From IMG/VR virus record IMGVR_UViG_2609459800_000001: a stretch of DNA of 64,000 bases. One strand, given 5' to 3'. Below the pieces are notes generated by a model. It was not told where the DNA came from. It did no database searches and saw only the letters and a list, made by a program, of their open reading frames with translations. A program made the position numbers and the translations under genes. Positions 1 to 64,000 of the stretch are shown here, piece by piece. This stretch comes from a virus (taxonomy: Duplodnaviria; Heunggongvirae; Uroviricota; Caudoviricetes). How positions within the stretch are numbered: the first letter of the stretch is position 1; the number at the start of each line of letters is the position of its first letter.

Positions 1-11542: not shown

Positions 11543-11742
11543 CAATCGTAAAAACCCATACCGGTACCGTGATCACCAAAGATGGCCCGCAGGTAAAAAA
11601 ATTGCACCAAACAGAGCGGATGTGGGTCGTTGGCAAAAACGAGTTTTACCACAAAGAAACTGGACGCCGCCATTTTGCAGAAAATACGCGCCGCCGACTG
11701 CTGTTAGACACCATCAAGCCTATCGAGGTGAAGCATGTTTAA
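11539..11742 (+). CDS. Small hypothetical protein
   Basis: 67-aa ORF whose start overlaps the upstream stop (ATGA). Confidence 0.5.
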   Translation: MTIVKTHTGTVITKDGPQVKKLHQTERMWVVGKNEFYHKETGRRHFAENTRRRLLLDTIKPIEVKHV

Positions 11743-11974
11743 ACAGAACGAAAAAGCTATCGCTCAAATTGCTGATTATATCCCGCGTGCGTGCCGGGGT
11801 ATGCAGTTGCAGGAAGCCAAAGCGCGCCTGGAGAAAAAAATTGCGCTCTATATTGATGACGGCTGTGATGCCGCCGTTCTTAACGAGGCGTTCGCACCAG
11901 CTCTTAACAGTCATACTCGGGAGTCTTTTTTTTCGTGCATCGCAGCGCAACTCCACCAAGGAGGCAACCAGTGA
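11735..11974 (+). CDS. Small hypothetical protein
   Basis: 79-aa ORF in a tightly coupled gene string. Confidence 0.5.
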   Translation: MFKQNEKAIAQIADYIPRACRGMQLQEAKARLEKKIALYIDDGCDAAVLNEAFAPALNSHTRESFFSCIAAQLHQGGNQ

Positions 11975-12720
11975 GCAAGATTGACTATCAGGTACTGCGT
12001 GAGGCGGCAGAACGTGCAATTCCGGCAATGGAACGCCTGTTAATGTTGCCAGTTGATGATGATTTGTTAACTGAACAGGAACTTAAGGATTACGGTGTGG
12101 ATATTGATGCGCTCAACGCCTTCAAATTTCTGACCGGACCAGAAACCGTGCTGGCGCTGCTGGATGAACGGGAAAGAAACCAGCAATACATCAAAAGCCG
12201 TGATCAGGAGAACGAGGATATTGCGCTAACGGTAGGGAAGCTGAGAGTTGAGCTTGAGGAAGTAAAACAACACGCTGAAGAATTATCCGAAACCAAGGCT
12301 GTTCGTAACCAATGGCGGCCAGATATTTGCCCAATAACCGGACGTGCATTTTTCATGTGGATTGAGCATCCAACATTGGGAAATGTGCCGACATATGGTG
12401 GCCCATTAGATAGTTACACCATTCCAACAAAGGACGGTGACGGTGAGTTTTCATGTGAGCGTTACGATCATGATTTTGGCGGTTGGGTAGAAAGCGAATG
12501 TCTTGGGTTATATCTGATTGATGATAGAGAACAATGCAGGGTCTACGAACTGGAGGAGCGCGTTAAGGAACTGGATGCTCGGGAAATATCGCTCCCGGAA
12601 CGTAGCAGCATGCTTCATCGAACAGATTTTCACGATGATTACCAAACGGTAATGGCATACAAAGTTTCTGAAGTCATCGATGCAATCCGCGCTACTGGCA
12701 TTCGCATCAAAGGAGAGTGA
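11971..12720 (+). CDS. Ead/Ea22-like protein
   Basis: GTG 11971 follows AAGGAGG. The central coiled coil and overall pattern resemble lambdoid Ea22-family proteins. Confidence 0.55.
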   Translation: MSKIDYQVLREAAERAIPAMERLLMLPVDDDLLTEQELKDYGVDIDALNAFKFLTGPETVLALLDERERNQQYIKSRDQENEDIALTVGKLRVELEEVKQHAEELSETKAVRNQWRPDICPITGRAFFMWIEHPTLGNVPTYGGPLDSYTIPTKDGDGEFSCERYDHDFGGWVESECLGLYLIDDREQCRVYELEERVKELDAREISLPERSSMLHRTDFHDDYQTVMAYKVSEVIDAIRATGIRIKGE

Positions 12721-12721
12721 T

Positions 12722-13237
12722 ATGGCGTTAACACACCGCGAACTCTGTCAGATTGCGTACAAGTTCCTTAAGCGCAACGGGTTCAAGGTTTGTTTTCATG
12801 ACCGCTTTATAGCTGTAACCAGTACCGGAGAACAGCCAGATGCTATGGGATTCAGAAATTCAGCATCATGCCTGATAGAGGCGAAGTGTTCTCGTGCTGA
12901 CTTGTTAGCAGATAGAAAAAAGCGTTTCCGTAAAAATCCGTCTCTTGGAATGGGCGACTGGCGATTCTTTATTAGTGAGCCGGGAATTATTTCAATTGAG
13001 GATTTACCACCTGGCTGGGGATTACTTCACGTTGTTAACGGAAGAGTACGGAAAGTACATGGATGGCCCAAGGGGAATTGCTGTTGGGGTAACCCTGAAG
13101 ATAAACCTTTTATTGGGAATAAGCAGGTTGAATGCGATTACATGTTATCTGCATTAAGGCGCATGGAGTTGAGAGGGCACCTTAATGAAATATATGACGG
13201 TGTAATTGTTAATAAGAAAGAAGGAAACGCGGCATGA
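12722..13237 (+). CDS. PD-(D/E)xK (MmcB-like) nuclease-fold protein
   Basis: It has the pattern ...QPDAMGF...LIEAKCS (D...E-x-K). The start is an internal ATG of track ORF 12680..13237 after AAAGGAGAG. Confidence 0.5.
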   Translation: MALTHRELCQIAYKFLKRNGFKVCFHDRFIAVTSTGEQPDAMGFRNSASCLIEAKCSRADLLADRKKRFRKNPSLGMGDWRFFISEPGIISIEDLPPGWGLLHVVNGRVRKVHGWPKGNCCWGNPEDKPFIGNKQVECDYMLSALRRMELRGHLNEIYDGVIVNKKEGNAA

Positions 13238-13620
13238 TCACTATTACCAAAGAGCGACTGCTGACAATCAAGCAGTGGCGCGAAACATACGGACCTGGTA
13301 GCAACGTTGTACTGCCAGCAGAAGAAGCGGAAGAACTGGCACGAATTGCTCTGGCATCACTGGAAGCAAAACCAATAGGTGCATTCCACATTGCAGAACA
13401 GCAAGTTGACGGCACAAGTGACCACCTCAAGGATGGAGAATGGCCTATTGATAATGGAATTATTGAGGTCTACGCCACTCCCCCCGTTCCAGTAGTACCG
13501 GAAGAAAAACCAATGCCTAATCCTCTTAGCATGTACGCGGTCGATGCTGTTGCCGCTATTGCAGAGGTGAGAGGCTGGAACGCCTGCCGTGCCGCTATGC
13601 TTCAGGGGAAAGGAGAGTGA
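13234..13620 (+). CDS. Hypothetical protein sharing modules with 13830..15029
   Basis: 128 aa. It shares IALASLEAKP and GWNACRAAMLQ blocks with the downstream DUF551 protein. Confidence 0.55.
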   Translation: MITITKERLLTIKQWRETYGPGSNVVLPAEEAEELARIALASLEAKPIGAFHIAEQQVDGTSDHLKDGEWPIDNGIIEVYATPPVPVVPEEKPMPNPLSMYAVDAVAAIAEVRGWNACRAAMLQGKGE

Positions 13621-13621
13621 T

Positions 13622-13819
13622 ATGGACAAAAACACACCTGCTTACTGGAGTTTATCACTTGATACTGAATGCCCAAAATGCGGCCACAATTTCGATCTGC
13701 TTTGTGATGCTGATTTCTGGGAATTTTCTGGAGCAAAACAGGCATGTGAAGAAATAAAAGGTTACGAAACATGCTGCCCAGAATGTAACCATGAATTTAA
13801 AACAGATTTTGTGTATTGA
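13622..13819 (+). CDS. Small zinc-ribbon protein
   Basis: 65 aa with CPKC...CCPEC. The start is an internal ATG of track ORF 13589..13819. Confidence 0.5.
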   Translation: MDKNTPAYWSLSLDTECPKCGHNFDLLCDADFWEFSGAKQACEEIKGYETCCPECNHEFKTDFVY

Positions 13820-13829
13820 GGCATAACGA

Positions 13830-15029
13830 ATGACCACTTTTACTAAAGAACAATTAATAGAGATAATTAAGCGCAATATAACGGTTATGGATCGTTATCC
13901 TGATTTAGTAACTGCACAAATGGATCTGGAAGTATACAAAATCGCGCTGGCATCACTGGAAGCAGAACCAGTTGCTTATATTTTCAAACATCCGGCCGGG
14001 AAATTATTCTGGGCTTTAACGGATGAAAGCAATAAAGAGCAACCGGACGTTATTCCTGTTTATGCTGACTCACCTGCGCCGGTTGTGCCGGATGAAATAG
14101 ACGTAAACGATGTACCAAGGGCGGTGACATATTTCAAGACACACAGAGATTGTTACGCAGATGGCTGGAACGCCTGCCGCGCCGCCATGCTTCAGTCCGG
14201 AAACTTTCGGGAAAACAAGAATTCGTCAACCAATAATTTTCGGGAAATCGCGGAAACGTCAACCAACTATCCGGTAATTCCTAGTGAGGTGTTGTCCGCA
14301 ATCCTGAAGGTTGCCAAGATTCGTGCCGATTTCGATGATTTTGACGGTGACAGGCGAGGTATCGGTGATTGTCTGGATGAGGCTGAGCAAGAGCTTATCG
14401 TTACCATTAACAAATATGCCAGTCAGTTGGCAGCAGAACCGATAGCGACTAATGACGTTCGAGAGCAAACAGCCGTTCCGCCAGTTCCTGTAATACAGGC
14501 TGATGTCGCGCAGGCAATTGAAAAACTCAAACGGAAATTAGTGGAATGCAATCGCTATAACTACTGTGCAGATGCAGTTAAAGGCGTAGAGGATGCCTGC
14601 CGTGCTGTTAGCTATAGCCAAGCCGACAATCAGCCAGCATCTGGCAACCAGGCTGCCGAATCCAATCGCGATAATGAGTGGACTGGCAATCCTGATATTG
14701 ATAACGCCATCATCATGCTCGACCGCATAGATACGCTGGAAAATTGCGATGATGACCGTATTGAGGCTGTTAAGGCTGTTTTGCGTAGACTGGCTGGCAA
14801 CTATCCGGTAACTCCGGATGGTTGGATAAGCTGTAGTGAGCGAATGCCGGATACCAAAACAGCCGTTCTTGTTGCCGTGGAGTTTGACAGGAAAGGTGAC
14901 TGGCGAATGAAATGGGCGACTTACATCCCGGGGCATCCTGACGCTAATGATGGGTGGATAATTCCTGGTGCGTCGTGGAAACCGTCACACTGGATGCCGC
15001 TACCAGAACCGCCGCAGGAGGCAAAATGA
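13830..15029 (+). CDS. DUF551-domain protein
   Basis: The C-terminus GWISCSERMPD...WMPLPEPP is characteristic of DUF551. The N-terminal modules are duplicated from 13234..13620. Confidence 0.6.
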   Translation: MTTFTKEQLIEIIKRNITVMDRYPDLVTAQMDLEVYKIALASLEAEPVAYIFKHPAGKLFWALTDESNKEQPDVIPVYADSPAPVVPDEIDVNDVPRAVTYFKTHRDCYADGWNACRAAMLQSGNFRENKNSSTNNFREIAETSTNYPVIPSEVLSAILKVAKIRADFDDFDGDRRGIGDCLDEAEQELIVTINKYASQLAAEPIATNDVREQTAVPPVPVIQADVAQAIEKLKRKLVECNRYNYCADAVKGVEDACRAVSYSQADNQPASGNQAAESNRDNEWTGNPDIDNAIIMLDRIDTLENCDDDRIEAVKAVLRRLAGNYPVTPDGWISCSERMPDTKTAVLVAVEFDRKGDWRMKWATYIPGHPDANDGWIIPGASWKPSHWMPLPEPPQEAK

Positions 15030-15286
15030 TGGATGTCAAAGAGAAGATTTTGCAGGTGATGCGTTCCCGTGCAGCCCTGCAAGAGAAAGTTCTCGGCGGG
15101 GAATATCCATTCAGGATGGCAACCTGGAGTCTGCGGTTGGCAATGGAGAAGGAATTTCCTGATGAAGAATGGCGTTCGGCAGATTTGCGCAAAATTCTTA
15201 TGGAGATGGCTAAAGACGGAACAGTATCCAAAGATACCTATGCCAGCCGGATTGGTCAGGCGGTATGGAGACTGGAGGTGAGGTAA
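15026..15286 (+). CDS. Small hypothetical protein
   Basis: 86 aa from ATG 15026, which overlaps the upstream stop. It lies in the same frame as track ORF 14954..15286. Confidence 0.5.
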   Translation: MMDVKEKILQVMRSRAALQEKVLGGEYPFRMATWSLRLAMEKEFPDEEWRSADLRKILMEMAKDGTVSKDTYASRIGQAVWRLEVR

Positions 15287-15369
15287 TGAGCTGGCCTGAA
15301 GCATTCACCACGGTAGGAATCGCAATGGCGGTAGCACTGGTTTTGTATTCAATTTGTCGCTGGGGATAA
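15286..15369 (+). CDS. Possible 27-aa membrane peptide
   Basis: MSWPEAFTTVGIAMAVALVLYSICRWG. The ATG overlaps the upstream stop (TAATG). Confidence 0.35.
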   Translation: MSWPEAFTTVGIAMAVALVLYSICRWG

Positions 15370-15371
15370 CG

Positions 15372-15605
15372 ATGGGAAAAATAACTTTTGTAGTCGAATT
15401 TGAGGATGGCAAAGAGCCACCTGTTAGCGCCAATCTTGATGTTGCTGGTGGCAGGCTTGTTTCGGTTCTATTTGGTGACTACCGAGATGATTTCTTCCAA
15501 CCAGAAGAAGTTGATGTGGTGCGAGAGGCATTAAACGAGTTAAGTGTTGATAACGATGATGCTCATGCGGAAATCATCCAAAAAATGGAACTGCTAACTC
15601 ACTAA
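15372..15605 (+). CDS. Small acidic hypothetical protein
   Basis: 77 aa from an internal ATG of track ORF 15354..15605. Confidence 0.5.
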   Translation: MGKITFVVEFEDGKEPPVSANLDVAGGRLVSVLFGDYRDDFFQPEEVDVVREALNELSVDNDDAHAEIIQKMELLTH

Positions 15606-15653
15606 ATTATCAATTATGGTGCTATCACCTACGACACCGAGAGAAAATTTATA

Positions 15654-15776
15654 ATGTCAAAAGTAAATGTTTTGATTTTTTCAGCAATTGTTGGCTTTGG
15701 TTTTACTGCCGGAGTGCAGATTTATATTACGTGGGGAAAAATCATCAACTACGCATGGAGTTGTTTTATTAAGTGA
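15654..15776 (+). CDS. Possible 40-aa membrane peptide
   Basis: MSKVNVLIFSAIVGFGFTAGVQIYITWGKIINYAWSCFIK has a single predicted transmembrane helix. Confidence 0.35.
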   Translation: MSKVNVLIFSAIVGFGFTAGVQIYITWGKIINYAWSCFIK

Positions 15777-15783
15777 GGTAAGT

Positions 15784-16077
15784 ATGTGGAGAGGTAATAA
15801 TCATGGCAAAAGCCAGATGATACTTACCGAATATAAGCTAGACCACAAAACCAATAAATCACGCTCAGTATATTTGCTCCGGCACAATAGCCGTGTAAGA
15901 AATACCGTGTTGGAACAAAATCTGACAGTTGAAATGGATAATTACGGGGGATTCAAGCCAACAATTTCGCTTGATGATTTTCCTCGTGGTTTAAGCGAAA
16001 GAGAAGCAATGCTGAAATTAGCAGAATGGCTACAAAGATTAAGCATTGCTATTGAAGATAACTGGTCTGAACCTTAA
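15784..16077 (+). CDS. Small hypothetical protein
   Basis: 97 aa from an ATG after GAGGT, within track ORF 15688..16077. Confidence 0.5.
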   Translation: MWRGNNHGKSQMILTEYKLDHKTNKSRSVYLLRHNSRVRNTVLEQNLTVEMDNYGGFKPTISLDDFPRGLSEREAMLKLAEWLQRLSIAIEDNWSEP

Positions 16078-16083
16078 ATTAAT

Positions 16084-16458
16084 ATGATGACACTAAAACA
16101 TTTTCTTGACCGCCCATTATGGGCGGCAGCCGCAGGCTATGACTTTAATTATATGGATTGCATGTCTTATGCTGCCAATGCATACGACCATTCGTTCAGC
16201 CTGCTGTTTAATTCTTTAAGAATATTGCCGGAAACGGAAGTTGGAGAGCTTCATTTATGGATATTGGGCTTTATCGCGGCTGTCGTTGGTATTGCTGTAT
16301 GGCCTTTTATTTTCTGGCTGGTGGCTGTTGTAGTGTGGTTTAAGTGCAAGACATACCGGAGAAAGTATTTCTTAGGTGATGGAATGACTGATATTGCCAA
16401 AATGAACATTGAAAAATGGACTAAGGAATGTGAAAAGAAATGGCGCAAAAAGAAATGA
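16084..16458 (+). CDS. Membrane protein
   Basis: 124 aa with a long hydrophobic stretch (LHLWILGFIAAVVGIAVWPFIFWLVAVVVWF) and a basic C-terminus. Confidence 0.55.
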   Translation: MMTLKHFLDRPLWAAAAGYDFNYMDCMSYAANAYDHSFSLLFNSLRILPETEVGELHLWILGFIAAVVGIAVWPFIFWLVAVVVWFKCKTYRRKYFLGDGMTDIAKMNIEKWTKECEKKWRKKK

Positions 16459-17120
16459 CTACTCTAACGACAGCATACTTACAGCAATTGGTATTTTTTG
16501 CAGGGGAGGCTACTTGTCATCCTGACGCAAACTATTTATTGGAATTTGAGAGGTTAGCGTCACCCGGTATCGTTCTGGAACTGGCCCAACAGGTGCTGAC
16601 ATTGAGACAAAAAGAGCAACTTGGAAGTGATGCTTACAAGTTAGATTTTGAGCAATGGCTTGAACAGCAACGCGGGAAAATAGATGTGGACTGTGGTTGT
16701 GTGTCCACTGAAACATTCATGCACTGGCTGCGGGTAGCTTACGAGGCTGGCAACTATCCGGATATTCCGGATAGTTCGGTGCCAGCGCCAGGAAAGGGAG
16801 TCACCGGTGAACGTATCCGCATTAAGCCGCATGTTTATCGCGAACTGGTTAACCGCCTCCACGATACAGCGATCAAGTGTGCTGGCACCCAGCAATTACG
16901 AGAAAGAATTAGCCGTGTTTTGGGCGACGTTATTACGCCAGATCATCATAAACAAGCCGAGAAAAGTGACCTGGAAAGGTGTCACCTTGAGGCGGCATTA
17001 AACATTAAGCCGGGGCATACGCTTGGCATTATCGATGCTCTGTTGGTTCATAAGATGGCCAGGGCTTTATTGCCGCTGGTGGCTGATAAGCATGAGGCGG
17101 GCCATGCCAACGAAAGCTGA
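16440..17120 (+). CDS. Hypothetical protein
   Basis: 226-aa ORF in a coupled gene string. The start could be 16455. Confidence 0.55.
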   Translation: MAQKEMTTLTTAYLQQLVFFAGEATCHPDANYLLEFERLASPGIVLELAQQVLTLRQKEQLGSDAYKLDFEQWLEQQRGKIDVDCGCVSTETFMHWLRVAYEAGNYPDIPDSSVPAPGKGVTGERIRIKPHVYRELVNRLHDTAIKCAGTQQLRERISRVLGDVITPDHHKQAEKSDLERCHLEAALNIKPGHTLGIIDALLVHKMARALLPLVADKHEAGHANES

Positions 17121-17385
17121 GTTACAGGCGCGCATAGAGATTCTTGAAAAAGAGAATGCGAGTCTAAAAGGAATGCTGGCGCGGGCGGAAAGGGAATTAT
17201 CAGGCAAATTATTGCCAGAAGAACTGCCACCAGCAGATATACCAGATCGAGTGTCCCGGTGGATGAAGTCTTTTGGTTTGCCGTGGGAGGCTTTTTGGTG
17301 CTACGAGCATCGCAGATGGTGTGATGAACTTGATAGCAGTTTTCCCTACTTTGCGGAAGGGAATACTTGCCCTGAGTTGTATTAG
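17104..17385 (+). CDS. Small coiled-coil protein
   Basis: 93 aa from ATG 17104, within track ORF 17023..17385. Its stop lies inside the left inverted repeat of the AT-rich cassette. Confidence 0.5.
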   Translation: MPTKAELQARIEILEKENASLKGMLARAERELSGKLLPEELPPADIPDRVSRWMKSFGLPWEAFWCYEHRRWCDELDSSFPYFAEGNTCPELY

Positions 17386-17437
17386 CTCAGATTTAACCTG
17401 ACACAGCTACGGCACAGTTCTAAACCTAATCTGACAG
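17379..17437. repeat. Left 59-bp imperfect inverted repeat bounding the AT-rich cassette
   Basis: GTATTAGCTCAGATTTAACCTGACA-N24-AATCTGACAG pairs with the reverse complement of 19522..19582. The spacing is identical, the outer arm matches 22/25 and the inner arm 10/10. Confidence 0.75.
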
Positions 17438-17990
17438 GCCGCTTTGTGCCAAAAGCGGGCATTGGGCGTTGTGGTAAATGCCTGATAATTTCTTCTTTTA
17501 CTAGCACAAGCCGCTGGATAATTGCCATGTTTCCAGCTTAAGTAAATCAAGAACAACTCGCGTACTGGCTGTATAAAGTTTGCCGGACGCAAATTTATTG
17601 ATTTCAGAAAAACCTGTTGAAATAGAGGTATATCAGCGTTAGTTTGATGTGAGTAAAGATCAGGAAAGAAGGTAGAAAAATGTTCCACTTGCGGGCAAAA
17701 AATCCTTCTATTAAATTGTTAAGGCTTTATGAAGATCGTACATTACGAATCGAATTCACCATGGGTAGGGAACATGAAATGTCCAAACCCTAAGTGCAGG
17801 AGGAATGACTCCTGCTTGATTCGGGATAGGTTGTACTCGCATGAAGTATGTATTGGCTCTAAACCCAAATACTGGTGGCGTTTGGTCACAAATACCTTAA
17901 CAAGTTTAGGTATGGGACGCTCCTAACGTCGCGCCCCTGCTAAAAGCGTTAGCTGTTCTCTAGCCTTCAACCAGATAAGGAAATAATCGT

Positions 17991-19421
17991 ATGAGTTCAG
18001 AATTGATTGCAAAACCTGGAACAGGGGTACTTTCCACAGATACAACAAAATTTGAAGGATATTTATCCTATCTTGGTTTGCCGACCGAAAATATAATTGC
18101 CTCTCTCCCTGAGCGCCAAATTATTGAAAAAAACCTCCCCACATTCATAGATTCTTTACCTGTTGAGGTAAAAAGAGATGCTCGATATTTATCAAAGTTC
18201 GTTGCTGGTGCGGCTATAGGACTATTTGATGCATCGTTAAATTATGTTTGGAATGAAGTTGTACTGAATTTAAGGGAAAAAGTAGTAGTTTATGGCCTCG
18301 ATATGTTCTTTGATGCTGCAGTTGGAGGAGGACGTAGAGAGCTTTATTCTACCGAAGAAGATCTTTCTGGTTTAAAAGACAACACCCTTATTAATACTTG
18401 CCGAAAACTTGAATTAATATCTGACGTTGTTTACACCAAGCTCAATCATATATTGACTATGAGGAATGACATTGGTGCTTCGCACCCAAATTCATACTCC
18501 ATAAATGCTTTTGAACTTCTTGGCTGGCTCCAAACATGCGTTCAAGATATTTTGAACGACAAACCGTCCGCGTCTGCCATACAAATAAAATCATTCCTTG
18601 AGAATCTAAAAAGATCCACTGATGTTCTTGATGAAGCCACAATTCATAGCATGGAAAGACCTTTGAATGATCTGTCGCTTCAGAATACAGACAATCTACT
18701 CAATAGTATTTTCGGCATATATACAGCTGACTCAACAGGAAATGTTGTCAGAAAAAATATCGCTCTTTTTGCTCCGCATATCTGGAATAAAAGCAGTGAT
18801 AACGTAAAATACAAGCTCGGTGTGACGCTAGACGGATACAAGAACAATCTTCACAACGAGAAACATGCTTTAGGTATTGAGTTTTTTACGTTTTGTGATG
18901 GTAATCGTTATCAATCATTAGACTCTAGAATTATATCACTGGACGGCCATGCCGACGATCTCTTAGAGGCTAGGTATGCTTGGGATAACTTTTATAATGA
19001 ACCCCCTCATATGCGGAAGATTCTTTCGTATTTAAAGACTGAAAATGACATACCTTTAGAGAGGGTTCATAAGCTTATAAAAACAGTTTTGATTTGCCGT
19101 GTTGGTAAAGGAATACCATATAATACTGGTGTTTCTCCGGCGGGACGACCTTTGTATGATCAGTTTTTTGGCATGCTTGGCGATCAAAACATTATCAATA
19201 CAGTTATAGCAATGCACTCTAATGAAGTGCGAGTGAATTTAGACAACAAATACTGCCAGCAACATATGGTAAGCGTTTTGACTTTGTTAAGAGCCAATGC
19301 TCGTAGCGAAAGAATTCAAGAAATTATAGATTTTTTGATCGCCAACCAAACGATTCTCCATAAAGTACACAACGATAAGAGATATAGAGATCTAACTAAA
19401 AATCACATCAGTTTTGGCTAA
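17991..19421 (+). CDS. Candidate HEPN-like abortive-infection/defence protein (476 aa)
   Basis: It is the only long ORF in an AT-rich island, with RBS AAGGA. It carries an R-x6-H motif (LTMRNDIGASHP, R158/H165) in a predicted helical region. No other recognisable domain. Confidence 0.45.
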   Translation: MSSELIAKPGTGVLSTDTTKFEGYLSYLGLPTENIIASLPERQIIEKNLPTFIDSLPVEVKRDARYLSKFVAGAAIGLFDASLNYVWNEVVLNLREKVVVYGLDMFFDAAVGGGRRELYSTEEDLSGLKDNTLINTCRKLELISDVVYTKLNHILTMRNDIGASHPNSYSINAFELLGWLQTCVQDILNDKPSASAIQIKSFLENLKRSTDVLDEATIHSMERPLNDLSLQNTDNLLNSIFGIYTADSTGNVVRKNIALFAPHIWNKSSDNVKYKLGVTLDGYKNNLHNEKHALGIEFFTFCDGNRYQSLDSRIISLDGHADDLLEARYAWDNFYNEPPHMRKILSYLKTENDIPLERVHKLIKTVLICRVGKGIPYNTGVSPAGRPLYDQFFGMLGDQNIINTVIAMHSNEVRVNLDNKYCQQHMVSVLTLLRANARSERIQEIIDFLIANQTILHKVHNDKRYRDLTKNHISFG

Positions 19422-19521
19422 CAAAGCGCTGCACACGGACTAAATTAAGCTTCGCTCACTGGGGCGGGCGACAGCCCGTCCCTTAACCAAACGTTAATGT
19501 CCGCTTCTCGCTCAAAGCAGA

Positions 19522-19582
19522 CTGTCAGATTTGATTGTGTGCTGCCAGTGAAAACTGTCAGATCAAGTCTGAGCTAATACAC
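19522..19582. repeat. Right inverted repeat bounding the AT-rich cassette
   Basis: Reverse complement of the 17379..17437 architecture. It ends about 20 nt before the next gene's start. Confidence 0.75.
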
Positions 19583-19603
19583 CTGAGTGTAGGAGGTAGC
19601 GCG

Positions 19604-19864
19604 ATGTTTCGTCCTCGTCCAATACCGCCGAAACTAACTAATGGCTATCAGCCGAATACTCCAGAAATACAAGGGAGCGAGGGGCTTAAACCACCACCAG
19701 CACCACGTATTCCGCCTGTAGCAAGGAACGTATCATTACGACGAGAGTTAATATTAGCCTTGTCGCCCATTCTGGCTGCCCGCCAGGATTGGGTAAGTAA
19801 TGATGAACTGGCAGAAAAAATCACATCGCTGGTGGATAAAATTATGGATAAAGCTGATATCTGA
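19604..19864 (+). CDS. Small proline-rich hypothetical protein
   Basis: 86 aa from the ATG after GTAGGAGG, within track ORF 19535..19864. Confidence 0.5.
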   Translation: MFRPRPIPPKLTNGYQPNTPEIQGSEGLKPPPAPRIPPVARNVSLRRELILALSPILAARQDWVSNDELAEKITSLVDKIMDKADI

Positions 19865-19875
19865 TCACCATGCTA

Positions 19876-19905
19876 AAATCCCCTCAATTCACAGAGGGGA
19901 TTTTT
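19876..19905 (+). terminator. Rho-independent terminator
   Basis: AAATCCCCTC-loop-GAGGGGATTT followed by a T-run. Confidence 0.8.
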
Positions 19906-19909
19906 GTAT

Positions 19910-20176
19910 ATGTTGCATAGAGTTTTATGGAAATGCGGTATTGTCGGCGCGATGCTGGCTATATCTGGGTGTGCGATGGTGCAATACAATGACGGCGAAA
20001 AGGTAAGCATCCAGTCAGATGGCTGGTATGGACTGGATAGTCTGCAAAAAACCGCAGATAAAGCCTGTCAGCAATATGGGAAGTCTAAAGCTGTATATCA
20101 GCATAGCGCGAACGCTAACCCTCATCTTGCGCCCGGTTCGGGTGTTCAGAATACCATCTGGAAATGTGAGCCTTAA
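19910..20176 (+). CDS. Lipoprotein
   Basis: Signal peptide with a lipobox (MLAISGC). Confidence 0.65.
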
Positions 20177-20178
20177 AC

Positions 20179-20430
20179 ATGAGCGACTGGAATATTGCAG
20201 CTAAAAGTCAGGAAGAACGGGATAAGGTTAACGTTGATCTGGCTGCCAGCGGTGTGGCGTACAAAGAGCGATTGAACATACCTGTCATAGCGGAACAGGT
20301 GGTCCGCGAGCAACCGGAGAACCTGCGCACCTATTTCATGGAACGGCTACGGCACTACCGACAGTTAAGCCTCCAGTTGCCAAAAGGGAGCGATCCGGTG
20401 TATCAGAAAGAGGATGCGTCAAAAAAATAA
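20179..20430 (+). CDS. hot: Homologue of the DNA polymerase III theta subunit
   Basis: 83 aa. ...[27 protein letters not shown]...RLRHYRQLS matches HolE/theta and P1 Hot as I remember them. Confidence 0.8.
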
Positions 20431-20806
20431 CGGCAAGATGGGTAAGGTTTTAAACATGCTTAACTATCATGACAATACGCGTTCTATGCAGGCAATCCGC
20501 ACCAATACAGCAGTGGTCGATAGCTTTCCTGTGCATACTCAAGGCCGTGAAGATACCGTGGAAGTGCGACGCATGTTGTGTCGCCGGTCACCAGGCCACC
20601 AGCACTTCATCGTAACGTTTAAAAGCGATGTAGAGCGCGCCGAGAAAATCTCTAACTCCACATCTTTGGTTAAGCCGTTGGCGGAGGTTATTGTGCGCAA
20701 CAATAAGGCGCGCTTTGTCCTTGAGGAGCATCATTCTGATTTTAATGAAAAAATTGAGTCAAGCATTTTGCAATATATGAATGGCAAGTTCACGCCACCA
20801 ATGTGA
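20414..20806 (+). CDS. lxr: Hypothetical protein in the position of P1 lxr
   Basis: 130-aa ORF between hot and humD, as in the P1 map. The name is assigned by position only. Confidence 0.4.
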
Positions 20807-20867
20807 TTAGCCCCCAGCGTTGCGCGCCTACAAATCCCGCTTTCACAAACTATGCCTTTTCAATGTA

Positions 20868-20887
20868 TACTGTATGAATAAACAGTA
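20868..20887. promoter_or_regulatory. LexA (SOS) box
   Basis: TACTGTATGAATAAACAGTA is CTG-N10-CAG and matches the consensus TACTG(TA)5CAGTA. It lies 19 nt upstream of humD. Confidence 0.85.
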
Positions 20888-20905
20888 TCATTGAGGTAAA
20901 ACGCT

Positions 20906-21295
20906 ATGGGCTTCCCTTCTCCTGCGGCGGATTATGTTGAAAGCCGAATTTCTCTTGATCAGCAACTAATCAGGCATCCATCAGCAACCTACTTCATGCG
21001 GGCAGCTGATAGCCATCACCGTGAGGGAATATTGCAGGGTGCTTTGCTGGTGGTTGATTCCTCGCTTACTCCGGTTGATGATTCTCTGCTTGTGTGCGCT
21101 ATGGAGGGTGAATATCGCATAAAGAGATACCGAAAGTATCCGCGCCAGCACTTGGAGGATTTAAGCACCGGGAAGAAAGAGGCGTTACCAGTAGATGACG
21201 ATGGTTACACGGGTAGTAATGCTGTTTTTGGTGTGATCACTCATGTCATCAATGATGCCAGAAGTGGGGAGTTTGATGATTGTCCGGTTATTTAA
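20906..21295 (+). CDS. humD: UmuD'-like SOS mutagenesis protein
   Basis: 129 aa. GFPSPAADY... and the S24 peptidase core lacking the N-terminal cleavage segment match P1 HumD. Confidence 0.85.
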   Translation: MGFPSPAADYVESRISLDQQLIRHPSATYFMRAADSHHREGILQGALLVVDSSLTPVDDSLLVCAMEGEYRIKRYRKYPRQHLEDLSTGKKEALPVDDDGYTGSNAVFGVITHVINDARSGEFDDCPVI

Positions 21296-21336
21296 GCTGC
21301 AAAGGGCTGGTGCTTTATGCCTGTGAAGTTTATAAT

Positions 21337-21360
21337 TGTGTACACATAACGAGTACACGA
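21337..21360. promoter_or_regulatory. phd/doc operator palindromes
   Basis: Two adjacent GTGTACAC / GAGTACAC palindromic sites overlap a TATAAT-like -10, as in the known Phd-binding region. Confidence 0.6.
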
Positions 21361-21367
21361 GGTGTTT

Positions 21368-21589
21368 ATGCAATCCATTAACTTCCGTACCGCGCGTGGC
21401 AACCTTTCTGAAGTGCTCAACAATGTTGAAGCCGGGGAAGAGGTTGAAATCACCCGCAGAGGCCGTGAGCCAGCAGTAATTGTCAGCAAGGCTACTTTCG
21501 AAGCCTACAAAAAAGCGGCGCTGGATGCTGAATTTGCATCCCTGTTTGACACCCTGGACTCCACCAACAAGGAACTGGTTAACCGATAA
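21368..21589 (+). CDS. phd: Antitoxin Phd
   Basis: 73 aa. [40 protein letters not shown]... is recognisably P1 Phd. Confidence 0.95.
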
Positions 21590-21969
21590 TGAGGCATATA
21601 TCACCGGAAGAACTTATTGCGCTTCATGATGCGAATATAAACCGCTACGGCGGCCTGCCGGGAATGTCAGATCCGGGTAGGGCAGAGGCCATTATCGGGA
21701 GAGTTCAGGCCAGAGTTGCCTACGAAGAGATCACCGACCTTTTCGAAGTCTCCGCAACCTACCTGGTGGCTACTGCGAGAGGGCATATATTCAATGATGC
21801 CAATAAGCGTACCGCGCTAAACAGTGCGCTGTTATTTCTACGCCGTAACGGGGTGCAGGTATTTGATTCACCTGAACTGGCAGACCTTACCGTAGGGGCT
21901 GCGACCGGAGAGATATCTGTATCTTCTGTCGCCGACACGTTACGTAGATTGTATGGTTCCGCGGAGTAG
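21589..21969 (+). CDS. doc: Toxin Doc (Fic-fold kinase)
   Basis: 126 aa with an ATGA overlap with phd. It has the Fic-like motif [11 protein letters not shown]. Confidence 0.95.
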
Positions 21970-21973
21970 ATTA

Positions 21974-22153
21974 ATGGCACGTAAATACAACAAATTGTCC
22001 CGTGAAGCGTTAAAGATGCTTCTTGATGGCGTGAGTCGCCGCGAGGTAAAGCAATACCTGGTTGGTAAGCAAATTGGTGCCAGGACAGCTATTGCTGTGT
22101 TATGCCGTCAGGAAATGGTTGTGCTTAAACAGAGAATGCCGGGCAGCAGATAA
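21974..22153 (+). CDS. pdcA: Small post-doc protein
   Basis: 59 aa from ATG 21974, within track ORF 21953..22153. The name is by position downstream of doc. Confidence 0.45.
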   Translation: MARKYNKLSREALKMLLDGVSRREVKQYLVGKQIGARTAIAVLCRQEMVVLKQRMPGSR

Positions 22154-22180
22154 AGCCCAATCAGTGATTAAAGGTGTGAT

Positions 22181-23224
22181 GTGAAAGCCGTAATTACTCC
22201 CTTTGTACAGAAAGAGCTTGGCCTCGCCACGTTCAAAGTGGATCAGGAGGTCAGAAAGCTGGTGGAGGCTGGCCGTAAATTTATTATGGAGCCGGTGCCG
22301 CGTGAGTTAATCGAGCACATGGAAGACGGCCTCGTTGTTACCGAGCAAACCATGGCAACAAATGAGGCGTTGCAGCCGTTTTTTAACAGCGATGAACTGT
22401 TTCGCCGTATTGGTGGAATTGACGCGCTGGTGGCGTGGTTGCGTAGGAAAGAGGGTCAATGCCAGGCCGCAGATCGTAGTTGGTGTGACAACCATATTGT
22501 CCACGCTGAACGAGACAATAGCGCGGTGTTGTTGTGCTGGCATCACGATAACCATTACCGGATGCGTGGTTTTAATGAGCTGAAAGAAACGCTGCACAAT
22601 AATCGCGTTAACTGGATACTGGATGTCGCCCGTCAGGAAATGGGCCTTTCAAATAGCCATGATTTAAGTATTCAGGAGCTGTGCTGGTGGGCTTTCATGC
22701 GCAACATGATGCACCTGATGCCGGAAGAAGTCTGCCGCATATCAATAAATAAGATGAAGGCTACTCCGCAGGATAGCGGACCTCTGAAAGAGGCGGATAT
22801 TCGCCCGTATGACGATCGCGCTACAGCATATGTTCAGATGATGGAAGAACGCGCCGCGCCGATGCGTGCAAAAGTATGCCCTGTGGATGTTGACTCCGAC
22901 CCAGGTATGGCGCATTTCAAGATACCAAAACTTCAATCGCTAAAATTGCCCGAGTACATGGACTTTGTGGCTTCCCGTCCATGCTGTGGCTGTGGAGCTG
23001 CGGGAGCTGGCGCTCACATTACGCCTTATATCGTTCGTCATAGTCGATTATGCGCGCATGACATTTATGCTATTCCTCTGTGCCAGTCATGCCAGCGTGA
23101 TATTGAGCGTGACCGCGATAATTGGGAGAAGACGCACGGTAGGCTGGCGATGCATCAACGATTGTTCTTTGATTACGCGCTTGGAGTCGGCGCTATCACA
23201 AGTCATTCGTCGAGTGTTAGATAA
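22181..23224 (+). CDS. pdcB: Cys/His-rich post-doc protein (DUF968-like)
   Basis: 347 aa with a GTG start. It has Cys/His clusters (CWHHDNHY; CCGCG...CQSCQRD). The name is by position. Confidence 0.5.
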
Positions 23225-23225
23225 A

Positions 23226-23242
23226 ATTGCTCTAATGTATTG
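23226..23242 (+). promoter_or_regulatory. C1 operator upstream of lpa
   Basis: ATTGCTCTAATGTATTG has an exact core. lpa is C1-controlled in P1. Confidence 0.8.
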
Positions 23243-23312
23243 CTATTTCTTTAATCGAAGGTATTATATTCGACGTTGATTAGTTGACATGGGCTAATCA
23301 GTAGGTGACAGG

Positions 23313-23765
23313 ATGTTACTTAACTGGCAGGGACGCCACTTCATGGAAATAAATCACTCACGAATAACATCGTACGAGATTGCGGATTACATGATCCGCA
23401 CTAAATCTCTTCTATCAGCGAAAGAACTCGCAGCAATTCTTGAAAAGGAATACCCGCATCTGGATGTCGATAAGCGCGATGTTTATCTGCGCTTAAAGGC
23501 TATCGCTGTGTCTAAGTATTCGTCTGTTTTGATTGATGACAGTACACGCCCACGTAGATTTCAGATCCACTCTCTGAATCCTGAATTCTTTCGCCGCAGT
23601 CGCGCTCCGCGCCGGTTTGATGAAAAACTCCAGAACGAACTCTATATGACGCAGGACGAAAAGGAACGCCGGGAGCACCAGCCTTGGGTAATGGCGCGTC
23701 AACTTTTCAATAAGGTGGCCCGTCAGCACCGTCATTACGGTAATGCCACATCCGCACGTATCTGA
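23313..23765 (+). CDS. lpa: Late promoter activator
   Basis: 150-aa ORF between pdcB and pacA with a C1 operator upstream, matching P1 gene 10/lpa. The start may be 23343. Confidence 0.7.
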   Translation: MLLNWQGRHFMEINHSRITSYEIADYMIRTKSLLSAKELAAILEKEYPHLDVDKRDVYLRLKAIAVSKYSSVLIDDSTRPRRFQIHSLNPEFFRRSRAPRRFDEKLQNELYMTQDEKERREHQPWVMARQLFNKVARQHRHYGNATSARI

Positions 23766-23793
23766 TTGATTGCTTGCCCGTTCCGGGCCTTTT

Positions 23794-23815
23794 GACATGT
23801 GACTTTCGTTACCCT
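23794..23815 (+). promoter_or_regulatory. Candidate late promoter of pacAB (GACATGTGACT-N5-TACCCT)
   Basis: Shared motif architecture, about 35 nt upstream of the pacA GTG. Confidence 0.55.
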
Positions 23816-23850
23816 CGCGTCAAAAAGAGTTTTTACGAAAGGAAGCATAA

Positions 23851-25044
23851 GTGACCTGGGACGATCACAAGAAGAATTTTGCTCGCCTGGCGCGAGATGG
23901 TGGTTACACCATCGCACAGTATGCCGCCGAGTTTAATCTTAACCCTAATACCGCACGTCGTTATCTCCGTGCCTTCAAAGAAGACACCAGGACAGCGGAC
24001 AGCCGCAAGCCAAATAAGCCTGTCAGGAAACCACTAAAAAGCATGATCATTGATCACGCTAATGATCAACGTGCAGGTGATCACATTGTGGCTGAAATGG
24101 CTGAAAAACAAAGAGTTAATGCTGTTGTCAGTGCCGCACTCGAGAACGCGAAGCGCCAAAATAAGCGCATAAATGATCGTTCTGATGATCATGACGTGAT
24201 CACCCGCGCCCACCGGACCTTACGTGATCGCCTGGAACGCGACACCCTGGATGATGATGGTGAACGCTTTGAATTCGAAGTTGGCGATTACCTGATAGAT
24301 AACGTTGAAGCGCGGAAGGCCGCGCGCGCTATGTTGCGTCGGTCCGGGGCCGATGTTCTGGAAACCACTCTTCTGGAAAAGTCTCTTTCTCATCTCATTA
24401 TGCTGGAGAACGCCAGGGATACGTGTATTCGCCTGGTGCAGGAAATGCGCGATCAGCAAAAAGACGATGATGAAGGTACTCCGCCTGAATACCGTATCGC
24501 GAGCATGCTAAACAGCTGTTCCGCGCAGATAAGCAGTCTGATCAACACCATTTACAGCATCCGGAATAACTATCGAAAAGAAAGCCGGGAGGCGGAAAAG
24601 CACGCTTTATCTATGGGGCAAGCTGGCATTGTTAAGCTGGCATACGAACGAAAGCGTGAAAATAACTGGTCAGTGCTGGAAGCGGCTGAATTCATCGAGG
24701 CGCATGGAGGAAAAGTGCCTCCCCTGATGCTGGAGCAAATCAAAGCCGATCTGCGTGCTCCTAAGACCAATACCGATGATGAGGAAAACCAAACAGCATC
24801 TGGCGCTCCATCACTTGAAGATCTGGATAAAATCGCGCGAGAACGGGCCGCCAGCCGCCGCGCTGATGCCGCATTGTGGATTGAGCATCGTAGAGAAGAA
24901 ATTGCCGATATCGTCGATACAGGTGGTTATGGTGATGTCGATGCGGAAGGCATATCAAACGAAGCATGGCTTGAACAGGATCTGGACGAAGACGAGGAGG
25001 AAGACGAAGAAGTTACCCGCAAACTGTACGGGGATGATGATTAA
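23851..25044 (+). CDS. pacA: Terminase (pacase) subunit PacA
   Basis: 397 aa. [39 protein letters not shown]... matches P1 PacA, and the gene contains the pac site. Confidence 0.95.
24044..24202. other. pac: pac packaging site
   Basis: Four TGATCA hexamers (24044, 24051, 24063, 24078) and three TGATC(A/G) (24174, 24186, 24197) flank a ~90-bp core, the classic P1 pac layout with Dam sites. Confidence 0.9.
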
Positions 25045-26528
25045 TGGCCAGAAGTTGCGTAACGGACCCACGTTGGCGCGAGCTGGTGGCGCTATATCGT
25101 TATGACTGGATTGCGGCCGCTGATGTGTTGTTTGGGAAGACACCAACCTGGCAGCAGGATGAGATCATTGAGTCCACGCAGCAGGACGGCAGTTGGACAA
25201 GTGTGACCTCCGGCCATGGTACTGGTAAATCGGATATGACGAGTATCATTGCAATACTCTTCATCATGTTTTTCCCCGGCGCTCGCGTCATTCTGGTCGC
25301 TAACAAAAGACAGCAAGTCCTTGATGGTATTTTCAAATACATAAAGAGCAATTGGGCTACTGCTGTTAGCAGATTCCCGTGGTTGTCGAAGTATTTCATT
25401 CTTACAGAAACGTCTTTTTTTGAGGTGACTGGCAAGGGTGTTTGGACAATATTGATAAAGTCCTGTCGCCCCGGGAATGAGGAGGCGTTGGCTGGTGAAC
25501 ACGCCGATCATCTCTTGTATATCATCGACGAAGCGTCGGGTGTGAGTGATAAAGCATTCAGTGTGATAACAGGTGCGCTGACCGGTAAGGATAACCGTAT
25601 TCTGCTTCTTTCCCAGCCTACGCGACCTTCAGGCTATTTCTACGATTCACACCACAGACTAGCTATTCGCCCGGGAAATCCTGATGGATTGTTTACTGCG
25701 ATAATACTGAATAGTGAAGAATCTCCGCTTGTAGATGCAAAATTTATACGAGCAAAACTTGCGGAGTATGGCGGTCGTGATAACCCCATGTACATGATCA
25801 AAGTACGTGGTGAATTTCCCAAATCTCAAGATGGCTTTCTTCTTGGTCGTGATGAGGTTGAGCGGGCGACGCGGCGAAAGGTCAAGATTGCCAAAGGATG
25901 GGGCTGGGTTGCATGTGTTGACGTTGCTGGTGGCACAGGACGAGATAAGTCCGTTATTAATATCATGATGGTGTCCGGCCAGCGAAATAAACGCCGTGTA
26001 ATCAACTATCGTATGCTGGAATACACAGACGTTACAGAAACGCAGTTAGCCGCCAAGATTTTCGCAGAATGTAACCCAGAACGGTTCCCGAACATAACCA
26101 TAGCTATTGATGGCGATGGCTTGGGGAAATCGACGGCTGATCTAATGTACGAACGCTATGGCATTACCGTCCAGCGTATCCGCTGGGGTAAAAAGATGCA
26201 CAGCCGTGAAGATAAAAGCCTTTATTTCGATATGCGCGCTTTCGCGAATATTCAGGCGGCAGAAGCTGTAAAATCAGGGCGTATGAGGCTTGATAAGGGG
26301 GCTGCGACTATAGAGGAAGCATCAAAGATACCGGTAGGGATAAATTCCGCAGGTCAATGGAAGGTGATGTCAAAGGAAGATATGAAGAAAAAACTCAACC
26401 TGCACTCACCGGACCATTGGGATACATATTGTTTCGCTATGTTGGCGAACTATGTTCCCCAGGATGAAGTGCTTAGCGTCGAAGACGAAGCGCAGGTTGA
26501 TGAAGCTCTGTCATGGCTTAATGAATGA
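25044..26528 (+). CDS. pacB: Terminase large subunit PacB
   Basis: 494 aa with an ATGA overlap with pacA. It has Walker A-like SGHGTGKS and DEAS motifs. Confidence 0.9.
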
Positions 26529-26531
26529 ACA

Positions 26532-26548
26532 TTTGCTCTAATGAATTG
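26532..26548 (+). promoter_or_regulatory. C1 operator (variant) at the head of the immI-like module
   Basis: TTTGCTCTAATGAATTG has 1 mismatch in the core. Confidence 0.65.
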
Positions 26549-26679
26549 TGTTTTTTAACTACCGATGTTACATTGAACCTGACCTCTTGCGCCTTGAGGC
26601 ATTTTCGGTTTATGCTTATCAGGCACCTCATTAAAACGGGTGCCGGGATTGAGACCCCGGATAATGCAAAAGGCGACAC

Positions 26680-26702
26680 AGACGCCAAAAGCGTCTTTTT
26701 TT
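26680..26702 (+). terminator. Rho-independent terminator
   Basis: AGACGC-caaaa-GCGTCT plus T7. The outer GACACA/TGTGTC can extend the stem. Confidence 0.7.
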
Positions 26703-26744
26703 GTGTCATGCCATCGCACAGCCATACGTAGCGTTTAGCTCAGA

Positions 26745-26860
26745 GATCAATGGTAGTGCTGGCTGGGCTGCCGAAAGGCAGGCCGGTTCCCTTTTGCGCC
26801 GGTAGTCTCAACCCAGTCAGTGCTACCGCCATTGAGATTGAGACCTCACGCGGTAGCTCC
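26745..26860 (+). ncRNA. c4: c4-like structured antisense/regulatory RNA (boundaries approximate)
   Basis: A long interrupted helix (26747-26761 with 26818-26835) encloses a GAAA-tetraloop hairpin. An internal GTCTCAA is complementary to TTGAGAC copies at 26649 and 26838. It lies directly upstream of icd/ant, as in P1 immI. Confidence 0.45.
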
Positions 26861-26887
26861 TTAAATTAGCAAAAGGAGGCTGCCATT

Positions 26888-27109
26888 GTGGCTACTATCC
26901 CTACCCCAACTCATCCTGAATTTATCTGGCGCTTTTACTCCTGCCAGAAACGTCACTATCACTTCGTTATTGCACCGACAGAAGATGAGGCTCGCTCTCA
27001 GCTTCCGGATGCACCCTGTATTTTCTCTGCCCGCTTTTCTACCGATTCGCGCAATTCTCTCAGTTACTGGAGCCTCCCTGTTAACGCTTCTGCTCAGGAG
27101 GGACTATGA
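26888..27109 (+). CDS. icd: Icd-like cell-division inhibitor
   Basis: 73 aa with a GTG start after AAAAGGAGG. It has the ...FIWRFY...EDEARSQLP... pattern of Icd-like proteins and is translationally coupled (ATGA) to ant. Confidence 0.65.
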   Translation: MATIPTPTHPEFIWRFYSCQKRHYHFVIAPTEDEARSQLPDAPCIFSARFSTDSRNSLSYWSLPVNASAQEGL

Positions 27110-28218
27110 GAACGTCATTAGTCACCCGTGAAGAGATGATCGAGGCAATTGAACAGCACACTGCCTGTATCAGTACCAGGGATATACCGGGCGTTATTGC
27201 CAACTACTTCATGATCACCAAACAACTTTACCGGAGAAAGGACAAGAACTCGGTTCACCGCATTCTGCTAACCGATATCCGTGAATACCTGCTCGAACAG
27301 GGTCATCTGAATTACGCAACCGTCGCAGCCGAAGCACGCAAGGAGGCACACAGAATGAAAGCAACTAACGTTAAATCAGAAAAAATTTATGCACCTTCAG
27401 TTCAGGAATCGGAACTGGTGGTTGTTCAGAATCAGCCGGATGAAATTCCCGTTCTGGAATGGCAGGGAGTACGTGTCGTGACAACCGAAACTCTTGCTAG
27501 AGGGTATGGGGTCGATGAAGCCAATATTCGCAACAATTTGTCTCGCAACCTTGACCGCTTTGAAGAAGGTAAGCATTACTTTCTTCTAACTGGTTTAAAA
27601 TTAAGAGAATTTAAGAACAGAGTAACCGGAAGTTACTCTGTTGGTAAGAACGCCAGAAGCCTTACACTCTGGACAGAGCGCGGCGCTGCACGCATGTCTA
27701 AGATCGTGGACACAAATGAAGCATGGGCATTCTTTGAAAAACTGGAAGACAGCTACTTCCGGCAAAAAGAACAGCAACCGGTTGCAATCCCCCAAACATT
27801 ACCAGAAGCCCTACGCCTGGCTGCCGAACTGGCTGAACAAAAGCAGCTTCTGGAACAGAAAGCCCACCAGCTAAATCAGCAGCTGGTGGCCGCCGCTCCT
27901 AAGGTCGATTTTGCCGACCGGGTATCAGTAGCTAAAGGGATCCTGATTGGGAATTTTGCAAAGGTTGTTGGACTTAAGCAAAATGCGCTGTTTGCCTGGT
28001 TACGGGAGAACGGCATCCTGATAGCGTCCGGTGGACGTAAAAATGTGCCGTTCCAGCAGTACATTAACGCCGGGTATTTCACGGTGAAAGAAGTGGTGCT
28101 GGATGATGAAGATGGCTACCAGATACGGTTGACGCCTCAATTAACGGGTAAAGGCCAGCAGTGGTTGACGCGTAAACTGCTCGATGCTGGCTTGTTAAAA
28201 CCGGTGGCAGCTGAATAA
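27106..28218 (+). CDS. ant: Antirepressor (ORF6N + KilA-C/ANT domains)
   Basis: 370 aa. The central segment VLEWQGVRVVTTETLARGYG...HYFLLTG...LWTERGAARM is ORF6N-like. The C-terminal APKVDFADRV...FAKVVG...LFAWLRENGIL...GYF is an ANT/KilAC domain. Confidence 0.75.
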   Translation: MRTSLVTREEMIEAIEQHTACISTRDIPGVIANYFMITKQLYRRKDKNSVHRILLTDIREYLLEQGHLNYATVAAEARKEAHRMKATNVKSEKIYAPSVQESELVVVQNQPDEIPVLEWQGVRVVTTETLARGYGVDEANIRNNLSRNLDRFEEGKHYFLLTGLKLREFKNRVTGSYSVGKNARSLTLWTERGAARMSKIVDTNEAWAFFEKLEDSYFRQKEQQPVAIPQTLPEALRLAAELAEQKQLLEQKAHQLNQQLVAAAPKVDFADRVSVAKGILIGNFAKVVGLKQNALFAWLRENGILIASGGRKNVPFQQYINAGYFTVKEVVLDDEDGYQIRLTPQLTGKGQQWLTRKLLDAGLLKPVAAE

Positions 28219-28225
28219 TGGAAGA

Positions 28226-28247
28226 ATGCCCGGTTGATGCCGGGCAT
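28226..28247. terminator. Bidirectional terminator between the convergent ant and c1 genes
   Basis: ATGCCCGG-ttgatg-CCGGGCAT hairpin. Confidence 0.7.
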
Positions 28248-28250
28248 AAT

Positions 28251-29102
28251 TTATTGCGCGCTTTCGGGGTTGTCGTTTACTGGCTGCCCCTTCTTGGTTT
28301 TACGGCTGCGCGTAACTGATGCGGCTGACTTAACCTTTTTCTCTTCGCGAGTGATGGCAATTTGTTTTTTTACATTTTCAATATCTGCCAGGCGATATAT
28401 TTTTGCTTGCGGCCAGCGGTCGCAGATGATCGGTTCTATGGAGTCATAAAGGCTAAATTTTGCTTTTTCGAATTCACCGTTGATGATAATTCCATCACGG
28501 AGAGTTTCATCGCAGATAAACACGCCACACAGTGGCACATGGTAACTAACTGATTTACCATCATTGTAGTTAGGGCTACTGGAAATGTAGTGGACGCGCA
28601 GCATTGTTTCGCTAAAGCCGTGTACGCGCATACGGAATTTTTCATCCTCCGGGTACTGCCTCATTAGCTCTTTTGTTGCTTCCAGGTTCTCTATGTATTT
28701 CGCACTGTGCTCATTGATCCCCGCGCTTTTTTGGATGCGAATGTCCTTATCAATCAGATGAATAATGCGGCCAGCGGTCATGTTGACGCTGTTCACAGCT
28801 TCTGTCTGATAAGTTGTAACCTTGCGCACACCGCGAAGGATGTTAGGCACTGGATATAAAATAGTCTTTGGGATATTGAGGTCTGGGTACTGTTCCAGTT
28901 CCCGCGCCATTAAAGTCCATTTATCAATTTCAGCCTGAATGCTGTCAGTTTCTTTGAACGGTAGAACGACAACCGGGCGTACAGGACGACCGTCGCTGGC
29001 TGTATCAACGTGTTGGGCGCGTGCAACAGCTTTTTTTAGAAAGAGATCCCTGAAGCTGACGAACTCCTGGTACAGTTGTTCGCCGTAGACATAATTTATC
29101 AT
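28251..29102 (-). CDS. c1: Primary immunity repressor C1
   Basis: 283 aa. MINYVYGEQLYQEFVSFRDLFLKKAVARAQ... is recognisably P1 C1. Confidence 0.95.
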   Translation of the reverse strand: MINYVYGEQLYQEFVSFRDLFLKKAVARAQHVDTASDGRPVRPVVVLPFKETDSIQAEIDKWTLMARELEQYPDLNIPKTILYPVPNILRGVRKVTTYQTEAVNSVNMTAGRIIHLIDKDIRIQKSAGINEHSAKYIENLEATKELMRQYPEDEKFRMRVHGFSETMLRVHYISSSPNYNDGKSVSYHVPLCGVFICDETLRDGIIINGEFEKAKFSLYDSIEPIICDRWPQAKIYRLADIENVKKQIAITREEKKVKSAASVTRSRKTKKGQPVNDNPESAQ

Positions 29103-29196
29103 TGATCCTCCTCCAGAATTGACATGGTCAATAACGCCCGGCTGAGAAAACCGGTCATTACTGACCTATATTATAGAGGGATCAAACAAAAATAAT

Positions 29197-29213
29197 AGAT
29201 TTATTAGTGCATT
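29197..29213 (-). promoter_or_regulatory. C1 operator (variant) between coi and c1
   Basis: The reverse complement AATGCACTAATAAATCT has 3 mismatches to the consensus. Confidence 0.55.
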
Positions 29214-29422
29214 TATTGTGAGTCTAACTGGTTAGTTGCCATGAGATATTCGATTGTGTCAGTGAGGTCATCCAGGTCGTCTTGGGTGATGCGGTACTCC
29301 TGATTGGATATCTTTGAGTAGTGTTCAGCAATGGCGCGGGCAGCGTCGGTTTCGGCAGGGTCTACAGATAAAGCGTTAGAGCAATGTCTAACGTCGTCGA
29401 TGGTTGGTTGAATGAAAGCCAT
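29213..29422 (-). CDS. coi: C1 inactivator Coi
   Basis: 69-aa ORF immediately upstream of c1, as in P1 immC. Confidence 0.8.
   Translation of the reverse strand: MAFIQPTIDDVRHCSNALSVDPAETDAARAIAEHYSKISNQEYRITQDDLDDLTDTIEYLMATNQLDSQ
29369..29385 (-). promoter_or_regulatory. Possible C1 operator inside coi
   Basis: In the reverse complement ATTGCTCTAACGCTTTA the first 10 nt are exact and the distal half diverges. Confidence 0.45.
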
Positions 29423-29660
29423 AATTATGCCTCACTGTATTGACAACACAGAGCCTGAAGCTCTGACCTACTGTTTCACCCATGATCCATGCTGGGGTAA
29501 TCTAACAACATTGCGCTGTGTGTAAGATGAGCAATGCATAGCTGTAATGCCGTTGTATAAGGTTTCCCTGTTTGCCCATTTCCTTCTGAGCCGCTCTACA
29601 ACGCTGAAGACACATTAAATAGTGAATCCAAAGTCGTATTACGTAACGGCGGCAAAACTA

Positions 29661-29677
29661 TAATTTATTAGAGCAAT
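29661..29677 (-). promoter_or_regulatory. C1 operator
   Basis: TAATTTATTAGAGCAAT is the reverse complement of ATTGCTCTAATAAATTA, a near-perfect match. Confidence 0.85.
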
Positions 29678-29743
29678 TGTCAAACAACTATGAAAAACAA
29701 TCCAGTTTTTGGCTGGTGGAGTGGGATTTTTCTCTCAAAATTT

Positions 29744-29760
29744 ATTGCTCTAATATTTCT
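29744..29760 (+). promoter_or_regulatory. C1 operator
   Basis: ATTGCTCTAATATTTCT has an exact core. Confidence 0.8.
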
Positions 29761-29803
29761 TGATTTTTATGCGCAGCTGGACGTAAACTCCTCTTCGGAC
29801 CTA

Positions 29804-29837
29804 ATAACTTCGTATAGCATACATTATACGAAGTTAT
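29804..29837. other. loxP: loxP recombination site
   Basis: Exact 34-bp ATAACTTCGTATAGCATACATTATACGAAGTTAT. Confidence 0.99.
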
Positions 29838-30026
29838 CTTAAGGGTTATTGAATATGATCAATTTACCTGTAAATCCATACAGTTCAATACCTTATCAGG
29901 TCAAATAGTGATCACTTGATCATTTGATCAAGGTTGCGCTACGTAAAATCTGCGAAATGTTGGCAGTGTTAGTGCTCCAGATTTCGCGTAGCGCACTTAG
30001 CACCACCAATCAATCAGAGGTGAAAA

Positions 30027-30248
30027 ATGGGATATTCAGCTGCTAAAGTGTCCACTCATCTTGAGTTTGAGAAAAACCGTGGTTACTGGCGGGCAAAAGG
30101 GTTTGATCGTGATAGTTGCCAACTGTCATTATCGCGCGGTGAAGAGAAAATAGAACGCACGCGCGGTCGCTGGCGTTTCTATGACGAGAACCATAAACAG
30201 GTAAAGGCAGAGCCGATCCTGTACACTTTACTTAAAACCATTATCTGA
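30027..30248 (+). CDS. Possible small ORF between loxP and cre
   Basis: 73-aa ORF with RBS GAGGTG. I do not recall an annotated P1 gene here, so it may be non-coding (the cre promoter region). Confidence 0.3.
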   Translation: MGYSAAKVSTHLEFEKNRGYWRAKGFDRDSCQLSLSRGEEKIERTRGRWRFYDENHKQVKAEPILYTLLKTII

Positions 30249-30255
30249 GTGTTAA

Positions 30256-31287
30256 ATGTCTAATTTACTGACCGTACACCAAAATTTGCCTGCATTACCG
30301 GTCGATGCAACGAGTGATGAGGTTCGCAAGAACCTGATGGACATGTTCAGGGATCGCCAGGCGTTTTCTGAGCATACCTGGAAAATGCTTCTGTCCGTTT
30401 GCCGGTCGTGGGCGGCATGGTGCAAGTTGAATAACCGGAAGTGGTTTCCCGCAGAACCTGAAGATGTTCGCGATTATCTTCTATATCTTCAGGCGCGCGG
30501 TCTGGCAGTGAAAACTATCCAGCAACATTTGGGCCAGCTAAATATGCTTCATCGTCGGTCCGGGCTGCCACGACCAAGTGACAGCAATGCTGTTTCACTG
30601 GTCATGCGACGGATCCGAAAAGAAAACGTTGATGCCGGTGAGCGTGCAAAACAGGCGCTGGCGTTCGAACGCACTGATTTCGACCAGGTTCGTTCACTCA
30701 TGGAAAATAGCGATCGCTGCCAGGATATACGTAATCTGGCATTTCTGGGGATTGCTTATAACACCCTGTTACGTATAGCCGAAATTTCTAGGATCAGAGT
30801 TAAAGATATCTCACGTACTGACGGTGGGAGAATGTTAATCCATATTGGCAGAACGAAAACGCTGGTTAGCACCGCTGGTGTAGAGAAGGCACTTAGTCTG
30901 GGGGTAACTAAACTGGTTGAGCGATGGATTTCTGTCTCTGGTGTGGCTGATGATCCGAATAACTTCTTGTTTTGCCGTGTCAGAAAAAATGGTGTTGCCG
31001 CGCCATCTGCCACCAGCCAGCTATCAACTCGCGCCCTGGAAGGGATTTTTGAAGCAACTCACCGATTGATTTACGGGGCTAAGGATGACTCTGGCCAGAG
31101 GTACCTGGCCTGGTCTGGACACAGTGCCCGTGTCGGAGCCGCGCGAGATATGGCCCGTGCCGGAGTTTCAATACCGGAGATCATGCAAGCTGGTGGCTGG
31201 ACCAACGTAAATATTGTCATGAACTATATCCGTAACCTGGATAGTGAAACAGGGGCAATGGTGCGCCTGCTGGAAGATGGCGATTAG
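30256..31287 (+). CDS. cre: Cre tyrosine recombinase
   Basis: 343 aa. MSNLLTVHQNLPALPVDATSDEVRKNLMDMFRDRQAFSEHTWK... is essentially P1 Cre, with a few substitutions such as AEISRIR and NNFLF. Confidence 0.99.
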   Translation: MSNLLTVHQNLPALPVDATSDEVRKNLMDMFRDRQAFSEHTWKMLLSVCRSWAAWCKLNNRKWFPAEPEDVRDYLLYLQARGLAVKTIQQHLGQLNMLHRRSGLPRPSDSNAVSLVMRRIRKENVDAGERAKQALAFERTDFDQVRSLMENSDRCQDIRNLAFLGIAYNTLLRIAEISRIRVKDISRTDGGRMLIHIGRTKTLVSTAGVEKALSLGVTKLVERWISVSGVADDPNNFLFCRVRKNGVAAPSATSQLSTRALEGIFEATHRLIYGAKDDSGQRYLAWSGHSARVGAARDMARAGVSIPEIMQAGGWTNVNIVMNYIRNLDSETGAMVRLLEDGD

Positions 31288-31304
31288 CCATTAACGCGTA
31301 AATG

Positions 31305-31321
31305 ATTGCTCTAATTCTTTG
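31305..31321 (+). promoter_or_regulatory. C1 operator
   Basis: ATTGCTCTAATTCTTTG has an exact core. Confidence 0.8.
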
Positions 31322-31337
31322 ATATTTATGGTGACAT

Positions 31338-31649
31338 ATGAGAAAGGATTTCAACATCGACGGAAAATATGTAGTGCTGTCTGTGAGCACTAATATTCAG
31401 TCGCCAGCCGTCATTGTCACTGTAAAGCTGAGCGATAGAATGCCTGATATTGACTCAATATCCGTTGCGTTCCCTGTCAGAAGTATGCGTAGTGCTGAAC
31501 ATTTCGTGATGAATGCCACCGAGGAAGAAGCACGGCGCGGTTTTGCTAAAGTAGTGTCTGACTTTGGCGAACTCTTGGATAAGGTTAACAATGTCCTTTC
31601 AATCAGTTCAGCAAGGTCCAAAGCGTTAACAGCTTCCATGATGAAATAA
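31338..31649 (+). CDS. cra: Cre-associated small protein
   Basis: 103-aa ORF directly downstream of cre and its operator. The name is by position. Confidence 0.45.
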   Translation: MRKDFNIDGKYVVLSVSTNIQSPAVIVTVKLSDRMPDIDSISVAFPVRSMRSAEHFVMNATEEEARRGFAKVVSDFGELLDKVNNVLSISSARSKALTASMMK

Positions 31650-31776
31650 AAAAAGCCTGGCAAGGAGCCAGGCTGCACTAAAGACCGGGTTTGTGTTCCG
31701 CATCCAATCAATCAGAAAGGAGTATAGCACATAGATACTAAAGTGAAAAAATGTGACTGAAGATAAACAATATAAC

Positions 31777-31793
31777 ATTGCTCTAATTGATTG
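31777..31793 (+). promoter_or_regulatory. C1 operator overlapping the TTATAAT -10 (former ref promoter)
   Basis: ATTGCTCTAATTGATTG is followed by TTATAAT. Confidence 0.8.
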
Positions 31794-31997
31794 TTATAAT
31801 TGAGCCGTGGCGTTAGTCAACTACGAAGACGTGGCCATTACCTACTTAACCAGTTCCGCCAGGGCAGCAGAGTAGGTTTCATCTCGGATGTACCATGCCT
31901 GCATGTTTTCCAGAGAAGCCCGCGAGGTTCCCGGACAGGACTCTGCCATTGCGATAGATTAAATGCAATAACCTAAAAGCGATAACGTGGTGGAAAA

Positions 31998-32635
31998 ATG
32001 TTCATCAGAGCTTATTTAAGGGCATCAACGGAAGATCAGTTTGCCGATCGGGCAAAAGAGATGCTGGGGCAGTTTGTTCAGGAGCGGGGACATAAAATAG
32101 CCAGTTACTACCGGGAGAACATAAGCGGTACAAAACTCGACCGCCCGGAACTGGGACGCTTACTGATGGACAGCCACCGCAATGATATTTTACTGGTCGA
32201 GCAAATTGACCGCCTGACCCGTCTGAGTAACAGTGACTGGATTACGCTGAAAAAGCAGATAGAACAACACGAACTGCGGATTGTCGCCTGGATGTATCCA
32301 CCTCATGGCAGGCGCTGTCAGATAAAGACCCTTCGCAGGCTGACCCAATCACCCGCGCCGTGATAACCGCCATCAATAACATGCTTATCGACCTGATGGC
32401 CGCGATGTCGCATAAGGACTGGCTGAGCCGTCGCCAACGGCAACAACAGGGAATTGAACGGGCTCATACGCTGGGTAAATACCGGGGATAACAGGCCGAT
32501 CAGGAACGGCATCAGAAAGTCCTGTACTACCGGCAGGTCAAGAAACTAAGTATCCATGAAACGGTAGATGCGACAGGGTACAGTCCTTCACAGATATGCC
32601 GCATTCAAGAGAGCCTGAATCGGAATAAAAAGTAG
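31998..32635 (+). pseudogene. Serine recombinase/resolvase (tnpR-like), disrupted
   Basis: The N-terminus MFIRAYLRASTEDQ... has the catalytic Ser motif. There is a -1 frameshift near 32288 (GTCGCC|CTGGAT) and an in-frame TAA at 32489..32491. The C-terminal HTH can be read through to 32635. Confidence 0.75.
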
Positions 32636-32734
32636 CCCTGGCGTTAATGGATTACCTTTCCAGGCTAAGCTCATTGCTCCTGTCAGATACGCAGCCCTGC
32701 CTGTAATAATACAGACTGGGCAATGTGTTGCCAC

Positions 32735-33148
32735 TCAGGCTGACAACTGTCGGAGGATATCCGCTGTATTATAATGAGCCCGTTTTTCTATATATTTCCC
32801 GTCCTTCAGAGTGATCATAAATATCAGAGAAAAGCGCACTTTCCTGCCGCTGGCAGGATGCCCAAGGAATTCACGGGTCTGCACGCCTTCAAAGATAAGA
32901 TAGCAGGCGACTTTATCGTCTCTGGCAAAGATTTCGTGGATACGCATTGTAAATCCCGGAAAAGCATCCATATGGCCTTTTTCCTGTACGATAAACTGCT
33001 CACTGTTCAGCGGTGTATCCACCTGAGAATAGAATTTAAAATCCGGATGGCAGAGGTTTTTCACCTCATCATATTTATTTTCTTCAATCAGACGATAAAA
33101 CTTTTTAACCGTTTTGATATTTTCTTCAACAGACATATTGCACCTCAT
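32735..33148 (-). CDS. SnoaL-like / ester cyclase family protein
   Basis: 137 aa with the NTF2-like pattern (...KKFYRLIEENKYDEV...DFKFY...HMDAFPGF...). Confidence 0.55.
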   Translation of the reverse strand: MRCNMSVEENIKTVKKFYRLIEENKYDEVKNLCHPDFKFYSQVDTPLNSEQFIVQEKGHMDAFPGFTMRIHEIFARDDKVACYLIFEGVQTREFLGHPASGRKVRFSLIFMITLKDGKYIEKRAHYNTADILRQLSA

Positions 33149-34134
33149 TTTTCAGTTTCTTTACCTGCCGGAATATTGCCTGCCGGCGTTCCGTTAAATG
33201 TTTTTCGCCATTCACTGGGACTGACTCCCATCCGCTGCCGGAATATCTGCCGGAAAGTAATGGTGGACTGAAAGCCTGCCAGTTCGGCAACCCGCTCCAC
33301 TGCAATATCTGTACTTTCCAGCAGTTCCTGACTCCGCCGGAGACGCTCTGTGGTGATCCACTCCCAGACCGTCATTCCTGTGGCCGAATGAAAATGGCGT
33401 GTAAGCGTTCTTCGGCTCATGGAGGCTAAATGGGCCAGAGTGTCAATATCATGTGGTAATCCCAGATTTGCGGACAGGTATTCCAGCAGCTGGTTTATGC
33501 GGTTATCGGACGTACTTTTGGGAATAAGCAGTTGCCGGTACTGTGCCTGTCCGCCTTCCCGGTAAGGAGGAGCAACCATCCGGCGGGCTATTTGATTAGC
33601 CGTATATCTGCCCAGGCGTTGCCGGATCACATGGAGACAACAGTCCAGTGCTGCGGCTGTACCGGCTGAGGTGATAATCCGCTCGTCCTCAACATAAAGC
33701 ACGTTCACGTCCAGATGAACCGCCGGGAAAAGCATCTGGAAATCCCGTTCAGCCTCCCAGTGCGTGGCCGCCCGTTTACCATCCAGCAGACCGGTGTAAG
33801 CCAGAACAAAACTCCCCAGGCACAGGCCCACCACCTGAGCTCCATTTTTCCAGGCTGCAACCAGGGCACTGAGCAGAGTTTCAGAAGGCCTTTCATGGAT
33901 GTGTTTCCAGAAAGGAATAATAACGATATCGGCCTCTGCCAGTGCATCAAGCCCGTATTCTGCCCTCATCGCCGTACCTTCAGCAGACCAGATAAGCCCG
34001 GGCTCTTCCGCACATACCCGGCGGCTGAAGAGAGCCTTCCCTTCCAGTATCTCCCCGAACAGGATTAGTGGAACGGAGACATGAAATGTACTGAACCCTT
34101 CGGTGATCACTATAGCGACAGTGATGGTGGACAT
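33145..34134 (-). CDS. GlxA-family transcriptional regulator (DJ-1/PfpI domain + AraC HTH)
   Basis: 329 aa. The N-terminal DJ-1-like domain has GLCLGSFVLA and the C-terminus has an AraC-type double HTH. Confidence 0.75.
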   Translation of the reverse strand: MSTITVAIVITEGFSTFHVSVPLILFGEILEGKALFSRRVCAEEPGLIWSAEGTAMRAEYGLDALAEADIVIIPFWKHIHERPSETLLSALVAAWKNGAQVVGLCLGSFVLAYTGLLDGKRAATHWEAERDFQMLFPAVHLDVNVLYVEDERIITSAGTAAALDCCLHVIRQRLGRYTANQIARRMVAPPYREGGQAQYRQLLIPKSTSDNRINQLLEYLSANLGLPHDIDTLAHLASMSRRTLTRHFHSATGMTVWEWITTERLRRSQELLESTDIAVERVAELAGFQSTITFRQIFRQRMGVSPSEWRKTFNGTPAGNIPAGKETEK

Positions 34135-34149
34135 GCCATGGCCTCCGGG

Positions 34150-34926
34150 TTAAATCGTAACTGATTCACCATCAGCAGGAACGGCAACTGACGCCTGGAT
34201 CTGGTTATCGCGGGCATATTCCAGCAGTTCCTGACGGGTCAGCAGACAGTGGTTTACGGCCTCCATGTGCGTTGCCACAATCAGTGCCTCTGGTACGATA
34301 CGATGGGCTTTCAGGACATCTTCCCTGCCGAAAATAATGGGGCCGAATCCGAGAACATGCGCCCAGCCCGTATTCATAATAACGACGCCAGGATTGAACC
34401 GACGTAAATTATCCTCTACAGCCTTGATCCAGATGGTATCCCCGACCAGATAGAGCGTTTTTTCGGACGGATGCTGGAAGACCACCCCACAGGCATCCCC
34501 AAGGATTGCTGCGAGTTGCGGGTTAGCATAGGCTTCGTCCGAACCATGCTGACAAACGGTTTTAATAAGTGAAATTTCGCCAAATGTGCTTTTGTCAGAC
34601 AGAATAACAAGGTTGCTGAAGCCCTGGGAACGCAGGATCTTTTCATCATGTTCATTCTGAACATAAATCAGTTTATCTTTCGGGATGTGCGCAACAGCCG
34701 CTTCATCCCAGTGGTCAGGGTGTGTGTGGGTGACAATAATGGCATCCACATCCAGCAGTACATCAAGGTCAAAAGGCAGCTCAGTCATCGGGATGCGGAT
34801 ATCTGACCGGGCCGTTCCTTCGAATCCCGGATAGGCTTCTTTTTTCGCAAGCATCGGATCGACAAGAAATTTTTTACCAGCGTAAGAAATGAGTTGTGTG
34901 GCGTTACGTACCTGGATGATCTTCAT
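34150..34926 (-). CDS. MBL-fold metallo-hydrolase
   Basis: 258 aa with the HxHxDH motif (VTHTHPDHW). Confidence 0.75.
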   Translation of the reverse strand: MKIIQVRNATQLISYAGKKFLVDPMLAKKEAYPGFEGTARSDIRIPMTELPFDLDVLLDVDAIIVTHTHPDHWDEAAVAHIPKDKLIYVQNEHDEKILRSQGFSNLVILSDKSTFGEISLIKTVCQHGSDEAYANPQLAAILGDACGVVFQHPSEKTLYLVGDTIWIKAVEDNLRRFNPGVVIMNTGWAHVLGFGPIIFGREDVLKAHRIVPEALIVATHMEAVNHCLLTRQELLEYARDNQIQASVAVPADGESVTI

Positions 34927-35168
34927 TTTAGCAAGTCCTGTATTGGTTAATAACCATCAGAGCCATATCATGATGGCCTAATGTGATAATTATGATTAAA
35001 TCAGGCCTGCCTGCCACTGAAATAATGCCATATTTGGATGATATCAGGCCATTCTTCTGGCTCTCAGGTTTCAGGAATATGTCTGCTGAAAGCGGGTACA
35101 GATCTGACGCATTGAAGGGAAGTATCGTCCTTTAAGGCTTATTGATGTCAGCCAGTACAAAAAATCAT

Positions 35169-35206
35169 CTTAACGTACAATATCTTCCGTTTCCCAAACG
35201 GAGCCC
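35169..35206. repeat. Tn3-family 38-bp terminal inverted repeat
   Basis: The reverse complement is GGGCTCCGTTTGGGAAACGGAAGATATTGTACGTTAAG (GGG...ACGTTAAG). It matches the inner IRs of the 235-bp elements at ~33/38 positions. Confidence 0.8.
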
Positions 35207-35531
35207 ACCAACGACGGAGGAACGGCGCGTCGCCAATGCTCTTGGCGCTCTCCCCTGCATTGCCTGCTATATGCATGGAGTAATATCTAATGAGGTGTCT
35301 CTGCACCATATCGCCGGTCGTACCGCGCCGGGTTGTCATAAAAAGCAATTGCCACTTTGTAGATGGCACCACCAGCATGCAGCTCCGGCGGAAGTAAGAG
35401 AAAAATACCCATGGCTGGTCCCTGTTCATGCCGATGGTGTGGTTGGAGGCAAGAAAGAATTCACCTTGCTGAACAAGTCAGAGATGGAGTTACTGGCTGA
35501 CGCCTATGAGATGGCAAATATCATGCACTAA
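35207..35531 (+). pseudogene. ref: ref (HNH recombination enhancement endonuclease), 5'-truncated by the Tn3-type element
   Basis: HNH-like CIAC...HHIAGRTAPGCH...CRWHH. The first ~20 codons of the ORF are read out of the transposon IR, and the native promoter/operator is left at 31777. Confidence 0.65.
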
Positions 35532-35538
35532 TAAATAT
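35522..35538 (+). promoter_or_regulatory. Possible degenerate C1 operator
   Basis: CATGCACTAATAAATAT has 4 mismatches. Confidence 0.4.
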
Positions 35539-35568
35539 ATTATTTTTAATGATAAATGATTGACAACT

Positions 35569-35590
35569 GACAAGTGACTTCAGTCAGAAT
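35569..35590 (+). promoter_or_regulatory. Candidate late promoter of mat (GACAAGTGACT-N5-CAGAAT)
   Basis: Shared late-motif architecture upstream of mat. Confidence 0.5.
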
Positions 35591-35719
35591 CATCACACGC
35601 CCGGTACGGATGGATCCCTTTTCAAATATTCCATGGACGGCACAGTCTGAGTACCGGGCGCTACCTTCAGTTGTATTGCTAAGCCGCCGCTGGTGGCTTT
35701 TCTTTTTTGTAGGGGCGCT

Positions 35720-36361
35720 ATGGATAAGAAAATATGCGTTGTTTCAATGAGCGTCGGCAAACCGGCGTCAATGACTGCTGCATGGATCAACAATGAGCTG
35801 ATAATGGCTGAGCGGACCAGCTACCCTGAACGCCGCCGCGATATGGAACTCCAGCTGCTGCGCGAATTGCGAGAAAAAGAGGAAAAGGGTTTTATCGTGC
35901 TGGTGGAAGAGGAAAACAGCTTTATTACCGGTCAAGTTGGCCAGCGTGTAAGGTTGCGTGATCCCTTCATGAACGGCAGACCGGTACTGATTGAAGCAAT
36001 GCAGATTTACAAGGAATTGGAACGCCAGAAAGCGATCAAGTTACCGCGCAAGGAATCCGGCAAATACATCCTTCACCAAAGCATCTTCGATTCCGAACAC
36101 GATAAAAAAGGCGATGAATTTTTCAACATCAACTGGAGCGAAATAACGACAGAGCATGTTCTGACGTTACTATGTTGCTTTGCGACGGAATACAACAACG
36201 TTGCCAGCGCCGACTACATCAGGGCAATGGCTGGAGAAGTTGAAGCCCGCCAGGAACCATCGTTACTAAGTCCACTTATTAACATAATTCTGGGTACCCA
36301 GACACTGGAACAAAAAAAAGTGCCGAAAGGGGTATTAACAGGCAAGCATAATTATTTCTAA
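35720..36361 (+). CDS. mat: Particle maturation protein
   Basis: ORF following ref as in P1. The start is chosen at ATG 35720 within track ORF 35693..36361. Confidence 0.6.
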   Translation: MDKKICVVSMSVGKPASMTAAWINNELIMAERTSYPERRRDMELQLLRELREKEEKGFIVLVEEENSFITGQVGQRVRLRDPFMNGRPVLIEAMQIYKELERQKAIKLPRKESGKYILHQSIFDSEHDKKGDEFFNINWSEITTEHVLTLLCCFATEYNNVASADYIRAMAGEVEARQEPSLLSPLINIILGTQTLEQKKVPKGVLTGKHNYF

Positions 36362-36559
36362 TAATTTATAGTGGGGACTTTTGATGGTGTAAAACCCCAT
36401 GAATTATTATTTTTTAGTTTTTTGATTCTATTTTTTTTGCATTACCCGTCATAAAAATGAGCTTGCTTACATAATAGAAAATTATTTTATCAACACTATT
36501 ACAACAAACGATTATCACTGATAACATGAGTCCTTTGAAAACAAAGGACTCACCATACT

Positions 36560-37168
36560 ATGTCTAATACCTCGGCAAATGAAATTGTACCGCACTTACC
36601 GCTAATTTTCGAAAATGAAGCTAATGGGATTCTTCAGGATCTGGCCTATACTCCATCGCTTATGGGGTTGATGATGTTCCCGACAGAAGAGGAGCTGAAA
36701 GCAGCGAGAAGCTACATAATTAACGTTTTTGAAGAGTGTTACCGAGCCGGTCATTTGCGCATTATGGGCTTTACTAATGAAGAAAACTTGTTCGGATACG
36801 CCTTAATCTTCGGACATCCATCGGGAAATTTTCCGTTGTACTGTCATAAAATATATGTATATGAGCAATATCGTGGTAATGGACTTGGAAGTAATATACT
36901 GGCAGAAATACTTGCATTTCCAAATGAGGTCGCTTTGATTTGCCAGTCTGATTTGGTTCCTTTTTATGAATCAGCCGGAATGCACTTTAAAGGAAATTAC
37001 ACCACTCCATCAGTCGCCAATTTCAAAAAAACTCGCGGCATGTATGAGGGGCTTTGTTTGATGAGCACTGAAAAAAATGCAAACTCTAATGGTGTACCTA
37101 TATTCATGCTGAACGATAACGATATTGATAACATCATACAGGCTATCGCATCATCGGCACCACGATAA
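36560..37168 (+). CDS. GNAT-family N-acetyltransferase
   Basis: 202 aa with acetyl-CoA motif A YRGNGLGSNIL. It is preceded by a ~200-bp very AT-rich spacer and a 9-bp-stem hairpin (36527..36551). Confidence 0.7.
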   Translation: MSNTSANEIVPHLPLIFENEANGILQDLAYTPSLMGLMMFPTEEELKAARSYIINVFEECYRAGHLRIMGFTNEENLFGYALIFGHPSGNFPLYCHKIYVYEQYRGNGLGSNILAEILAFPNEVALICQSDLVPFYESAGMHFKGNYTTPSVANFKKTRGMYEGLCLMSTEKNANSNGVPIFMLNDNDIDNIIQAIASSAPR

Positions 37169-37250
37169 TATTAATAATTCATCTCGCCGCAGGAACTACA
37201 AACCAGTTGATTGTTTGTGAAACGCCCGGTGCAAACCGGGCCAACAAAAC

Positions 37251-37499
37251 TCAATCAGCATTTAGTAGCAGAGCATTATCTATGATGATCTGCTCCCATT
37301 CTTCGAATGCCCGGTCGCGGACGCCCTGGGGAACGCTGTTTGTTTTGAAATCGACGACCGTCCGCCATTTTCCGTCAGGACGGTACATGCGCAGAGCTTT
37401 ACTTCCCCCTTCCCTGCGCACCTCAACGTTATGCTTGTCAGCAAACTCTTGTAATGCTCGTAGCGTCCCATGCTTTACTGTGTAGTATCGCTTTTTCAA
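37251..37499 (-). CDS. lxc: C1 co-repressor Lxc
   Basis: 82 aa. MKKRYYTVKHGTLRALQEFADKHNVEV... The size and position match P1 Lxc. Confidence 0.8.
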   Translation of the reverse strand: MKKRYYTVKHGTLRALQEFADKHNVEVRREGGSKALRMYRPDGKWRTVVDFKTNSVPQGVRDRAFEEWEQIIIDNALLLNAD

Positions 37500-37936
37500 G
37501 TTTTATCTCCAGCCTGTGCTAAGGCTTCAACTTCCAAATCGTAAGACTCAAACTCATAGTCCTGGTCGTCAACTTCTTCAGGCACTGGCAGTAAATGCCA
37601 GGCTGAGTATATCTGACCATTATCAAAACGCTCCTGGCTGTAGAGCGTCGCGGCTATGAGTGTTAGCGCCGGGCGGTCATAACGGTAAATTTTGCGAACG
37701 TCACGGTCAACGAGACGACCGAAATTACCATAACCGCGCTCCAGTAATAATTTTTTAATTTCCGGCCAGTATGGACCATAGCTGCGGTACAGGCGGGGAT
37801 TTTTCAGTAATCGCCCGCGTAGCCCTGACAGGAAGAAATCAACGTATTCGTCTTCTGTTTTTCCTAACAACGCTGTACGGAGTACCGCCTCAAGATATGT
37901 TTTATTCGGTTTTATTGTATCAGATAGTGTGACCAT
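37496..37936 (-). CDS. ulx: Ulx (needed for DarB packaging in P1)
   Basis: 146-aa ORF immediately upstream of lxc and downstream of darB, the position of P1 ulx. Confidence 0.6.
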   Translation of the reverse strand: MVTLSDTIKPNKTYLEAVLRTALLGKTEDEYVDFFLSGLRGRLLKNPRLYRSYGPYWPEIKKLLLERGYGNFGRLVDRDVRKIYRYDRPALTLIAATLYSQERFDNGQIYSAWHLLPVPEEVDDQDYEFESYDLEVEALAQAGDKT

Positions 37937-37969
37937 ATTATGCGACGCCCGGCGAACCGGGCGCTCCTG

Positions 37970-40095
37970 TTATGCGTATTGTTGGATGACGGCCAGAACG
38001 TCCGACACGTTGTGTTTTGTCTCGATAATCCACCAGTTGCCCGGGAAATCGCTGTTCTTCGCCTTCGCTGGCACCCAGCGAGCGCCGAATTTTTCCTTGA
38101 TTGCGTCTTTAGCACGGAAAAGAACGCCTTTCATGCCGGACGCCTCCTGAAGCCCAAATACCTCGCCAGCGGCGAATTTTGGTGCGTACATCATCTTCAG
38201 GTCGGCGGTGGATACGCGATAATTCAGACCAAGAGACTGAGCTATGCTGGTGGCATCACCCTGTATTGATGATAACTCTTCTTGTTTCTCGTTTCTGGCG
38301 GCAATTTCTTCCTCCGTGATGTTGCCAAGGGCCAGGTTTATCCGATCAGCGTCGGCCTGTTTCTCTTCATCGGTGCGCCCGGCAAGAACCGTGTTAATTC
38401 TCTGCAATATCTCCACATGATTCTTGCGCATGCTGAGCAATTCCGGCGTAACATCGTTAAGATCCACCAGCCCAAGGATGGCAAGGTCGGAAAACATTGA
38501 TACCAGGTTGTAGGTCATGCGATAGCTGAGTTGGCTATAGGCTGATGGCAACTGCACCGCATCCATTTGATAGGCATCCATAAATTTAGAGCCGTCGTTT
38601 ACGACATCCGCAATTGCCGGTGTGATTTTCCCTGTGGTGGCGGCCTCCCTGATTGCTGTTACCCACGATTGAGTCAGCGCGGCGACTGCATGATTCAGAT
38701 TGGCTTTCCGTTCTGCTGCAATGCGCGCGCTTGCTGCGTCCATTGCCTGCTTGATCTCGTCTTTATTGCTGTAAATGCCAATGGGACCAAACTGTGTTGT
38801 GGTGATCTCATAATCTGACGCCCGGAACTCATTGGTACCGAAAATGGCATTGGTGACCTCAAGTTCAGAATCCCCGTTACGAGTAGCCCCCTGACTTGTT
38901 TTCTCCGGCATTTTTGCGATCGCATCCGCTATTTTCTCCTGAATTGCTTCAGGGGATAGCGTATCTCCGTATGACGCGATTACATCGCTATAATTGGATC
39001 CAAACAGTTCAGTCAGGAATACTTCTGCCAAACGGACCTGGCGGTTATTCCCTTCCGACATCATACCAAGCACCCATTTAGCAATTGACGACTTCAGCGC
39101 GCCGTCACGGCGATCCGGGTAAACCGCATGCTTCAGTGGGTCCGTATAGGTACCAACAAAATCAATGCTATAGCCTGACTCTGTAGTCTGAACGCCGTAT
39201 GAGTCAGTGATTTTGATCATGCCGCGCTGCTGGAAACGGTAGAAATCGTCACAGGAAATGATGTCGTTAATCCCGGCGATGGAGACGCCACCACTGATTT
39301 TCTGCATAACAGCATCTTCATCGGGAGTTACATCCACCTGTTATCCAGCGTCTTCACATCCCAGTTACCCGATTTGGTGCCTTTGAAGGTAAAGATGATC
39401 TCCACGTCTGCGCGCTGGCTGTCGAAGTCCAGCGACTTAATGCGAACGATATCACCGGCACAATCGTAGTATTGGCCTACACGCCATGAGCGATCGCCGA
39501 TAACAAGGAACTCACTCGCATGGTTAACCAGGTCAGGATCAACATCCAGAATGCCTTTATTTATTGCATCCTCCACCAGTGGGCGCAGGCGTTTGATATC
39601 CGTCGCGGCCTTCTGAGTACGGTTCAATAATTTCTCATAGCGGGAGATGGCTTGAGAGATATTAGCCTTGCGCTGAATGGCGCTTTTCAACGACGCGCGA
39701 TACTGTGCTAACAACATACGGTCTGTGTGATGGACACTCCCCCAGCGGGCCTTCCAGTCTGCGTTATCAGCTGCTTTGGCCATTACCGCCTGTTTGAATT
39801 TAGCTACCTCGGCGGTGGTCTTTTCAAATTCCGCTTTGCTTCGCTCTAATTCAGCGGTAAGTACCTCCACATCCTCACCAGCTGCGTGCTGCGCCTTGAT
39901 GTAGTTCTGAAGGTCGATAGTAGCCTGTTCTTTCTGGCGAGCGCGTTGCGCGGCTTTCGCCTTATCCATTTGAACCTGCATCATTGCCAGACGTTCACCG
40001 TCATCCTTCGCGGTATACATCTGCATTTCGATCATATCATTGGCGTCGGCGTTCTCCATTTCTGACTTATCTGAACGGAGGATATCGGAGATCCT
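37970..40095 (-). pseudogene. darB: darB, 3' portion (two overlapping reading frames)
   Basis: ORFs 37970..39337 and 39328..40119 are co-linear and overlap by 10 nt. The upstream one runs into the TIME-like element, so its apparent start lies in transposon DNA. Confidence 0.6.
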
Positions 40096-40330
40096 GGGCT
40101 TCGTTTGGGAAACGTACAATATTGTACGGTTGCGCTATTGCGGTAGGGTGTACTCCAACGCTATACGGTCTTTGGCAGACCTTTAGGGAAATGAGATAAG
40201 CTAAATGCGATAAGAGAAAAGCAATAACTTAAAGGCAATAGCTGATTACGATAAATCAATCAGTTACTTATCAGTATCGATTAAAAAATGCTCCTAACGT
40301 ACAATAATTTCCGTTTCCCAAACCGACCCC
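40096..40330. mobile_element. TIME-like 235-bp non-autonomous Tn3-family element, copy A
   Basis: The 38-bp ends are GGGCTTCGTTTGGGAAACGTACAATATTGTACGGTTGC (outer) and, in inverse orientation, GGGGTCGGTTTGGGAAACGGAAATTATTGTACGTTAGG (inner). There is no coding capacity. Confidence 0.8.
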
Positions 40331-40520
40331 TAATAGCCGGACTACGGACGCGCAATAATTCGCCCCTGACTTTCCAGCAGTTGGTAAGCATGTCCGACGG
40401 TCATGAAGCTCATGCCGCTGCTGGCGACCTGTTCGCGCAGTGACGGCAGACGATCGCCGGGTCGCCAGACGCCAGAGGCGATCTGTTCGCAAAGTTGTTC
40501 AGCCAGACGCTGGTATTTTT
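40331..40520 (-). pseudogene. GntR/MocR-family regulator (YdcR-like), N-terminal wHTH fragment
   Basis: The minus strand reads ...YQRLAEQLCEQIASGVWRPGDRLPSLREQVASSGMSFMTVGHAYQLLESQGRIIARP, then TAG, and is cut by copy A. Confidence 0.65.
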
Positions 40521-40691
40521 TATTCTGGTTTCTCGTCGGTCAATGCAGGTGAGCCTCGCAGTGTATAACAGTGAATAAAATTCACAACGATTTGCAAACT
40601 GTTATGGTTAAATATGTCTGTTCTGTTTCTGCCCCTCATTGCCTCACACGCTTAGAATTGCGCTGAATCAATTTTTAATGCGGAGTCAGGC

Positions 40692-42092
40692 ATGTTTGGT
40701 CTTGATGCGTATCACCTGGCAAGGATCCAGTTCGCCTTTACAGTTTCATTTCACATTATCTTTCCGGCGATCACCATTGGGCTTGCCAGTTATCTGGCGG
40801 TGCTGGAAGGCCTTTGGCTAAAAAGCAAAAATCCGGTCTGGCGCTCGTTGTACCACTTCTGGTCAAAAATATTCGCCGTAAATTTCGGCATGGGCGTGGT
40901 TTCCGGTCTGGTGATGGCCTATCAGTTCGGCACCAACTGGAGCGGTTTTTCGGAATTCGCAGGCAGTATTACCGGGCCGTTGCTTACCTATGAGGTGCTG
41001 ACCGCTTTCTTCCTTGAAGCCGGATTCCTCGGGGTGATGCTGTTTGGCTGGAATAAAGTCGGTCCGGGTTTGCATTTCTTCTCAACCTGCATGGTGGCGC
41101 TTGGCACCCTCATTTCCACCTTCTGGATCCTGGCGTCTAACAGTTGGATGCAAACGCCGCAGGGGTTTGAGATCGTCAACGGCCAGGTTGTGCCCGTGGA
41201 CTGGTTCGCCGTTATCTTCAATCCTTCGTTCCCTTATCGGCTGCTGCATATGTCCGTCGCCGCATTTCTCAGTAGCGCGCTGTTTGTCGGCGCTTCGGCA
41301 GCCTGGCATCTGCTGCGCGGCAACGCAACGCCAGCCATTCGCACGATGTTTTCCATGGCGTTGTGGATGACGCTTATTGTCGCGCCGGTGCAGGCGTTAA
41401 TCGGCGATATGCATGGGCTGAACACCCTGAAACATCAGCCAGCCAAAATCGCCGCGATTGAAGGTCACTGGGAAAACCCGCCGGGTGAGCCCACGCCGCT
41501 GCTGCTGTTTGGCTGGCCGGATATGGAACAGGAACGCACCCGCTATGGACTGGCGATCCCGGCGCTGGGAAGCCTGATCCTGACGCACAGTCTGGATAAA
41601 CAGGTTCCGGCGCTAAAAGAATTCGCCAAAGAGGATCGCCCTCACTCGACGATCGTGTTCTGGTCGTTTCGCATCATGGCCGGCCTGGGCATGTTAATGA
41701 TCCTGCTAGGGCTCTGTGCGCTCTGGCTGCGCTACAGGCAGCGCCTCTACACCTCGCGCCCGTTCCTGCGCTTTGCGCTATGGATGGGACCCTCGGGGCT
41801 CATCGCCATTCTCGCGGGCTGGGTGACCACTGAGGTCGGACGCCAGCCGTGGGTGGTGTACGGTTTACAGCGTACTGCCGACGCGGTGTCGGCCCACGGC
41901 GATTTACATATGAGCATTTCGTTGCTCGCTTTCTTTGTTGTCTACAGCTCAGTCTTTGGCGTCGGCTACAGCTATATGATTCGCCTGATCCGCAAAGGCC
42001 CGCTGGAAGATGATTCCGCGCCGCCGCCGGGCACACCCGCCAGGCCGCTTTCCGCCGCCGTCCTCGATTCTCAACATAAGGCACATCGCTAA
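40692..42092 (+). CDS. cydA: Cytochrome bd-type ubiquinol oxidase subunit I (short-Q-loop, CioA-like)
   Basis: 466 aa. ...ARIQFAFTVSFHIIFPAITIGLA...GWVTTEVGRQPWVVYG... are hallmark CydA motifs. It is shorter than E. coli CydA/AppC. Confidence 0.9.
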   Translation: MFGLDAYHLARIQFAFTVSFHIIFPAITIGLASYLAVLEGLWLKSKNPVWRSLYHFWSKIFAVNFGMGVVSGLVMAYQFGTNWSGFSEFAGSITGPLLTYEVLTAFFLEAGFLGVMLFGWNKVGPGLHFFSTCMVALGTLISTFWILASNSWMQTPQGFEIVNGQVVPVDWFAVIFNPSFPYRLLHMSVAAFLSSALFVGASAAWHLLRGNATPAIRTMFSMALWMTLIVAPVQALIGDMHGLNTLKHQPAKIAAIEGHWENPPGEPTPLLLFGWPDMEQERTRYGLAIPALGSLILTHSLDKQVPALKEFAKEDRPHSTIVFWSFRIMAGLGMLMILLGLCALWLRYRQRLYTSRPFLRFALWMGPSGLIAILAGWVTTEVGRQPWVVYGLQRTADAVSAHGDLHMSISLLAFFVVYSSVFGVGYSYMIRLIRKGPLEDDSAPPPGTPARPLSAAVLDSQHKAHR

Positions 42093-43102
42093 TGGGTATT
42101 GATTTATCGGTTATCTGGTTTGTGATCATCGTTTTCGCCACGCTAATGTATATCGTGATGGATGGATTCGATTTGGGTATTGGCATTCTGTTTCCTGTCA
42201 CACGAAACGCAGAGGATCGTGATGTGATGGTCAATAGCGTCGCGCCGGTGTGGGACGGTAATGAAACCTGGCTGGTGCTGGGCGGCGCGGGGCTGTTTGG
42301 GGCTTTCCCGATGGCCTATGCGGTTATTATCGATGCGCTGACCATTCCGTTGACGCTGATGCTGATCGGACTGATTTTTCGCGGCGTGGCCTTCGAGTTT
42401 CGCTTCAAGGCCACGCCAGCCCACCGCCCATTTTGGGACCATGCTTTTCTCGGCGGGTCGATTCTGGCTACCTTCGCCCAAGGGATCGTGGTTGGCGCAG
42501 TGATCAACGGTTTCCCGGTGACCGGTCGCAGCTACAGCGGCGGGCCGTTCGACTGGTTAACCCCCTTCACTCTGTTCTGTGGCGTCGGACTGGTCGTTGC
42601 CTATGCGCTCTTAGGCGCAACCTGGCTGGTGATGAAAAGCGAAAATCCGCTTCAGGATAAAATGCGCAGCGTCGCGAAAAAACTGCTGCTGGCCCTGCTG
42701 TTGTCAATTGCGATAATCAGCCTCTGGACACCGTTAGCGCATCCGGCGATCGCCGACCGTTGGTTTACGCTTCCCAACCTGGGCTATCTGCTGCCGGTTC
42801 CGGTGCTGGTGATCGCGTTCAGCGTCTGGTTATGGCGCACACTGGGTCGTCCGGAAAACCACACGTTTCCGTTTGTGCTGACGCTCGGGCTAATCTTCCT
42901 TGGTTTCAGCGGCCTGGGCATCAGTATCTGGCCGCACATTATTCCGCCTTCGGTTACCCTCTGGCAGGCAGCCGCCCCCGCCCAGAGTCAGGGGTTTATG
43001 CTGGTCGGTGCGCTGCTCATCATTCCGGTGATTTTGGTGTACACCTTCTGGAGTTACTATGTGTTTCGCGGCAAAGTGCAACATGGCGAGGGGTATCACT
43101 GA
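42092..43102 (+). CDS. cydB: Cytochrome bd-type ubiquinol oxidase subunit II (CioB-like)
   Basis: 336 aa with a TAATG overlap with subunit I. It has the MDGFDLGIGIL...WDGNETWLV motif. Confidence 0.9.
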   Translation: MGIDLSVIWFVIIVFATLMYIVMDGFDLGIGILFPVTRNAEDRDVMVNSVAPVWDGNETWLVLGGAGLFGAFPMAYAVIIDALTIPLTLMLIGLIFRGVAFEFRFKATPAHRPFWDHAFLGGSILATFAQGIVVGAVINGFPVTGRSYSGGPFDWLTPFTLFCGVGLVVAYALLGATWLVMKSENPLQDKMRSVAKKLLLALLLSIAIISLWTPLAHPAIADRWFTLPNLGYLLPVPVLVIAFSVWLWRTLGRPENHTFPFVLTLGLIFLGFSGLGISIWPHIIPPSVTLWQAAAPAQSQGFMLVGALLIIPVILVYTFWSYYVFRGKVQHGEGYH

Positions 43103-43230
43103 TGCAACATTCTCTCTGGAAACGCCTGATGTGGCTGGTCATCCTTTGGGGCGGCAGCGTGTTGGCGCTGGCGGCGGTGGGCATGTTTTTTCGCCTGCTC
43201 ATGACTGCGGCGGGGTTTAAAGCGCATTAA
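43102..43230 (+). CDS. Small membrane protein (DUF2474-like) downstream of cydB
   Basis: MQHSLWKRLMWLVILWGGSVLALAAVGMFFRLLMTAAGFKAH (42 aa). The ATG overlaps the cydB stop. It corresponds to the last 42 codons of track ORF 42760..43230. Confidence 0.55.
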   Translation: MQHSLWKRLMWLVILWGGSVLALAAVGMFFRLLMTAAGFKAH

Positions 43231-43334
43231 GCGGACACCTCGCCGGATGTCGGCTTTGGGCCAGGCGTTAACCGGCGGAAATAAATACCAACACAAAGGC
43301 CCGGTAAACGCCACCGGGCTGATGTCGCAAAGGA

Positions 43335-43748
43335 TTAAGGTTTACGCTTCGGCAGCGTTTTCATCAGATCTTCCGGACTGACGGAACCCACCACGCTGCC
43401 CGGCAGCGGCATTTTAAGAATGTGATCTTCAATCTTGCCGATAACGTGCATTTCACACGGGCGACAGCCAAATTTCAGCGTCAGCACCTCATCACCGTTG
43501 ACCAGTTGCATTGGCGTCGCTTTCCAGCTTTTGATGTTACCTTTCGCCTGTTTCGGGCAAAGATTAAAGGCAAAACGCAGGCAATGCTTGGTGATCATCA
43601 CAGGCACATCGCCCTTTTCTTGATGCGCTTCATACGCCGCGTCGATCAACTGTACGCCATAACAATGGTAGAACTCACGCGCCTTCTGGTTATAGACGTT
43701 TGCCAGAAAACTCAGATGCGTCTGCGGGTAGACCGGCGCGGGATCGGA
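43335..43748 (-). pseudogene. U32-family peptidase (YdcP-like), C-terminal fragment
   Basis: The minus strand reads ...LSFLANVYNQKAREFYHCYGVQLIDAAYEAHQEKGDVPVMITKHCLR...KRKP. The 5' part is cut off by copy B. Confidence 0.6.
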
Positions 43749-43983
43749 GGGGTCGGTTTGGGAAACGGAAATTATTGTACGTTAGGAGCATTTTTTAATC
43801 GATACTGATAAGTAACTGATTGATTTATCGTAATCAGCTATTGCCTTTAAGTTATTGCTTTTCTCTTATCGCATTTAGCTTATCTCATTTCCCTAAAGGT
43901 CTGCCAAAGACCGTATAGCGTTGGAGTACACCCTACCGCAATAGCGCAACCGTACAATATTGTACGTTTCCCAAACGCAGCCC
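43749..43983. mobile_element. TIME-like 235-bp element, copy B (inverted relative to copy A)
   Basis: By eye, its reverse complement is identical to copy A except for one base (6th position, G vs T). Confidence 0.8.
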
Positions 43984-44991
43984 AGGTACGCGTTTTTAAT
44001 TGCCATATCCCGCGCCGATTGCGCCACCGCGCTGGTGGGCAGATAGGCCAGTTGTGACGCTTCGCGACCATTTTTATAGCTATTGCGGTAGTTGTGACCT
44101 TCGTCGGCGATCACACTATCGAAGCCCATATCCTCAAAGTACGGATACTTCTCTGCTTTTTCGGTGCCGGTATCTGAATACTCCGACAATACCCGGCGAC
44201 GCGCGGCCTCTTTGCGGTGGGAGTCGGAGTCCATTGCGCTGGCTACGCGCCCGGCAGCAACGAAGTCATAAAGCATATCCTGTGCATGCTCATCTACGGT
44301 GTCATCACGTAGCGGAATGCGGGCGTATTGTTCTTTGGTAAACACGACTGCACGGTAATTTGAGTGCGGGATTGCATTCATACGTGCCGTGATAGTGGCT
44401 TCATCTGCCAGTTTAAGGGCATCGCGCATAACTGGAGTGCCATCAGTACCAAGAACAGGTTTACCGTTCTCATCGAGCACCGGCACCTGGCGAATCTGAT
44501 CGCCATCCATCAGCACATCAAGACCGACAAACAGGTAGTTACTGAATGCCTCTTCACTCAGGAACTCTTTTGCTTCGTAATACCAGTTTTCCAGCACTGA
44601 TTTATATTGTCTCATTAAAAACGCCGGTGCCCGCCGATGGTTCCAGAGTGTTACCTACGTCCGCGCCATAGAGGTTCATGATCTCCCAGACGCCTTCAGC
44701 GATAGGCTTTGGTGTGTAATATTCGGAGACGGACCCGCCAATGCCGCCTTCGCCGGTGTACCCAGCCAGGATCTGGCGCTGTTCATCTGTCAGTGTCGCG
44801 CCATCCACCAGCGAATTAAGCAAATCTATCGCCTTCTGATTCGCCTCCCGGCGCAGCCGGTCATAGCTTTTGCCTTCCACCTTTTCCACGCCGTATCTAA
44901 TCGGCGCTCGATGAGATGTTATTGCCCTAATGTATTTCAATATTTCGCTGACACTTGAACAGCGAAACACCCCCATAGATAGCTTGTTCAT
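43984..44991 (-). pseudogene. darB: darB, 5' portion (methyltransferase and start of helicase region), frameshifted
   Basis: 44602..44991 ends with the SAM-MTase motif I LEPSAGTGVF. 43893..44615 carries the helicase motif DEGHNYRN. The two frames overlap by 14 nt, and the reading frame runs into copy B. Confidence 0.7.
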
Positions 44992-45001
44992 TGGTAATCC
45001 T

Positions 45002-45023
45002 TAACAAGTGATTAGTGTTAAAT
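45002..45023 (+). promoter_or_regulatory. Candidate late promoter of prt-pro (AACAAGTGATT-N5-TAAATT)
   Basis: Shared late-motif architecture, about 45 nt upstream of the prt start. Confidence 0.55.
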
Positions 45024-45053
45024 TCCGTTCAAACACGATGCGAATTATTCTAA

Positions 45054-47787
<2,734 letters not shown>

Positions 47788-47798
47788 CCACGAAAAAT

Positions 47799-47820
47799 AA
47801 CCCCGGCGGATGCCGGGGTT
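47799..47820. terminator. Bidirectional terminator
   Basis: AACCCCGGC-ggat-GCCGGGGTT lies between the convergent pro and lyz-side genes. Confidence 0.8.
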
Positions 47821-47831
47821 CTCGTTAACTA

Positions 47832-48086
47832 TTATCGCCTTCGCCTGCGTGCCATATATTTGCGCACCGCGCGGCGTGGACAATCTGAAGCGGTTTCTTT
47901 CTGCTGCATCAATCTTGCAGCCATGCTCAAAAATGTCAGGCACAGCCGAAGCCCGGCATACAATAGCGGTTCCAGTGGCCACGTCTCATTGAGCACATAT
48001 ACCGCCATGAAAATCGAGTCGAAAACTATCGCCGCCAGCGATAACTTCATTGTCGAAAGTCGGCGGAGCTGCCGGAGTTTATTCAT
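47832..48086 (-). CDS. Small membrane protein downstream of lyz
   Basis: 84 aa with two hydrophobic segments and a basic tail (RRRRR). Its start overlaps the lyz stop. Confidence 0.5.
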   Translation of the reverse strand: MNKLRQLRRLSTMKLSLAAIVFDSIFMAVYVLNETWPLEPLLYAGLRLCLTFLSMAARLMQQKETASDCPRRAVRKYMARRRRR

Positions 48087-48636
48087 TGACCAGTCCCGTC
48101 AGGCAAAGCTGGCGTTCTTTTTCACGGCGAATCTTTAAACCTCGCAGGGGCACGCCGTTACTGTTCACGAAATCAGGGAGATGGTTACACATATTCACCC
48201 ATTCCCCTTTCTGCGCCCACTTGTGGATGGACGTTTCTACTCGCATGCCTCGCGCTTTGCTGTAGTAGGTCCGTAAGCTATTACATCCCATATTGAATGC
48301 CGCGCTTGTCATTGCACTGAAGGCATTATCGGGCATGTCTTTGCCCCGGAAGTGCTGATTAATACAGCGTTCAGCGATCAGGATATTCTTTTCCCAATCA
48401 GCGGCGATTTGCTGGTCGGTTTTTCGCACACCCGGCGTTACCCCGTGTGTATTACCGATCCCGTCAGTCCATACCCCCGCCGGGCACATGTATGGATCAC
48501 GTCGGCAACCTTCAGCGTTACCAATCAGCTCAAGCCCTGCCTGGTTGGTTCGCACATTGCCATTACCCATCACGATGGTAATCATCACCGCGATAGCGCA
48601 AATTGCACCGCCTCCTGCGGCTGTTTTTCCCTTCAT
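48079..48636 (-). CDS. lyz: SAR endolysin (T4-lysozyme family)
   Basis: 185 aa from MKGKTAAGGGAICAIAVMITIVMG (signal-arrest-release segment), then ...ELIGNAEGCRRDPY...DGIGNTHG. This matches P1 Lyz. Confidence 0.9.
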   Translation of the reverse strand: MKGKTAAGGGAICAIAVMITIVMGNGNVRTNQAGLELIGNAEGCRRDPYMCPAGVWTDGIGNTHGVTPGVRKTDQQIAADWEKNILIAERCINQHFRGKDMPDNAFSAMTSAAFNMGCNSLRTYYSKARGMRVETSIHKWAQKGEWVNMCNHLPDFVNSNGVPLRGLKIRREKERQLCLTGLVNE

Positions 48637-48723
48637 AAAGACCTCATAAGCGAATTTTTTACGCTCCAGGACAAACACTCATTCACAGCCAATACCGACT
48701 GACTCGATCCCTTTAGAAGGCAC

Positions 48724-48745
48724 AGGATAATGCAAATCACTTGTT
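48724..48745 (-). promoter_or_regulatory. Candidate late promoter of lyz (AACAAGTGATT-N5-TATCCT on the minus strand)
   Basis: Shared late-motif architecture, about 90 nt upstream of lyz. Confidence 0.55.
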
Positions 48746-48769
48746 AGCTACGTTTCAAAGATATACATT

Positions 48770-48786
48770 ATTGCTCTAATTAATTT
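48770..48786 (+). promoter_or_regulatory. C1 operator upstream of ssb
   Basis: ATTGCTCTAATTAATTT is near-consensus. Confidence 0.85.
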
Positions 48787-48805
48787 ATTTTATTAGGTAA
48801 GATAA

Positions 48806-49294
48806 GTGGCACAACGCGGTGTAAACAAAGTCATCCTGATTGGTACCCTGGGGCAAGACCCGGAGATCAGGTATATACCAAATGGCGGCGCGGTCGGAAG
48901 ACTCAGCATCGCAACGAATGAATCATGGCGCGACAAGCAAACGGGCCAACAGAAAGAGCAAACAGAATGGCATAAAGTCGTTTTGTTCGGAAAACTTGCT
49001 GAAATTGCGAGTGAGTATTTACGAAAAGGTTCTCAGGTCTACATCGAAGGGAAACTTAAAACCCGTAAGTGGACAGATGACGCCGGTGTAGAACGTTACA
49101 CGACGGAAATTATCGTCAGCCAGGGCGGCACCATGCAAATGATCGGCGCTCGCCGTGACGATTCACAGTCCTCAAATGGCTGGGGGCAATCAAACCAACC
49201 TCAAAACCACCAGCAATACAGTGGTGGCGGTAAACCTCAGAGCAACGCCAATAACGAACCTCCAATGGACTTTGACGACGATATTCCGTTTTGA
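48806..49294 (+). CDS. ssb: Single-stranded DNA-binding protein
   Basis: 162 aa. [17 protein letters not shown]...[12 protein letters not shown]... OB fold and the acidic tail DFDDDIPF. Confidence 0.95.
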
Positions 49295-49491
49295 ATGTGT
49301 AAAAAACGACTGAAAGAAAAGCGGTGGTCCAGACGCCGACAAAAGCACGAACTCGCAAACAAACGCCAAAGTTGGCAATGGCACGCGCTTTTCACGAAAA
49401 GAACACCCCGAGATATTGCTTTCGCTGGTGGGAAAACATTCCTGACCCACCTGAAGGCGCAATACATCAGGTTTTAAGCAGAGGAAAGACT

Positions 49492-50169
49492 ATGAATAAC
49501 ATGACAACGAAAGAGCTTTTGACGGCACTTCCAAAATACAAAAGCCATAAAACAGTTCGCGCCTCAAAAATCAAAGATATCGAAATTATCGCCCTAATGG
49601 ATGTGGTCCTTTTTTGCAACATCGAAGTCGTTGAGCCAGAAGGGGTAAAAGTCCATGTTGATAAAATGTTTTTGCAAAAACACCGACCAGAAATTGGCGG
49701 ATATCTGGTCGCTTATGAGGACGGATCTCTGTCCTATTCACCAGAAAAAACATTTGAAGAAGGCTTTAGTCGGACTAACGACTTCTTCGAAAATGGGGTA
49801 TCGCTCAGTATTGAAGGTCACAATGGGGTGACATTCATTACAGCCAGGGACGTAACTATTGCTGCCAGTGGCATCATTACCACACAAGAAGAAATCGACC
49901 TTGAAGCAGCCGACTTTTCTGACGCGCTGATGTGGCTGAAGGATGGCAAGAAAGTTGCTCGACGCGGGTGGAACGGCGAAAACCAATTCTGCTGGCTGGT
50001 TCCTGAAGGACAGTACCCGGCACGAATGGAAGCCATTAAGGGATATTTCCCCGGCGACCTCGTTCCGTATGGTGCTTATTTCGCCTTAAAAAATGCACAA
50101 GGTGTAGTTGTTCCGTGGGTGCCTTCTGTATGCGACTTACTGGCATGTGACTGGTTTGTAGTGGAGTGA
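49492..50169 (+). CDS. Two-domain protein with a C-terminal DUF2829 (Tad2-like) domain
   Basis: 225 aa from ATG 49492 (RBS AGAGGAAAG). The C-terminal ~85 aa FSDALMWLKDGKKVARRGWNGENQF...VVPWVPSVCDLLACDWFVV fit the DUF2829 pattern. Confidence 0.65.
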   Translation: MNNMTTKELLTALPKYKSHKTVRASKIKDIEIIALMDVVLFCNIEVVEPEGVKVHVDKMFLQKHRPEIGGYLVAYEDGSLSYSPEKTFEEGFSRTNDFFENGVSLSIEGHNGVTFITARDVTIAASGIITTQEEIDLEAADFSDALMWLKDGKKVARRGWNGENQFCWLVPEGQYPARMEAIKGYFPGDLVPYGAYFALKNAQGVVVPWVPSVCDLLACDWFVVE

Positions 50170-50175
50170 TTTAAC

Positions 50176-50964
50176 GTGGAAAATACTAAAGCAATTCAAT
50201 ACCGCCTGCGTAATGGCCAGAGTGTCGAAGTGACCATCAATAATGATGGTGTACCTGGCGAAAAGGTTTCTATCTCTGATCTGGCTATCGAAAAAACCAT
50301 CATGTGCCACCTTGGCTTTACTGAAGAAGTGAGCAAAAAGCATGGTGTAGCTATCTGGCGCACAATGGATACTGGCATGCGCAGATTCATTACTGCTCGT
50401 ACCCCTGGTATGACCATGATGGACCTCATGCAGATTGCGCCGCTGTTTGAGTGTGAACCTTTGGATGTATTCAGCAATCCAGCCATCTGCCAGCAGTTAT
50501 ATGGTGAGATGAAACTCGCGGTTACCCCCATTGTGCTGCATGAAGGATCGCTTGCTGGCGTATGGAAAGTAGAGCGAATTTCAAGCTACATGCCTTTCCA
50601 CATCCATGTCAACGGCGTAATCACAGGTGAAAATCAACCTGTTTCAGTTACAAAGTCAGACCTCAAGCGCGCAATTCTTGAAGCAAGTTGTCGAGTTATC
50701 GGCCTGGGCAAACAGTCTTATGTTTCCTTCCCGGCTGGCCCTGAAGGCCCGGCAGAAATTCTGATTATGGATGCCGATCTGCTCTGGCAAATACAGTTTC
50801 TGATTGGCAAAAGCATCATCCGCGCTGAAGAACTCGATCAGTACATTACCTGCACGATGACGGATGAAGTCAAAAGTGTGGCTATAGCCAATGCCCGGAA
50901 CCTATGTCGTGCTGCATTAACAGAACTGCAAGAAAACACCACGGAAGAAGTGGAAAGCGATTAA
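50176..50964 (+). CDS. Hypothetical protein
   Basis: 262-aa ORF with a GTG start, 6 nt after the preceding stop. No motif recognised. Confidence 0.55.
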   Translation: MENTKAIQYRLRNGQSVEVTINNDGVPGEKVSISDLAIEKTIMCHLGFTEEVSKKHGVAIWRTMDTGMRRFITARTPGMTMMDLMQIAPLFECEPLDVFSNPAICQQLYGEMKLAVTPIVLHEGSLAGVWKVERISSYMPFHIHVNGVITGENQPVSVTKSDLKRAILEASCRVIGLGKQSYVSFPAGPEGPAEILIMDADLLWQIQFLIGKSIIRAEELDQYITCTMTDEVKSVAIANARNLCRAALTELQENTTEEVESD

Positions 50965-50967
50965 AAA

Positions 50968-50991
50968 AAATCCCGCCGATTGGCGGGATTT
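50968..50991. terminator. Bidirectional terminator
   Basis: AAATCCCGCC-gatt-GGCGGGATTT has an A8 run before it and T-rich sequence after it. Confidence 0.85.
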
Positions 50992-50993
50992 CT

Positions 50994-51311
50994 TCAATAT
51001 ACGATCTGGTCTACATGATCCCCAAAATCATCGTCGTCATCGTCGTCGTCCTCATCGCCACCCTCTACTGCTGGCCAATCAACAAACCAGCCAGCGTAAA
51101 GATGCAGCGTTCGGAGAACATCACTTGCGGGAGCATCAAGGGTGTTAACGAATCCCATATAGCTATTGGGATTTGCCCCAGCTATGGCTTCAGCGATCAT
51201 GTCCTCGGTAATGTCACCGGAGATAATGCTTAAACGCCCGGAAACTTCTTCATTATCATCAAATTCGATAATGGCATCTCCGCCTAATGGCGCTGCGATT
51301 TTAATCTGCAT
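50994..51311 (-). CDS. Small highly acidic protein with a poly-Asp tract (last gene of the dar operon)
   Basis: 105 aa ending ...GGDEDDDDDDDDFGDHVDQIVY. Its start overlaps the ddrB stop by 11 nt. Confidence 0.6.
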   Translation of the reverse strand: MQIKIAAPLGGDAIIEFDDNEEVSGRLSIISGDITEDMIAEAIAGANPNSYMGFVNTLDAPASDVLRTLHLYAGWFVDWPAVEGGDEDDDDDDDDFGDHVDQIVY

Positions 51312-54288
51312 TATTTAGCTCCTTTGCCACACCTAATAACAGTTCCAGCAATCCGTCACCATTCATCAGTGATGCGGCAGCGGCCTCTTTGTCATGATAC
51401 AACTGAAGAGCCATAGAGAATACTTCCGTTGCTGACGTTTTGGAAATAGTCGGGGATTTCTGCCGAATTTTCCCAGTGTTACTTACTGAGGCTGGCGGGG
51501 ATACCTTCGCCATATAAATATTACTCAATCGAGATCTGAAGCACCATTCAGGCTTGCCACGCCCACCGATATTAACGAAAGATGGCTTATCCCCTTCAAC
51601 ATTGGCCTTCAGGAATGACCGGGCTTTCTCTAACAAACCAGGGTTACTGTACTCAAGATGATGACCCAGCTCGTGCCACAGTGCACTTGCATTTTCATCG
51701 TTCAAATTGACAGCAACAACACCATTAAGATTTGCATATGCCCTTCCCTTGTGGTGAACCACCTTTGATAAGGTCGAAATTTTACCGCCGGTCAGGCGAT
51801 AAATATCAGCAAGTTCCTTGCGCAGGTCTATCCCACCATTCTGTCCAGCGCGGGCTTCTTCCACTTCTTCCGTGATAAAAGAGTCGGCCCACTCAAGAGC
51901 TTTTTCTTCAGATACGGATGAGTTTGCGATCGCACTGTTCATGGCAGATAACACTTTCTCGTGGACCGAACCCATACTTCGCTGATTCATTTGCCAGCGT
52001 GTCTGCGGGTTATATGAGAATCGCTTAAGTAGTTGGTCAAGATGCTCAAGTTCTTCTTCACTGACATACTTTTTAGCCTCACCAATAATGCCAGGGAGAA
52101 TATTGCCGTTAGGATTAAACGCTCGCGAAAGGAAGAGTTTCAGCGCCCCCATGCCCTCCGATGCTTCAATATCACCAATAACCCGGTTAACAATGGCCGC
52201 ACTCTTCGGATTAGCATCCGCCAACGCTCTGGCTACAATTTGCAGGGACGATACGACCTCACGCTGCATATCCGTCCTGATCTCATCAATAAACTCTGGC
52301 GTTATGCCGTGCTCTTTAAGGATATCCCTGCCTTCCGCCGTTACCCCATCGATATCACCGACATGTTTATTAACCCGACTTTGCAATGCCTTAAATGCCT
52401 TCAGAATTCCACGGGCATCATCAGCTTTACTAACGGCCTTCCTGAATGCTGGCAAGAAGTCAGAGTTAACCTCATTTTGTTGATCGGCCCACTGAATGGA
52501 GGCTTCTTTCATCTCGTCCAGAGTCAGATCACCCAACGCGGTATGGTCTGTGAATATGAGCGACAACCTCTGAACCATTTCTGCCAATGGTGATGCCGAA
52601 TGCGCCGCGCTAAGGAATGCTTTCACCCTGGTTGGGCGAATGGAAAACCAGTCAATAGCTGGTGGCATATCTCCGTTTTTTATCGCCTGCGCTATCTCGT
52701 CAAAGCCATCGCGCCCAAGGGAGGATGCGTGATTTAACAAGCCGCGAAGTAACGAATTGCTGATACCGAATAATCGGCACCATTTTTTCACGTCGGCAAC
52801 AGGCATTCGAACAAAATGCGCAAGCACTTGTACAAGCTGTTCATCCTGGGGATCTGTGCGGGAAAGCAGCCTGATCAGATGAATAATGTCTTTGATGCCG
52901 GATGCCCGATGTAATAGCAAACTGGTATACGGAGCAACACCGTTGTAACTACCGCCGGAAACGGACTCGAAAAGACCGCCGGATATCCCTTGCATGCCTT
53001 CGTATTCCAGTTCCTGAGACACCTGGCGAAGGATATCCTGTAACGACACATCGCCGCCGCCAAACATATCCCCGAGCGCCTGGCCCTGGTGCTGTAACTC
53101 ATCATTGATACGTTGCGCCATCAACTTAAAGGCGGTGGCCATACGCTTCGCGCTACGGTTATTCGCGACGATGAACAACGCGAGTGCTTTCACTTCCGGG
53201 GCCGTTTCGCTGAACATATCCCCCTGAGCAATAACATCGGTAATATGCTGGCCTGACTCCTTCGATTGCCTTACCAGGTCTACCGCATCTTTCAATGCCG
53301 CCAGCGCCTTTTTATCGAGGCTATCCGCTGTCTCAATGCCATCAACAATAGTTGTCACAGCCTGCTTGTGCGCTTCTCCTGATAAAGCCTGCATCTGGAC
53401 AAAATCATTGGCTGCCGCATTAAGCGCCGTCAGAACATTACGCATATCCGGATCAGGTTCTTCTGCAACCATCCTTACCAGGCGCGCATCCTTATATGCC
53501 TTGGCAAAGATCGCGTTTTGTATACGGTCAACAAGTTGCCGTGTTGGTCGCCCATCTTCAGTTACAAGGCCAGCCGCCTGTGTGGCACCAACTTGCGTCA
53601 TGAATCCGCGAATAAACGCGTCATTACTGCGGCTAAGCAGATCTCCGCTTTCTGACGGGTTAAACAACGCCATCATCGCCGGTGTTATGCTGTCGGCATC
53701 AACAAAAGCCTTTTCACTGGCTGCCATTTCCTGGAGATCAGAAATATTTGAGTCCTTGGCAAACTGAACACGGTCAACCTTCGTTAACCGGCGGCGCACC
53801 AGTACCGGAGCCGTCATTGATTCAACCTTTTCAGGCCGTATGCCGAATTCGGTCGCATGTTCAATCAGGTACTCCCGATACCGATCCGCATTACCGTCCT
53901 GATAGGCTTTGATGATCCCCATGGTCCGTCCATTACCTGACTCAACGGCATTGTCCTCACCAATTATCGGCGCGCCATGGCTGGATAAACCGGAATCAGT
54001 AAGCTGAGCAGGCCGCAAATCTTTGGATATCTGGTTAACCTGAAGAAGGCTGGATGCGCGGGTCCGGTCGCGCGGCTGAAGTTCCTGGGGATAGTCAGGA
54101 TTAATTTTCCCATCCAGAGTATTGGATACCAAAAGAGCTGAGGCATCGACGATATCAAACGCTGTTTTTACCTCGTCTCCCTTCGCTGTCACCACATACG
54201 AAACCCGCCCATAATCGGGCAGGTTCTTTAGCAGCTCGATCAGCGTTTCTATGCTGGTGGCCATTACCACCTGATCGCTTAAGCTCAT
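51301..54288 (-). CDS. ddrB: Large dar-operon protein DdrB
   Basis: 995-aa ORF downstream of darA/ddrA as in P1. It contains an HELGH (HExxH) motif encoded at 51661..51675. Confidence 0.7.
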   Translation of the reverse strand: MSLSDQVVMATSIETLIELLKNLPDYGRVSYVVTAKGDEVKTAFDIVDASALLVSNTLDGKINPDYPQELQPRDRTRASSLLQVNQISKDLRPAQLTDSGLSSHGAPIIGEDNAVESGNGRTMGIIKAYQDGNADRYREYLIEHATEFGIRPEKVESMTAPVLVRRRLTKVDRVQFAKDSNISDLQEMAASEKAFVDADSITPAMMALFNPSESGDLLSRSNDAFIRGFMTQVGATQAAGLVTEDGRPTRQLVDRIQNAIFAKAYKDARLVRMVAEEPDPDMRNVLTALNAAANDFVQMQALSGEAHKQAVTTIVDGIETADSLDKKALAALKDAVDLVRQSKESGQHITDVIAQGDMFSETAPEVKALALFIVANNRSAKRMATAFKLMAQRINDELQHQGQALGDMFGGGDVSLQDILRQVSQELEYEGMQGISGGLFESVSGGSYNGVAPYTSLLLHRASGIKDIIHLIRLLSRTDPQDEQLVQVLAHFVRMPVADVKKWCRLFGISNSLLRGLLNHASSLGRDGFDEIAQAIKNGDMPPAIDWFSIRPTRVKAFLSAAHSASPLAEMVQRLSLIFTDHTALGDLTLDEMKEASIQWADQQNEVNSDFLPAFRKAVSKADDARGILKAFKALQSRVNKHVGDIDGVTAEGRDILKEHGITPEFIDEIRTDMQREVVSSLQIVARALADANPKSAAIVNRVIGDIEASEGMGALKLFLSRAFNPNGNILPGIIGEAKKYVSEEELEHLDQLLKRFSYNPQTRWQMNQRSMGSVHEKVLSAMNSAIANSSVSEEKALEWADSFITEEVEEARAGQNGGIDLRKELADIYRLTGGKISTLSKVVHHKGRAYANLNGVVAVNLNDENASALWHELGHHLEYSNPGLLEKARSFLKANVEGDKPSFVNIGGRGKPEWCFRSRLSNIYMAKVSPPASVSNTGKIRQKSPTISKTSATEVFSMALQLYHDKEAAAASLMNGDGLLELLLGVAKELNNAD

Positions 54289-54300
54289 CCCTGTTACGCC

Positions 54301-54666
54301 TTATGCTGCCTCTTTAATGTTGGCGGCTATCCATGCCGCCGTGTGCTGTTTAACCTGGTCCAGGTCGATGTATGTGCCAACATATTGACTCAAGTCTTGC
54401 AAGGTACCGATAAATGCATCTGTGCTCTGATCGACGAATTTATCAGCCAGGAAATCAGCAACCAGTTTTGGCACACCATCATGTTCCGAAGGTTGTTTTT
54501 CATCGCCACTACCACCGCCGGACGCGCCGTACCCCATCTGTTGCATGATCTGGTCAATTTCATCGCTGATATCCAGCAACTCCATGCCACTCGCGGTGGC
54601 CGCTTTGGACATCAGAGCATCCAACTTATCGCTGAGATCCATTAACTCAATAGCTGATAGTGTCAT
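54301..54666 (-). CDS. ddrA: Small acidic dar-operon protein DdrA
   Basis: 121-aa ORF whose start overlaps the darA stop. The position is as in P1. Confidence 0.6.
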   Translation of the reverse strand: MTLSAIELMDLSDKLDALMSKAATASGMELLDISDEIDQIMQQMGYGASGGGSGDEKQPSEHDGVPKLVADFLADKFVDQSTDAFIGTLQDLSQYVGTYIDLDQVKQHTAAWIAANIKEAA

Positions 54667-56582
54667 GCCGCTACCCCCGCTTTCTGGATTGCTACCAACA
54701 GATCAGCCAGGTGGCGAGCTGCGCCGTTAACCAGCTCTTCGTTTTCCTCAAAACGTCCGGCAGCCTGAAGGGCTGCAATCGCTTCCCGGACATTGCCCCG
54801 GGCGTTACGGATCTCCGCCATGTCAGTGCTTTGCATATCCATTACGTTATTGAGATATTCAATGGCTTTATTAGCCTCTGCATCTGCTTCGCTAACCGTT
54901 TCATCTGGCTGTGCCGGGGCCGGTTCTGGCTGAGTAATCTCACCGACTTCGGCCTGCAATGCATTGATCATGCTCTGCACCATTTTCTCGGTGCCAGCGC
55001 CCCCAGGAAACGCAATATTGGGGAAAGTTTTTTGAAACTGAGTTTTCAGCATTACGCGGAACTCGTCTGGTGAGCTGGTGGCCAGCTCCAGAGCTTTTTG
55101 TGCATATTTGCCAAACGGACCATTAGTAAGTGTCTTCGCCAGGAAGTCGAAAGAATCCTCGCGAGGCAATAACTTCAGGTCGTACTCACTCATTTGCTGA
55201 TCAGAAAGCGGGGTATCGTAAGTAGCAATGCCGTAGCGTGCATATTCATAATACGGGTCACCTTCATCAGGGCGCGGCAGAATCGCTTTGTTACCTTCAG
55301 GTATTGCGCCAGGGGCCGCCGGACGCATTTGCAGGGCATATCGATATGCACCTACAGAGACTTCTGGTTCAGGCGAAGAGCTACCGGTATCCTCCGCTGG
55401 TTCAGGTTCGACGTTTTCCGGTTTATGTTCTTCTGGTTGGACCAGATATTCCGATACATTACCCGCTTTATAGGCTTTAAACAGCTTGCCGATCGCATCT
55501 GCCATGTCCACACCCTGTATGGATTTAGCCTTGATCATGTATACGCTGCCATCCGGATCGGTTAACTGGATATACCCTTCGCCATCCCCAATGAATTGCT
55601 TCATTGATGCACCATTACTGAGCGTCGCTTCCCCGTCCATATGCATACGATTTTTGATACTGGCAAGGCGATCCGTCAGCGCGCGAGAGTGCCCACCAGT
55701 CATCCCCGCGGGAGCAATGGTATCGCGCCCACCAGTGCGATTGAGCTGATCAATCTCCGTCTGCAAACGCTCATTCTCTTCATAAAGAGAATCCGCTTCC
55801 GATGCAACAGCGTTAATTTTCTGCTCCAGATCTGCCTTCTGCCCTTCTACCGCTGCCACCTGATCCGCGAGGTCGCTCATGGCATCCTCTTTCTGGTCAC
55901 TGTCAGCCTGTAGTTGGGTTATTTCATCAACAAGGGCTTTTTTCTTCTTCTGCGCACGCTGGAATTTTGCCGAGTTTTTCTCTGCAAGGTTGGCAAGTTT
56001 CATGGTGACCTGCGCCAGCGTCATATCACGTCCACTCATCGGAGCAACGGTGTGAGTAACGTCTTTTTTATTCAGTAAGAACTGGAAAGCAACCAGCGTA
56101 TCGCTATTGGTGATCCGGTTTTCCGCTGTCGGGCTATGAAACAGAATGCTGATAGTCTGACCATCACTGAGCGGAATAATGGCTGGCAAGACCGGCAGCC
56201 CGTTAACGTTACGTGCCCGGCCAATTTCAGCGCCGCCGATCGCGCGCGCGCCGCTCTGGGCCACATCCCCCGTTTTATCACTCCCCGCAGAGATTCCGGT
56301 ACCATTCAGCTTCTGGTTCAATGCCCGGACAAATGCCTGCATGGTCCGGTGTAACTGCAAACGAGTAGAACTAATCGCCTCCAGTAAATCCGTAGCACAC
56401 CAGTGGATCGGCGTGTCATAGAAGAACGTAGCCTCGATTTCCTCCAGGGTGTTGGATTCCGTCATCAGATAGCGGTCCTCACCGGCCATTAATGCGCGAT
56501 ATTCATCATCAGTCACTGGCGGGGGAAGCACGTCAAGCCCAGGCTTGAGCGTCACCCCTTTATTGATATTGAACTGTTCCAT
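54663..56582 (-). CDS. darA: Antirestriction (defence against restriction) protein DarA
   Basis: 639-aa ORF following hdf. The size and position match P1 DarA. Confidence 0.8.
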   Translation of the reverse strand: MEQFNINKGVTLKPGLDVLPPPVTDDEYRALMAGEDRYLMTESNTLEEIEATFFYDTPIHWCATDLLEAISSTRLQLHRTMQAFVRALNQKLNGTGISAGSDKTGDVAQSGARAIGGAEIGRARNVNGLPVLPAIIPLSDGQTISILFHSPTAENRITNSDTLVAFQFLLNKKDVTHTVAPMSGRDMTLAQVTMKLANLAEKNSAKFQRAQKKKKALVDEITQLQADSDQKEDAMSDLADQVAAVEGQKADLEQKINAVASEADSLYEENERLQTEIDQLNRTGGRDTIAPAGMTGGHSRALTDRLASIKNRMHMDGEATLSNGASMKQFIGDGEGYIQLTDPDGSVYMIKAKSIQGVDMADAIGKLFKAYKAGNVSEYLVQPEEHKPENVEPEPAEDTGSSSPEPEVSVGAYRYALQMRPAAPGAIPEGNKAILPRPDEGDPYYEYARYGIATYDTPLSDQQMSEYDLKLLPREDSFDFLAKTLTNGPFGKYAQKALELATSSPDEFRVMLKTQFQKTFPNIAFPGGAGTEKMVQSMINALQAEVGEITQPEPAPAQPDETVSEADAEANKAIEYLNNVMDMQSTDMAEIRNARGNVREAIAALQAAGRFEENEELVNGAARHLADLLVAIQKAGVAA

Positions 56583-56583
56583 G

Positions 56584-57195
56584 TTAATTTCCTGCTTTCA
56601 GTTGCTTAAGACGACGTTTGAGTTCGCCATTCCGTGCCTTTTCGTTATTGAGTCGGCCCGTCTCCTTATCCAGCTTCGCCCGCAAATCAGTGATCTGCTG
56701 TTGATTGAAAGACACCGAATTCTGCGCGGACTTATAAGCGGCAACCACCTGAGCATTCCGCTGTTTTGCTTCTTGCAGGCGCTGAAAGTTGGATTTAACT
56801 GCCGGTTTCTTGTCTACCGGATTGGCAACACGCTTCGCTTTGGCGATCAGTGATTTCTGGAATTTTGCGGAGTTTTTGCGGGCCGCCTGTCCCATGACGG
56901 TACCAAGCGTCTTGATATCCGGCGACTGAGCGTTAGGAATAGCTTTTCCATTCAGTTTCACAGACGATATATCGCCAGTATCGTTTACCTGTATGGCAAG
57001 AATTTGTCCGTCGTTAAGAACCAGCTTTGCGGTTTTAACTTTAACGCCATCTTTCGTTGTTGCGCGGTTGCTGGAGTCAACCTCAATTACCGTAACCCCG
57101 GTTTTATTGATCGCCGCGATAAGGGATTTCAGCCCCTTTTCATTAACCTGGTCAAAATCGACCGTTGCATTCTTATTTTTCGTCATCTGACACAT
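56584..57195 (-). CDS. hdf: Hdf (homologue of a DarA fragment)
   Basis: 203 aa. It shares the ...AKFQ(K/R)...KK motif region with DarA (NSAKFQKSLIAKAKR vs NSAKFQRAQKKKKAL). Confidence 0.7.
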   Translation of the reverse strand: MCQMTKNKNATVDFDQVNEKGLKSLIAAINKTGVTVIEVDSSNRATTKDGVKVKTAKLVLNDGQILAIQVNDTGDISSVKLNGKAIPNAQSPDIKTLGTVMGQAARKNSAKFQKSLIAKAKRVANPVDKKPAVKSNFQRLQEAKQRNAQVVAAYKSAQNSVSFNQQQITDLRAKLDKETGRLNNEKARNGELKRRLKQLKAGN

Positions 57196-57616
57196 CCTGT
57201 GCGAGATTTATTACGTAACTTCTGCGGATTTGCTGAGTAACAGGGAAAATCCGATACAACGGGTTAATGAACGAGTCGCCATGCGTAACCATGACGTTGA
57301 AATGCCACAGTCGCTCTCCTTTACCCATATATTCAGTGGGTATGTACAACCATTCACTGTTTTCGCCCTGTTCAGCCGACGTCAGACAACGTTGTTCGCC
57401 TTCAATCACTGTCGTCGGCTTCTGAACATCGCGGATCCAATATCTGACCGTTGCGCCGCGCAAAAACGGGAATTTAGACCGGTATTTGAACGGCACCCGG
57501 ATGAAACCCGGTTTAATTTCCACATCACCAAGTTCTAAGTGCGTGATGTCCTTGCGTTTTAGCAAATAGCGATCGGCTAAGGCTAACGCAAGAACGCATA
57601 CACCCCAGCCAATCAT
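57173..57616 (-). CDS. lydB: LydB (holin antagonist)
   Basis: 147-aa ORF downstream of the holin-like gene and overlapping both neighbours. The P1 assignment is from memory. Confidence 0.55.
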   Translation of the reverse strand: MIGWGVCVLALALADRYLLKRKDITHLELGDVEIKPGFIRVPFKYRSKFPFLRGATVRYWIRDVQKPTTVIEGEQRCLTSAEQGENSEWLYIPTEYMGKGERLWHFNVMVTHGDSFINPLYRIFPVTQQIRRSYVINLAQDVSDDEK

Positions 57617-57942
57617 TTCCCGCCTCCCTTTTTCACCAAACTTGTAAGAACATTCAGAATGCTATCGATATTCACTCGTTTCATCCCTGAAATCACCTCA
57701 TGACCGTTATTGCTGGCTATCGTTACCATTAAGTACGTAATTGATAACTCCCAGCCCTCGTGTTGCCCCAATAGGTACGCCACCGCGCCAGCTGTCACTG
57801 CAACAAAGATCTCCGTAACCAATCCTAACAAATTGCCAGACTGGCGACCGTCTCGGACATCCATCAGGAACGTGCCTATCCCACCAATTACTGAAAGCAG
57901 GAGCGCAATAGCAACTGGAGCTAATTCCTGTGTGTCAAGCAC
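57613..57942 (-). CDS. lydA: Holin LydA
   Basis: 109 aa with three hydrophobic segments and a charged C-terminus (KKGGGK). Confidence 0.6.
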   Translation of the reverse strand: MLDTQELAPVAIALLLSVIGGIGTFLMDVRDGRQSGNLLGLVTEIFVAVTAGAVAYLLGQHEGWELSITYLMVTIASNNGHEVISGMKRVNIDSILNVLTSLVKKGGGK

Positions 57943-58009
57943 AAGTTCCCTCCTACGTTGTCAGGAGGTAATGGTATGCAAAGTAACTTCTCAACCGGTC
58001 ATTTGTTGC

Positions 58010-58291
58010 TTAAGAGGCATTTCTATTGAGGTGCGAATCGATAATCCTTTGTAACTTTTCAAGAATGAGCCTGTTATTGATGCTGCAAATAATAGTCACG
58101 CAATTCTGAAGACTTTCATCCATACCCTTATATTCCGCGAAATACATGCCTATAAAGCCTGCAAGTACGGCAGCAATACACTCGGCCATCAATTGCCTGC
58201 ATGACGCTTCGTAACGTTTTTCACGAACCCCATTCAGAAACGAATGCACCCCGCCAAGGATGGAGAGGAGCATTATTGTGAAATCACACAT
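58010..58291 (-). CDS. Holin-like small membrane protein (first gene of the operon)
   Basis: 93 aa with 2-3 hydrophobic helices. This may be P1 lydC, but I am not sure of the name. Confidence 0.5.
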   Translation of the reverse strand: MCDFTIMLLSILGGVHSFLNGVREKRYEASCRQLMAECIAAVLAGFIGMYFAEYKGMDESLQNCVTIICSINNRLILEKLQRIIDSHLNRNAS

Positions 58292-58418
58292 AACTATTTC
58301 CTTAATAGTGAATTAAATATCATTGGGAAACGGTATGTACTTTGTGATTTCCACACATACTGGTTTTTGTTAATTAAAATCCGCAGCTTGCTATAAATAA
58401 CGATAGTGAGCAGAAAAT

Positions 58419-58979
58419 ATGCTAATAGGCTATGTACGCGTATCAACAAATGAACAAAACACTGCTTTACAACGAAATGCCCTTGAAAGCGCAGGATGTG
58501 AGCTAATTTTTGAGGATAAGGCGAGCGGCAAAAAGGCTGAACGCCCTGGGCTAAGAAAGGTTTTGCGTATGCTTTCCAGAGGTGACACCCTGGTCGTATG
58601 GAAGTTAGATCGTCTTGGGCGCAGCATGCGTCACTTGGTTGTGCTGGTGGAGGAGCTGCGTGACAGAGGAATTAACTTCCGGAGTCTCACTGACTCCATC
58701 GACACCAGTACACCAATGGGGCGCTTTTTCTTTCACGTAATGGGGGCGCTGGCAGAAATGGAACGTGAGCTTATCGTTGAACGTACACGCGCTGGACTTG
58801 ATGCAGCTCGCGCAGAAGGTCGAATAGGAGGCCGTCGGCCTAAATACCAAGAAGAAACATGGCAGCAAATGCGTCGATTGCTGGAGAATGGCATCCCCCG
58901 TAAGCAGGTTGCAATCATCTATGATGTTGCTGTTTCCACGCTTTATAAAAAGTTTCCTGCGTCATCATTTCAATCCTAA
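58419..58979 (+). CDS. cin: Cin DNA invertase (serine recombinase)
   Basis: 186 aa. MLIGYVRVSTNEQNTALQRNALESAGCELIFEDKASG... is Hin/Gin/Cin family, recognisably P1 Cin. Confidence 0.95.
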   Translation: MLIGYVRVSTNEQNTALQRNALESAGCELIFEDKASGKKAERPGLRKVLRMLSRGDTLVVWKLDRLGRSMRHLVVLVEELRDRGINFRSLTDSIDTSTPMGRFFFHVMGALAEMERELIVERTRAGLDAARAEGRIGGRRPKYQEETWQQMRRLLENGIPRKQVAIIYDVAVSTLYKKFPASSFQS

Positions 58980-58996
58980 ACCTTGGTTTAAGAGAA
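58971..58996. other. cix crossover site (cin-proximal)
   Basis: CAATCCTAAACCTTGGTTTAAGAGAA. Its inner half is the exact inverted copy of the site at 63521..63546. Confidence 0.85.
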
Positions 58997-59171
58997 CTCG
59001 GTACCAGCGGTGAAAAGATCCCCCTGTTGAGCACGGCTAACACATGGAGTGCGCGCCAGACTTTCAACGGCGGGATCACCGGGGCGCTGACAGGGAACGC
59101 CGACACCGCGACGAAATTAAAAACAGCCATAAACATTAATGGCGTCAGGTTCGATGGTTCGGCTGACATTA
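58985..59171. repeat. C-segment inverted repeat, left copy
   Basis: It matches the reverse complement of 63346..63532 with a handful of mismatches and encodes the shared ...[59 protein letters not shown]. Confidence 0.9.
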
Positions 59172-60880
59172 CGTTGACTCCTAAAGATCTGGACGTTTAC
59201 AGCAAAAGCGAAATAGACAATAAAAAAGGGATGCGAAAATACACTTTTTCAGCGCCTGCAAATGCAGTAAGCGGTAAGTGGTATCCTATAGTCTTTCGCC
59301 GATCTGGAGGCAGTACCGATGAATTAGCCTCACGAGTTGTGATAACTACTTATTCCTCAGCTGGCGGATACGCCATGAATAATTGTGAATTTAATGGGTT
59401 TGTTATGCCTGGCGGTTGGTCTGATCGCGGTTCATATGCGGCTGGTTTTTTCTCAATATATTCTACTGCTGAGCGAGCTATACACTCGATTATTTCAAGT
59501 GTGAAAGATGACGATTTGTGTAGTGTATTTTACGTTGAAGCCAGAGCATTTCCTATCAAGATATTTGCTGAGGAGGGCTTGAACGTAATTGTTCCAACTA
59601 CTGACTATACCGTTGGTCAAGCCACCTATAAGTGGGGGGCCACAGATCCAGTAGCAGAAAGTACAAATACTCAAACCATTCTGGATTTTAAAAATGGACG
59701 TGGTTATTACTGCTCACATCAGTTTGTTTCAAGCCTTTCAGGAAATGCAGCAACAGCAACGAAATTAGCAAGTTCAATAAACATAGGTGGTGTATCCTTT
59801 GATGGTTCAGCCGATATAGATTTGCCTGGTGTGAATACAAAAGGTAATCAAGACACTACCGGTAATGCAGCGACAGCGACCAAGTTGCAGACAGCATGTA
59901 CTATCAACGGCGTCTCGTTTGATGGTTCTAAAGATATTGAACTTAACCCACGGTCTATAGGCACGATCAACTCCACAACAATGTCTTTTAGTGGTGGTGC
60001 TGGATGGTTCAAGCTGGCAACTGTAACAATGCCACAAGCCAGTTCCGTGGTTTACATAAACCTGATTGGTGGCGCAGGGTATAACGTTGGCTCCCCGCAG
60101 CAAGCAGGCATCTCTGAGCTGGTTCTGCGTGCAGGAAATGGAAATCCAAAAGGTATTACTGGTGCATTATGGCGACGGACCTCGGTTGGATTTACTAATT
60201 TTGCATGGGTGAATACATCCGGTGATACCTATGACATTTATGTAGAAATAGGTAATTACGCCACAGGTGTTAATATCCAGTGGGATTATACAAAGGATGC
60301 AACTGTACAAATTCATACATCACCAACTTATACAGCGAATAAACCAACAGGCCTGACAGATGGAACTGTATATGTAATTTACAGTTCGCACATTAAACCG
60401 ACTGCTGCTGAGGTTGGGGCATTGTCATTATCTGGCGGTCAATTGAATGGTGCATTGGGTATCGGAACATCCAGTGCTCTTGGCGGTAACTCGATTGTTT
60501 TGGGTGATAATGACACGGGCTTTAAACAAAATGGCGACGGTAATCTGGACGTTTATGCTAATAACGTTCATGTTATGCGCTTTGTCTCCGGCAGCATTCA
60601 AAGTAATAAAACCATAAATATTACAGGGCGTGTTAACCCCTCGGATTACGGTAACTTTGATTCTCGTTATGTAAGAGACATGCGACTTGGTGGAGCATCT
60701 ACATATAAACCAGCAAATAACACCTCGACATGGACGCATCAGGCACCATCAGGCTGCGTTTATACTGGCATTATAGTCCAGGATACCGGCTCGAATTCTG
60801 CCGATAATATTGGAGGTGTATATTACAGGCCGGTTCAGAAACAGATTAATGGAACATGGTATAACGTGGCACAGGTTTAA
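58985..60880 (+). CDS. Alternative tail-fibre variable part Sv' (5'-less cassette, silent in this orientation)
   Basis: The frame is open from the cix site and joins Sc only after inversion. The track ORF 59027..60880 is its internal part. Confidence 0.8.
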
Positions 60881-60884
60881 ATTT

Positions 60885-61412
60885 ATGCAGCATTTGATCA
60901 ATATAACAGCGGGTAATCCAAAAACAGTTGAGCAATACCAGCTGACGAAACATTTTGATGTCATCTGGTTTTTTACAGAAGACGGTAAAAACTGGTATGA
61001 GGAACAAAAGAACTTCCAGGATGACACGATAAAATTAGCGTATGACAAAGATAACATCATCCGCTATGTGGAAAAGGATGTAACAGCTATCAGACCGGAT
61101 GGATTAAGTGTTGTTGAAGTGCCGGATATTACTGCTAACCGACGTGCCGACATTTCTGGTAACTGGATGTTTAAGGATGGCGCAGTTATTAAACGTATTT
61201 ATACGGCAGAGGAATTACAGCAGCAGGTAGAAAATCAGAAAGCCAGACTTCTTGCTGATGCTGAATCAGTCATTCAACTACTAGAGCGTGCAGTAAGGCT
61301 GAATATGGCAACGGATGAGGACCACAGCCGACTGGAAGCATGGGAACGCTACAGCGTTCTTGTAAGCCGCGTGGATACGGCAAAGCCAGAATGGCCACAA
61401 AAACCTGAGTAA
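60885..61412 (+). CDS. Alternative tail-fibre assembly/chaperone protein U'
   Basis: 175 aa. [21 protein letters not shown]... is paralogous to U ([21 protein letters not shown]...). Confidence 0.85.
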
Positions 61413-61416
61413 AAAT

Positions 61417-61436
61417 AAGGCCCGATAACGGGCCTT
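61417..61436. terminator. Bidirectional terminator between U' and U
   Basis: AAGGCCCG-ataa-CGGGCCTT is flanked by an A-run and a T-run. Confidence 0.85.
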
Positions 61437-61439
61437 TTC

Positions 61440-61973
61440 TCATTCTGGTTGTTCGGGAAACGTTACTGGCAGGATGGAGGTATCTGTAGATTCTACTTTC
61501 TGCGCATATAGCATCCACGCGGTTAATTTCTGTTTATTCTCATCGGAAATGATGCCCAGCCGTAGCTGTGAGTCCCACAGTTGGGTTTTATCCCTGACAA
61601 GTTGCAATAGGCTTTGCTTTTCATTTTCAGCTTGTTGCCTCTGTTCTTCCTCGGTATAAGTTCGCTTTATCACTACGCCATCTTTGAACATCCATTTACC
61701 AGAAATGTCAGCACGGCGATTTGCAGTAATGTCAGCAACCTCAACCACACTTAAACCTTCTGGATTTATTGTAGATACGTCTTTATTTATAGCCACAATA
61801 ACTCCATCTGATGTGTAAGCAATTTTTATAGTGTCATCCTGGAAGTTCTTTTGTTCCTCATACCAGTTTTTACCGTCTTCAGAATACAACCAGACAACAC
61901 CAAATTGTCGCGTCAATTCATATTGTTCAACAGTTTTTGGATTACCTGATCTGATGTTTTTTAAATGCTGCAT
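61440..61973 (-). CDS. U: Tail-fibre assembly/chaperone protein U
   Basis: 177 aa, immediately downstream of S on the minus strand. Confidence 0.85.
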
Positions 61974-61975
61974 AA

Positions 61976-64000
61976 TTAAATACTTCCCGCGTTATACCAT
62001 GTACCATTGATACAATACTGCACCGGCCTTGCCTGAGTTGTATCAATAAGTTCGTCCTTATTTGAGTTAATTGAGGCAGTAACAACATAACCAGATTTAT
62101 CGTTCCATCCAGGACCATTCCATGTTTGCACAGACGATTTTGTACCTAATCGAATACCTGTAATAAATCGTGAATTACATTCTGCTTTGGTATATGCCCC
62201 AACATCTCCCGCAGATGGTTTACGTGTTGTAGTATAAAATTCCGACCAGTCGGCTTCAAAACCATAACCGTCACGCGCAGAACGATAATAAATACCGCCG
62301 TTCTTATAATTCACGCGGAACTGAACAGCCGGACAACTACCAGCTCCCATATAAAAATGGAGAATCAACGTAGATGCTCCACCAATATTAGCGTTATAAA
62401 CCCCGCTAATCGAGTTCCATCCAACAGCTTTGTCATTTCCAACTGTGCTTCCTGTCTGCCCTAAAGCAAATGCAGGTTGCTGGTTTTTTGTGCTGTAGTC
62501 GCGCCGCCAGCCTGGGGCGTAATCTGCACCATGGTTTATATAAGTAAATTGCGCATTAGTGGTGCCACCTCCGGTGGAAGTGCTTGGTGTTGTTACACGG
62601 ATGGTCATGGCACCTTTATTACCCATAACCTCAATAACGCAACCTGCAAGATGAATAGTTCCACAGCCAGTATCGGTTATAATTTTATTATTGCCGTACG
62701 ACCATGAACATTTGCACATCCAGTATGGGTGATTGAATGCCCCTTGAGAATCCAGCCATTCAATCAATTGTGCCGTTGTCCAGTTCCCTGCACCTGTACT
62801 AATAGAACTGTGAAAAGCGCGACATGCACCAATATTTTTAGTGAAGGTATCTTTTCCAGGAATATCCGCGCCATTCTGGTTTTTCTGCAATGATCCAGCG
62901 GCTAGTTCTACGGTTTGCTCAAGATTTAAATTTTCAGCCGTTAGCTCAATATTTTTAGAACCATCAAACGAAACACCGTTAATAGTGCGCGCCGTCTGCA
63001 ATCTGGTCGCCGTAGCAGCATTGCCGGAGGTATCCTGATCCCCTTTGGCATTGACGCCGGGAATTGAATCTTTTGACGTATAGACCTGCGCCCATTCAGA
63101 CCAGTTGGCAGAATCAGTATCCCGCCGCGAACGGATATGTACGGGCGCATGGGCACCGCTCGTGCCACTCCAGCCAATGAATAACTCACCTTCGCCAGCA
63201 GCGGTGGCACCTTTAAGGTGAAGCACATTGCCATAGGGGGAAGGGTAGCCATTGTTGTATGCCTCATACAGCTGAATCCCAGATGTTCCCTGTGCATTCG
63301 CCTCCAAGGCCGTTACGCGACCGCGCGATACCAGAGTATTGATATTAATGTCACCAGAACCATCGAACCTGACGCCATTAATGTTTATGGCTGTTTTCAA
63401 TTTCGTCGCGGTGTCGGCGTTCCCTGTCAGTGCCCCGGTGATCCCGCCGTTGAAAGTCTGGCGCGCACTCCATGTGTTAGCCGTGCTCAACAGGGGGATC
63501 TTTTCACCGCTGGTACCGAGTTCTCTTAAACCAAGGTATTGGATAACGGCCAGTGTGCTTGTTTTAGCCAGAATATCGCGACCGACTGACGTTAAATCAG
63601 TCTGAGCTACCGTATCCTTACCAGTGAAATAAGGCAGTTTGTTTGCACCAGTCGCAAGGGCAGCGAGAGCGGTTAAAGTTGCATCCAGAGGCTGTTTGCC
63701 TGCCAGCGCATTTGTCATTGTTGTCGCAAAGTTCGGGTCATTGCCAAGTGCTGCGGCAAGCTCATTCAGGGTATCAAGAGCTTCTGGTGATGAACCAACC
63801 AATGCGGATATGGCAGCTCTTACATAAGCGGTCGTAGCAATCTGCGTGTTATTCGTACCCTGTGCAGCGGTAGGCGCAGTAGGGACACCCGTTAATGCAG
63901 GGCTTGCCAAAGGCGCTTTGAGAGCCAAGGCATTGTTGATAGTTGTGCTGTAATTCGGGTCGTTATTGATCGCAGCAGCTATTTCTTTAAGCGTATCCAG
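61976..64000 (-). CDS. S: Tail fibre protein S (Sv plus part of Sc), 5' end outside the window
   Basis: The minus-strand frame is open beyond track ORF 61976..63928 to the window edge (...[31 protein letters not shown]...). The cix site lies inside at 63521. Confidence 0.9.
63346..63532. repeat. C-segment inverted repeat, right copy
   Basis: Partner of 58985..59171. Confidence 0.9.
63521..63546. other. cix crossover site (within S)
   Basis: TTCTCTTAAACCAAGGTATTGGATAA. The inner 12 nt are identical to the reverse complement of the other cix site. Confidence 0.85.

Follow-up and report, generated by a model that had tools for sequence, protein, structure and literature searches.

We analysed a 64,000-nt stretch of DNA (the window), in which the anti-restriction phage gene darB is interrupted by a 3,888-bp block composed of two inverted 235-bp units and the genes enclosed between them (Table 1). 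The two units are reverse complements with a single mismatch (1/235) located at unit position 6, where the left copy carries T and the right copy carries G, the family-typical base; an inverted repeat of this kind, already noticed in the initial annotation, is far beyond chance. The arms returned by a repeat finder are longer (40093–40331 and 43748–43986, 239 nt), the extra CCT/AGG being flank sequence outside the element. Each unit is bounded by two 38-bp ends of the Tn3 type, which match each other at 29 of 38 positions within one unit and whose sequences had been given exactly at the outset. No ORF of at least 60 aa lies wholly within a unit, in agreement with the lack of coding capacity claimed before, and the inner end keeps the tail of a Tn3-family tnpA (...KNAPNVQ*). 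With a length of 235 bp, no transposase gene and terminal inverted repeats (IRs) of about 38 bp, the unit has the make-up of the inverted-repeat miniature elements that derive from Tn3 (TIMEs), which measure about 50–500 bp. Outward-facing terminal IRs are found at both extremities of the block, with two TIMEs around one segment, as in a TIME composite (TIME-COMP). The 64,000-nt window contains no intact transposase, as had been stated. In the annotations examined (PLSDB gene tables and RefSeq), the unit is absent as a feature, and one RefSeq record lists a "helicase" under one unit.

Table 1. Features of the darB region in the window (window positions)
Feature	Position	Strand	Remarks
darB 3' remnant	37970..40094	-	Equals P1 (NC_005856) up to 12594 in the window-versus-P1 alignment
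Left TIME	40096..40330	+	Outer IR 40096-40133, inner IR 40293-40330; runs from outer to inner end
MocR/GntR-type PLP-dependent regulator, 5' remnant (about 54 codons)	40331..40492	-	Cut by the left TIME
Cytochrome bd-type quinol oxidase subunit I, short form, 466 aa	40692..42092	+	Pfam Cyt_bd_oxida_I, E = 2.9e-169
Cytochrome bd-type oxidase subunit II, 336 aa	42092..43102	+	Pfam Cyt_bd_oxida_II, E = 1.5e-101; TIGR00203 cydB
Small DUF2474 protein, 42 aa, accompanying the oxidase operon	43102..43230	+	Pfam DUF2474
U32-family peptidase (DUF3656), 3' remnant (137 codons)	43335..43748	-	Cut by the right TIME
Right TIME, inverted	43749..43983	-	Inner IR 43749-43786, outer IR 43946-43983
Internal darB fragment	43984..44604	-	Equals P1 13961/13962-14582
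Second darB deletion junction	44605..44606	.	2,269 bp missing, 2-nt filler TA
darB 5' remnant	44607..44991	-	Equals P1 16852-17236

Alignment with P1 placed the insertion in darB, as initially proposed. The flanks are collinear with P1 darB and 97–98.5% identical to it (P1 9752–12594, 13961–14582, and 16852 onwards), with the composite standing in place of 1,366 bp of the gene. The alignment also refined the expected picture of the loss at the composite, revealing a second, separate deletion in darB 620 bp away and an untemplated base at the left junction. Five P1-like references all read GGAGATCC before the left junction and A after it, while the T at position 40095 fits neither the P1 sequence nor that of the element. 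Judging from this alignment, the composite inactivates darB of a P1-like (IncY) phage-plasmid. The outer 5-bp flanks, ATCCT on the left and AGGTA on the right, form no direct repeat, as reported before; the 5- or 6-bp repeat of a TIME-COMP is thus absent around the composite, and target sequence is missing. Because there is no 5-bp repeat and neither P1 nor the element accounts for base 40095, the pattern is not that of a clean transposition, which upholds the earlier argument against a simple one-step event. The 3-bp extension CCT/AGG was rejected as part of a larger duplicated unit, since CC and AGG are native P1 sequence and only T is foreign; it is probably a coincidence, although CTTCCT also stands in front of two unrelated unit copies.

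Comparison of the unit with known elements revealed an end-to-end alignment with MITESen1, a 256-bp TIME in ISfinder, in the same orientation and along the whole length, with 170 of 257 columns identical (66%). The two elements have common IR motifs (GGGGTC.GTTTGG...ATTATTGTACG) and internal blocks, are both plasmid-borne in Enterobacteriaceae, and both form composites; they differ by 21 bp in length, and one unit tip reads GGGC instead of GGGG. At 66%, the unit is not near-identical to the MITESen1 reference, and its similarity to IS101, IMU and TIME244 is at background level only. By these alignments, the unit is a distinct element and a diverged member of the MITESen1 family. Its initial classification as a Tn3-derived TIME stands, with the refinement that it is related to a catalogued element and is not an unrelated new one.

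Perfect 5-bp duplications flank other copies of the unit, AATAA in CP057769 and AAAAA in CP101950, which reside on IncFII and IncI2 plasmids, and the exact empty site of the AATAA copy is present on five plasmids (100% over 400 bp). TATCA and TATATA duplications surround more distant family members. The 5-bp (sometimes 6-bp) target duplication of TIMEs is therefore carried by other copies, while the window copies have none. Since these copies have 5-bp duplications, one with a matching empty site, the unit is a mobile TIME, and its 235-bp boundaries are fixed independently of the window. The unit family is present in 1,838 PLSDB records and in 359 of 5,426 complete E. coli genomes; 671 of 676 unit-family places lie on plasmids.

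A search for an autonomous Tn3-family transposon with similar IRs, as the initial annotation had suggested, yielded one on pAPEC-O2-211A-ColV (NZ_CP030791.1, locus L117, 1940–8333). This transposon is 6,394 bp long, is bounded by perfect 38-bp IRs and flanked by an ATAAT duplication, and encodes a Tn3 TnpA of 995 aa (WP_000124023.1). Its IR matches the inner IR of the TIME at 32 of 38 positions, in support of the Tn3-type assignment of the ends, and the outer (GGGC-type) IR at only 25 of 38; both outer tips of the composite are of the GGGC type. In both elements the tnpA tail runs into the IR, that of the transposon terminating as ...KNSLNVQ*, and a motif upstream of its tnpA recurs in the TIME interior. 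Unlike the TIME, it extends over 6.4 kb and has its own transposase together with arsR-type regulator and permease genes. By these similarities, it is a candidate partner for TIME mobilisation in trans. Short partial unit matches on F-type, Shigella and IncK plasmids were rejected as autonomous elements, being IR remnants.

Analysis of the 3.4-kb cargo, which the inner ends face, confirmed that its two outermost genes are truncated exactly at the elements. The full 469-aa regulator gene is present in an IncF plasmid locus (L002), where the match begins exactly at 40331; the same locus contains a longer peptidase ORF, and the match stops at 43748. The regulator is assigned to MocR-like families by NCBIfam and annotated as a partial GntR regulator in RefSeq, and the peptidase remnant is annotated as a partial collagenase-like protease or peptidase U32. 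The oxidase subunits are adjacent and full length (PF01654 1–418/418 and PF02322 1–302/302), and by these domains the cargo genes encode a cytochrome bd quinol oxidase. Subunit I falls below the NCBIfam equivalog cut-offs for bd-I and bd-II (291 vs 1025 and 264 vs 968, in two matched stretches), and at 466 aa it is shorter than the E. coli subunits of solved structure (514 and 522 aa). On profile scores and length, the oxidase is a third, shorter type, neither E. coli bd-I (CydAB) nor bd-II (AppCB).

The gene order with DUF2474 is the same in Citrobacter chromosomes and IncF plasmids. The cargo is syntenic with Citrobacter chromosomes at about 80–83% nucleotide and 96% amino acid identity, Citrobacter amalonaticus being the best representative species with these same values; with only 80–83% at the nucleotide level despite 96% in the proteins, its chromosome was rejected as the native donor. 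IncF plasmids carry a longer version that has no TIMEs and matches the cargo at 99.6% identity. Among complete E. coli genomes, the cargo occurs on 27 plasmids and on no chromosome, and exact-protein look-ups returned P1-like and IncFII contexts only, one of which is a 466-kb contig with an IncFII repA beside cob genes. Judging from this distribution, IncFII plasmids are the likelier immediate source, and the block is ultimately chromosomal, from an unsampled Citrobacter relative, and resides in E. coli on IncFII plasmids. The description of the cargo as a captured chromosomal operon is consequently right for its ultimate origin but not for its immediate source, as the cargo is plasmid-only in E. 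coli and has a TIME-free IncFII version.

The identical two junctions are found in at least six other assemblies (CP049847, JBRNIL010000002, JBTLMR010000013, ABYVBL010000022, JALJUA010000018, and JBTLMT010000032). A flipped isomer is present in the metagenome contig ERZ1026890.270 and in DADDCI010000017, so the cargo has inverted between the TIMEs. A form with one TIME, frequent in Salmonella and E. coli plasmids, goes back to a deletion at a 9-bp microhomology, TCGCCGGGT. Missing from it are 123 bp of cargo (40331–40453) that are common to the window and the native IncF segment; because of this loss, the one-TIME form is derived and is ruled out as the ancestor. Intact, flipped, intermediate and one-copy forms all occur in public assemblies. 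All TIME-associated cargo copies occupy the same darB site, and the copies away from darB lie in TIME-free IncF contexts; PLSDB, the complete E. coli genomes, a single metagenome scan and the exact-protein look-ups yielded neither a second composite site nor a TIME-flanked operon precursor in an IncF or chromosomal setting. No published description of an oxidase composite in P1-like darB was found in the literature searched, where an apparent darB match in PMC9600943 proved to be an author name. The initial annotation knew of no such composite on a P1-like phage-plasmid; it is indeed undescribed, but not unique, because public assemblies already contain the structure.

Comparison with described composites places the darB block among known relatives. 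The MITESen1 composites described so far have directly oriented copies around qnrS1, floR or qnrD1 on IncX1 or repE(pEh60-7)-type plasmids (PMC13367494), whereas the darB composite has inverted copies, a respiratory oxidase cargo and a P1-like phage-plasmid replicon; some MITESen1 composites are likewise without direct repeats (Gomi & Yano 2026, PMC13367494). The tet(A) TIME-COMP of TIME244 (MITEEc2) also has inverted TIMEs around about 3.4 kb, and both orientations of its segment occur naturally (52 vs 62 replicons), as do both isomers of the darB composite. TIME244 itself is a Tn21-subgroup element in which a res site can be recognised. Transposition as a unit is documented for the tet(A) composite, which occurs with flanking 5-bp direct repeats at three different sites, in contrast to the darB composite at its one site without a repeat. 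The IMU-bounded blaGES-5 composite, as Poirel 2009 is summarized in PMC13367494, resembles the darB composite in its inverted TIME copies and in the absence of flanking direct repeats in the natural plasmid form. According to the same summary, it was experimentally transposed with a Tn3-family transposase in trans, whereas the darB composite is known from sequence alone.

We consider it highly probable that the block is a TIME-COMP-type composite of inverted MITESen1-family units around a short-type bd oxidase and DUF2474, cut from a longer block of chromosomal origin and lodged in darB. The 3.4-kb segment would have been cut out of the longer block when TIMEs inserted into the regulator and peptidase genes on either side of it. 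The composite, or one of its TIMEs, would then have been moved in trans by the Tn3-family transposase of a transposon from the pAPEC-O2-211A-ColV clade. If the transposase cut at one outer tip and the ends were then joined imprecisely, the resulting adjacent deletion would have taken out the target duplication together with 1.37 kb of darB. Counting against movement of the composite are the missing repeat and the foreign base 40095, the single known site with no precursor found, the match of both outer tips to the candidate IR at only 25 of 38 positions, and the absence of an intact transposase from the window. The oxidase would be expressed from its own promoter and provide the host with an extra terminal oxidase.

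The missing duplication and the single known site would also fit a history in which the composite never moved as a unit and a TIME-mediated cointegrate formed between the P1-like plasmid and a plasmid with the oxidase block. A single TIME would already have been in darB or on the donor, and subsequent TIME-mediated inversions and deletions would have left 3.4 kb of donor DNA and cost darB 1.37 kb. The lack of a TIME-flanked precursor on IncF plasmids agrees with such a history, as do the inner flank TAATA, a typical AT-rich Tn3-type target, and the demonstrably frequent TIME rearrangement recorded in flipped and decayed forms. It requires more steps, however, and an intramolecular inversion should leave a reverse-complement target pair, which is missing: neither inner TAATA and outer AGGTA nor inner TCGGA and outer ATCCT are reverse complements of each other, so inversion-type transposition was rejected as the origin of the inverted pair. 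Moreover, the searches found no P1-like record in which a solo TIME occupies either darB junction and darB is otherwise intact. We regard the cointegrate history as rather unlikely.

Far less probable still is the independent insertion of two solo TIMEs into darB in inverted orientation, followed by homologous recombination with a donor TIME-COMP that swapped the 1.37-kb segment for the cargo. Each junction would then keep half of its own duplication, explaining the missing shared repeat, and recombination between 235-bp TIME copies clearly occurs; yet the left flank should be native P1 up to the element, where the foreign T is present, the scheme needs two independent insertions no more than 1.4 kb apart and a donor composite of which no example was seen, and darB with solo TIMEs was not found. 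Two further possibilities, conserved darB sequence for the units and assembly chimeras for the junctions, were raised in the initial annotation as ways for its reading to fail; they have practically no likelihood and are already refuted. The darB genes of the five P1-like phages examined (P1, P7, SJ46, vB_EcoM-673R5, and MH422554) are continuous and without the unit, which, with its target duplications and an empty site, is spread over more than 1,800 unrelated plasmids; the junctions recur in independent assemblies, and the flipped isomer in a metagenome contig.

The darB composite is real and undescribed, belongs to a kind of composite transposon that is already known, and recurs commonly in public assemblies. 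TIME composites were sought and reported for antibiotic-resistance genes in a 2026 survey of Enterobacteriaceae (PMC13367494); the cargo of the darB composite is instead a core-metabolism operon, and the carrier replicon doubles as a phage. The series of intact, flipped, intermediate and one-copy forms illustrates how a composite rearranges and decays, and MITE/TIME catalogues can be extended by the 235-bp unit and its ends. With darB lost, virions of the lineage are predicted to be sensitive to type I restriction, and the oxidase is a predicted candidate fitness factor. Tentatively, and with more doubt than confidence, we suggest that the P1-like phage-plasmid lineage conveys a functional additional terminal oxidase among E. 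coli, Shigella and Salmonella by means of a TIME-bracketed invertible cassette, a phage-borne auxiliary respiratory gene that would aid the abundance of the lineage in public assemblies. The short bd type may confer tolerance of sulfide, cyanide or NO, and orientation switching between the two TIMEs may affect its expression.

The structure of the composite is real and recurrent, and the initial annotation read it essentially right. The two TIMEs, each 235 bp long, are reverse complements of each other with a single mismatch, which lies at unit position 6 (T in the left copy, G in the right copy). Copies of this element normally have the outer tip GGGCTGCG; the left copy, with T at position 6, thus carries the derived base. 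The repeat finder adds 3 bp on the outer side (CCT/AGG) and 1 bp on the inner side of each arm. The two end sequences and the outer flanks (ATCCT on the left, AGGTA on the right) are exactly as first reported, and within a unit the two ends agree at 29 of 38 positions. The proposed lack of coding capacity also holds, with no ORF of at least 60 aa contained in a unit.

Comparison of the unit with reference elements revealed an end-to-end alignment in the same orientation with the 256-bp MITESen1 (170 of 257 columns identical), while alignment with IS101, IMU, and TIME244 stays at the background level; the unit thus belongs to the MITESen1 family as a separate and diverged element. The copy on the IncFII plasmid CP057769 is bracketed by AATAA/AATAA, and that on the IncI2 plasmid CP101950 by AAAAA/AAAAA. 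The reconstructed empty site of the CP057769 copy is unbroken in five other plasmids (100% over 400 bp), and in the two carrier plasmids the match is split into two parts that span 640 bp. Judged from sequence comparison, these independent copies establish the boundaries of the unit and its past mobility. More distant relatives with the same outer end show TATCA and TATATA duplications. The family is present in 1,838 PLSDB records and in 359 of 5,426 complete Escherichia coli genomes, where 671 of the 676 places are plasmid-borne. In a family alignment whose members were picked by the exact outer-end pattern, and which is therefore a biased sample, blocks at unit positions about 50–200 are conserved among members otherwise 66–80% alike (GGGTGTACTCC..GCTATACGG, GGATAACCTAAATGC(G/A)ATA, AACTTAAA(A/G)GCGATA, and GGTTAAA(T/A)AATG), and may be binding sites for a recombinase or an accessory protein. 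Two unrelated copies of the element (at 4534 in locus L086 and 2857 in locus L096) are each directly preceded by CTTCCT, and the bases preceding the window copies (40093-40095 and 43984-43986) read ..TCCT and ..ACCT; this likeness may be coincidental or may reflect a preferred target or flank.

The window holds no intact Tn3-family transposase, as had been noted, with tblastn returning only a 34-residue fragment (31848-31949). Related P1-like plasmids carry a truncated Tn3-family tnpA ending beside a MITESen1-type IR, and the complete form of this gene was found on pAPEC-O2-211A-ColV, in a 6,394-bp element with perfect 38-bp IRs (GGGGTCAGTTTGGATATCGAAAATTATTGTACGTTAAG) and a 5-bp duplication (ATAAT). 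Its 995-aa transposase contains DDE_Tnp_Tn3 and DUF4158 domains, and its score against NCBIfam transpos_Tn3 is 1,129 bits. The IR of this transposon matches the inner IR of the TIME at 32 of 38 positions and the outer IR at 25 of 38. The ColV tnpA extends into the IR with the tail ...KNSLNVQ*, and the inner end of the TIME reads ...KNAPNVQ* in the same register, which indicates that this inner end goes back to the tnpA-proximal terminus of an ancestral element in the ColV-transposon clade. Over its leftmost 140 bp the TIME shows homology to one end of a further derivative (NZ_CP056718.1), and this stretch has a motif in common with the sequence upstream of tnpA. We infer that the ColV-plasmid transposase could mobilize the TIME.

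Other Tn3-type remains were observed in the window and in the compared plasmids. A second relic of about 3.3 kb (31841-35206), present in pMB06172 and missing from pEcoUTI1e, starts with the 34-aa TnpA fragment and a stretch 92% identical to the upstream region of the ColV-transposon tnpA, and carries genes for an ester cyclase, a GlxA/AraC-type regulator, and an MBL-fold hydrolase. It ends in a solo IR (35169-35206, GGGCTCCGTTTGGGAAACGGAAGATATTGTACGTTAAG; 33/38 to the TIME inner IR), which holds a tnpA-tail remnant and truncates the P1 gene ref. Two F-type plasmid loci, L085 and L088, each contain a 38-bp IR at 8015-8052 (34/38 to the TIME ends); in L088 it immediately follows a "recombinase family protein" gene adjoining ccdAB, and resembles a leftover end of a related transposon next to a resolvase gene. 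In a Salmonella P1-like plasmid (L004, 17369-19800), a Tn1721 end (GGGGGAACCGCAGAATTCGGAAAAAATCGTACGCTAAG) cuts the MITESen1-type tnpA at about codon 227, so that the one-TIME plasmids likewise lack an intact cognate transposase within the 32-kb stretch examined.

The inner ends face a cargo whose outermost genes, encoding the regulator and the peptidase, are cut at the elements; the match between the IncF block and the window begins and ends exactly at the inner tips. Subunit I scores far under the equivalog level of both E. coli types, bd-I and bd-II, and falls about 50 residues short of them in length; by its predicted sequence it is a third, short type of bd oxidase. The label "cyanide insensitive" on subunit II is one depositor's annotation rather than a test. 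In the complete-genome set, the cargo occurs on 27 plasmids and on no E. coli chromosome. IncF plasmids such as pEC213_1-OXA-181 carry a longer, TIME-free block with 99.6% identity to the cargo, in which the regulator gene is complete and the peptidase ORF longer (at least 407 codons). Synteny links this block to chromosomes of Citrobacter and its relatives at a DNA identity of only 80–83%, and the top subunit I match, from C. amalonaticus, is 96% identical in protein sequence. The operon thus traces back ultimately to a chromosome, that of a species absent from the collection. The proposed capture of a chromosomal operon stands in this ultimate sense, but all E. coli copies are on plasmids, and the immediate source used by the TIMEs was more probably a plasmid. 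One TIME-free IncFII oxidase block (L136, WNTS01000004.1) has cobU/cobS/cobT-type genes next to it on a contig of 466 kb, a setting suggestive of an integrated IncF plasmid or of a misassembly.

Features of the composite and the flanking segments aligned to P1 (NC_005856)
Feature	Window position	P1 position	Extent or state
Left P1-matching segment	37253-40094	9752-12594	
Left TIME	40096-40330		235 bp
MocR/GntR-type regulator gene, 5' part			first ~54 codons, minus strand, next to left TIME
Intergenic region			200 bp
Promoter-like site in intergenic region	40581-40608		consensus match only
Cytochrome bd oxidase subunit I			466 aa, intact gene
Cytochrome bd oxidase subunit II			336 aa, intact gene
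DUF2474 protein			42 aa, intact gene
U32-family peptidase gene, 3' part			last 137 codons, next to right TIME
Right TIME	43749-43983		235 bp
Middle P1-matching segment	43983-44604	13961-14582	
Right P1-matching segment	44607-47999	16852-20245	

Alignment to P1 confirmed darB as the insertion site and indicated that the composite replaces 1,366 bp. A second, separate darB deletion of 2,269 bp with a 2-nt filler (TA) lies at 44604-44607, 620 bp right of the composite, and the two deletions jointly remove 54% of the gene. The 2,269-bp deletion is common to the relatives examined there (loci L001, L091, L110, L124, L129, L130, and L131). At the left junction, P1, P7, SJ46, vB_EcoM-673R5, and MH422554 all read GGAGATCC followed by AGCC; these five references have A at the position of the T at 40095, which thus comes from neither P1 nor the element. 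At the right junction, native P1 sequence runs from (C)AGGTACG on.

The flanks of the composite indeed form no direct repeat. An intramolecular inversion event was considered and rejected, as the expected reverse-complement target pair is absent. Both TIME tips keep every base, which points to a break made by a transposase, and the extra base together with the nearby filler-containing deletion points to imprecise joining. We favor, over the rival explanations, a course in which the composite would have inserted into darB and an adjacent deletion would then have arisen at one outer tip.

Both junctions are also found in pEcoUTI1e (CP049847; uropathogenic isolate, Mexico), pMB06172 (JBRNIL010000002; seawater, Galapagos), and four more drafts (JBTLMR010000013, ABYVBL010000022, JALJUA010000018, and JBTLMT010000032), with the backbones of these carriers 98.6–99.5% identical to the window. 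The cargo is inverted between the TIMEs in the metagenome contig ERZ1026890.270 and in DADDCI010000017, and JBGOIP010000024 combines the flipped cargo with further loss of darB past 44459. The commonest form, in about 28 PLSDB plasmids of E. coli, Shigella, and Salmonella 4,[5],12:i:-, derives from the flipped isomer through a deletion at a 9-bp microhomology (TCGCCGGGT) that took away one TIME together with 123 bp of the cargo and 207 bp of darB. The lost 123 bp occur in the native IncF block, which makes the two-TIME form the ancestral one. In the assembly collection, 1,955 blocks list the exact subunit I protein, and the lineage is thus common.

By its architecture the composite is a TIME-COMP. 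Some MITESen1-bounded and IMU-bounded composites likewise lack direct repeats, and the TIME244 tet(A) composite occurs in both internal orientations, as do the relatives of the present one. In contrast to known TIME-COMPs, the element is 66% identical to MITESen1 and has one GGGC tip, the cargo is a respiratory oxidase instead of a resistance gene, the replicon is a P1-like phage-plasmid, and no sign was found that the composite has moved as a unit. Full-text searches returned no published description of this composite. The composite provides an entry for mobile-element catalogues and a worked example of composite rearrangement and decay, and an oxidase borne by a phage-plasmid is offered as a testable idea.

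Follow-up and report, generated by a model that had tools for sequence, protein, structure and literature searches.

Organization of the locus

The window analyzed is a stretch of 64,000 nucleotides of viral DNA (IMG/VR record IMGVR_UViG_2609459800_000001). The features identified around its cytochrome bd oxidase genes are reported in Table 1. The cargo (40331-43748, 3,418 bp) is exactly the DNA enclosed by two flanking repeats, and includes three genes, cioA, cioB and cydZ, with their upstream region, located between the remains of two further genes; outside the repeats, on either side, lie remnants of darB.

Table 1. Features of the oxidase locus, in window coordinates
Feature	Position	Strand	Remarks
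darB, C-terminal remnant	37970-40095	-	frameshifted; ends at left TIME
left TIME	40096-40330	+	235-bp Tn3-derived miniature inverted-repeat element; GGGG end faces cargo
ydcR-like GntR/MocR regulator, N-terminal stub	40332-40520	-	inactivated; only winged-helix domain left; Pfam GntR 45.6 bits
promoter/operator region of cio operon	40521-40691	+	native, divergent, 171 bp; motifs kept in 12 genera
cioA/cydA	40692-42092	+	cytochrome bd quinol oxidase subunit I, short Q-loop, 466 aa
cioB/cydB	42092-43102	+	cytochrome bd oxidase subunit II, 336 aa
cydZ (DUF2474)	43102-43230	+	membrane peptide of 42 aa with a single helix, characteristic of CIO operons
GC-rich hairpin	43299-43319	-	between convergent cydZ and rlhA fragment; terminator-like, 9 pairs, 6 G-C
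rlhA/ydcP, C-terminal fragment	43335-43748	-	U32 family, 137 codons; 92.6% identical to E. coli RlhA 517-652 (of 653)
right TIME	43749-43983	-	inverted relative to left copy; GGGG end faces cargo
darB, N-terminal remnant	43984-44991	-	second internal deletion at 44604/44607; P1 alignment

The three genes had been described in the first-pass annotation as intact and translationally coupled, and both statements hold. CioA covers the full Pfam model Cyt_bd_oxida_I (PF01654; 563 bits, 1-418/418), and CioB the full model Cyt_bd_oxida_II (PF02322; 340 bits, 1-302/302), scoring also above the TIGR00203 cut-off; the 42-aa ORF matches DUF2474 (PF10617; 56.3 bits). At both the cioA/cioB and the cioB/cydZ junctions, the stop codon shares its last base with the next start codon (TGATG), and a GGAG ribosome-binding site is present 5' of the cioA ATG. 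In alignments to the E. coli structures 6RKO and 7OSE, CioA retains the equivalents of CydA H19, E99, E107, H186, K252, E257, R391, M393, E445 and R448, which include the haem axial ligands and Q-loop residues (H19, H186, M393, E99, E445, K252, E257). The window proteins were also set against 73-80 orthologues from chromosomes, and scored wherever a column is at least 95% conserved: CioA carries the consensus residue at 301 of 301 columns (80 orthologues), CydZ at 11 of 11 and CioB at 168 of 169, the sole deviation being the conservative L74M. As judged from these comparisons, cioA-cioB-cydZ are intact genes, predicted to supply every part of a cytochrome bd quinol oxidase of the CIO type: the catalytic subunit I, subunit II and the CydZ peptide.

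Class of the oxidase

The closest solved structures to CioA are E. coli bd-II (AppCB, PDB 7OSE; E-value 7e-87) and bd-I (CydAB, PDB 6RKO; E-value 2e-76), which belong to the same family and share the haem ligands and Q-loop residues checked above. They differ from the window oxidase in having CydX or AppX as small subunit, in place of CydZ, and in the Q-loop, which in CioA is shorter by about 63 residues: residue 318 aligns beside AppC residue 381, and the total length is 466 aa, versus 514 and 522 aa for the E. coli counterparts. An orthologue of either E. coli enzyme was ruled out, as CioA scores far below the NCBIfam equivalog cut-offs for bd-II (291 bits, cut-off 1025) and bd-I (264 bits, cut-off 968). 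The DUF2474 family has been named CydZ and is found in canonical cio operons (PMC4325964); it has been used to mark CIO subtype C (PMC5322542). The short Q-loop, the presence of a CydZ/DUF2474 gene and the low equivalog scores together assign the window oxidase, at the level of sequence, to the CIO kind rather than to bd-I or bd-II, in agreement with the CioAB-like, short-Q-loop type proposed initially.

The CioAB(-CydZ) oxidase of Pseudomonas aeruginosa and the CIO subtype C operons are, like the one described here, two-subunit bd-family quinol oxidases with a short Q-loop, and feature the DUF2474/CydZ gene directly 3' of the subunit II gene. Unlike P. aeruginosa CioAB, the window operon is the orthologue of enterobacteria, native to the chromosomal interval between ydcR and rlhA, and is found on a phage-plasmid, where its linked regulator no longer works; the likeness rests on Q-loop length and on the CydZ gene, and cyanide insensitivity is putative. 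Among the results reported in PMC11837568 is the resistance to metals, NO, sulfide and cyanide conferred by CioAB in Chromobacterium violaceum.

Chromosomal origin of the cargo

Both flanking genes are fragments, as originally annotated. The C-terminal U32 peptidase piece corresponds to the gene named rlhA in the E. coli chromosome annotation (Table 1), and the hairpin between it and cydZ looks like the rlhA terminator. The N-terminal piece of a GntR/MocR regulator and its internal TAG were both found, but the stub carries three defects, not one: the TAG at codon 61, which corresponds to a G-to-A change at 40344 relative to a longer plasmid-borne slice (see below), a 1-nt deletion in an A-run at 40515, and an ATA start codon instead of ATG. 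The stub is cut off by the left repeat.

The order ydcR(-)/cioA/cioB/cydZ/rlhA(-) is seen in Citrobacter amalonaticus and in other genera, while the corresponding locus in E. coli is arranged as ydcR-hicB'-yncJ-rlhA, without cio. This gene order confirms the proposal that the cargo is one contiguous chromosomal slice, which comes from another enterobacterium. The best chromosomal match, C. amalonaticus, is 82.7% identical at the nucleotide level (96% for the CioA protein). A longer slice, with full-length ydcR and a 1.56-kb rlhA piece, is present on plasmid pEC213_1-OXA-181.

The flanking miniature elements

The cargo is bounded by two copies of a Tn3-derived miniature element (TIME), detected as inverted repeat I1 (239 nt, 238/239 matches); a single position distinguishes the 235-bp copies. 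Both are bounded by terminal inverted repeats of 33 nt, GGGGTCGGTTTGGGAAACGGAAATTATTGTACG..., beginning with GGGG, which presumably resemble the Tn21 inverted repeat; when the element is folded, pairing is confined to its termini. The element aligns lengthwise to MITESen1 of pLAO96 (about 74% by BLAST over 198 bp). The repeats thus belong to the Tn3-derived MITEs, homologous to MITESen1, rather than to the insertion sequences. On the basis of these alignments, the slice and its two inverted TIMEs are shown to make up a TIME composite of the MITESen1 family.

No 5-bp direct repeats, and hence no target-site duplication, surround the composite, whose flanks are ATCCT and AGGTA: for this reason, its transposition into darB as a unit can only be inferred. 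No Tn3-family transposase is found within the 64-kb window, where a related inverted repeat belongs to a Tn3-family remnant (35159-35206); the Tn3-family elements in L096 and L004 have different inverted repeats. TIME composites have been reported in Enterobacteriaceae plasmids, putative phage-plasmids included, and direct repeats are absent also from some of these (PMC13367494, Table 1, Fig. S4). The composite described in 2014 (PMC4133298) shares with the present one the general design, where two inverted elements of about 240 bp, with Tn3-family terminal repeats and homologous to MITESen1, bracket a few kb of passenger DNA, found in both orientations. Its cargo is a resistance gene, rather than a respiratory operon; the window TIME, in contrast to the element described there, is a separate variant of 235 bp that shares about 74% identity with MITESen1, and the window composite lacks 5-bp direct repeats and is located in a P1-like phage-plasmid.

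Phage-plasmid backbone and disruption of darB

Packaging, tail, portal, lysis and immunity regions (C4 RNA, c1) and the invertible tail-fibre segment are arranged colinearly in the window and in P1, P7, RCS47 and SJ46. Identity to these genomes is 94-98% over most of the window, the matches covering 68-90% of the three blocks used as queries. The positions of cre, c8, lxc, ulx, darB and prt agree with those in P1, and pEcoUTI1e, a 90-kb circular plasmid with the same composite allele, is typed IncY. Colinearity, C4 immunity RNA and IncY typing support the assignment of the replicon to the P1/P7-like (Punavirus) phage-plasmids, and bear out the phage-plasmid nature suggested in the first-pass annotation. 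RCS47 and SJ46 (survey: PMC9600943) share the backbone family, and phage-plasmids of this type have likewise gained cargo via transposable elements in non-essential regions; the cargo reported for them is antibiotic resistance, while here it is a terminal oxidase.

The composite interrupts darB, annotated in P1 at 10469-17236. On its left, window 37253-40094 aligns to P1 9752-12594 (97.7%, one gap), the frameshifted remnant being covered by two overlapping ORFs (37970-39337 and 39328-40119). On its right, 43983-44604 aligns to P1 13961-14582, and 44607-46000 to P1 16852-18246. P1 12595-13961 is therefore missing across the insertion and, together with the second deletion, nearly offsets the added length: on balance darB has changed by only +252 bp, an amount consistent with headful packaging. 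darB is an antirestriction gene, dispensable for P1 growth.

Distribution of the allele

In complete E. coli genomes the cargo allele is always plasmid-borne and never chromosomal. It recurs in several P1-like plasmids and, in a rearranged form, in P1-derived multidrug-resistance plasmids, where it is commoner: 17 of the 27 E. coli carriers have the form of P1-derived plasmids, while only 2 of about 492 P1-like elements from complete E. coli genomes contain the cargo. Junctions are identical in four carriers (L001, L090, L094, L095), the cargo is inverted in L096, and one identical rearrangement is common to nine others (L002, L089, L091-L093, L097, L098, L101, L102). In plasmids with the rearranged allele, what is left of P1 is c1, coi, cre, lpa and phd/doc, accompanied by resistance regions; one P1-derived carrier features tet(A), qnrS1, floR, blaTEM-1, sul2 and dfrA14.

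From carrier to carrier, the cargo differs by 0.06-0.09%, versus 0.55-2.6% for the flanking P1 DNA, and copies of the operon show 0-3 differences per 2,539 bp. We infer a single origin of the darB::composite allele, probably followed by spread across diverged P1-like backbones. Between two plasmid-borne variants, 3 differences are found in 2,539 bp of oxidase genes, versus 9 in about 880 bp of flanks and intergenic DNA.

Promoter and regulation

The native upstream region, stated in the first-pass annotation to be retained, is indeed present. It contains a promoter-like site, TTCACA-16-TATGGT with a TG extension (40581-40608), and the operator-region motifs ATAACAG (40565-71), CTGTTAT (40599-605) and CTGTTTCTG (40623-31); CTGTTAT and the CTGT..CT positions are invariant across 12 genera. 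The poor -35 element and the conserved repeats, resembling MocR binding sites, suggest that the cio promoter depends on an activator. Since the ydcR stub carries three defects, expression of cio is uncertain, in spite of the retained promoter region; the regulator in cis being dead, the host YdcR, acting in trans, would probably govern transcription. The regulator of the slice shares 85% identity with E. coli YdcR, a near-full-length match occurs in 5411 of 5426 complete E. coli genomes, and half of the operator persists beside ydcR in E. coli.

Proposed history and alternative readings

The overall account proposed here, in which a TIME composite with an intact CIO operon sits in darB, with the history and function outlined below, is considered probable. 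The slice would have resided on plasmids first in a longer form, with ydcR still full-length, as the long slice of pEC213_1-OXA-181 indicates. Two TIMEs would then have inserted into ydcR and rlhA and the resulting composite would have entered darB, where an adjacent deletion would have taken about 1.37 kb of the gene along with the target duplication. After this one event, recombination would have spread the allele among diverged P1-like backbones, with the cargo flipping between the inverted TIMEs and being carried also into P1-derived multidrug-resistance plasmids. Transcription of cio, if any, would start from its own extended -10 promoter, probably under host YdcR in trans, and the oxidase would be assembled by the host haem and CydDC machinery (E. 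coli encodes cydDC, for the assembly factors CydDC). The lysogen would gain a third bd-type oxidase, with which it could go on respiring when exposed to cyanide, sulfide or NO, or when oxygen is scarce.

A stronger version, where host YdcR switches on the oxidase and lysogens actually gain respiration that tolerates cyanide, sulfide or NO, or do better under microaerobic conditions, is regarded as less likely than not. Such a working module would explain the spread of darB::composite across diverged P1 backbones and P1-derived resistance plasmids. If true, a temperate enterobacterial phage would for the first time have been shown to move a terminal oxidase, and E. coli would regain an enzyme of the CIO type that its ydcR-rlhA locus lacks; with an active enzyme, phage infection could alter E. 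coli respiration in the gut or in niches rich in sulfide, NO or cyanide. The retained host YdcR offers a simple testable hypothesis for the way in which foreign cargo may join existing host control.

A reading with a real chance of being correct, though one that falls short of even, is that the operon is silent: a recent arrival, either unexpressed for lack of its MocR-type activator or redundant, persisting by linkage to successful backbones. The three defects of the ydcR stub point in this direction, but the host protein may act in trans; with bd-I and bd-II present in E. coli, the enzyme may be redundant. The operon copies are nearly identical, so that they may be intact because they are young and not because they have been selected; against this, all conserved residues are unaltered, and the variants differ far less in the oxidase genes than in flanks and intergenic DNA. 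The prevalence of P1-derived plasmids among carriers, one of them multiresistant, and the rarity of the cargo in P1-like elements fit a passenger, which could hitch-hike in multidrug-resistance plasmids, its commoner carriers; the presence of the allele in P1 backbones up to 2.6% apart fits it less well.

It is unlikely that the window belongs to a defective P1-derived plasmid, not inducible as a phage, the oxidase being plasmid rather than phage cargo. The reduced P1 gene content of the plasmids with the rearranged allele would be in keeping with this, as would the destruction of darB, and about one third of the P1 genome, replicon included, lies outside the 64-kb window. Colinearity, however, extends through structural, lysis and immunity regions, darB can be lost without affecting P1 growth, and its small net size change fits headful packaging. 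Finally, misjoining of an oxidase segment into a P1 contig via the 235-bp repeats, which might be suspected from their near identity and from the 58% GC of the cargo, unlike its surroundings, is scarcely credible, as the same four junctions occur in the closed circular pEcoUTI1e, at least four further assemblies show them independently, and both orientations exist, as real inverted repeats predict.

Under the TIME composite account, the locus illustrates how tiny Tn3-derived elements capture chromosomal genes, how genome size is compensated within a headful-packaging phage, and how DNA of phage-plasmids passes into resistance plasmids that are conjugative or mobilisable.

Terminal oxidases as phage cargo

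Phage-plasmids have been discussed mostly for antibiotic resistance, while the example in the window carries genes of core energy metabolism. That such cargo is unusual for a phage, as remarked in the first-pass annotation, agrees with its frequency in GenBank: CydA-like sequences are found in 20 of 50,697 phage records, none of them apparently a characterized complete phage. They are short unannotated fragments, contigs of uncultured 'Bacteriophage sp.', or contigs with a chromosomal-looking cydA annotation. A literature search found no paper describing oxidase cargo, or a terminal oxidase, on a P1-like phage-plasmid. A functional parallel is offered by the plastoquinol terminal oxidase (PTOX) of cyanophages, an auxiliary metabolic gene of lytic phages: like the window oxidase, it is a phage-borne quinol:oxygen oxidoreductase, which could relieve the host electron transport chain. 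PTOX is an unrelated di-iron protein, whereas the oxidase described here is a multi-subunit haem enzyme, carried by a temperate phage-plasmid.

An intact CIO-type oxidase operon

The three genes enclosed in the composite, whose cargo (40331–43748) is bracketed by two inverted 239-nt arms, are intact, as far as can be judged from their sequence. Each matches its Pfam model over the full length (see table), and stop and start codons overlap by one base (TGATG) at both the cioA/cioB and the cioB/cydZ junctions. When CioA was aligned to the E. coli structures 7OSE (bd-II) and 6RKO (bd-I), all residues examined (H19, E99, E107, H186, K252, E257, R391, M393, E445 and R448, E. coli numbering) were found to be conserved; about 63 residues of the long form of the Q-loop are missing. 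Comparison with 73–80 chromosomal orthologues, limited to columns at least 95% conserved, shows agreement with the consensus at 301 out of 301 columns for CioA, 11 out of 11 for CydZ and 168 out of 169 for CioB, where the sole deviation is a conservative L74M. ORFs, Pfam matches and conserved columns thus agree with the first-pass annotation, which had described an intact, translationally coupled set of cydA (466 aa), cydB (336 aa) and a 42-aa DUF2474 peptide.

Features of the composite, in window coordinates
Feature	Position	Strand or orientation	Description
Inverted arms, 239 nt	40093-40331, 43748-43986	inverted	238/239 positions match
TIME copies, 235 bp	40096-40330, 43749-43983	inverted	one per 239-nt arm
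cioA	40692-42092	+	466-aa ORF; Pfam Cyt_bd_oxida_I 1-418 of 418, 563 bits
cioB	42092-43102	+	336-aa ORF; Pfam Cyt_bd_oxida_II 1-302 of 302, 340 bits
cydZ	43102-43230	+	42-aa ORF; Pfam DUF2474, 56 bits, full model length

NCBIfam scores for bd-II (291 bits, cut-off 1025) and bd-I (264 bits, cut-off 968) are both far below threshold. Allen et al. (PMC4325964) gave the DUF2474 peptide the name CydZ and reported it from canonical cio operons, those of Pseudomonas and Zymomonas; Degli Esposti et al. (PMC5322542) use it as a marker of CIO subtype C. The published signature of CIO operons combines a short Q-loop with a DUF2474 gene placed right behind subunit II, and its presence here justifies the label of CioAB-like, short-Q-loop oxidase, already proposed at first reading; on these features the enzyme is classified as CIO-type, with a putative cyanide insensitivity.

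Chromosomal origin of the cargo

The operon is flanked by gene fragments, both on the minus strand. The left one covers codons 1–60 of a GntR/MocR regulator (Pfam GntR) and then reaches a TAG; the right one, 137 codons long, is 92.6% identical to residues 517–652 of E. coli RlhA (YdcP). Both had been recognized earlier, as an N-terminal regulator fragment with an internal TAG and a C-terminal U32 peptidase fragment. The same DNA, at 99.65% identity, is part of a longer slice on plasmid pEC213_1-OXA-181, where it runs on into a full-length 469-aa regulator and, on the other side, includes 1.56 kb of the U32 gene. Relative to the long slice, the regulator stub differs in two respects: a change at 40344 creates the TAG, and the A-run beside the start codon has lost 1 nt. 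The start codon itself is ATA in both plasmid copies, versus ATG in chromosomal orthologues.

The Citrobacter amalonaticus chromosome contains ydcR(-), cioA, cioB, cydZ and rlhA(-) in unbroken order, with amino-acid identities to the window of 92%, 96%, 91%, 81% and 93%, respectively. The same tight order is found in ten further species among the 80 retrieved, many others having insertions. The E. coli locus is composed of ydcR, a hicB remnant, yncJ and rlhA, without cio genes, and the cargo was found on the chromosome in none of the 5,426 complete E. coli genomes. Flank identities, chromosomal synteny and the absence of cio from the E. coli locus show that the cargo had correctly been guessed to be one contiguous chromosomal slice, with ydcR-like and ydcP-like neighbours. 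A donor search through 185,579 species representatives turned up no chromosome closer than that of C. amalonaticus, which is 96% identical in amino acids but only 82.7% in nucleotides. The 90%-identity protein cluster is named from Citrobacter.

Upstream of ydcR in an E. coli chromosome (L100, 6411–6490), the conserved operator survives as its first half (TATATCAG-N27-AACTGTAAT), which adjoins the hicB remnant. A half-operator retained in this position suggests that the cio operon was once located at the E. coli ydcR-rlhA locus, and was later replaced by hicAB/yncJ.

The TIME elements

Each TIME is bounded by 33-nt terminal inverted repeats of its own, with GGGGTCGGTTTGGGAAACGGAAATTATTGTACGTTAGG at one end, which we take to be of the Tn3/Tn21 style, and is without a long ORF; when it is folded as a single strand, pairing is confined to the ends. 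About 74% identity over 198 bp (BLAST), and an end-to-end alignment (MAFFT), relate it to MITESen1, a 256-bp Tn3-derived element bordering qnrS1 in pLAO96. Because of the inverted 235-bp copies, their terminal repeats, the lack of a long ORF and the MITESen1 alignment, the composite is assigned to the "TIME-COMP" type of Gomi & Yano 2026 (PMC13367494), from which it differs by the presence of a respiratory operon in place of a resistance gene.

TIME relatives are found on about 2,000 enterobacterial plasmids (2,015, mostly conjugative), which first raised the idea of a leading-region function; folding, where only the 33-nt termini pair, led to rejection of both a single-strand promoter (Frpo/ssi-like) and IncN CUP-type leading-region repeats. 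The 74% matches to a supposed IncN plasmid are really the two MITESen1 copies of pLAO96, and identity with TIME244 was discarded, as no similarity was found to the TIME244 copies of pMTY13770_IncN. A parent transposon was sought among the Tn3-family elements of L096, a further carrier of the composite, where they presumably have Tn1721- and Tn3-type inverted repeats, and of the E. coli plasmid L004: their ends are unrelated to TIME.

The only related inverted repeat found is a remnant at window 35159–35206, 85% identical to the TIME end. This Tn3-family terminal repeat terminates a second passenger block (31850–35206), located between P1 c8 and mat and containing a truncated resolvase (31998–32363), a SnoaL-like protein, an AraC/DJ-1 regulator and an MBL-fold hydrolase; the block is present in records L090 and L098 and missing from plasmid pEcoUTI1e. 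Given the similarity of its terminal repeat to the TIME end, the block appears to be what is left of a transposon akin to the TIME parent. A TIME variant, 91% identical, is also present twice in Escherichia phage PhiR41_1 (PV340561.1, L099, 9001–9241), a phage-plasmid-like genome of another kind, 108 kb long and encoding ParA, a primase and an integrase; the TIME family is therefore present on more than one kind of phage-plasmid.

The host element and the insertion in darB

The window is a P1/P7-like phage-plasmid; the first-pass annotation had named a phage-plasmid as the carrier. It is 94–98% identical to P1, P7, RCS47 and SJ46 through the packaging, tail, portal, immunity and cre regions, and Rfam locates the C4 antisense RNA of P1 immunity at 26746–26833, with an adjoining isrK-like sRNA at 26623–26701. 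An identical composite is carried by pEcoUTI1e, a circular, IncY-typed, 90-kb plasmid.

By comparison with P1, the composite lies inside darB. P1 12595–13961 is lost exactly at the insertion point, P1 14583–16851 is lost in a second deletion, and the C-terminal part of darB is frameshifted. The 5-bp direct repeats expected around the composite are absent at its junctions; loss of the target duplication would fit an adjacent deletion, following insertion. The length balance (3,888 bp gained, 3,636 bp lost) is a net +252 bp, a near-zero change which may be relevant to headful packaging, or a coincidence.

Recurrence and spread

Orientation of the cargo among carriers was called by BLAST colinearity. 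Four P1-like assemblies (L001, L090, L094, L095) are colinear with the window over 37.25–46.0 kb and have both darB deletions in common, while in L096 the cargo is flipped between the TIMEs. Among these carriers the cargo diverges by 0.06–0.09%, the adjoining P1 DNA by 0.55–2.6% (backbone measured over window 37253–51900 against L001, L090, L094 and L095). The far lower divergence of the cargo suggests one insertion event, after which the allele may have spread by recombination among P1-like backbones.

A derived form, with an inverted cargo, only one remaining TIME and deletions of 122 bp in the ydcR stub and about 0.2 kb in darB, is found as one single version in many other plasmids. One of them, p20170403CC-1 (NZ_AP025206.2), is a 92-kb multidrug-resistance plasmid, typed IncHI1B/MOBH, with tet(A), qnrS1, floR, blaTEM-1, strAB, sul2, dfrA14 and intI1. 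It keeps P1 c1, coi, cre, c8, lpa, phd/doc, lxc and ulx, and looks like a phage-plasmid decayed into a resistance plasmid; P1 DNA on both sides of the cargo indicates transfer from P1 to plasmid.

The cargo is present in 27 of the 5,426 complete E. coli genomes, always on plasmids: 17 contain the derived form, 6 the longer slice, 2 the full composite and 2 partial copies. As a P1-like portal gene is found in about 492 of these genomes, few P1-like elements contain the full composite. In the assembly collection, 1,955 indexed blocks contain the exact CioA protein, nearly always on plasmid-sized contigs.

Occurrence among phages

Among 50,697 GenBank phage records searched in translation, 20 contain CydA-like sequences: short unannotated fragments, faecal "Bacteriophage sp." contigs and "Acinetobacter phage" contigs with ordinary cydA_1/cydA_2 annotation. 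No characterised complete phage is apparent among these 20, in line with the earlier remark that a terminal oxidase is unusual for a temperate phage. Two IMG/VR contigs have an identical CioA, both in the derived form. In five more, relatives 88–97% identical are encoded; of these contigs, three match the window solely within the cio operon (about 80% nucleotide identity) and two do not align at all, for which reason they were judged to be probable host DNA beside prophages. The full-text literature searched contained no report on oxidase cargo in phage-plasmids, P1-like or IncY elements, nor on relevant plasmid-borne cioAB. This class of cargo is undescribed for a phage, while the operon type, the TIME composite and the P1-like phage-plasmid are each of known kinds.

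Regulation and possible function

The native upstream region, noted from the start as retained, is 171 bp long. Within it are a promoter-like site, whose -10 is extended (TGTTATGGT, 40600–40608) and whose -35 is weak, and the repeats ATAACAG-N27-CTGTTAT and CTGTTTCTG; the CTGTTAT and CTGT..CT positions are invariant in 12 genera. Repeats at this spacing and a divergently arranged gene pair are the usual setting of MocR-type regulators, from which we infer that YdcR would control the cio operon. The linked regulator is dead on the slice in the window. A near-full-length ydcR match is found in 5,411 of the 5,426 complete E. coli genomes, E. coli YdcR is 85% identical to the regulator of the slice, and half of the homologous operator is still present beside E. 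coli's own ydcR, making control in trans by the host YdcR plausible.

Silent hitch-hiking of the operon is a possible explanation of its presence, though less likely than not; E. coli has two bd oxidases of its own, which may make a further one redundant. A real, host-regulated respiratory benefit is only slightly less probable than hitch-hiking. Related CIO enzymes are reported to guard against cyanide, sulfide, NO and metals (PMC11837568). On E. coli plasmid L004 (NZ_CP076705.1, 9362–10579), a different Tn3-family element interrupts the same cioA after transposition into codon 406, which shows that a plasmid can lose the oxidase with no obvious cost. Sequence comparisons point weakly both ways as to selection on the oxidase genes: over the 2,539 bp of the oxidase genes, the window and the longer slice differ at 3 positions, among which one change (A212T) is non-synonymous, versus 9 across the flanks and intergenic DNA, about 880 bp in all. 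All 15 oxidase copies examined are intact, and differ at 0–3 positions, a near-identity which mainly shows that the copies are young.

Other variable segments of the window

P1 res/mod (EcoP1 type III restriction-modification) is replaced, at window 36362–37252, by a short low-GC (39%) cassette, which holds a 202-aa GNAT acetyltransferase ORF (36560–37168); pEcoUTI1e has a DUF2971 gene at the same place, which appears to be a variable hotspot. Window 1–25000 matches 549 phage records, many Stx-converting phages among them: some piece of it is common to lambdoid phages, and may be an insertion sequence or a gene that they share. Nested inverted repeats at 58973–63544 (199 nt at 97%, plus others) correspond to the invertible tail-fibre C-segment of P1-like phages.

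Follow-up and report, generated by a model that had tools for sequence, protein, structure and literature searches.

In a P1-like phage-plasmid, the gene between ssb and an isaA-like gene encodes a 225-residue protein that we interpret, with a probability of about two in three, as an early-expressed anti-signalling protein of two modules: a ModTad2-like sponge and an OB-fold unit that probably carries a second signal-directed activity. The integrity of the gene, the homologies of both domains, the position in the operon and the statistics of domain fusion are direct results of this work. "The window" means here the whole 64,000-nucleotide stretch of DNA that was analysed.

The gene and its operon

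By its sequence, the window is a P1-like phage-plasmid, and the 2.7 kb around the gene are 97.8% identical to Salmonella phage SJ46. The 95-kb Salmonella enterica plasmid NZ_CP051361.1 carries an exact copy (100% identity) of a 956-bp segment that includes the gene (49295-50250); the gene is annotated there as encoding a "DUF2829 domain-containing protein". In PLSDB, 455 plasmids match the gene region, with at least 80% of the region present in 110 of them; others carry diverged alleles (coverage of about 72-78% at 84-87% identity), and many have the empty site of the P1 type. The reading frame is intact from ATG 49492, with the ribosome-binding site GAGGA at 49482-49486 (6 nt 5' of the ATG), to TGA 50167-50169. 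The full-length protein matches PHROG 872 (E=9e-60), and neither the gene nor its neighbours have a match in PADLOC or NCBIfam. The features of the locus are:

48741..48769, + strand: P2ssb sigma-70 promoter (-35 TTGTTA, -10 TACATT), as in the P1 annotation, from which its presumed function is taken
48770..48786, + strand: C1 repressor operator Ossb/Op21, ATTGCTCTAATTAATTT, identical to the annotated P1 operator
48806..49294, + strand: ssb, first gene of the operon, homologous to P1 ssb (Pfam SSB, E=7e-40)
49295..49491, + strand: leader of 197 bp, its 3' end being the ribosome-binding site GAGGA, delimited by alignment with P1
49492..50169, + strand: the gene, an intact ORF for a 225-aa protein in which a linker joins a Dec-like OB domain to a Tad2 domain
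49513..49779, + strand: OB fold forming the N-terminal domain (aa ~8-96), a homolog of the OB fold with which phage L Dec binds capsids
49780..49899, + strand: variable linker (aa 97-136), of low confidence in the monomer model, with the conserved junction EEIDLEAADFSDAL at its C-terminal end
49900..50166, + strand: Tad2 (PF11195) domain (aa 137-225), ModTad2-like
50176..50964, + strand: isaA-like gene, last gene of the operon, a homolog of P1 IsaA (PHROG 2326, E=1e-151)
50971..50988, no strand assigned: GC-rich hairpin TCCCGCC-GATT-GGCGGGA, bordered by an A-run and a T-rich run, in the interval where isaA and hxr converge

The genes lie in the order lyz (-), ssb (+), the Tad2 gene (+), the isaA-like gene (+) and then, convergently, hxr (-) and ddrB (-). 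A first-pass annotation had placed the gene between ssb and the dar operon, in the slot that IS1 occupies in P1. The gene does adjoin ssb, but isaA and hxr separate it from the ddrB/darB genes, and the IS1 slot was misidentified: the gene sits between the ssb leader and isaA, whereas P1 has IS1 and isaB 3' of isaA, and the window lacks both. The leader downstream of ssb is common to both elements, and in P1, which lacks the gene, the alignment has the leader and its ribosome-binding site running straight into isaA. Records for SJ46 and P1 let a coding sequence start in this leader, at a GTG (window 49324); this start is probably an over-extension. In P1-like and D6-like elements alike, the isaA-like gene, for which Pfam, NCBIfam and PADLOC gave no match, comes after the Tad2 gene.

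The 126 bp 5' of ssb differ from P1 at one base, which lies outside both the P2ssb promoter and the C1 operator. A simple terminator scan found no terminator-like site on the + strand before the end of isaA. The hairpin at 50971..50988, recognized from the letters and without a call in that scan, is likely a bidirectional terminator. From this arrangement we infer that ssb, the Tad2 gene and isaA form a C1-repressed early operon. Because the C1 operator is identical to that of P1, the operon would be shut off in the prophage-plasmid state and switched on early once infection or induction occurs.

A ModTad2-like C-terminal domain

Residues 141-224 match positions 2-73 of the 73-position Pfam profile PF11195, the "Thoeris anti-defense 2-like domain" formerly called DUF2829, with E=3.6e-23 and 82.3 bits against a cut-off of 25. 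Among solved structures, the best sequence match is ModTad2 (9eib, 8v3e; E about 1e-20 to 7e-20), and further matches are HgmTad2/AcrIIA7 (8kbi; E=2e-10), SPO1 Tad2 (8sme; E=4e-9) and SptTad2, together spanning E about 1e-12 to 4e-9. We built an AlphaFold2 model of the full-length protein, as a monomer, on 43 homologs. In it, residues 141-225 (pLDDT ~86-93) form a helix (142-150), strands, a second helix (213-217) and a final strand (221-224), which is the Tad2 fold of an N-terminal helix, an antiparallel beta-sheet with its insert after beta2, and a short C-terminal helix before the last strand. When the model was compared with the PDB by Foldseek, the ModTad2-hisADPR complex (9eib) ranked first (E=3e-9) and the first 24 matches were all Tad2 chains, with target-normalised TM-scores of 0.6-0.86. 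The first-pass annotation had assigned the C-terminal ~85 residues to DUF2829/Tad2 on the strength of peptide strings, which occur in the protein as written, and had proposed a profile search and a structure prediction of both domains; the profile, the PDB sequence matches and Foldseek all uphold that assignment, at a level well above chance.

In the pairwise comparison, ModTad2 scored 77 bits at 45% identity with a single 1-residue gap, HgmTad2 49 bits at 44% identity with 17 gap columns, and SPO1 Tad2 42 bits at 36% identity. By sequence and model, then, the domain is nearer to ModTad2 than to the gcADPR-binding Tad2 proteins, and it has the insert architecture of ModTad2. ModTad2, from a Myroides odoratus prophage (8V3E, apo; 9EIB, with His-ADPR), has the same insert length as the window protein and shares its pocket motif "W-x-P-S-V-small-D", but is a stand-alone protein of 89 residues, whereas the window protein has a 136-residue N-terminal extension. 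With SPO1 Tad2 and HgmTad2/AcrIIA7 the window protein has in common the fold of PF11195, the GWNG loop and the S..D motif in the ADPR pocket; however, these two are gcADPR sponges (HgmTad2 also sequesters cyclic dinucleotides), their similarity is lower, and their Q91/T92 is replaced by V/C.

We mapped the pocket by placing the HgmTad2 contacts named in 10.1101/2023.11.15.567273 on the alignments. W160-N161-G162 of the GWNG loop, S212 and D215 correspond to W21/N22/G23, S90 and D93 of HgmTad2 and are conserved. In place of the Q91/T92 pair of the gcADPR-binding proteins stands V213/C214; ModTad2 has V/S and most P1-like relatives V/G, so that the C214 of the window allele stands where nearly all relatives have G. 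R31, a cyclic-di-GMP contact of HgmTad2, corresponds to V170, a residue in which the window protein agrees with ModTad2. The pattern is compatible with a pocket of the ModTad2 type.

ModTad2 does not block type I Thoeris; it sequesters His-ADPR and blocks type II Thoeris (10.1101/2024.01.03.573942), and type IV Thoeris is not blocked by it. It also binds cUMP and cCMP in a second pocket, with the result that Pycsar is inhibited (10.1101/2025.08.24.671296). Tentatively, we assign the domain to the ModTad2 type of sponge and put His-ADPR first among the candidate ligands. His-ADPR is favoured because the domain is closest to ModTad2; the assignment is weak because the identity is only 45% and specificity shifts within the Tad2 family. 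The gcADPR that the first-pass annotation named for Tad2 fits less well as the primary ligand, given that the nearest relative is a His-ADPR binder inactive on type I Thoeris. The P1-like alleles have three or more unrelated versions of the insert after beta2, which hints at ligand switching, since in HgmTad2 this insert forms the second pocket.

An OB fold at the N-terminus

The full-length model (pTM 0.43) contains two confident domains (aa ~5-96, pLDDT ~85-93, and 137-225) with a low-confidence segment of pLDDT below 50 between them. This agrees with the two-module fusion described in the first-pass annotation. The single N-terminal domain of ~140 residues given there is instead a folded domain of ~90 residues followed by a linker of ~40, and its fold, then listed as unknown, can be named. 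Modelled alone, residues ~8-96 reach a pLDDT of 92.7 and a pTM of 0.82, in the order long beta-hairpin, strand, helix, two strands, helix. A profile of 18 homologs of this domain matches phage L Dec (6e3c) with E=2.6e-5, hhalign aligns the two over 79 columns with a probability of 94.4%, and in the Foldseek search Dec (E=5.5e-4) was the only significant match besides the Tad2 structures. Taken together, profile, hhalign and model comparison indicate that the N-terminal domain is an OB fold homologous to Dec.

No model for this OB domain was found in Pfam, NCBIfam or PADLOC, and the PHROGs that match it (872, 11049 and 9467) are annotated as of unknown function. The N-terminal module has no match to PF13876 (Acb4) or PF21825 (Sequestin) in Pfam, is unlike Acb2/Tad1 and has no sequence similarity to LockinA. 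Three identities were considered and rejected. An Acb4 domain was suggested by the string "GYLV.Y.DG...SP..FE..Y", but PF13876 does not match, and a bona fide Acb4 domain adjoins the OB domain within one protein. A Lockin domain was discarded on the lack of sequence relationship to LockinA. Finally, a Sequestin-fused domain that starts "MKLYEGTKRL..." and also has no Pfam model shares only its last 33 columns with the OB domain.

The OB family and its fusion partners

An exhaustive profile search with the OB domain, counted in clusters at 50% identity, found 5,013 clusters at E<=1e-3 and 2,782 at E<=1e-10; a word-indexed homolog search with the N-terminal half had returned close P1-like relatives only. 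The giant cadherin/Big_9 proteins at the top of the profile search are noise, being partial matches in multiple stretches to the beta-hairpin motif. Among 140 representatives of the family, 55 have 125 residues or fewer, and stand-alone members have 83-125. Across the broad family about 20 residues are invariant, including a C-H-K near the N-terminus and a K-H-x-P before the GGY hairpin.

The fusion partners carry the argument for a signal-directed function. At E below 1e-4, Sequestin (PF21825) co-occurs with the OB domain in 15 of the 140 representatives, Tad2 in 12, Acb4 (PF13876) in 3 and the Acb2/Tad1 hairpin (PF24729) in 3; two marginal matches were disregarded, and there was no other significant Pfam family. 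An independent local search found Tad2, Sequestin or Acb4 in 26 of the 140, so that with the three Acb2/Tad1 hairpin matches added, at most 29 contain a known sponge domain. Thus, among known families, the OB domain is fused almost only to immune-signal sponge families; a fusion to MazG also exists. An OB-Acb4-Lockin protein and OB-Sequestin proteins are present in the supplementary tables of 10.1101/2025.07.12.664507. Main-text passages of that preprint describe Sequestin as having been discovered by being short, phage-specific, mostly stand-alone and fused to known sponges, and the OB family has the same signature: short, phage-restricted, mostly stand-alone and repeatedly joined to known sponges (Tad2, Sequestin, Acb4, Acb2/Tad1 and Lockin). 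It is conceivable, though less likely than not, that the whole OB family acts directly on immune signalling, as a new sponge or possibly as a signal-modifying module (invariant C-H-K/K-H-x-P/D/E).

Modularity of the locus and the role of the OB domain

The linker is modelled with a pLDDT of 35-52, and relatives carry different linkers. The nucleotide match to phage D6 starts inside it, at about 49847. D6 keeps this gene but has lost the OB core through an in-frame deletion, and the D6 record notes that orf114 resembles the C-terminal half of the SJ46 J46_0048 protein. In related elements, the Tad2 domain recurs at 80-95% identity in several arrangements besides the OB-linked one of the window: in D6-like elements a dUTPase is fused to it or precedes it, in other enterobacterial contigs of 77-89 kb Sequestin comes after it, and elsewhere it is joined to further unannotated N-terminal modules. 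In the Tad2-Sequestin allele examined, the next gene 3' is not isaA-like, which places that allele in a different element context. These architectures have in common the peptide EEIDLEAADFSDAL, where the linker meets Tad2. Because this junction is conserved and the D6 match breaks inside the linker, the locus is consistent with recombinational module swapping. The separate confident folds, the low-confidence linker and the D6 deletion also argue that the OB domain is an independent module.

The D6 deletion also speaks for a more modest role, in which the OB domain has no ligand of its own and serves as a scaffold, as a solubility or oligomerisation module or as a decaying remnant, leaving a plain Tad2 sponge. 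Alleles diverge freely in their linkers and OB sequences but keep the Tad2 core and the EIDLEAADFSDAL junction, and the P1-like clade is relaxed at several positions that are invariant in the OB family. In the window protein, the invariant C of C-H-K, the DGY and the GY are represented by S18, S79 and F92. Since invariant residues are substituted or relaxed and D6 lacks the OB core, the OB module may be degenerating in P1-like elements. However, a scaffold would not be expected to exist mostly as stand-alone proteins of 83-125 residues with about 20 invariant positions, and known sponges oligomerise unaided. We consider this reading unlikely, if the most credible of the alternatives.

Comparison with Dec

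In Dec, the OB fold contacts the capsid and the C-terminal tail forms a trimeric spike (PMC6449081, PMC11398494). Dec is the closest characterised relative of the OB domain and binds capsids, not nucleotides, an observation that counts against our best explanation. The homology to a capsid-binding fold raises the idea that the OB domain docks on P1 procapsids or capsids within the infected cell, either masking them from capsid-sensing defence or placing the sponge near the source of the signal. A stand-alone homolog in Ralstonia phage GP4 lies between the portal and major head genes, and the linker sequence "TARDVTIA" weakly resembles the C-terminal "TARTITLT" of Dec in a TAR-x-x-T motif. Dec and the window OB domain also share the order of strands and helices and a "P-E-x-G-G-Y-L...F-E" motif, although Dec lacks the H-K and K-H-x-P motifs of the OB family. 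Against docking, the Dec capsid contacts K30 and Y49 align with variable positions, E31 and H55. Dec is a late structural protein, whereas the window gene lies in an early, C1-controlled operon; P1 without the gene and D6 without the OB core both make virions; the fusion partners are soluble sponges, with no structural proteins among them; and other stand-alone homologs are found among small early non-structural genes. The segment that follows the OB fold is variable and in D6 is kept without the OB core, unlike a spike tail of the Dec type. Since tail, capsid contacts and late expression are not matched, we regard the domain as a homolog of the Dec fold and not as a Dec orthologue, and capsid docking as improbable. 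A tail-fibre-like trimeric linker was also considered and set aside: the tail-fibre repeat PF03406 carried by one relative (P0023) lies in a foreign N-terminus spliced onto the gene, outside the linker, which leaves the weak "TAR" motif as the remaining basis.

An AcrIIA7-type anti-CRISPR or a nucleotide-metabolism protein in place of an anti-signalling one is very improbable: a DUF2829 protein was first reported as AcrIIA7 (a name still on PDB 8kbi and 9kzr), sister alleles are fused to or adjoin a dUTPase and an OB-MazG fusion is known, but DUF2829 proteins have since been moved to signal sequestration in the literature and were never shown to bind Cas9, the gcADPR/ADPR-pocket motifs are conserved in the Tad2 domain, and the CRISPR systems of E. 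coli and Salmonella are type I, not type II-A.

Discussion

The reading that we favour, a two-module anti-signalling protein, would work as follows. The gene would be transcribed with ssb and isaA from the C1-repressed promoter P2ssb and would give a cytoplasmic anti-defence protein of the P1-like phage-plasmid, made early after infection or induction if the timing follows the P1 annotation. The C-terminal Tad2 domain would most likely form the homotetramer typical of its family and sequester a small nucleotide alarm signal of host defence, so that the effector is never activated. The likeliest signal would be histidine-ADPR from type II Thoeris, and a second pocket for the cyclic mononucleotides of Pycsar may exist, as in ModTad2. 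The N-terminal OB domain, held on a flexible linker, would most likely add a second signal-directed activity as a new sponge or signal-binding module; we propose this activity because the fusions of the domain to known families are almost all to sponge proteins.

Tad2 in P1-like phage-plasmids is already known, and in this respect the gene is an expected member of a known family. DefenseFinder reports "Tad2 AcrIIA7 (anti-Thoeris)" in 56% of the P1-like phage-plasmids and in 93% of the D6-like ones (10.1101/2025.09.12.675607), very likely the same class of locus; that study is a presence/absence screen and does not give domain architecture, the OB partner, locus structure or the allelic mosaic. 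At NCBI these proteins are named "DUF2829 domain-containing protein", and some in UniRef "Thoeris anti-defense Tad2 family protein". We found no description of the Dec-like OB partner, of the size of its family, of its near-exclusive association with sponges or of the structure of the ssb-isaA slot. The main-text passages of 10.1101/2025.07.12.664507 that deal with fusions, Tad2 and Lockin give no description of the OB domain, and the supplementary tables of the 2025 sponge-diversity preprint contain no P1-like Tad2 sequence.

The published fusions, as presented in those passages, are Acb4-Tad2 (Pasteurella phage Pm86), Tad2-Sequestin and Acb4-Sequestin (Ab09 gp59), and like the window gene they place two small modules on one polypeptide. 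An Acb4-Tad2 fusion inhibited type I Thoeris as well as CBASS (bioRxiv 10.1101/2025.07.12.664507). Sister proteins in the related enterobacterial contigs of ~77-89 kb are Tad2-Sequestin fusions of the published kind. In contrast to these sponge-sponge fusions, the Tad2 partner in the window gene lies outside the named sponge families, and the activity of the OB domain is predicted at most. The Acb4-Tad2/Tad2-Sequestin precedent and the sponge-biased partners of the OB domain nevertheless favour the suggestion of the first-pass annotation that the fusion may add a second anti-signalling activity.

Looking for the fusion partners of known sponges has recently been a route to new sponge families, and the OB domain escaped it for want of a Pfam model. 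As a candidate for a large new anti-defence family, the domain is both concrete and testable. If the family does act on signalling, its ~5,000 clusters would be a new major class of anti-defence proteins and the P1-like protein a two-in-one inhibitor; if the domain binds a signal, it could be used as a probe to identify the signalling molecule, as Tad1 and ModTad2 were. Clinical E. coli, Shigella and Salmonella commonly carry P1-like phage-plasmids, and knowledge of which host alarm systems these elements silence would help to explain their spread and be relevant to phage therapy and P1-based tools.

As a separate observation, in N4-like phages an anti-signalling hotspot adjoins ssb (10.64898/2026.06.04.730250), which we note as a parallel to the window locus and not as evidence. 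The three interchangeable Tad2 inserts among the P1-like alleles offer a natural series for the study of ligand-specificity switching.

Start site and allelic variation of the Tad2 gene

Upstream of the Tad2 gene, the sequence from an annotated GTG start to the ATG at window position 49492 is shared with P1, and the insert within the Tad2 domain lies further downstream:

window 49324-49491 (2125-2292 of the P1 locus, L001): 168-nt stretch from the annotated GTG start to the ATG
window 50002-50079: Tad2-domain insert after beta2, residues ~171-196 of the protein

The 168-nt stretch is open and in frame with whichever gene follows it, the Tad2 gene in the window and isaA in P1, and it is marked as coding in the P1 and SJ46 records. 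Because a ribosome-binding site and ATG are present at window 49492, and because gene calls in hundreds of genomes give a 225-aa product, the stretch is probably a leader.

Among otherwise similar P1-like Tad2 alleles, including relatives P0024 and P0031, there are at least three unrelated versions of the insert after beta2. In HgmTad2 the corresponding insert forms the cyclic-dinucleotide pocket, and so by analogy the second ligand may vary between P1-like alleles. Codon 214 (window 50131-50133) encodes Cys in the window allele, whereas nearly all relatives have Gly ("PSVGDLLACDW"). Cys214 aligns with T92 of HgmTad2, which is an adenine contact (10.1101/2023.11.15.567273).

Rearranged versions and other fusions

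Phage D6 carries the same gene with the OB-fold core lost in frame:

D6 locus (L004) 2594-3034: orf114

The first 20 residues of the orf114 product run directly into the linker and Tad2 domain. A separate dUTPase gene precedes orf114 in D6, and in relatives a single 241-aa ORF comprises dUTPase and Tad2. Another relative, P0023 (306 aa, E. coli), is a chimeric ORF, produced either by recombination or by faulty assembly: the OB-Tad2 protein lacks its first ~25 residues here and begins instead with a tail-fibre N-terminus carrying PF03406 repeats.

The OB domain is also found joined to a MazG-type nucleotide pyrophosphatase, and its matches include BFVD A0A384WK77 (Vibrio phage vB_VpaS_KF6) and phrog_37613. 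A weak structural match (E=0.037) links it to a phage RyR-domain protein; RyR-like proteins were recently described as Thoeris sponges. The supplementary Sequestin table of 10.1101/2025.07.12.664507 holds a Sequestin fused to a second domain unmatched in Pfam, "MKLYEGTKRLTARPMTRGDYNAYRGW...GYISWSPADVFERSYKP", which may be another overlooked partner module. What it has in common with the OB domain is limited to the C-terminal hairpin-helix motif, which hhalign aligns at 95% over 33 columns.

The isaA-like gene

In P1-like and D6-like elements alike, the Tad2 gene directly precedes the isaA-like gene:

window 50176-50964: isaA-like gene, PHROG 2326
window 50971-50988: GC-rich hairpin with two flanking runs, one of A and one T-rich

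Searches of Pfam, NCBIfam and PADLOC returned no match for the isaA-like product. Lying in the same predicted early operon as the Tad2 gene, the isaA-like gene may be an anti-defence candidate worth testing. The hairpin, which a simple terminator scan did not call, sits in the gap where isaA and hxr converge and from its sequence is a probable bidirectional terminator.
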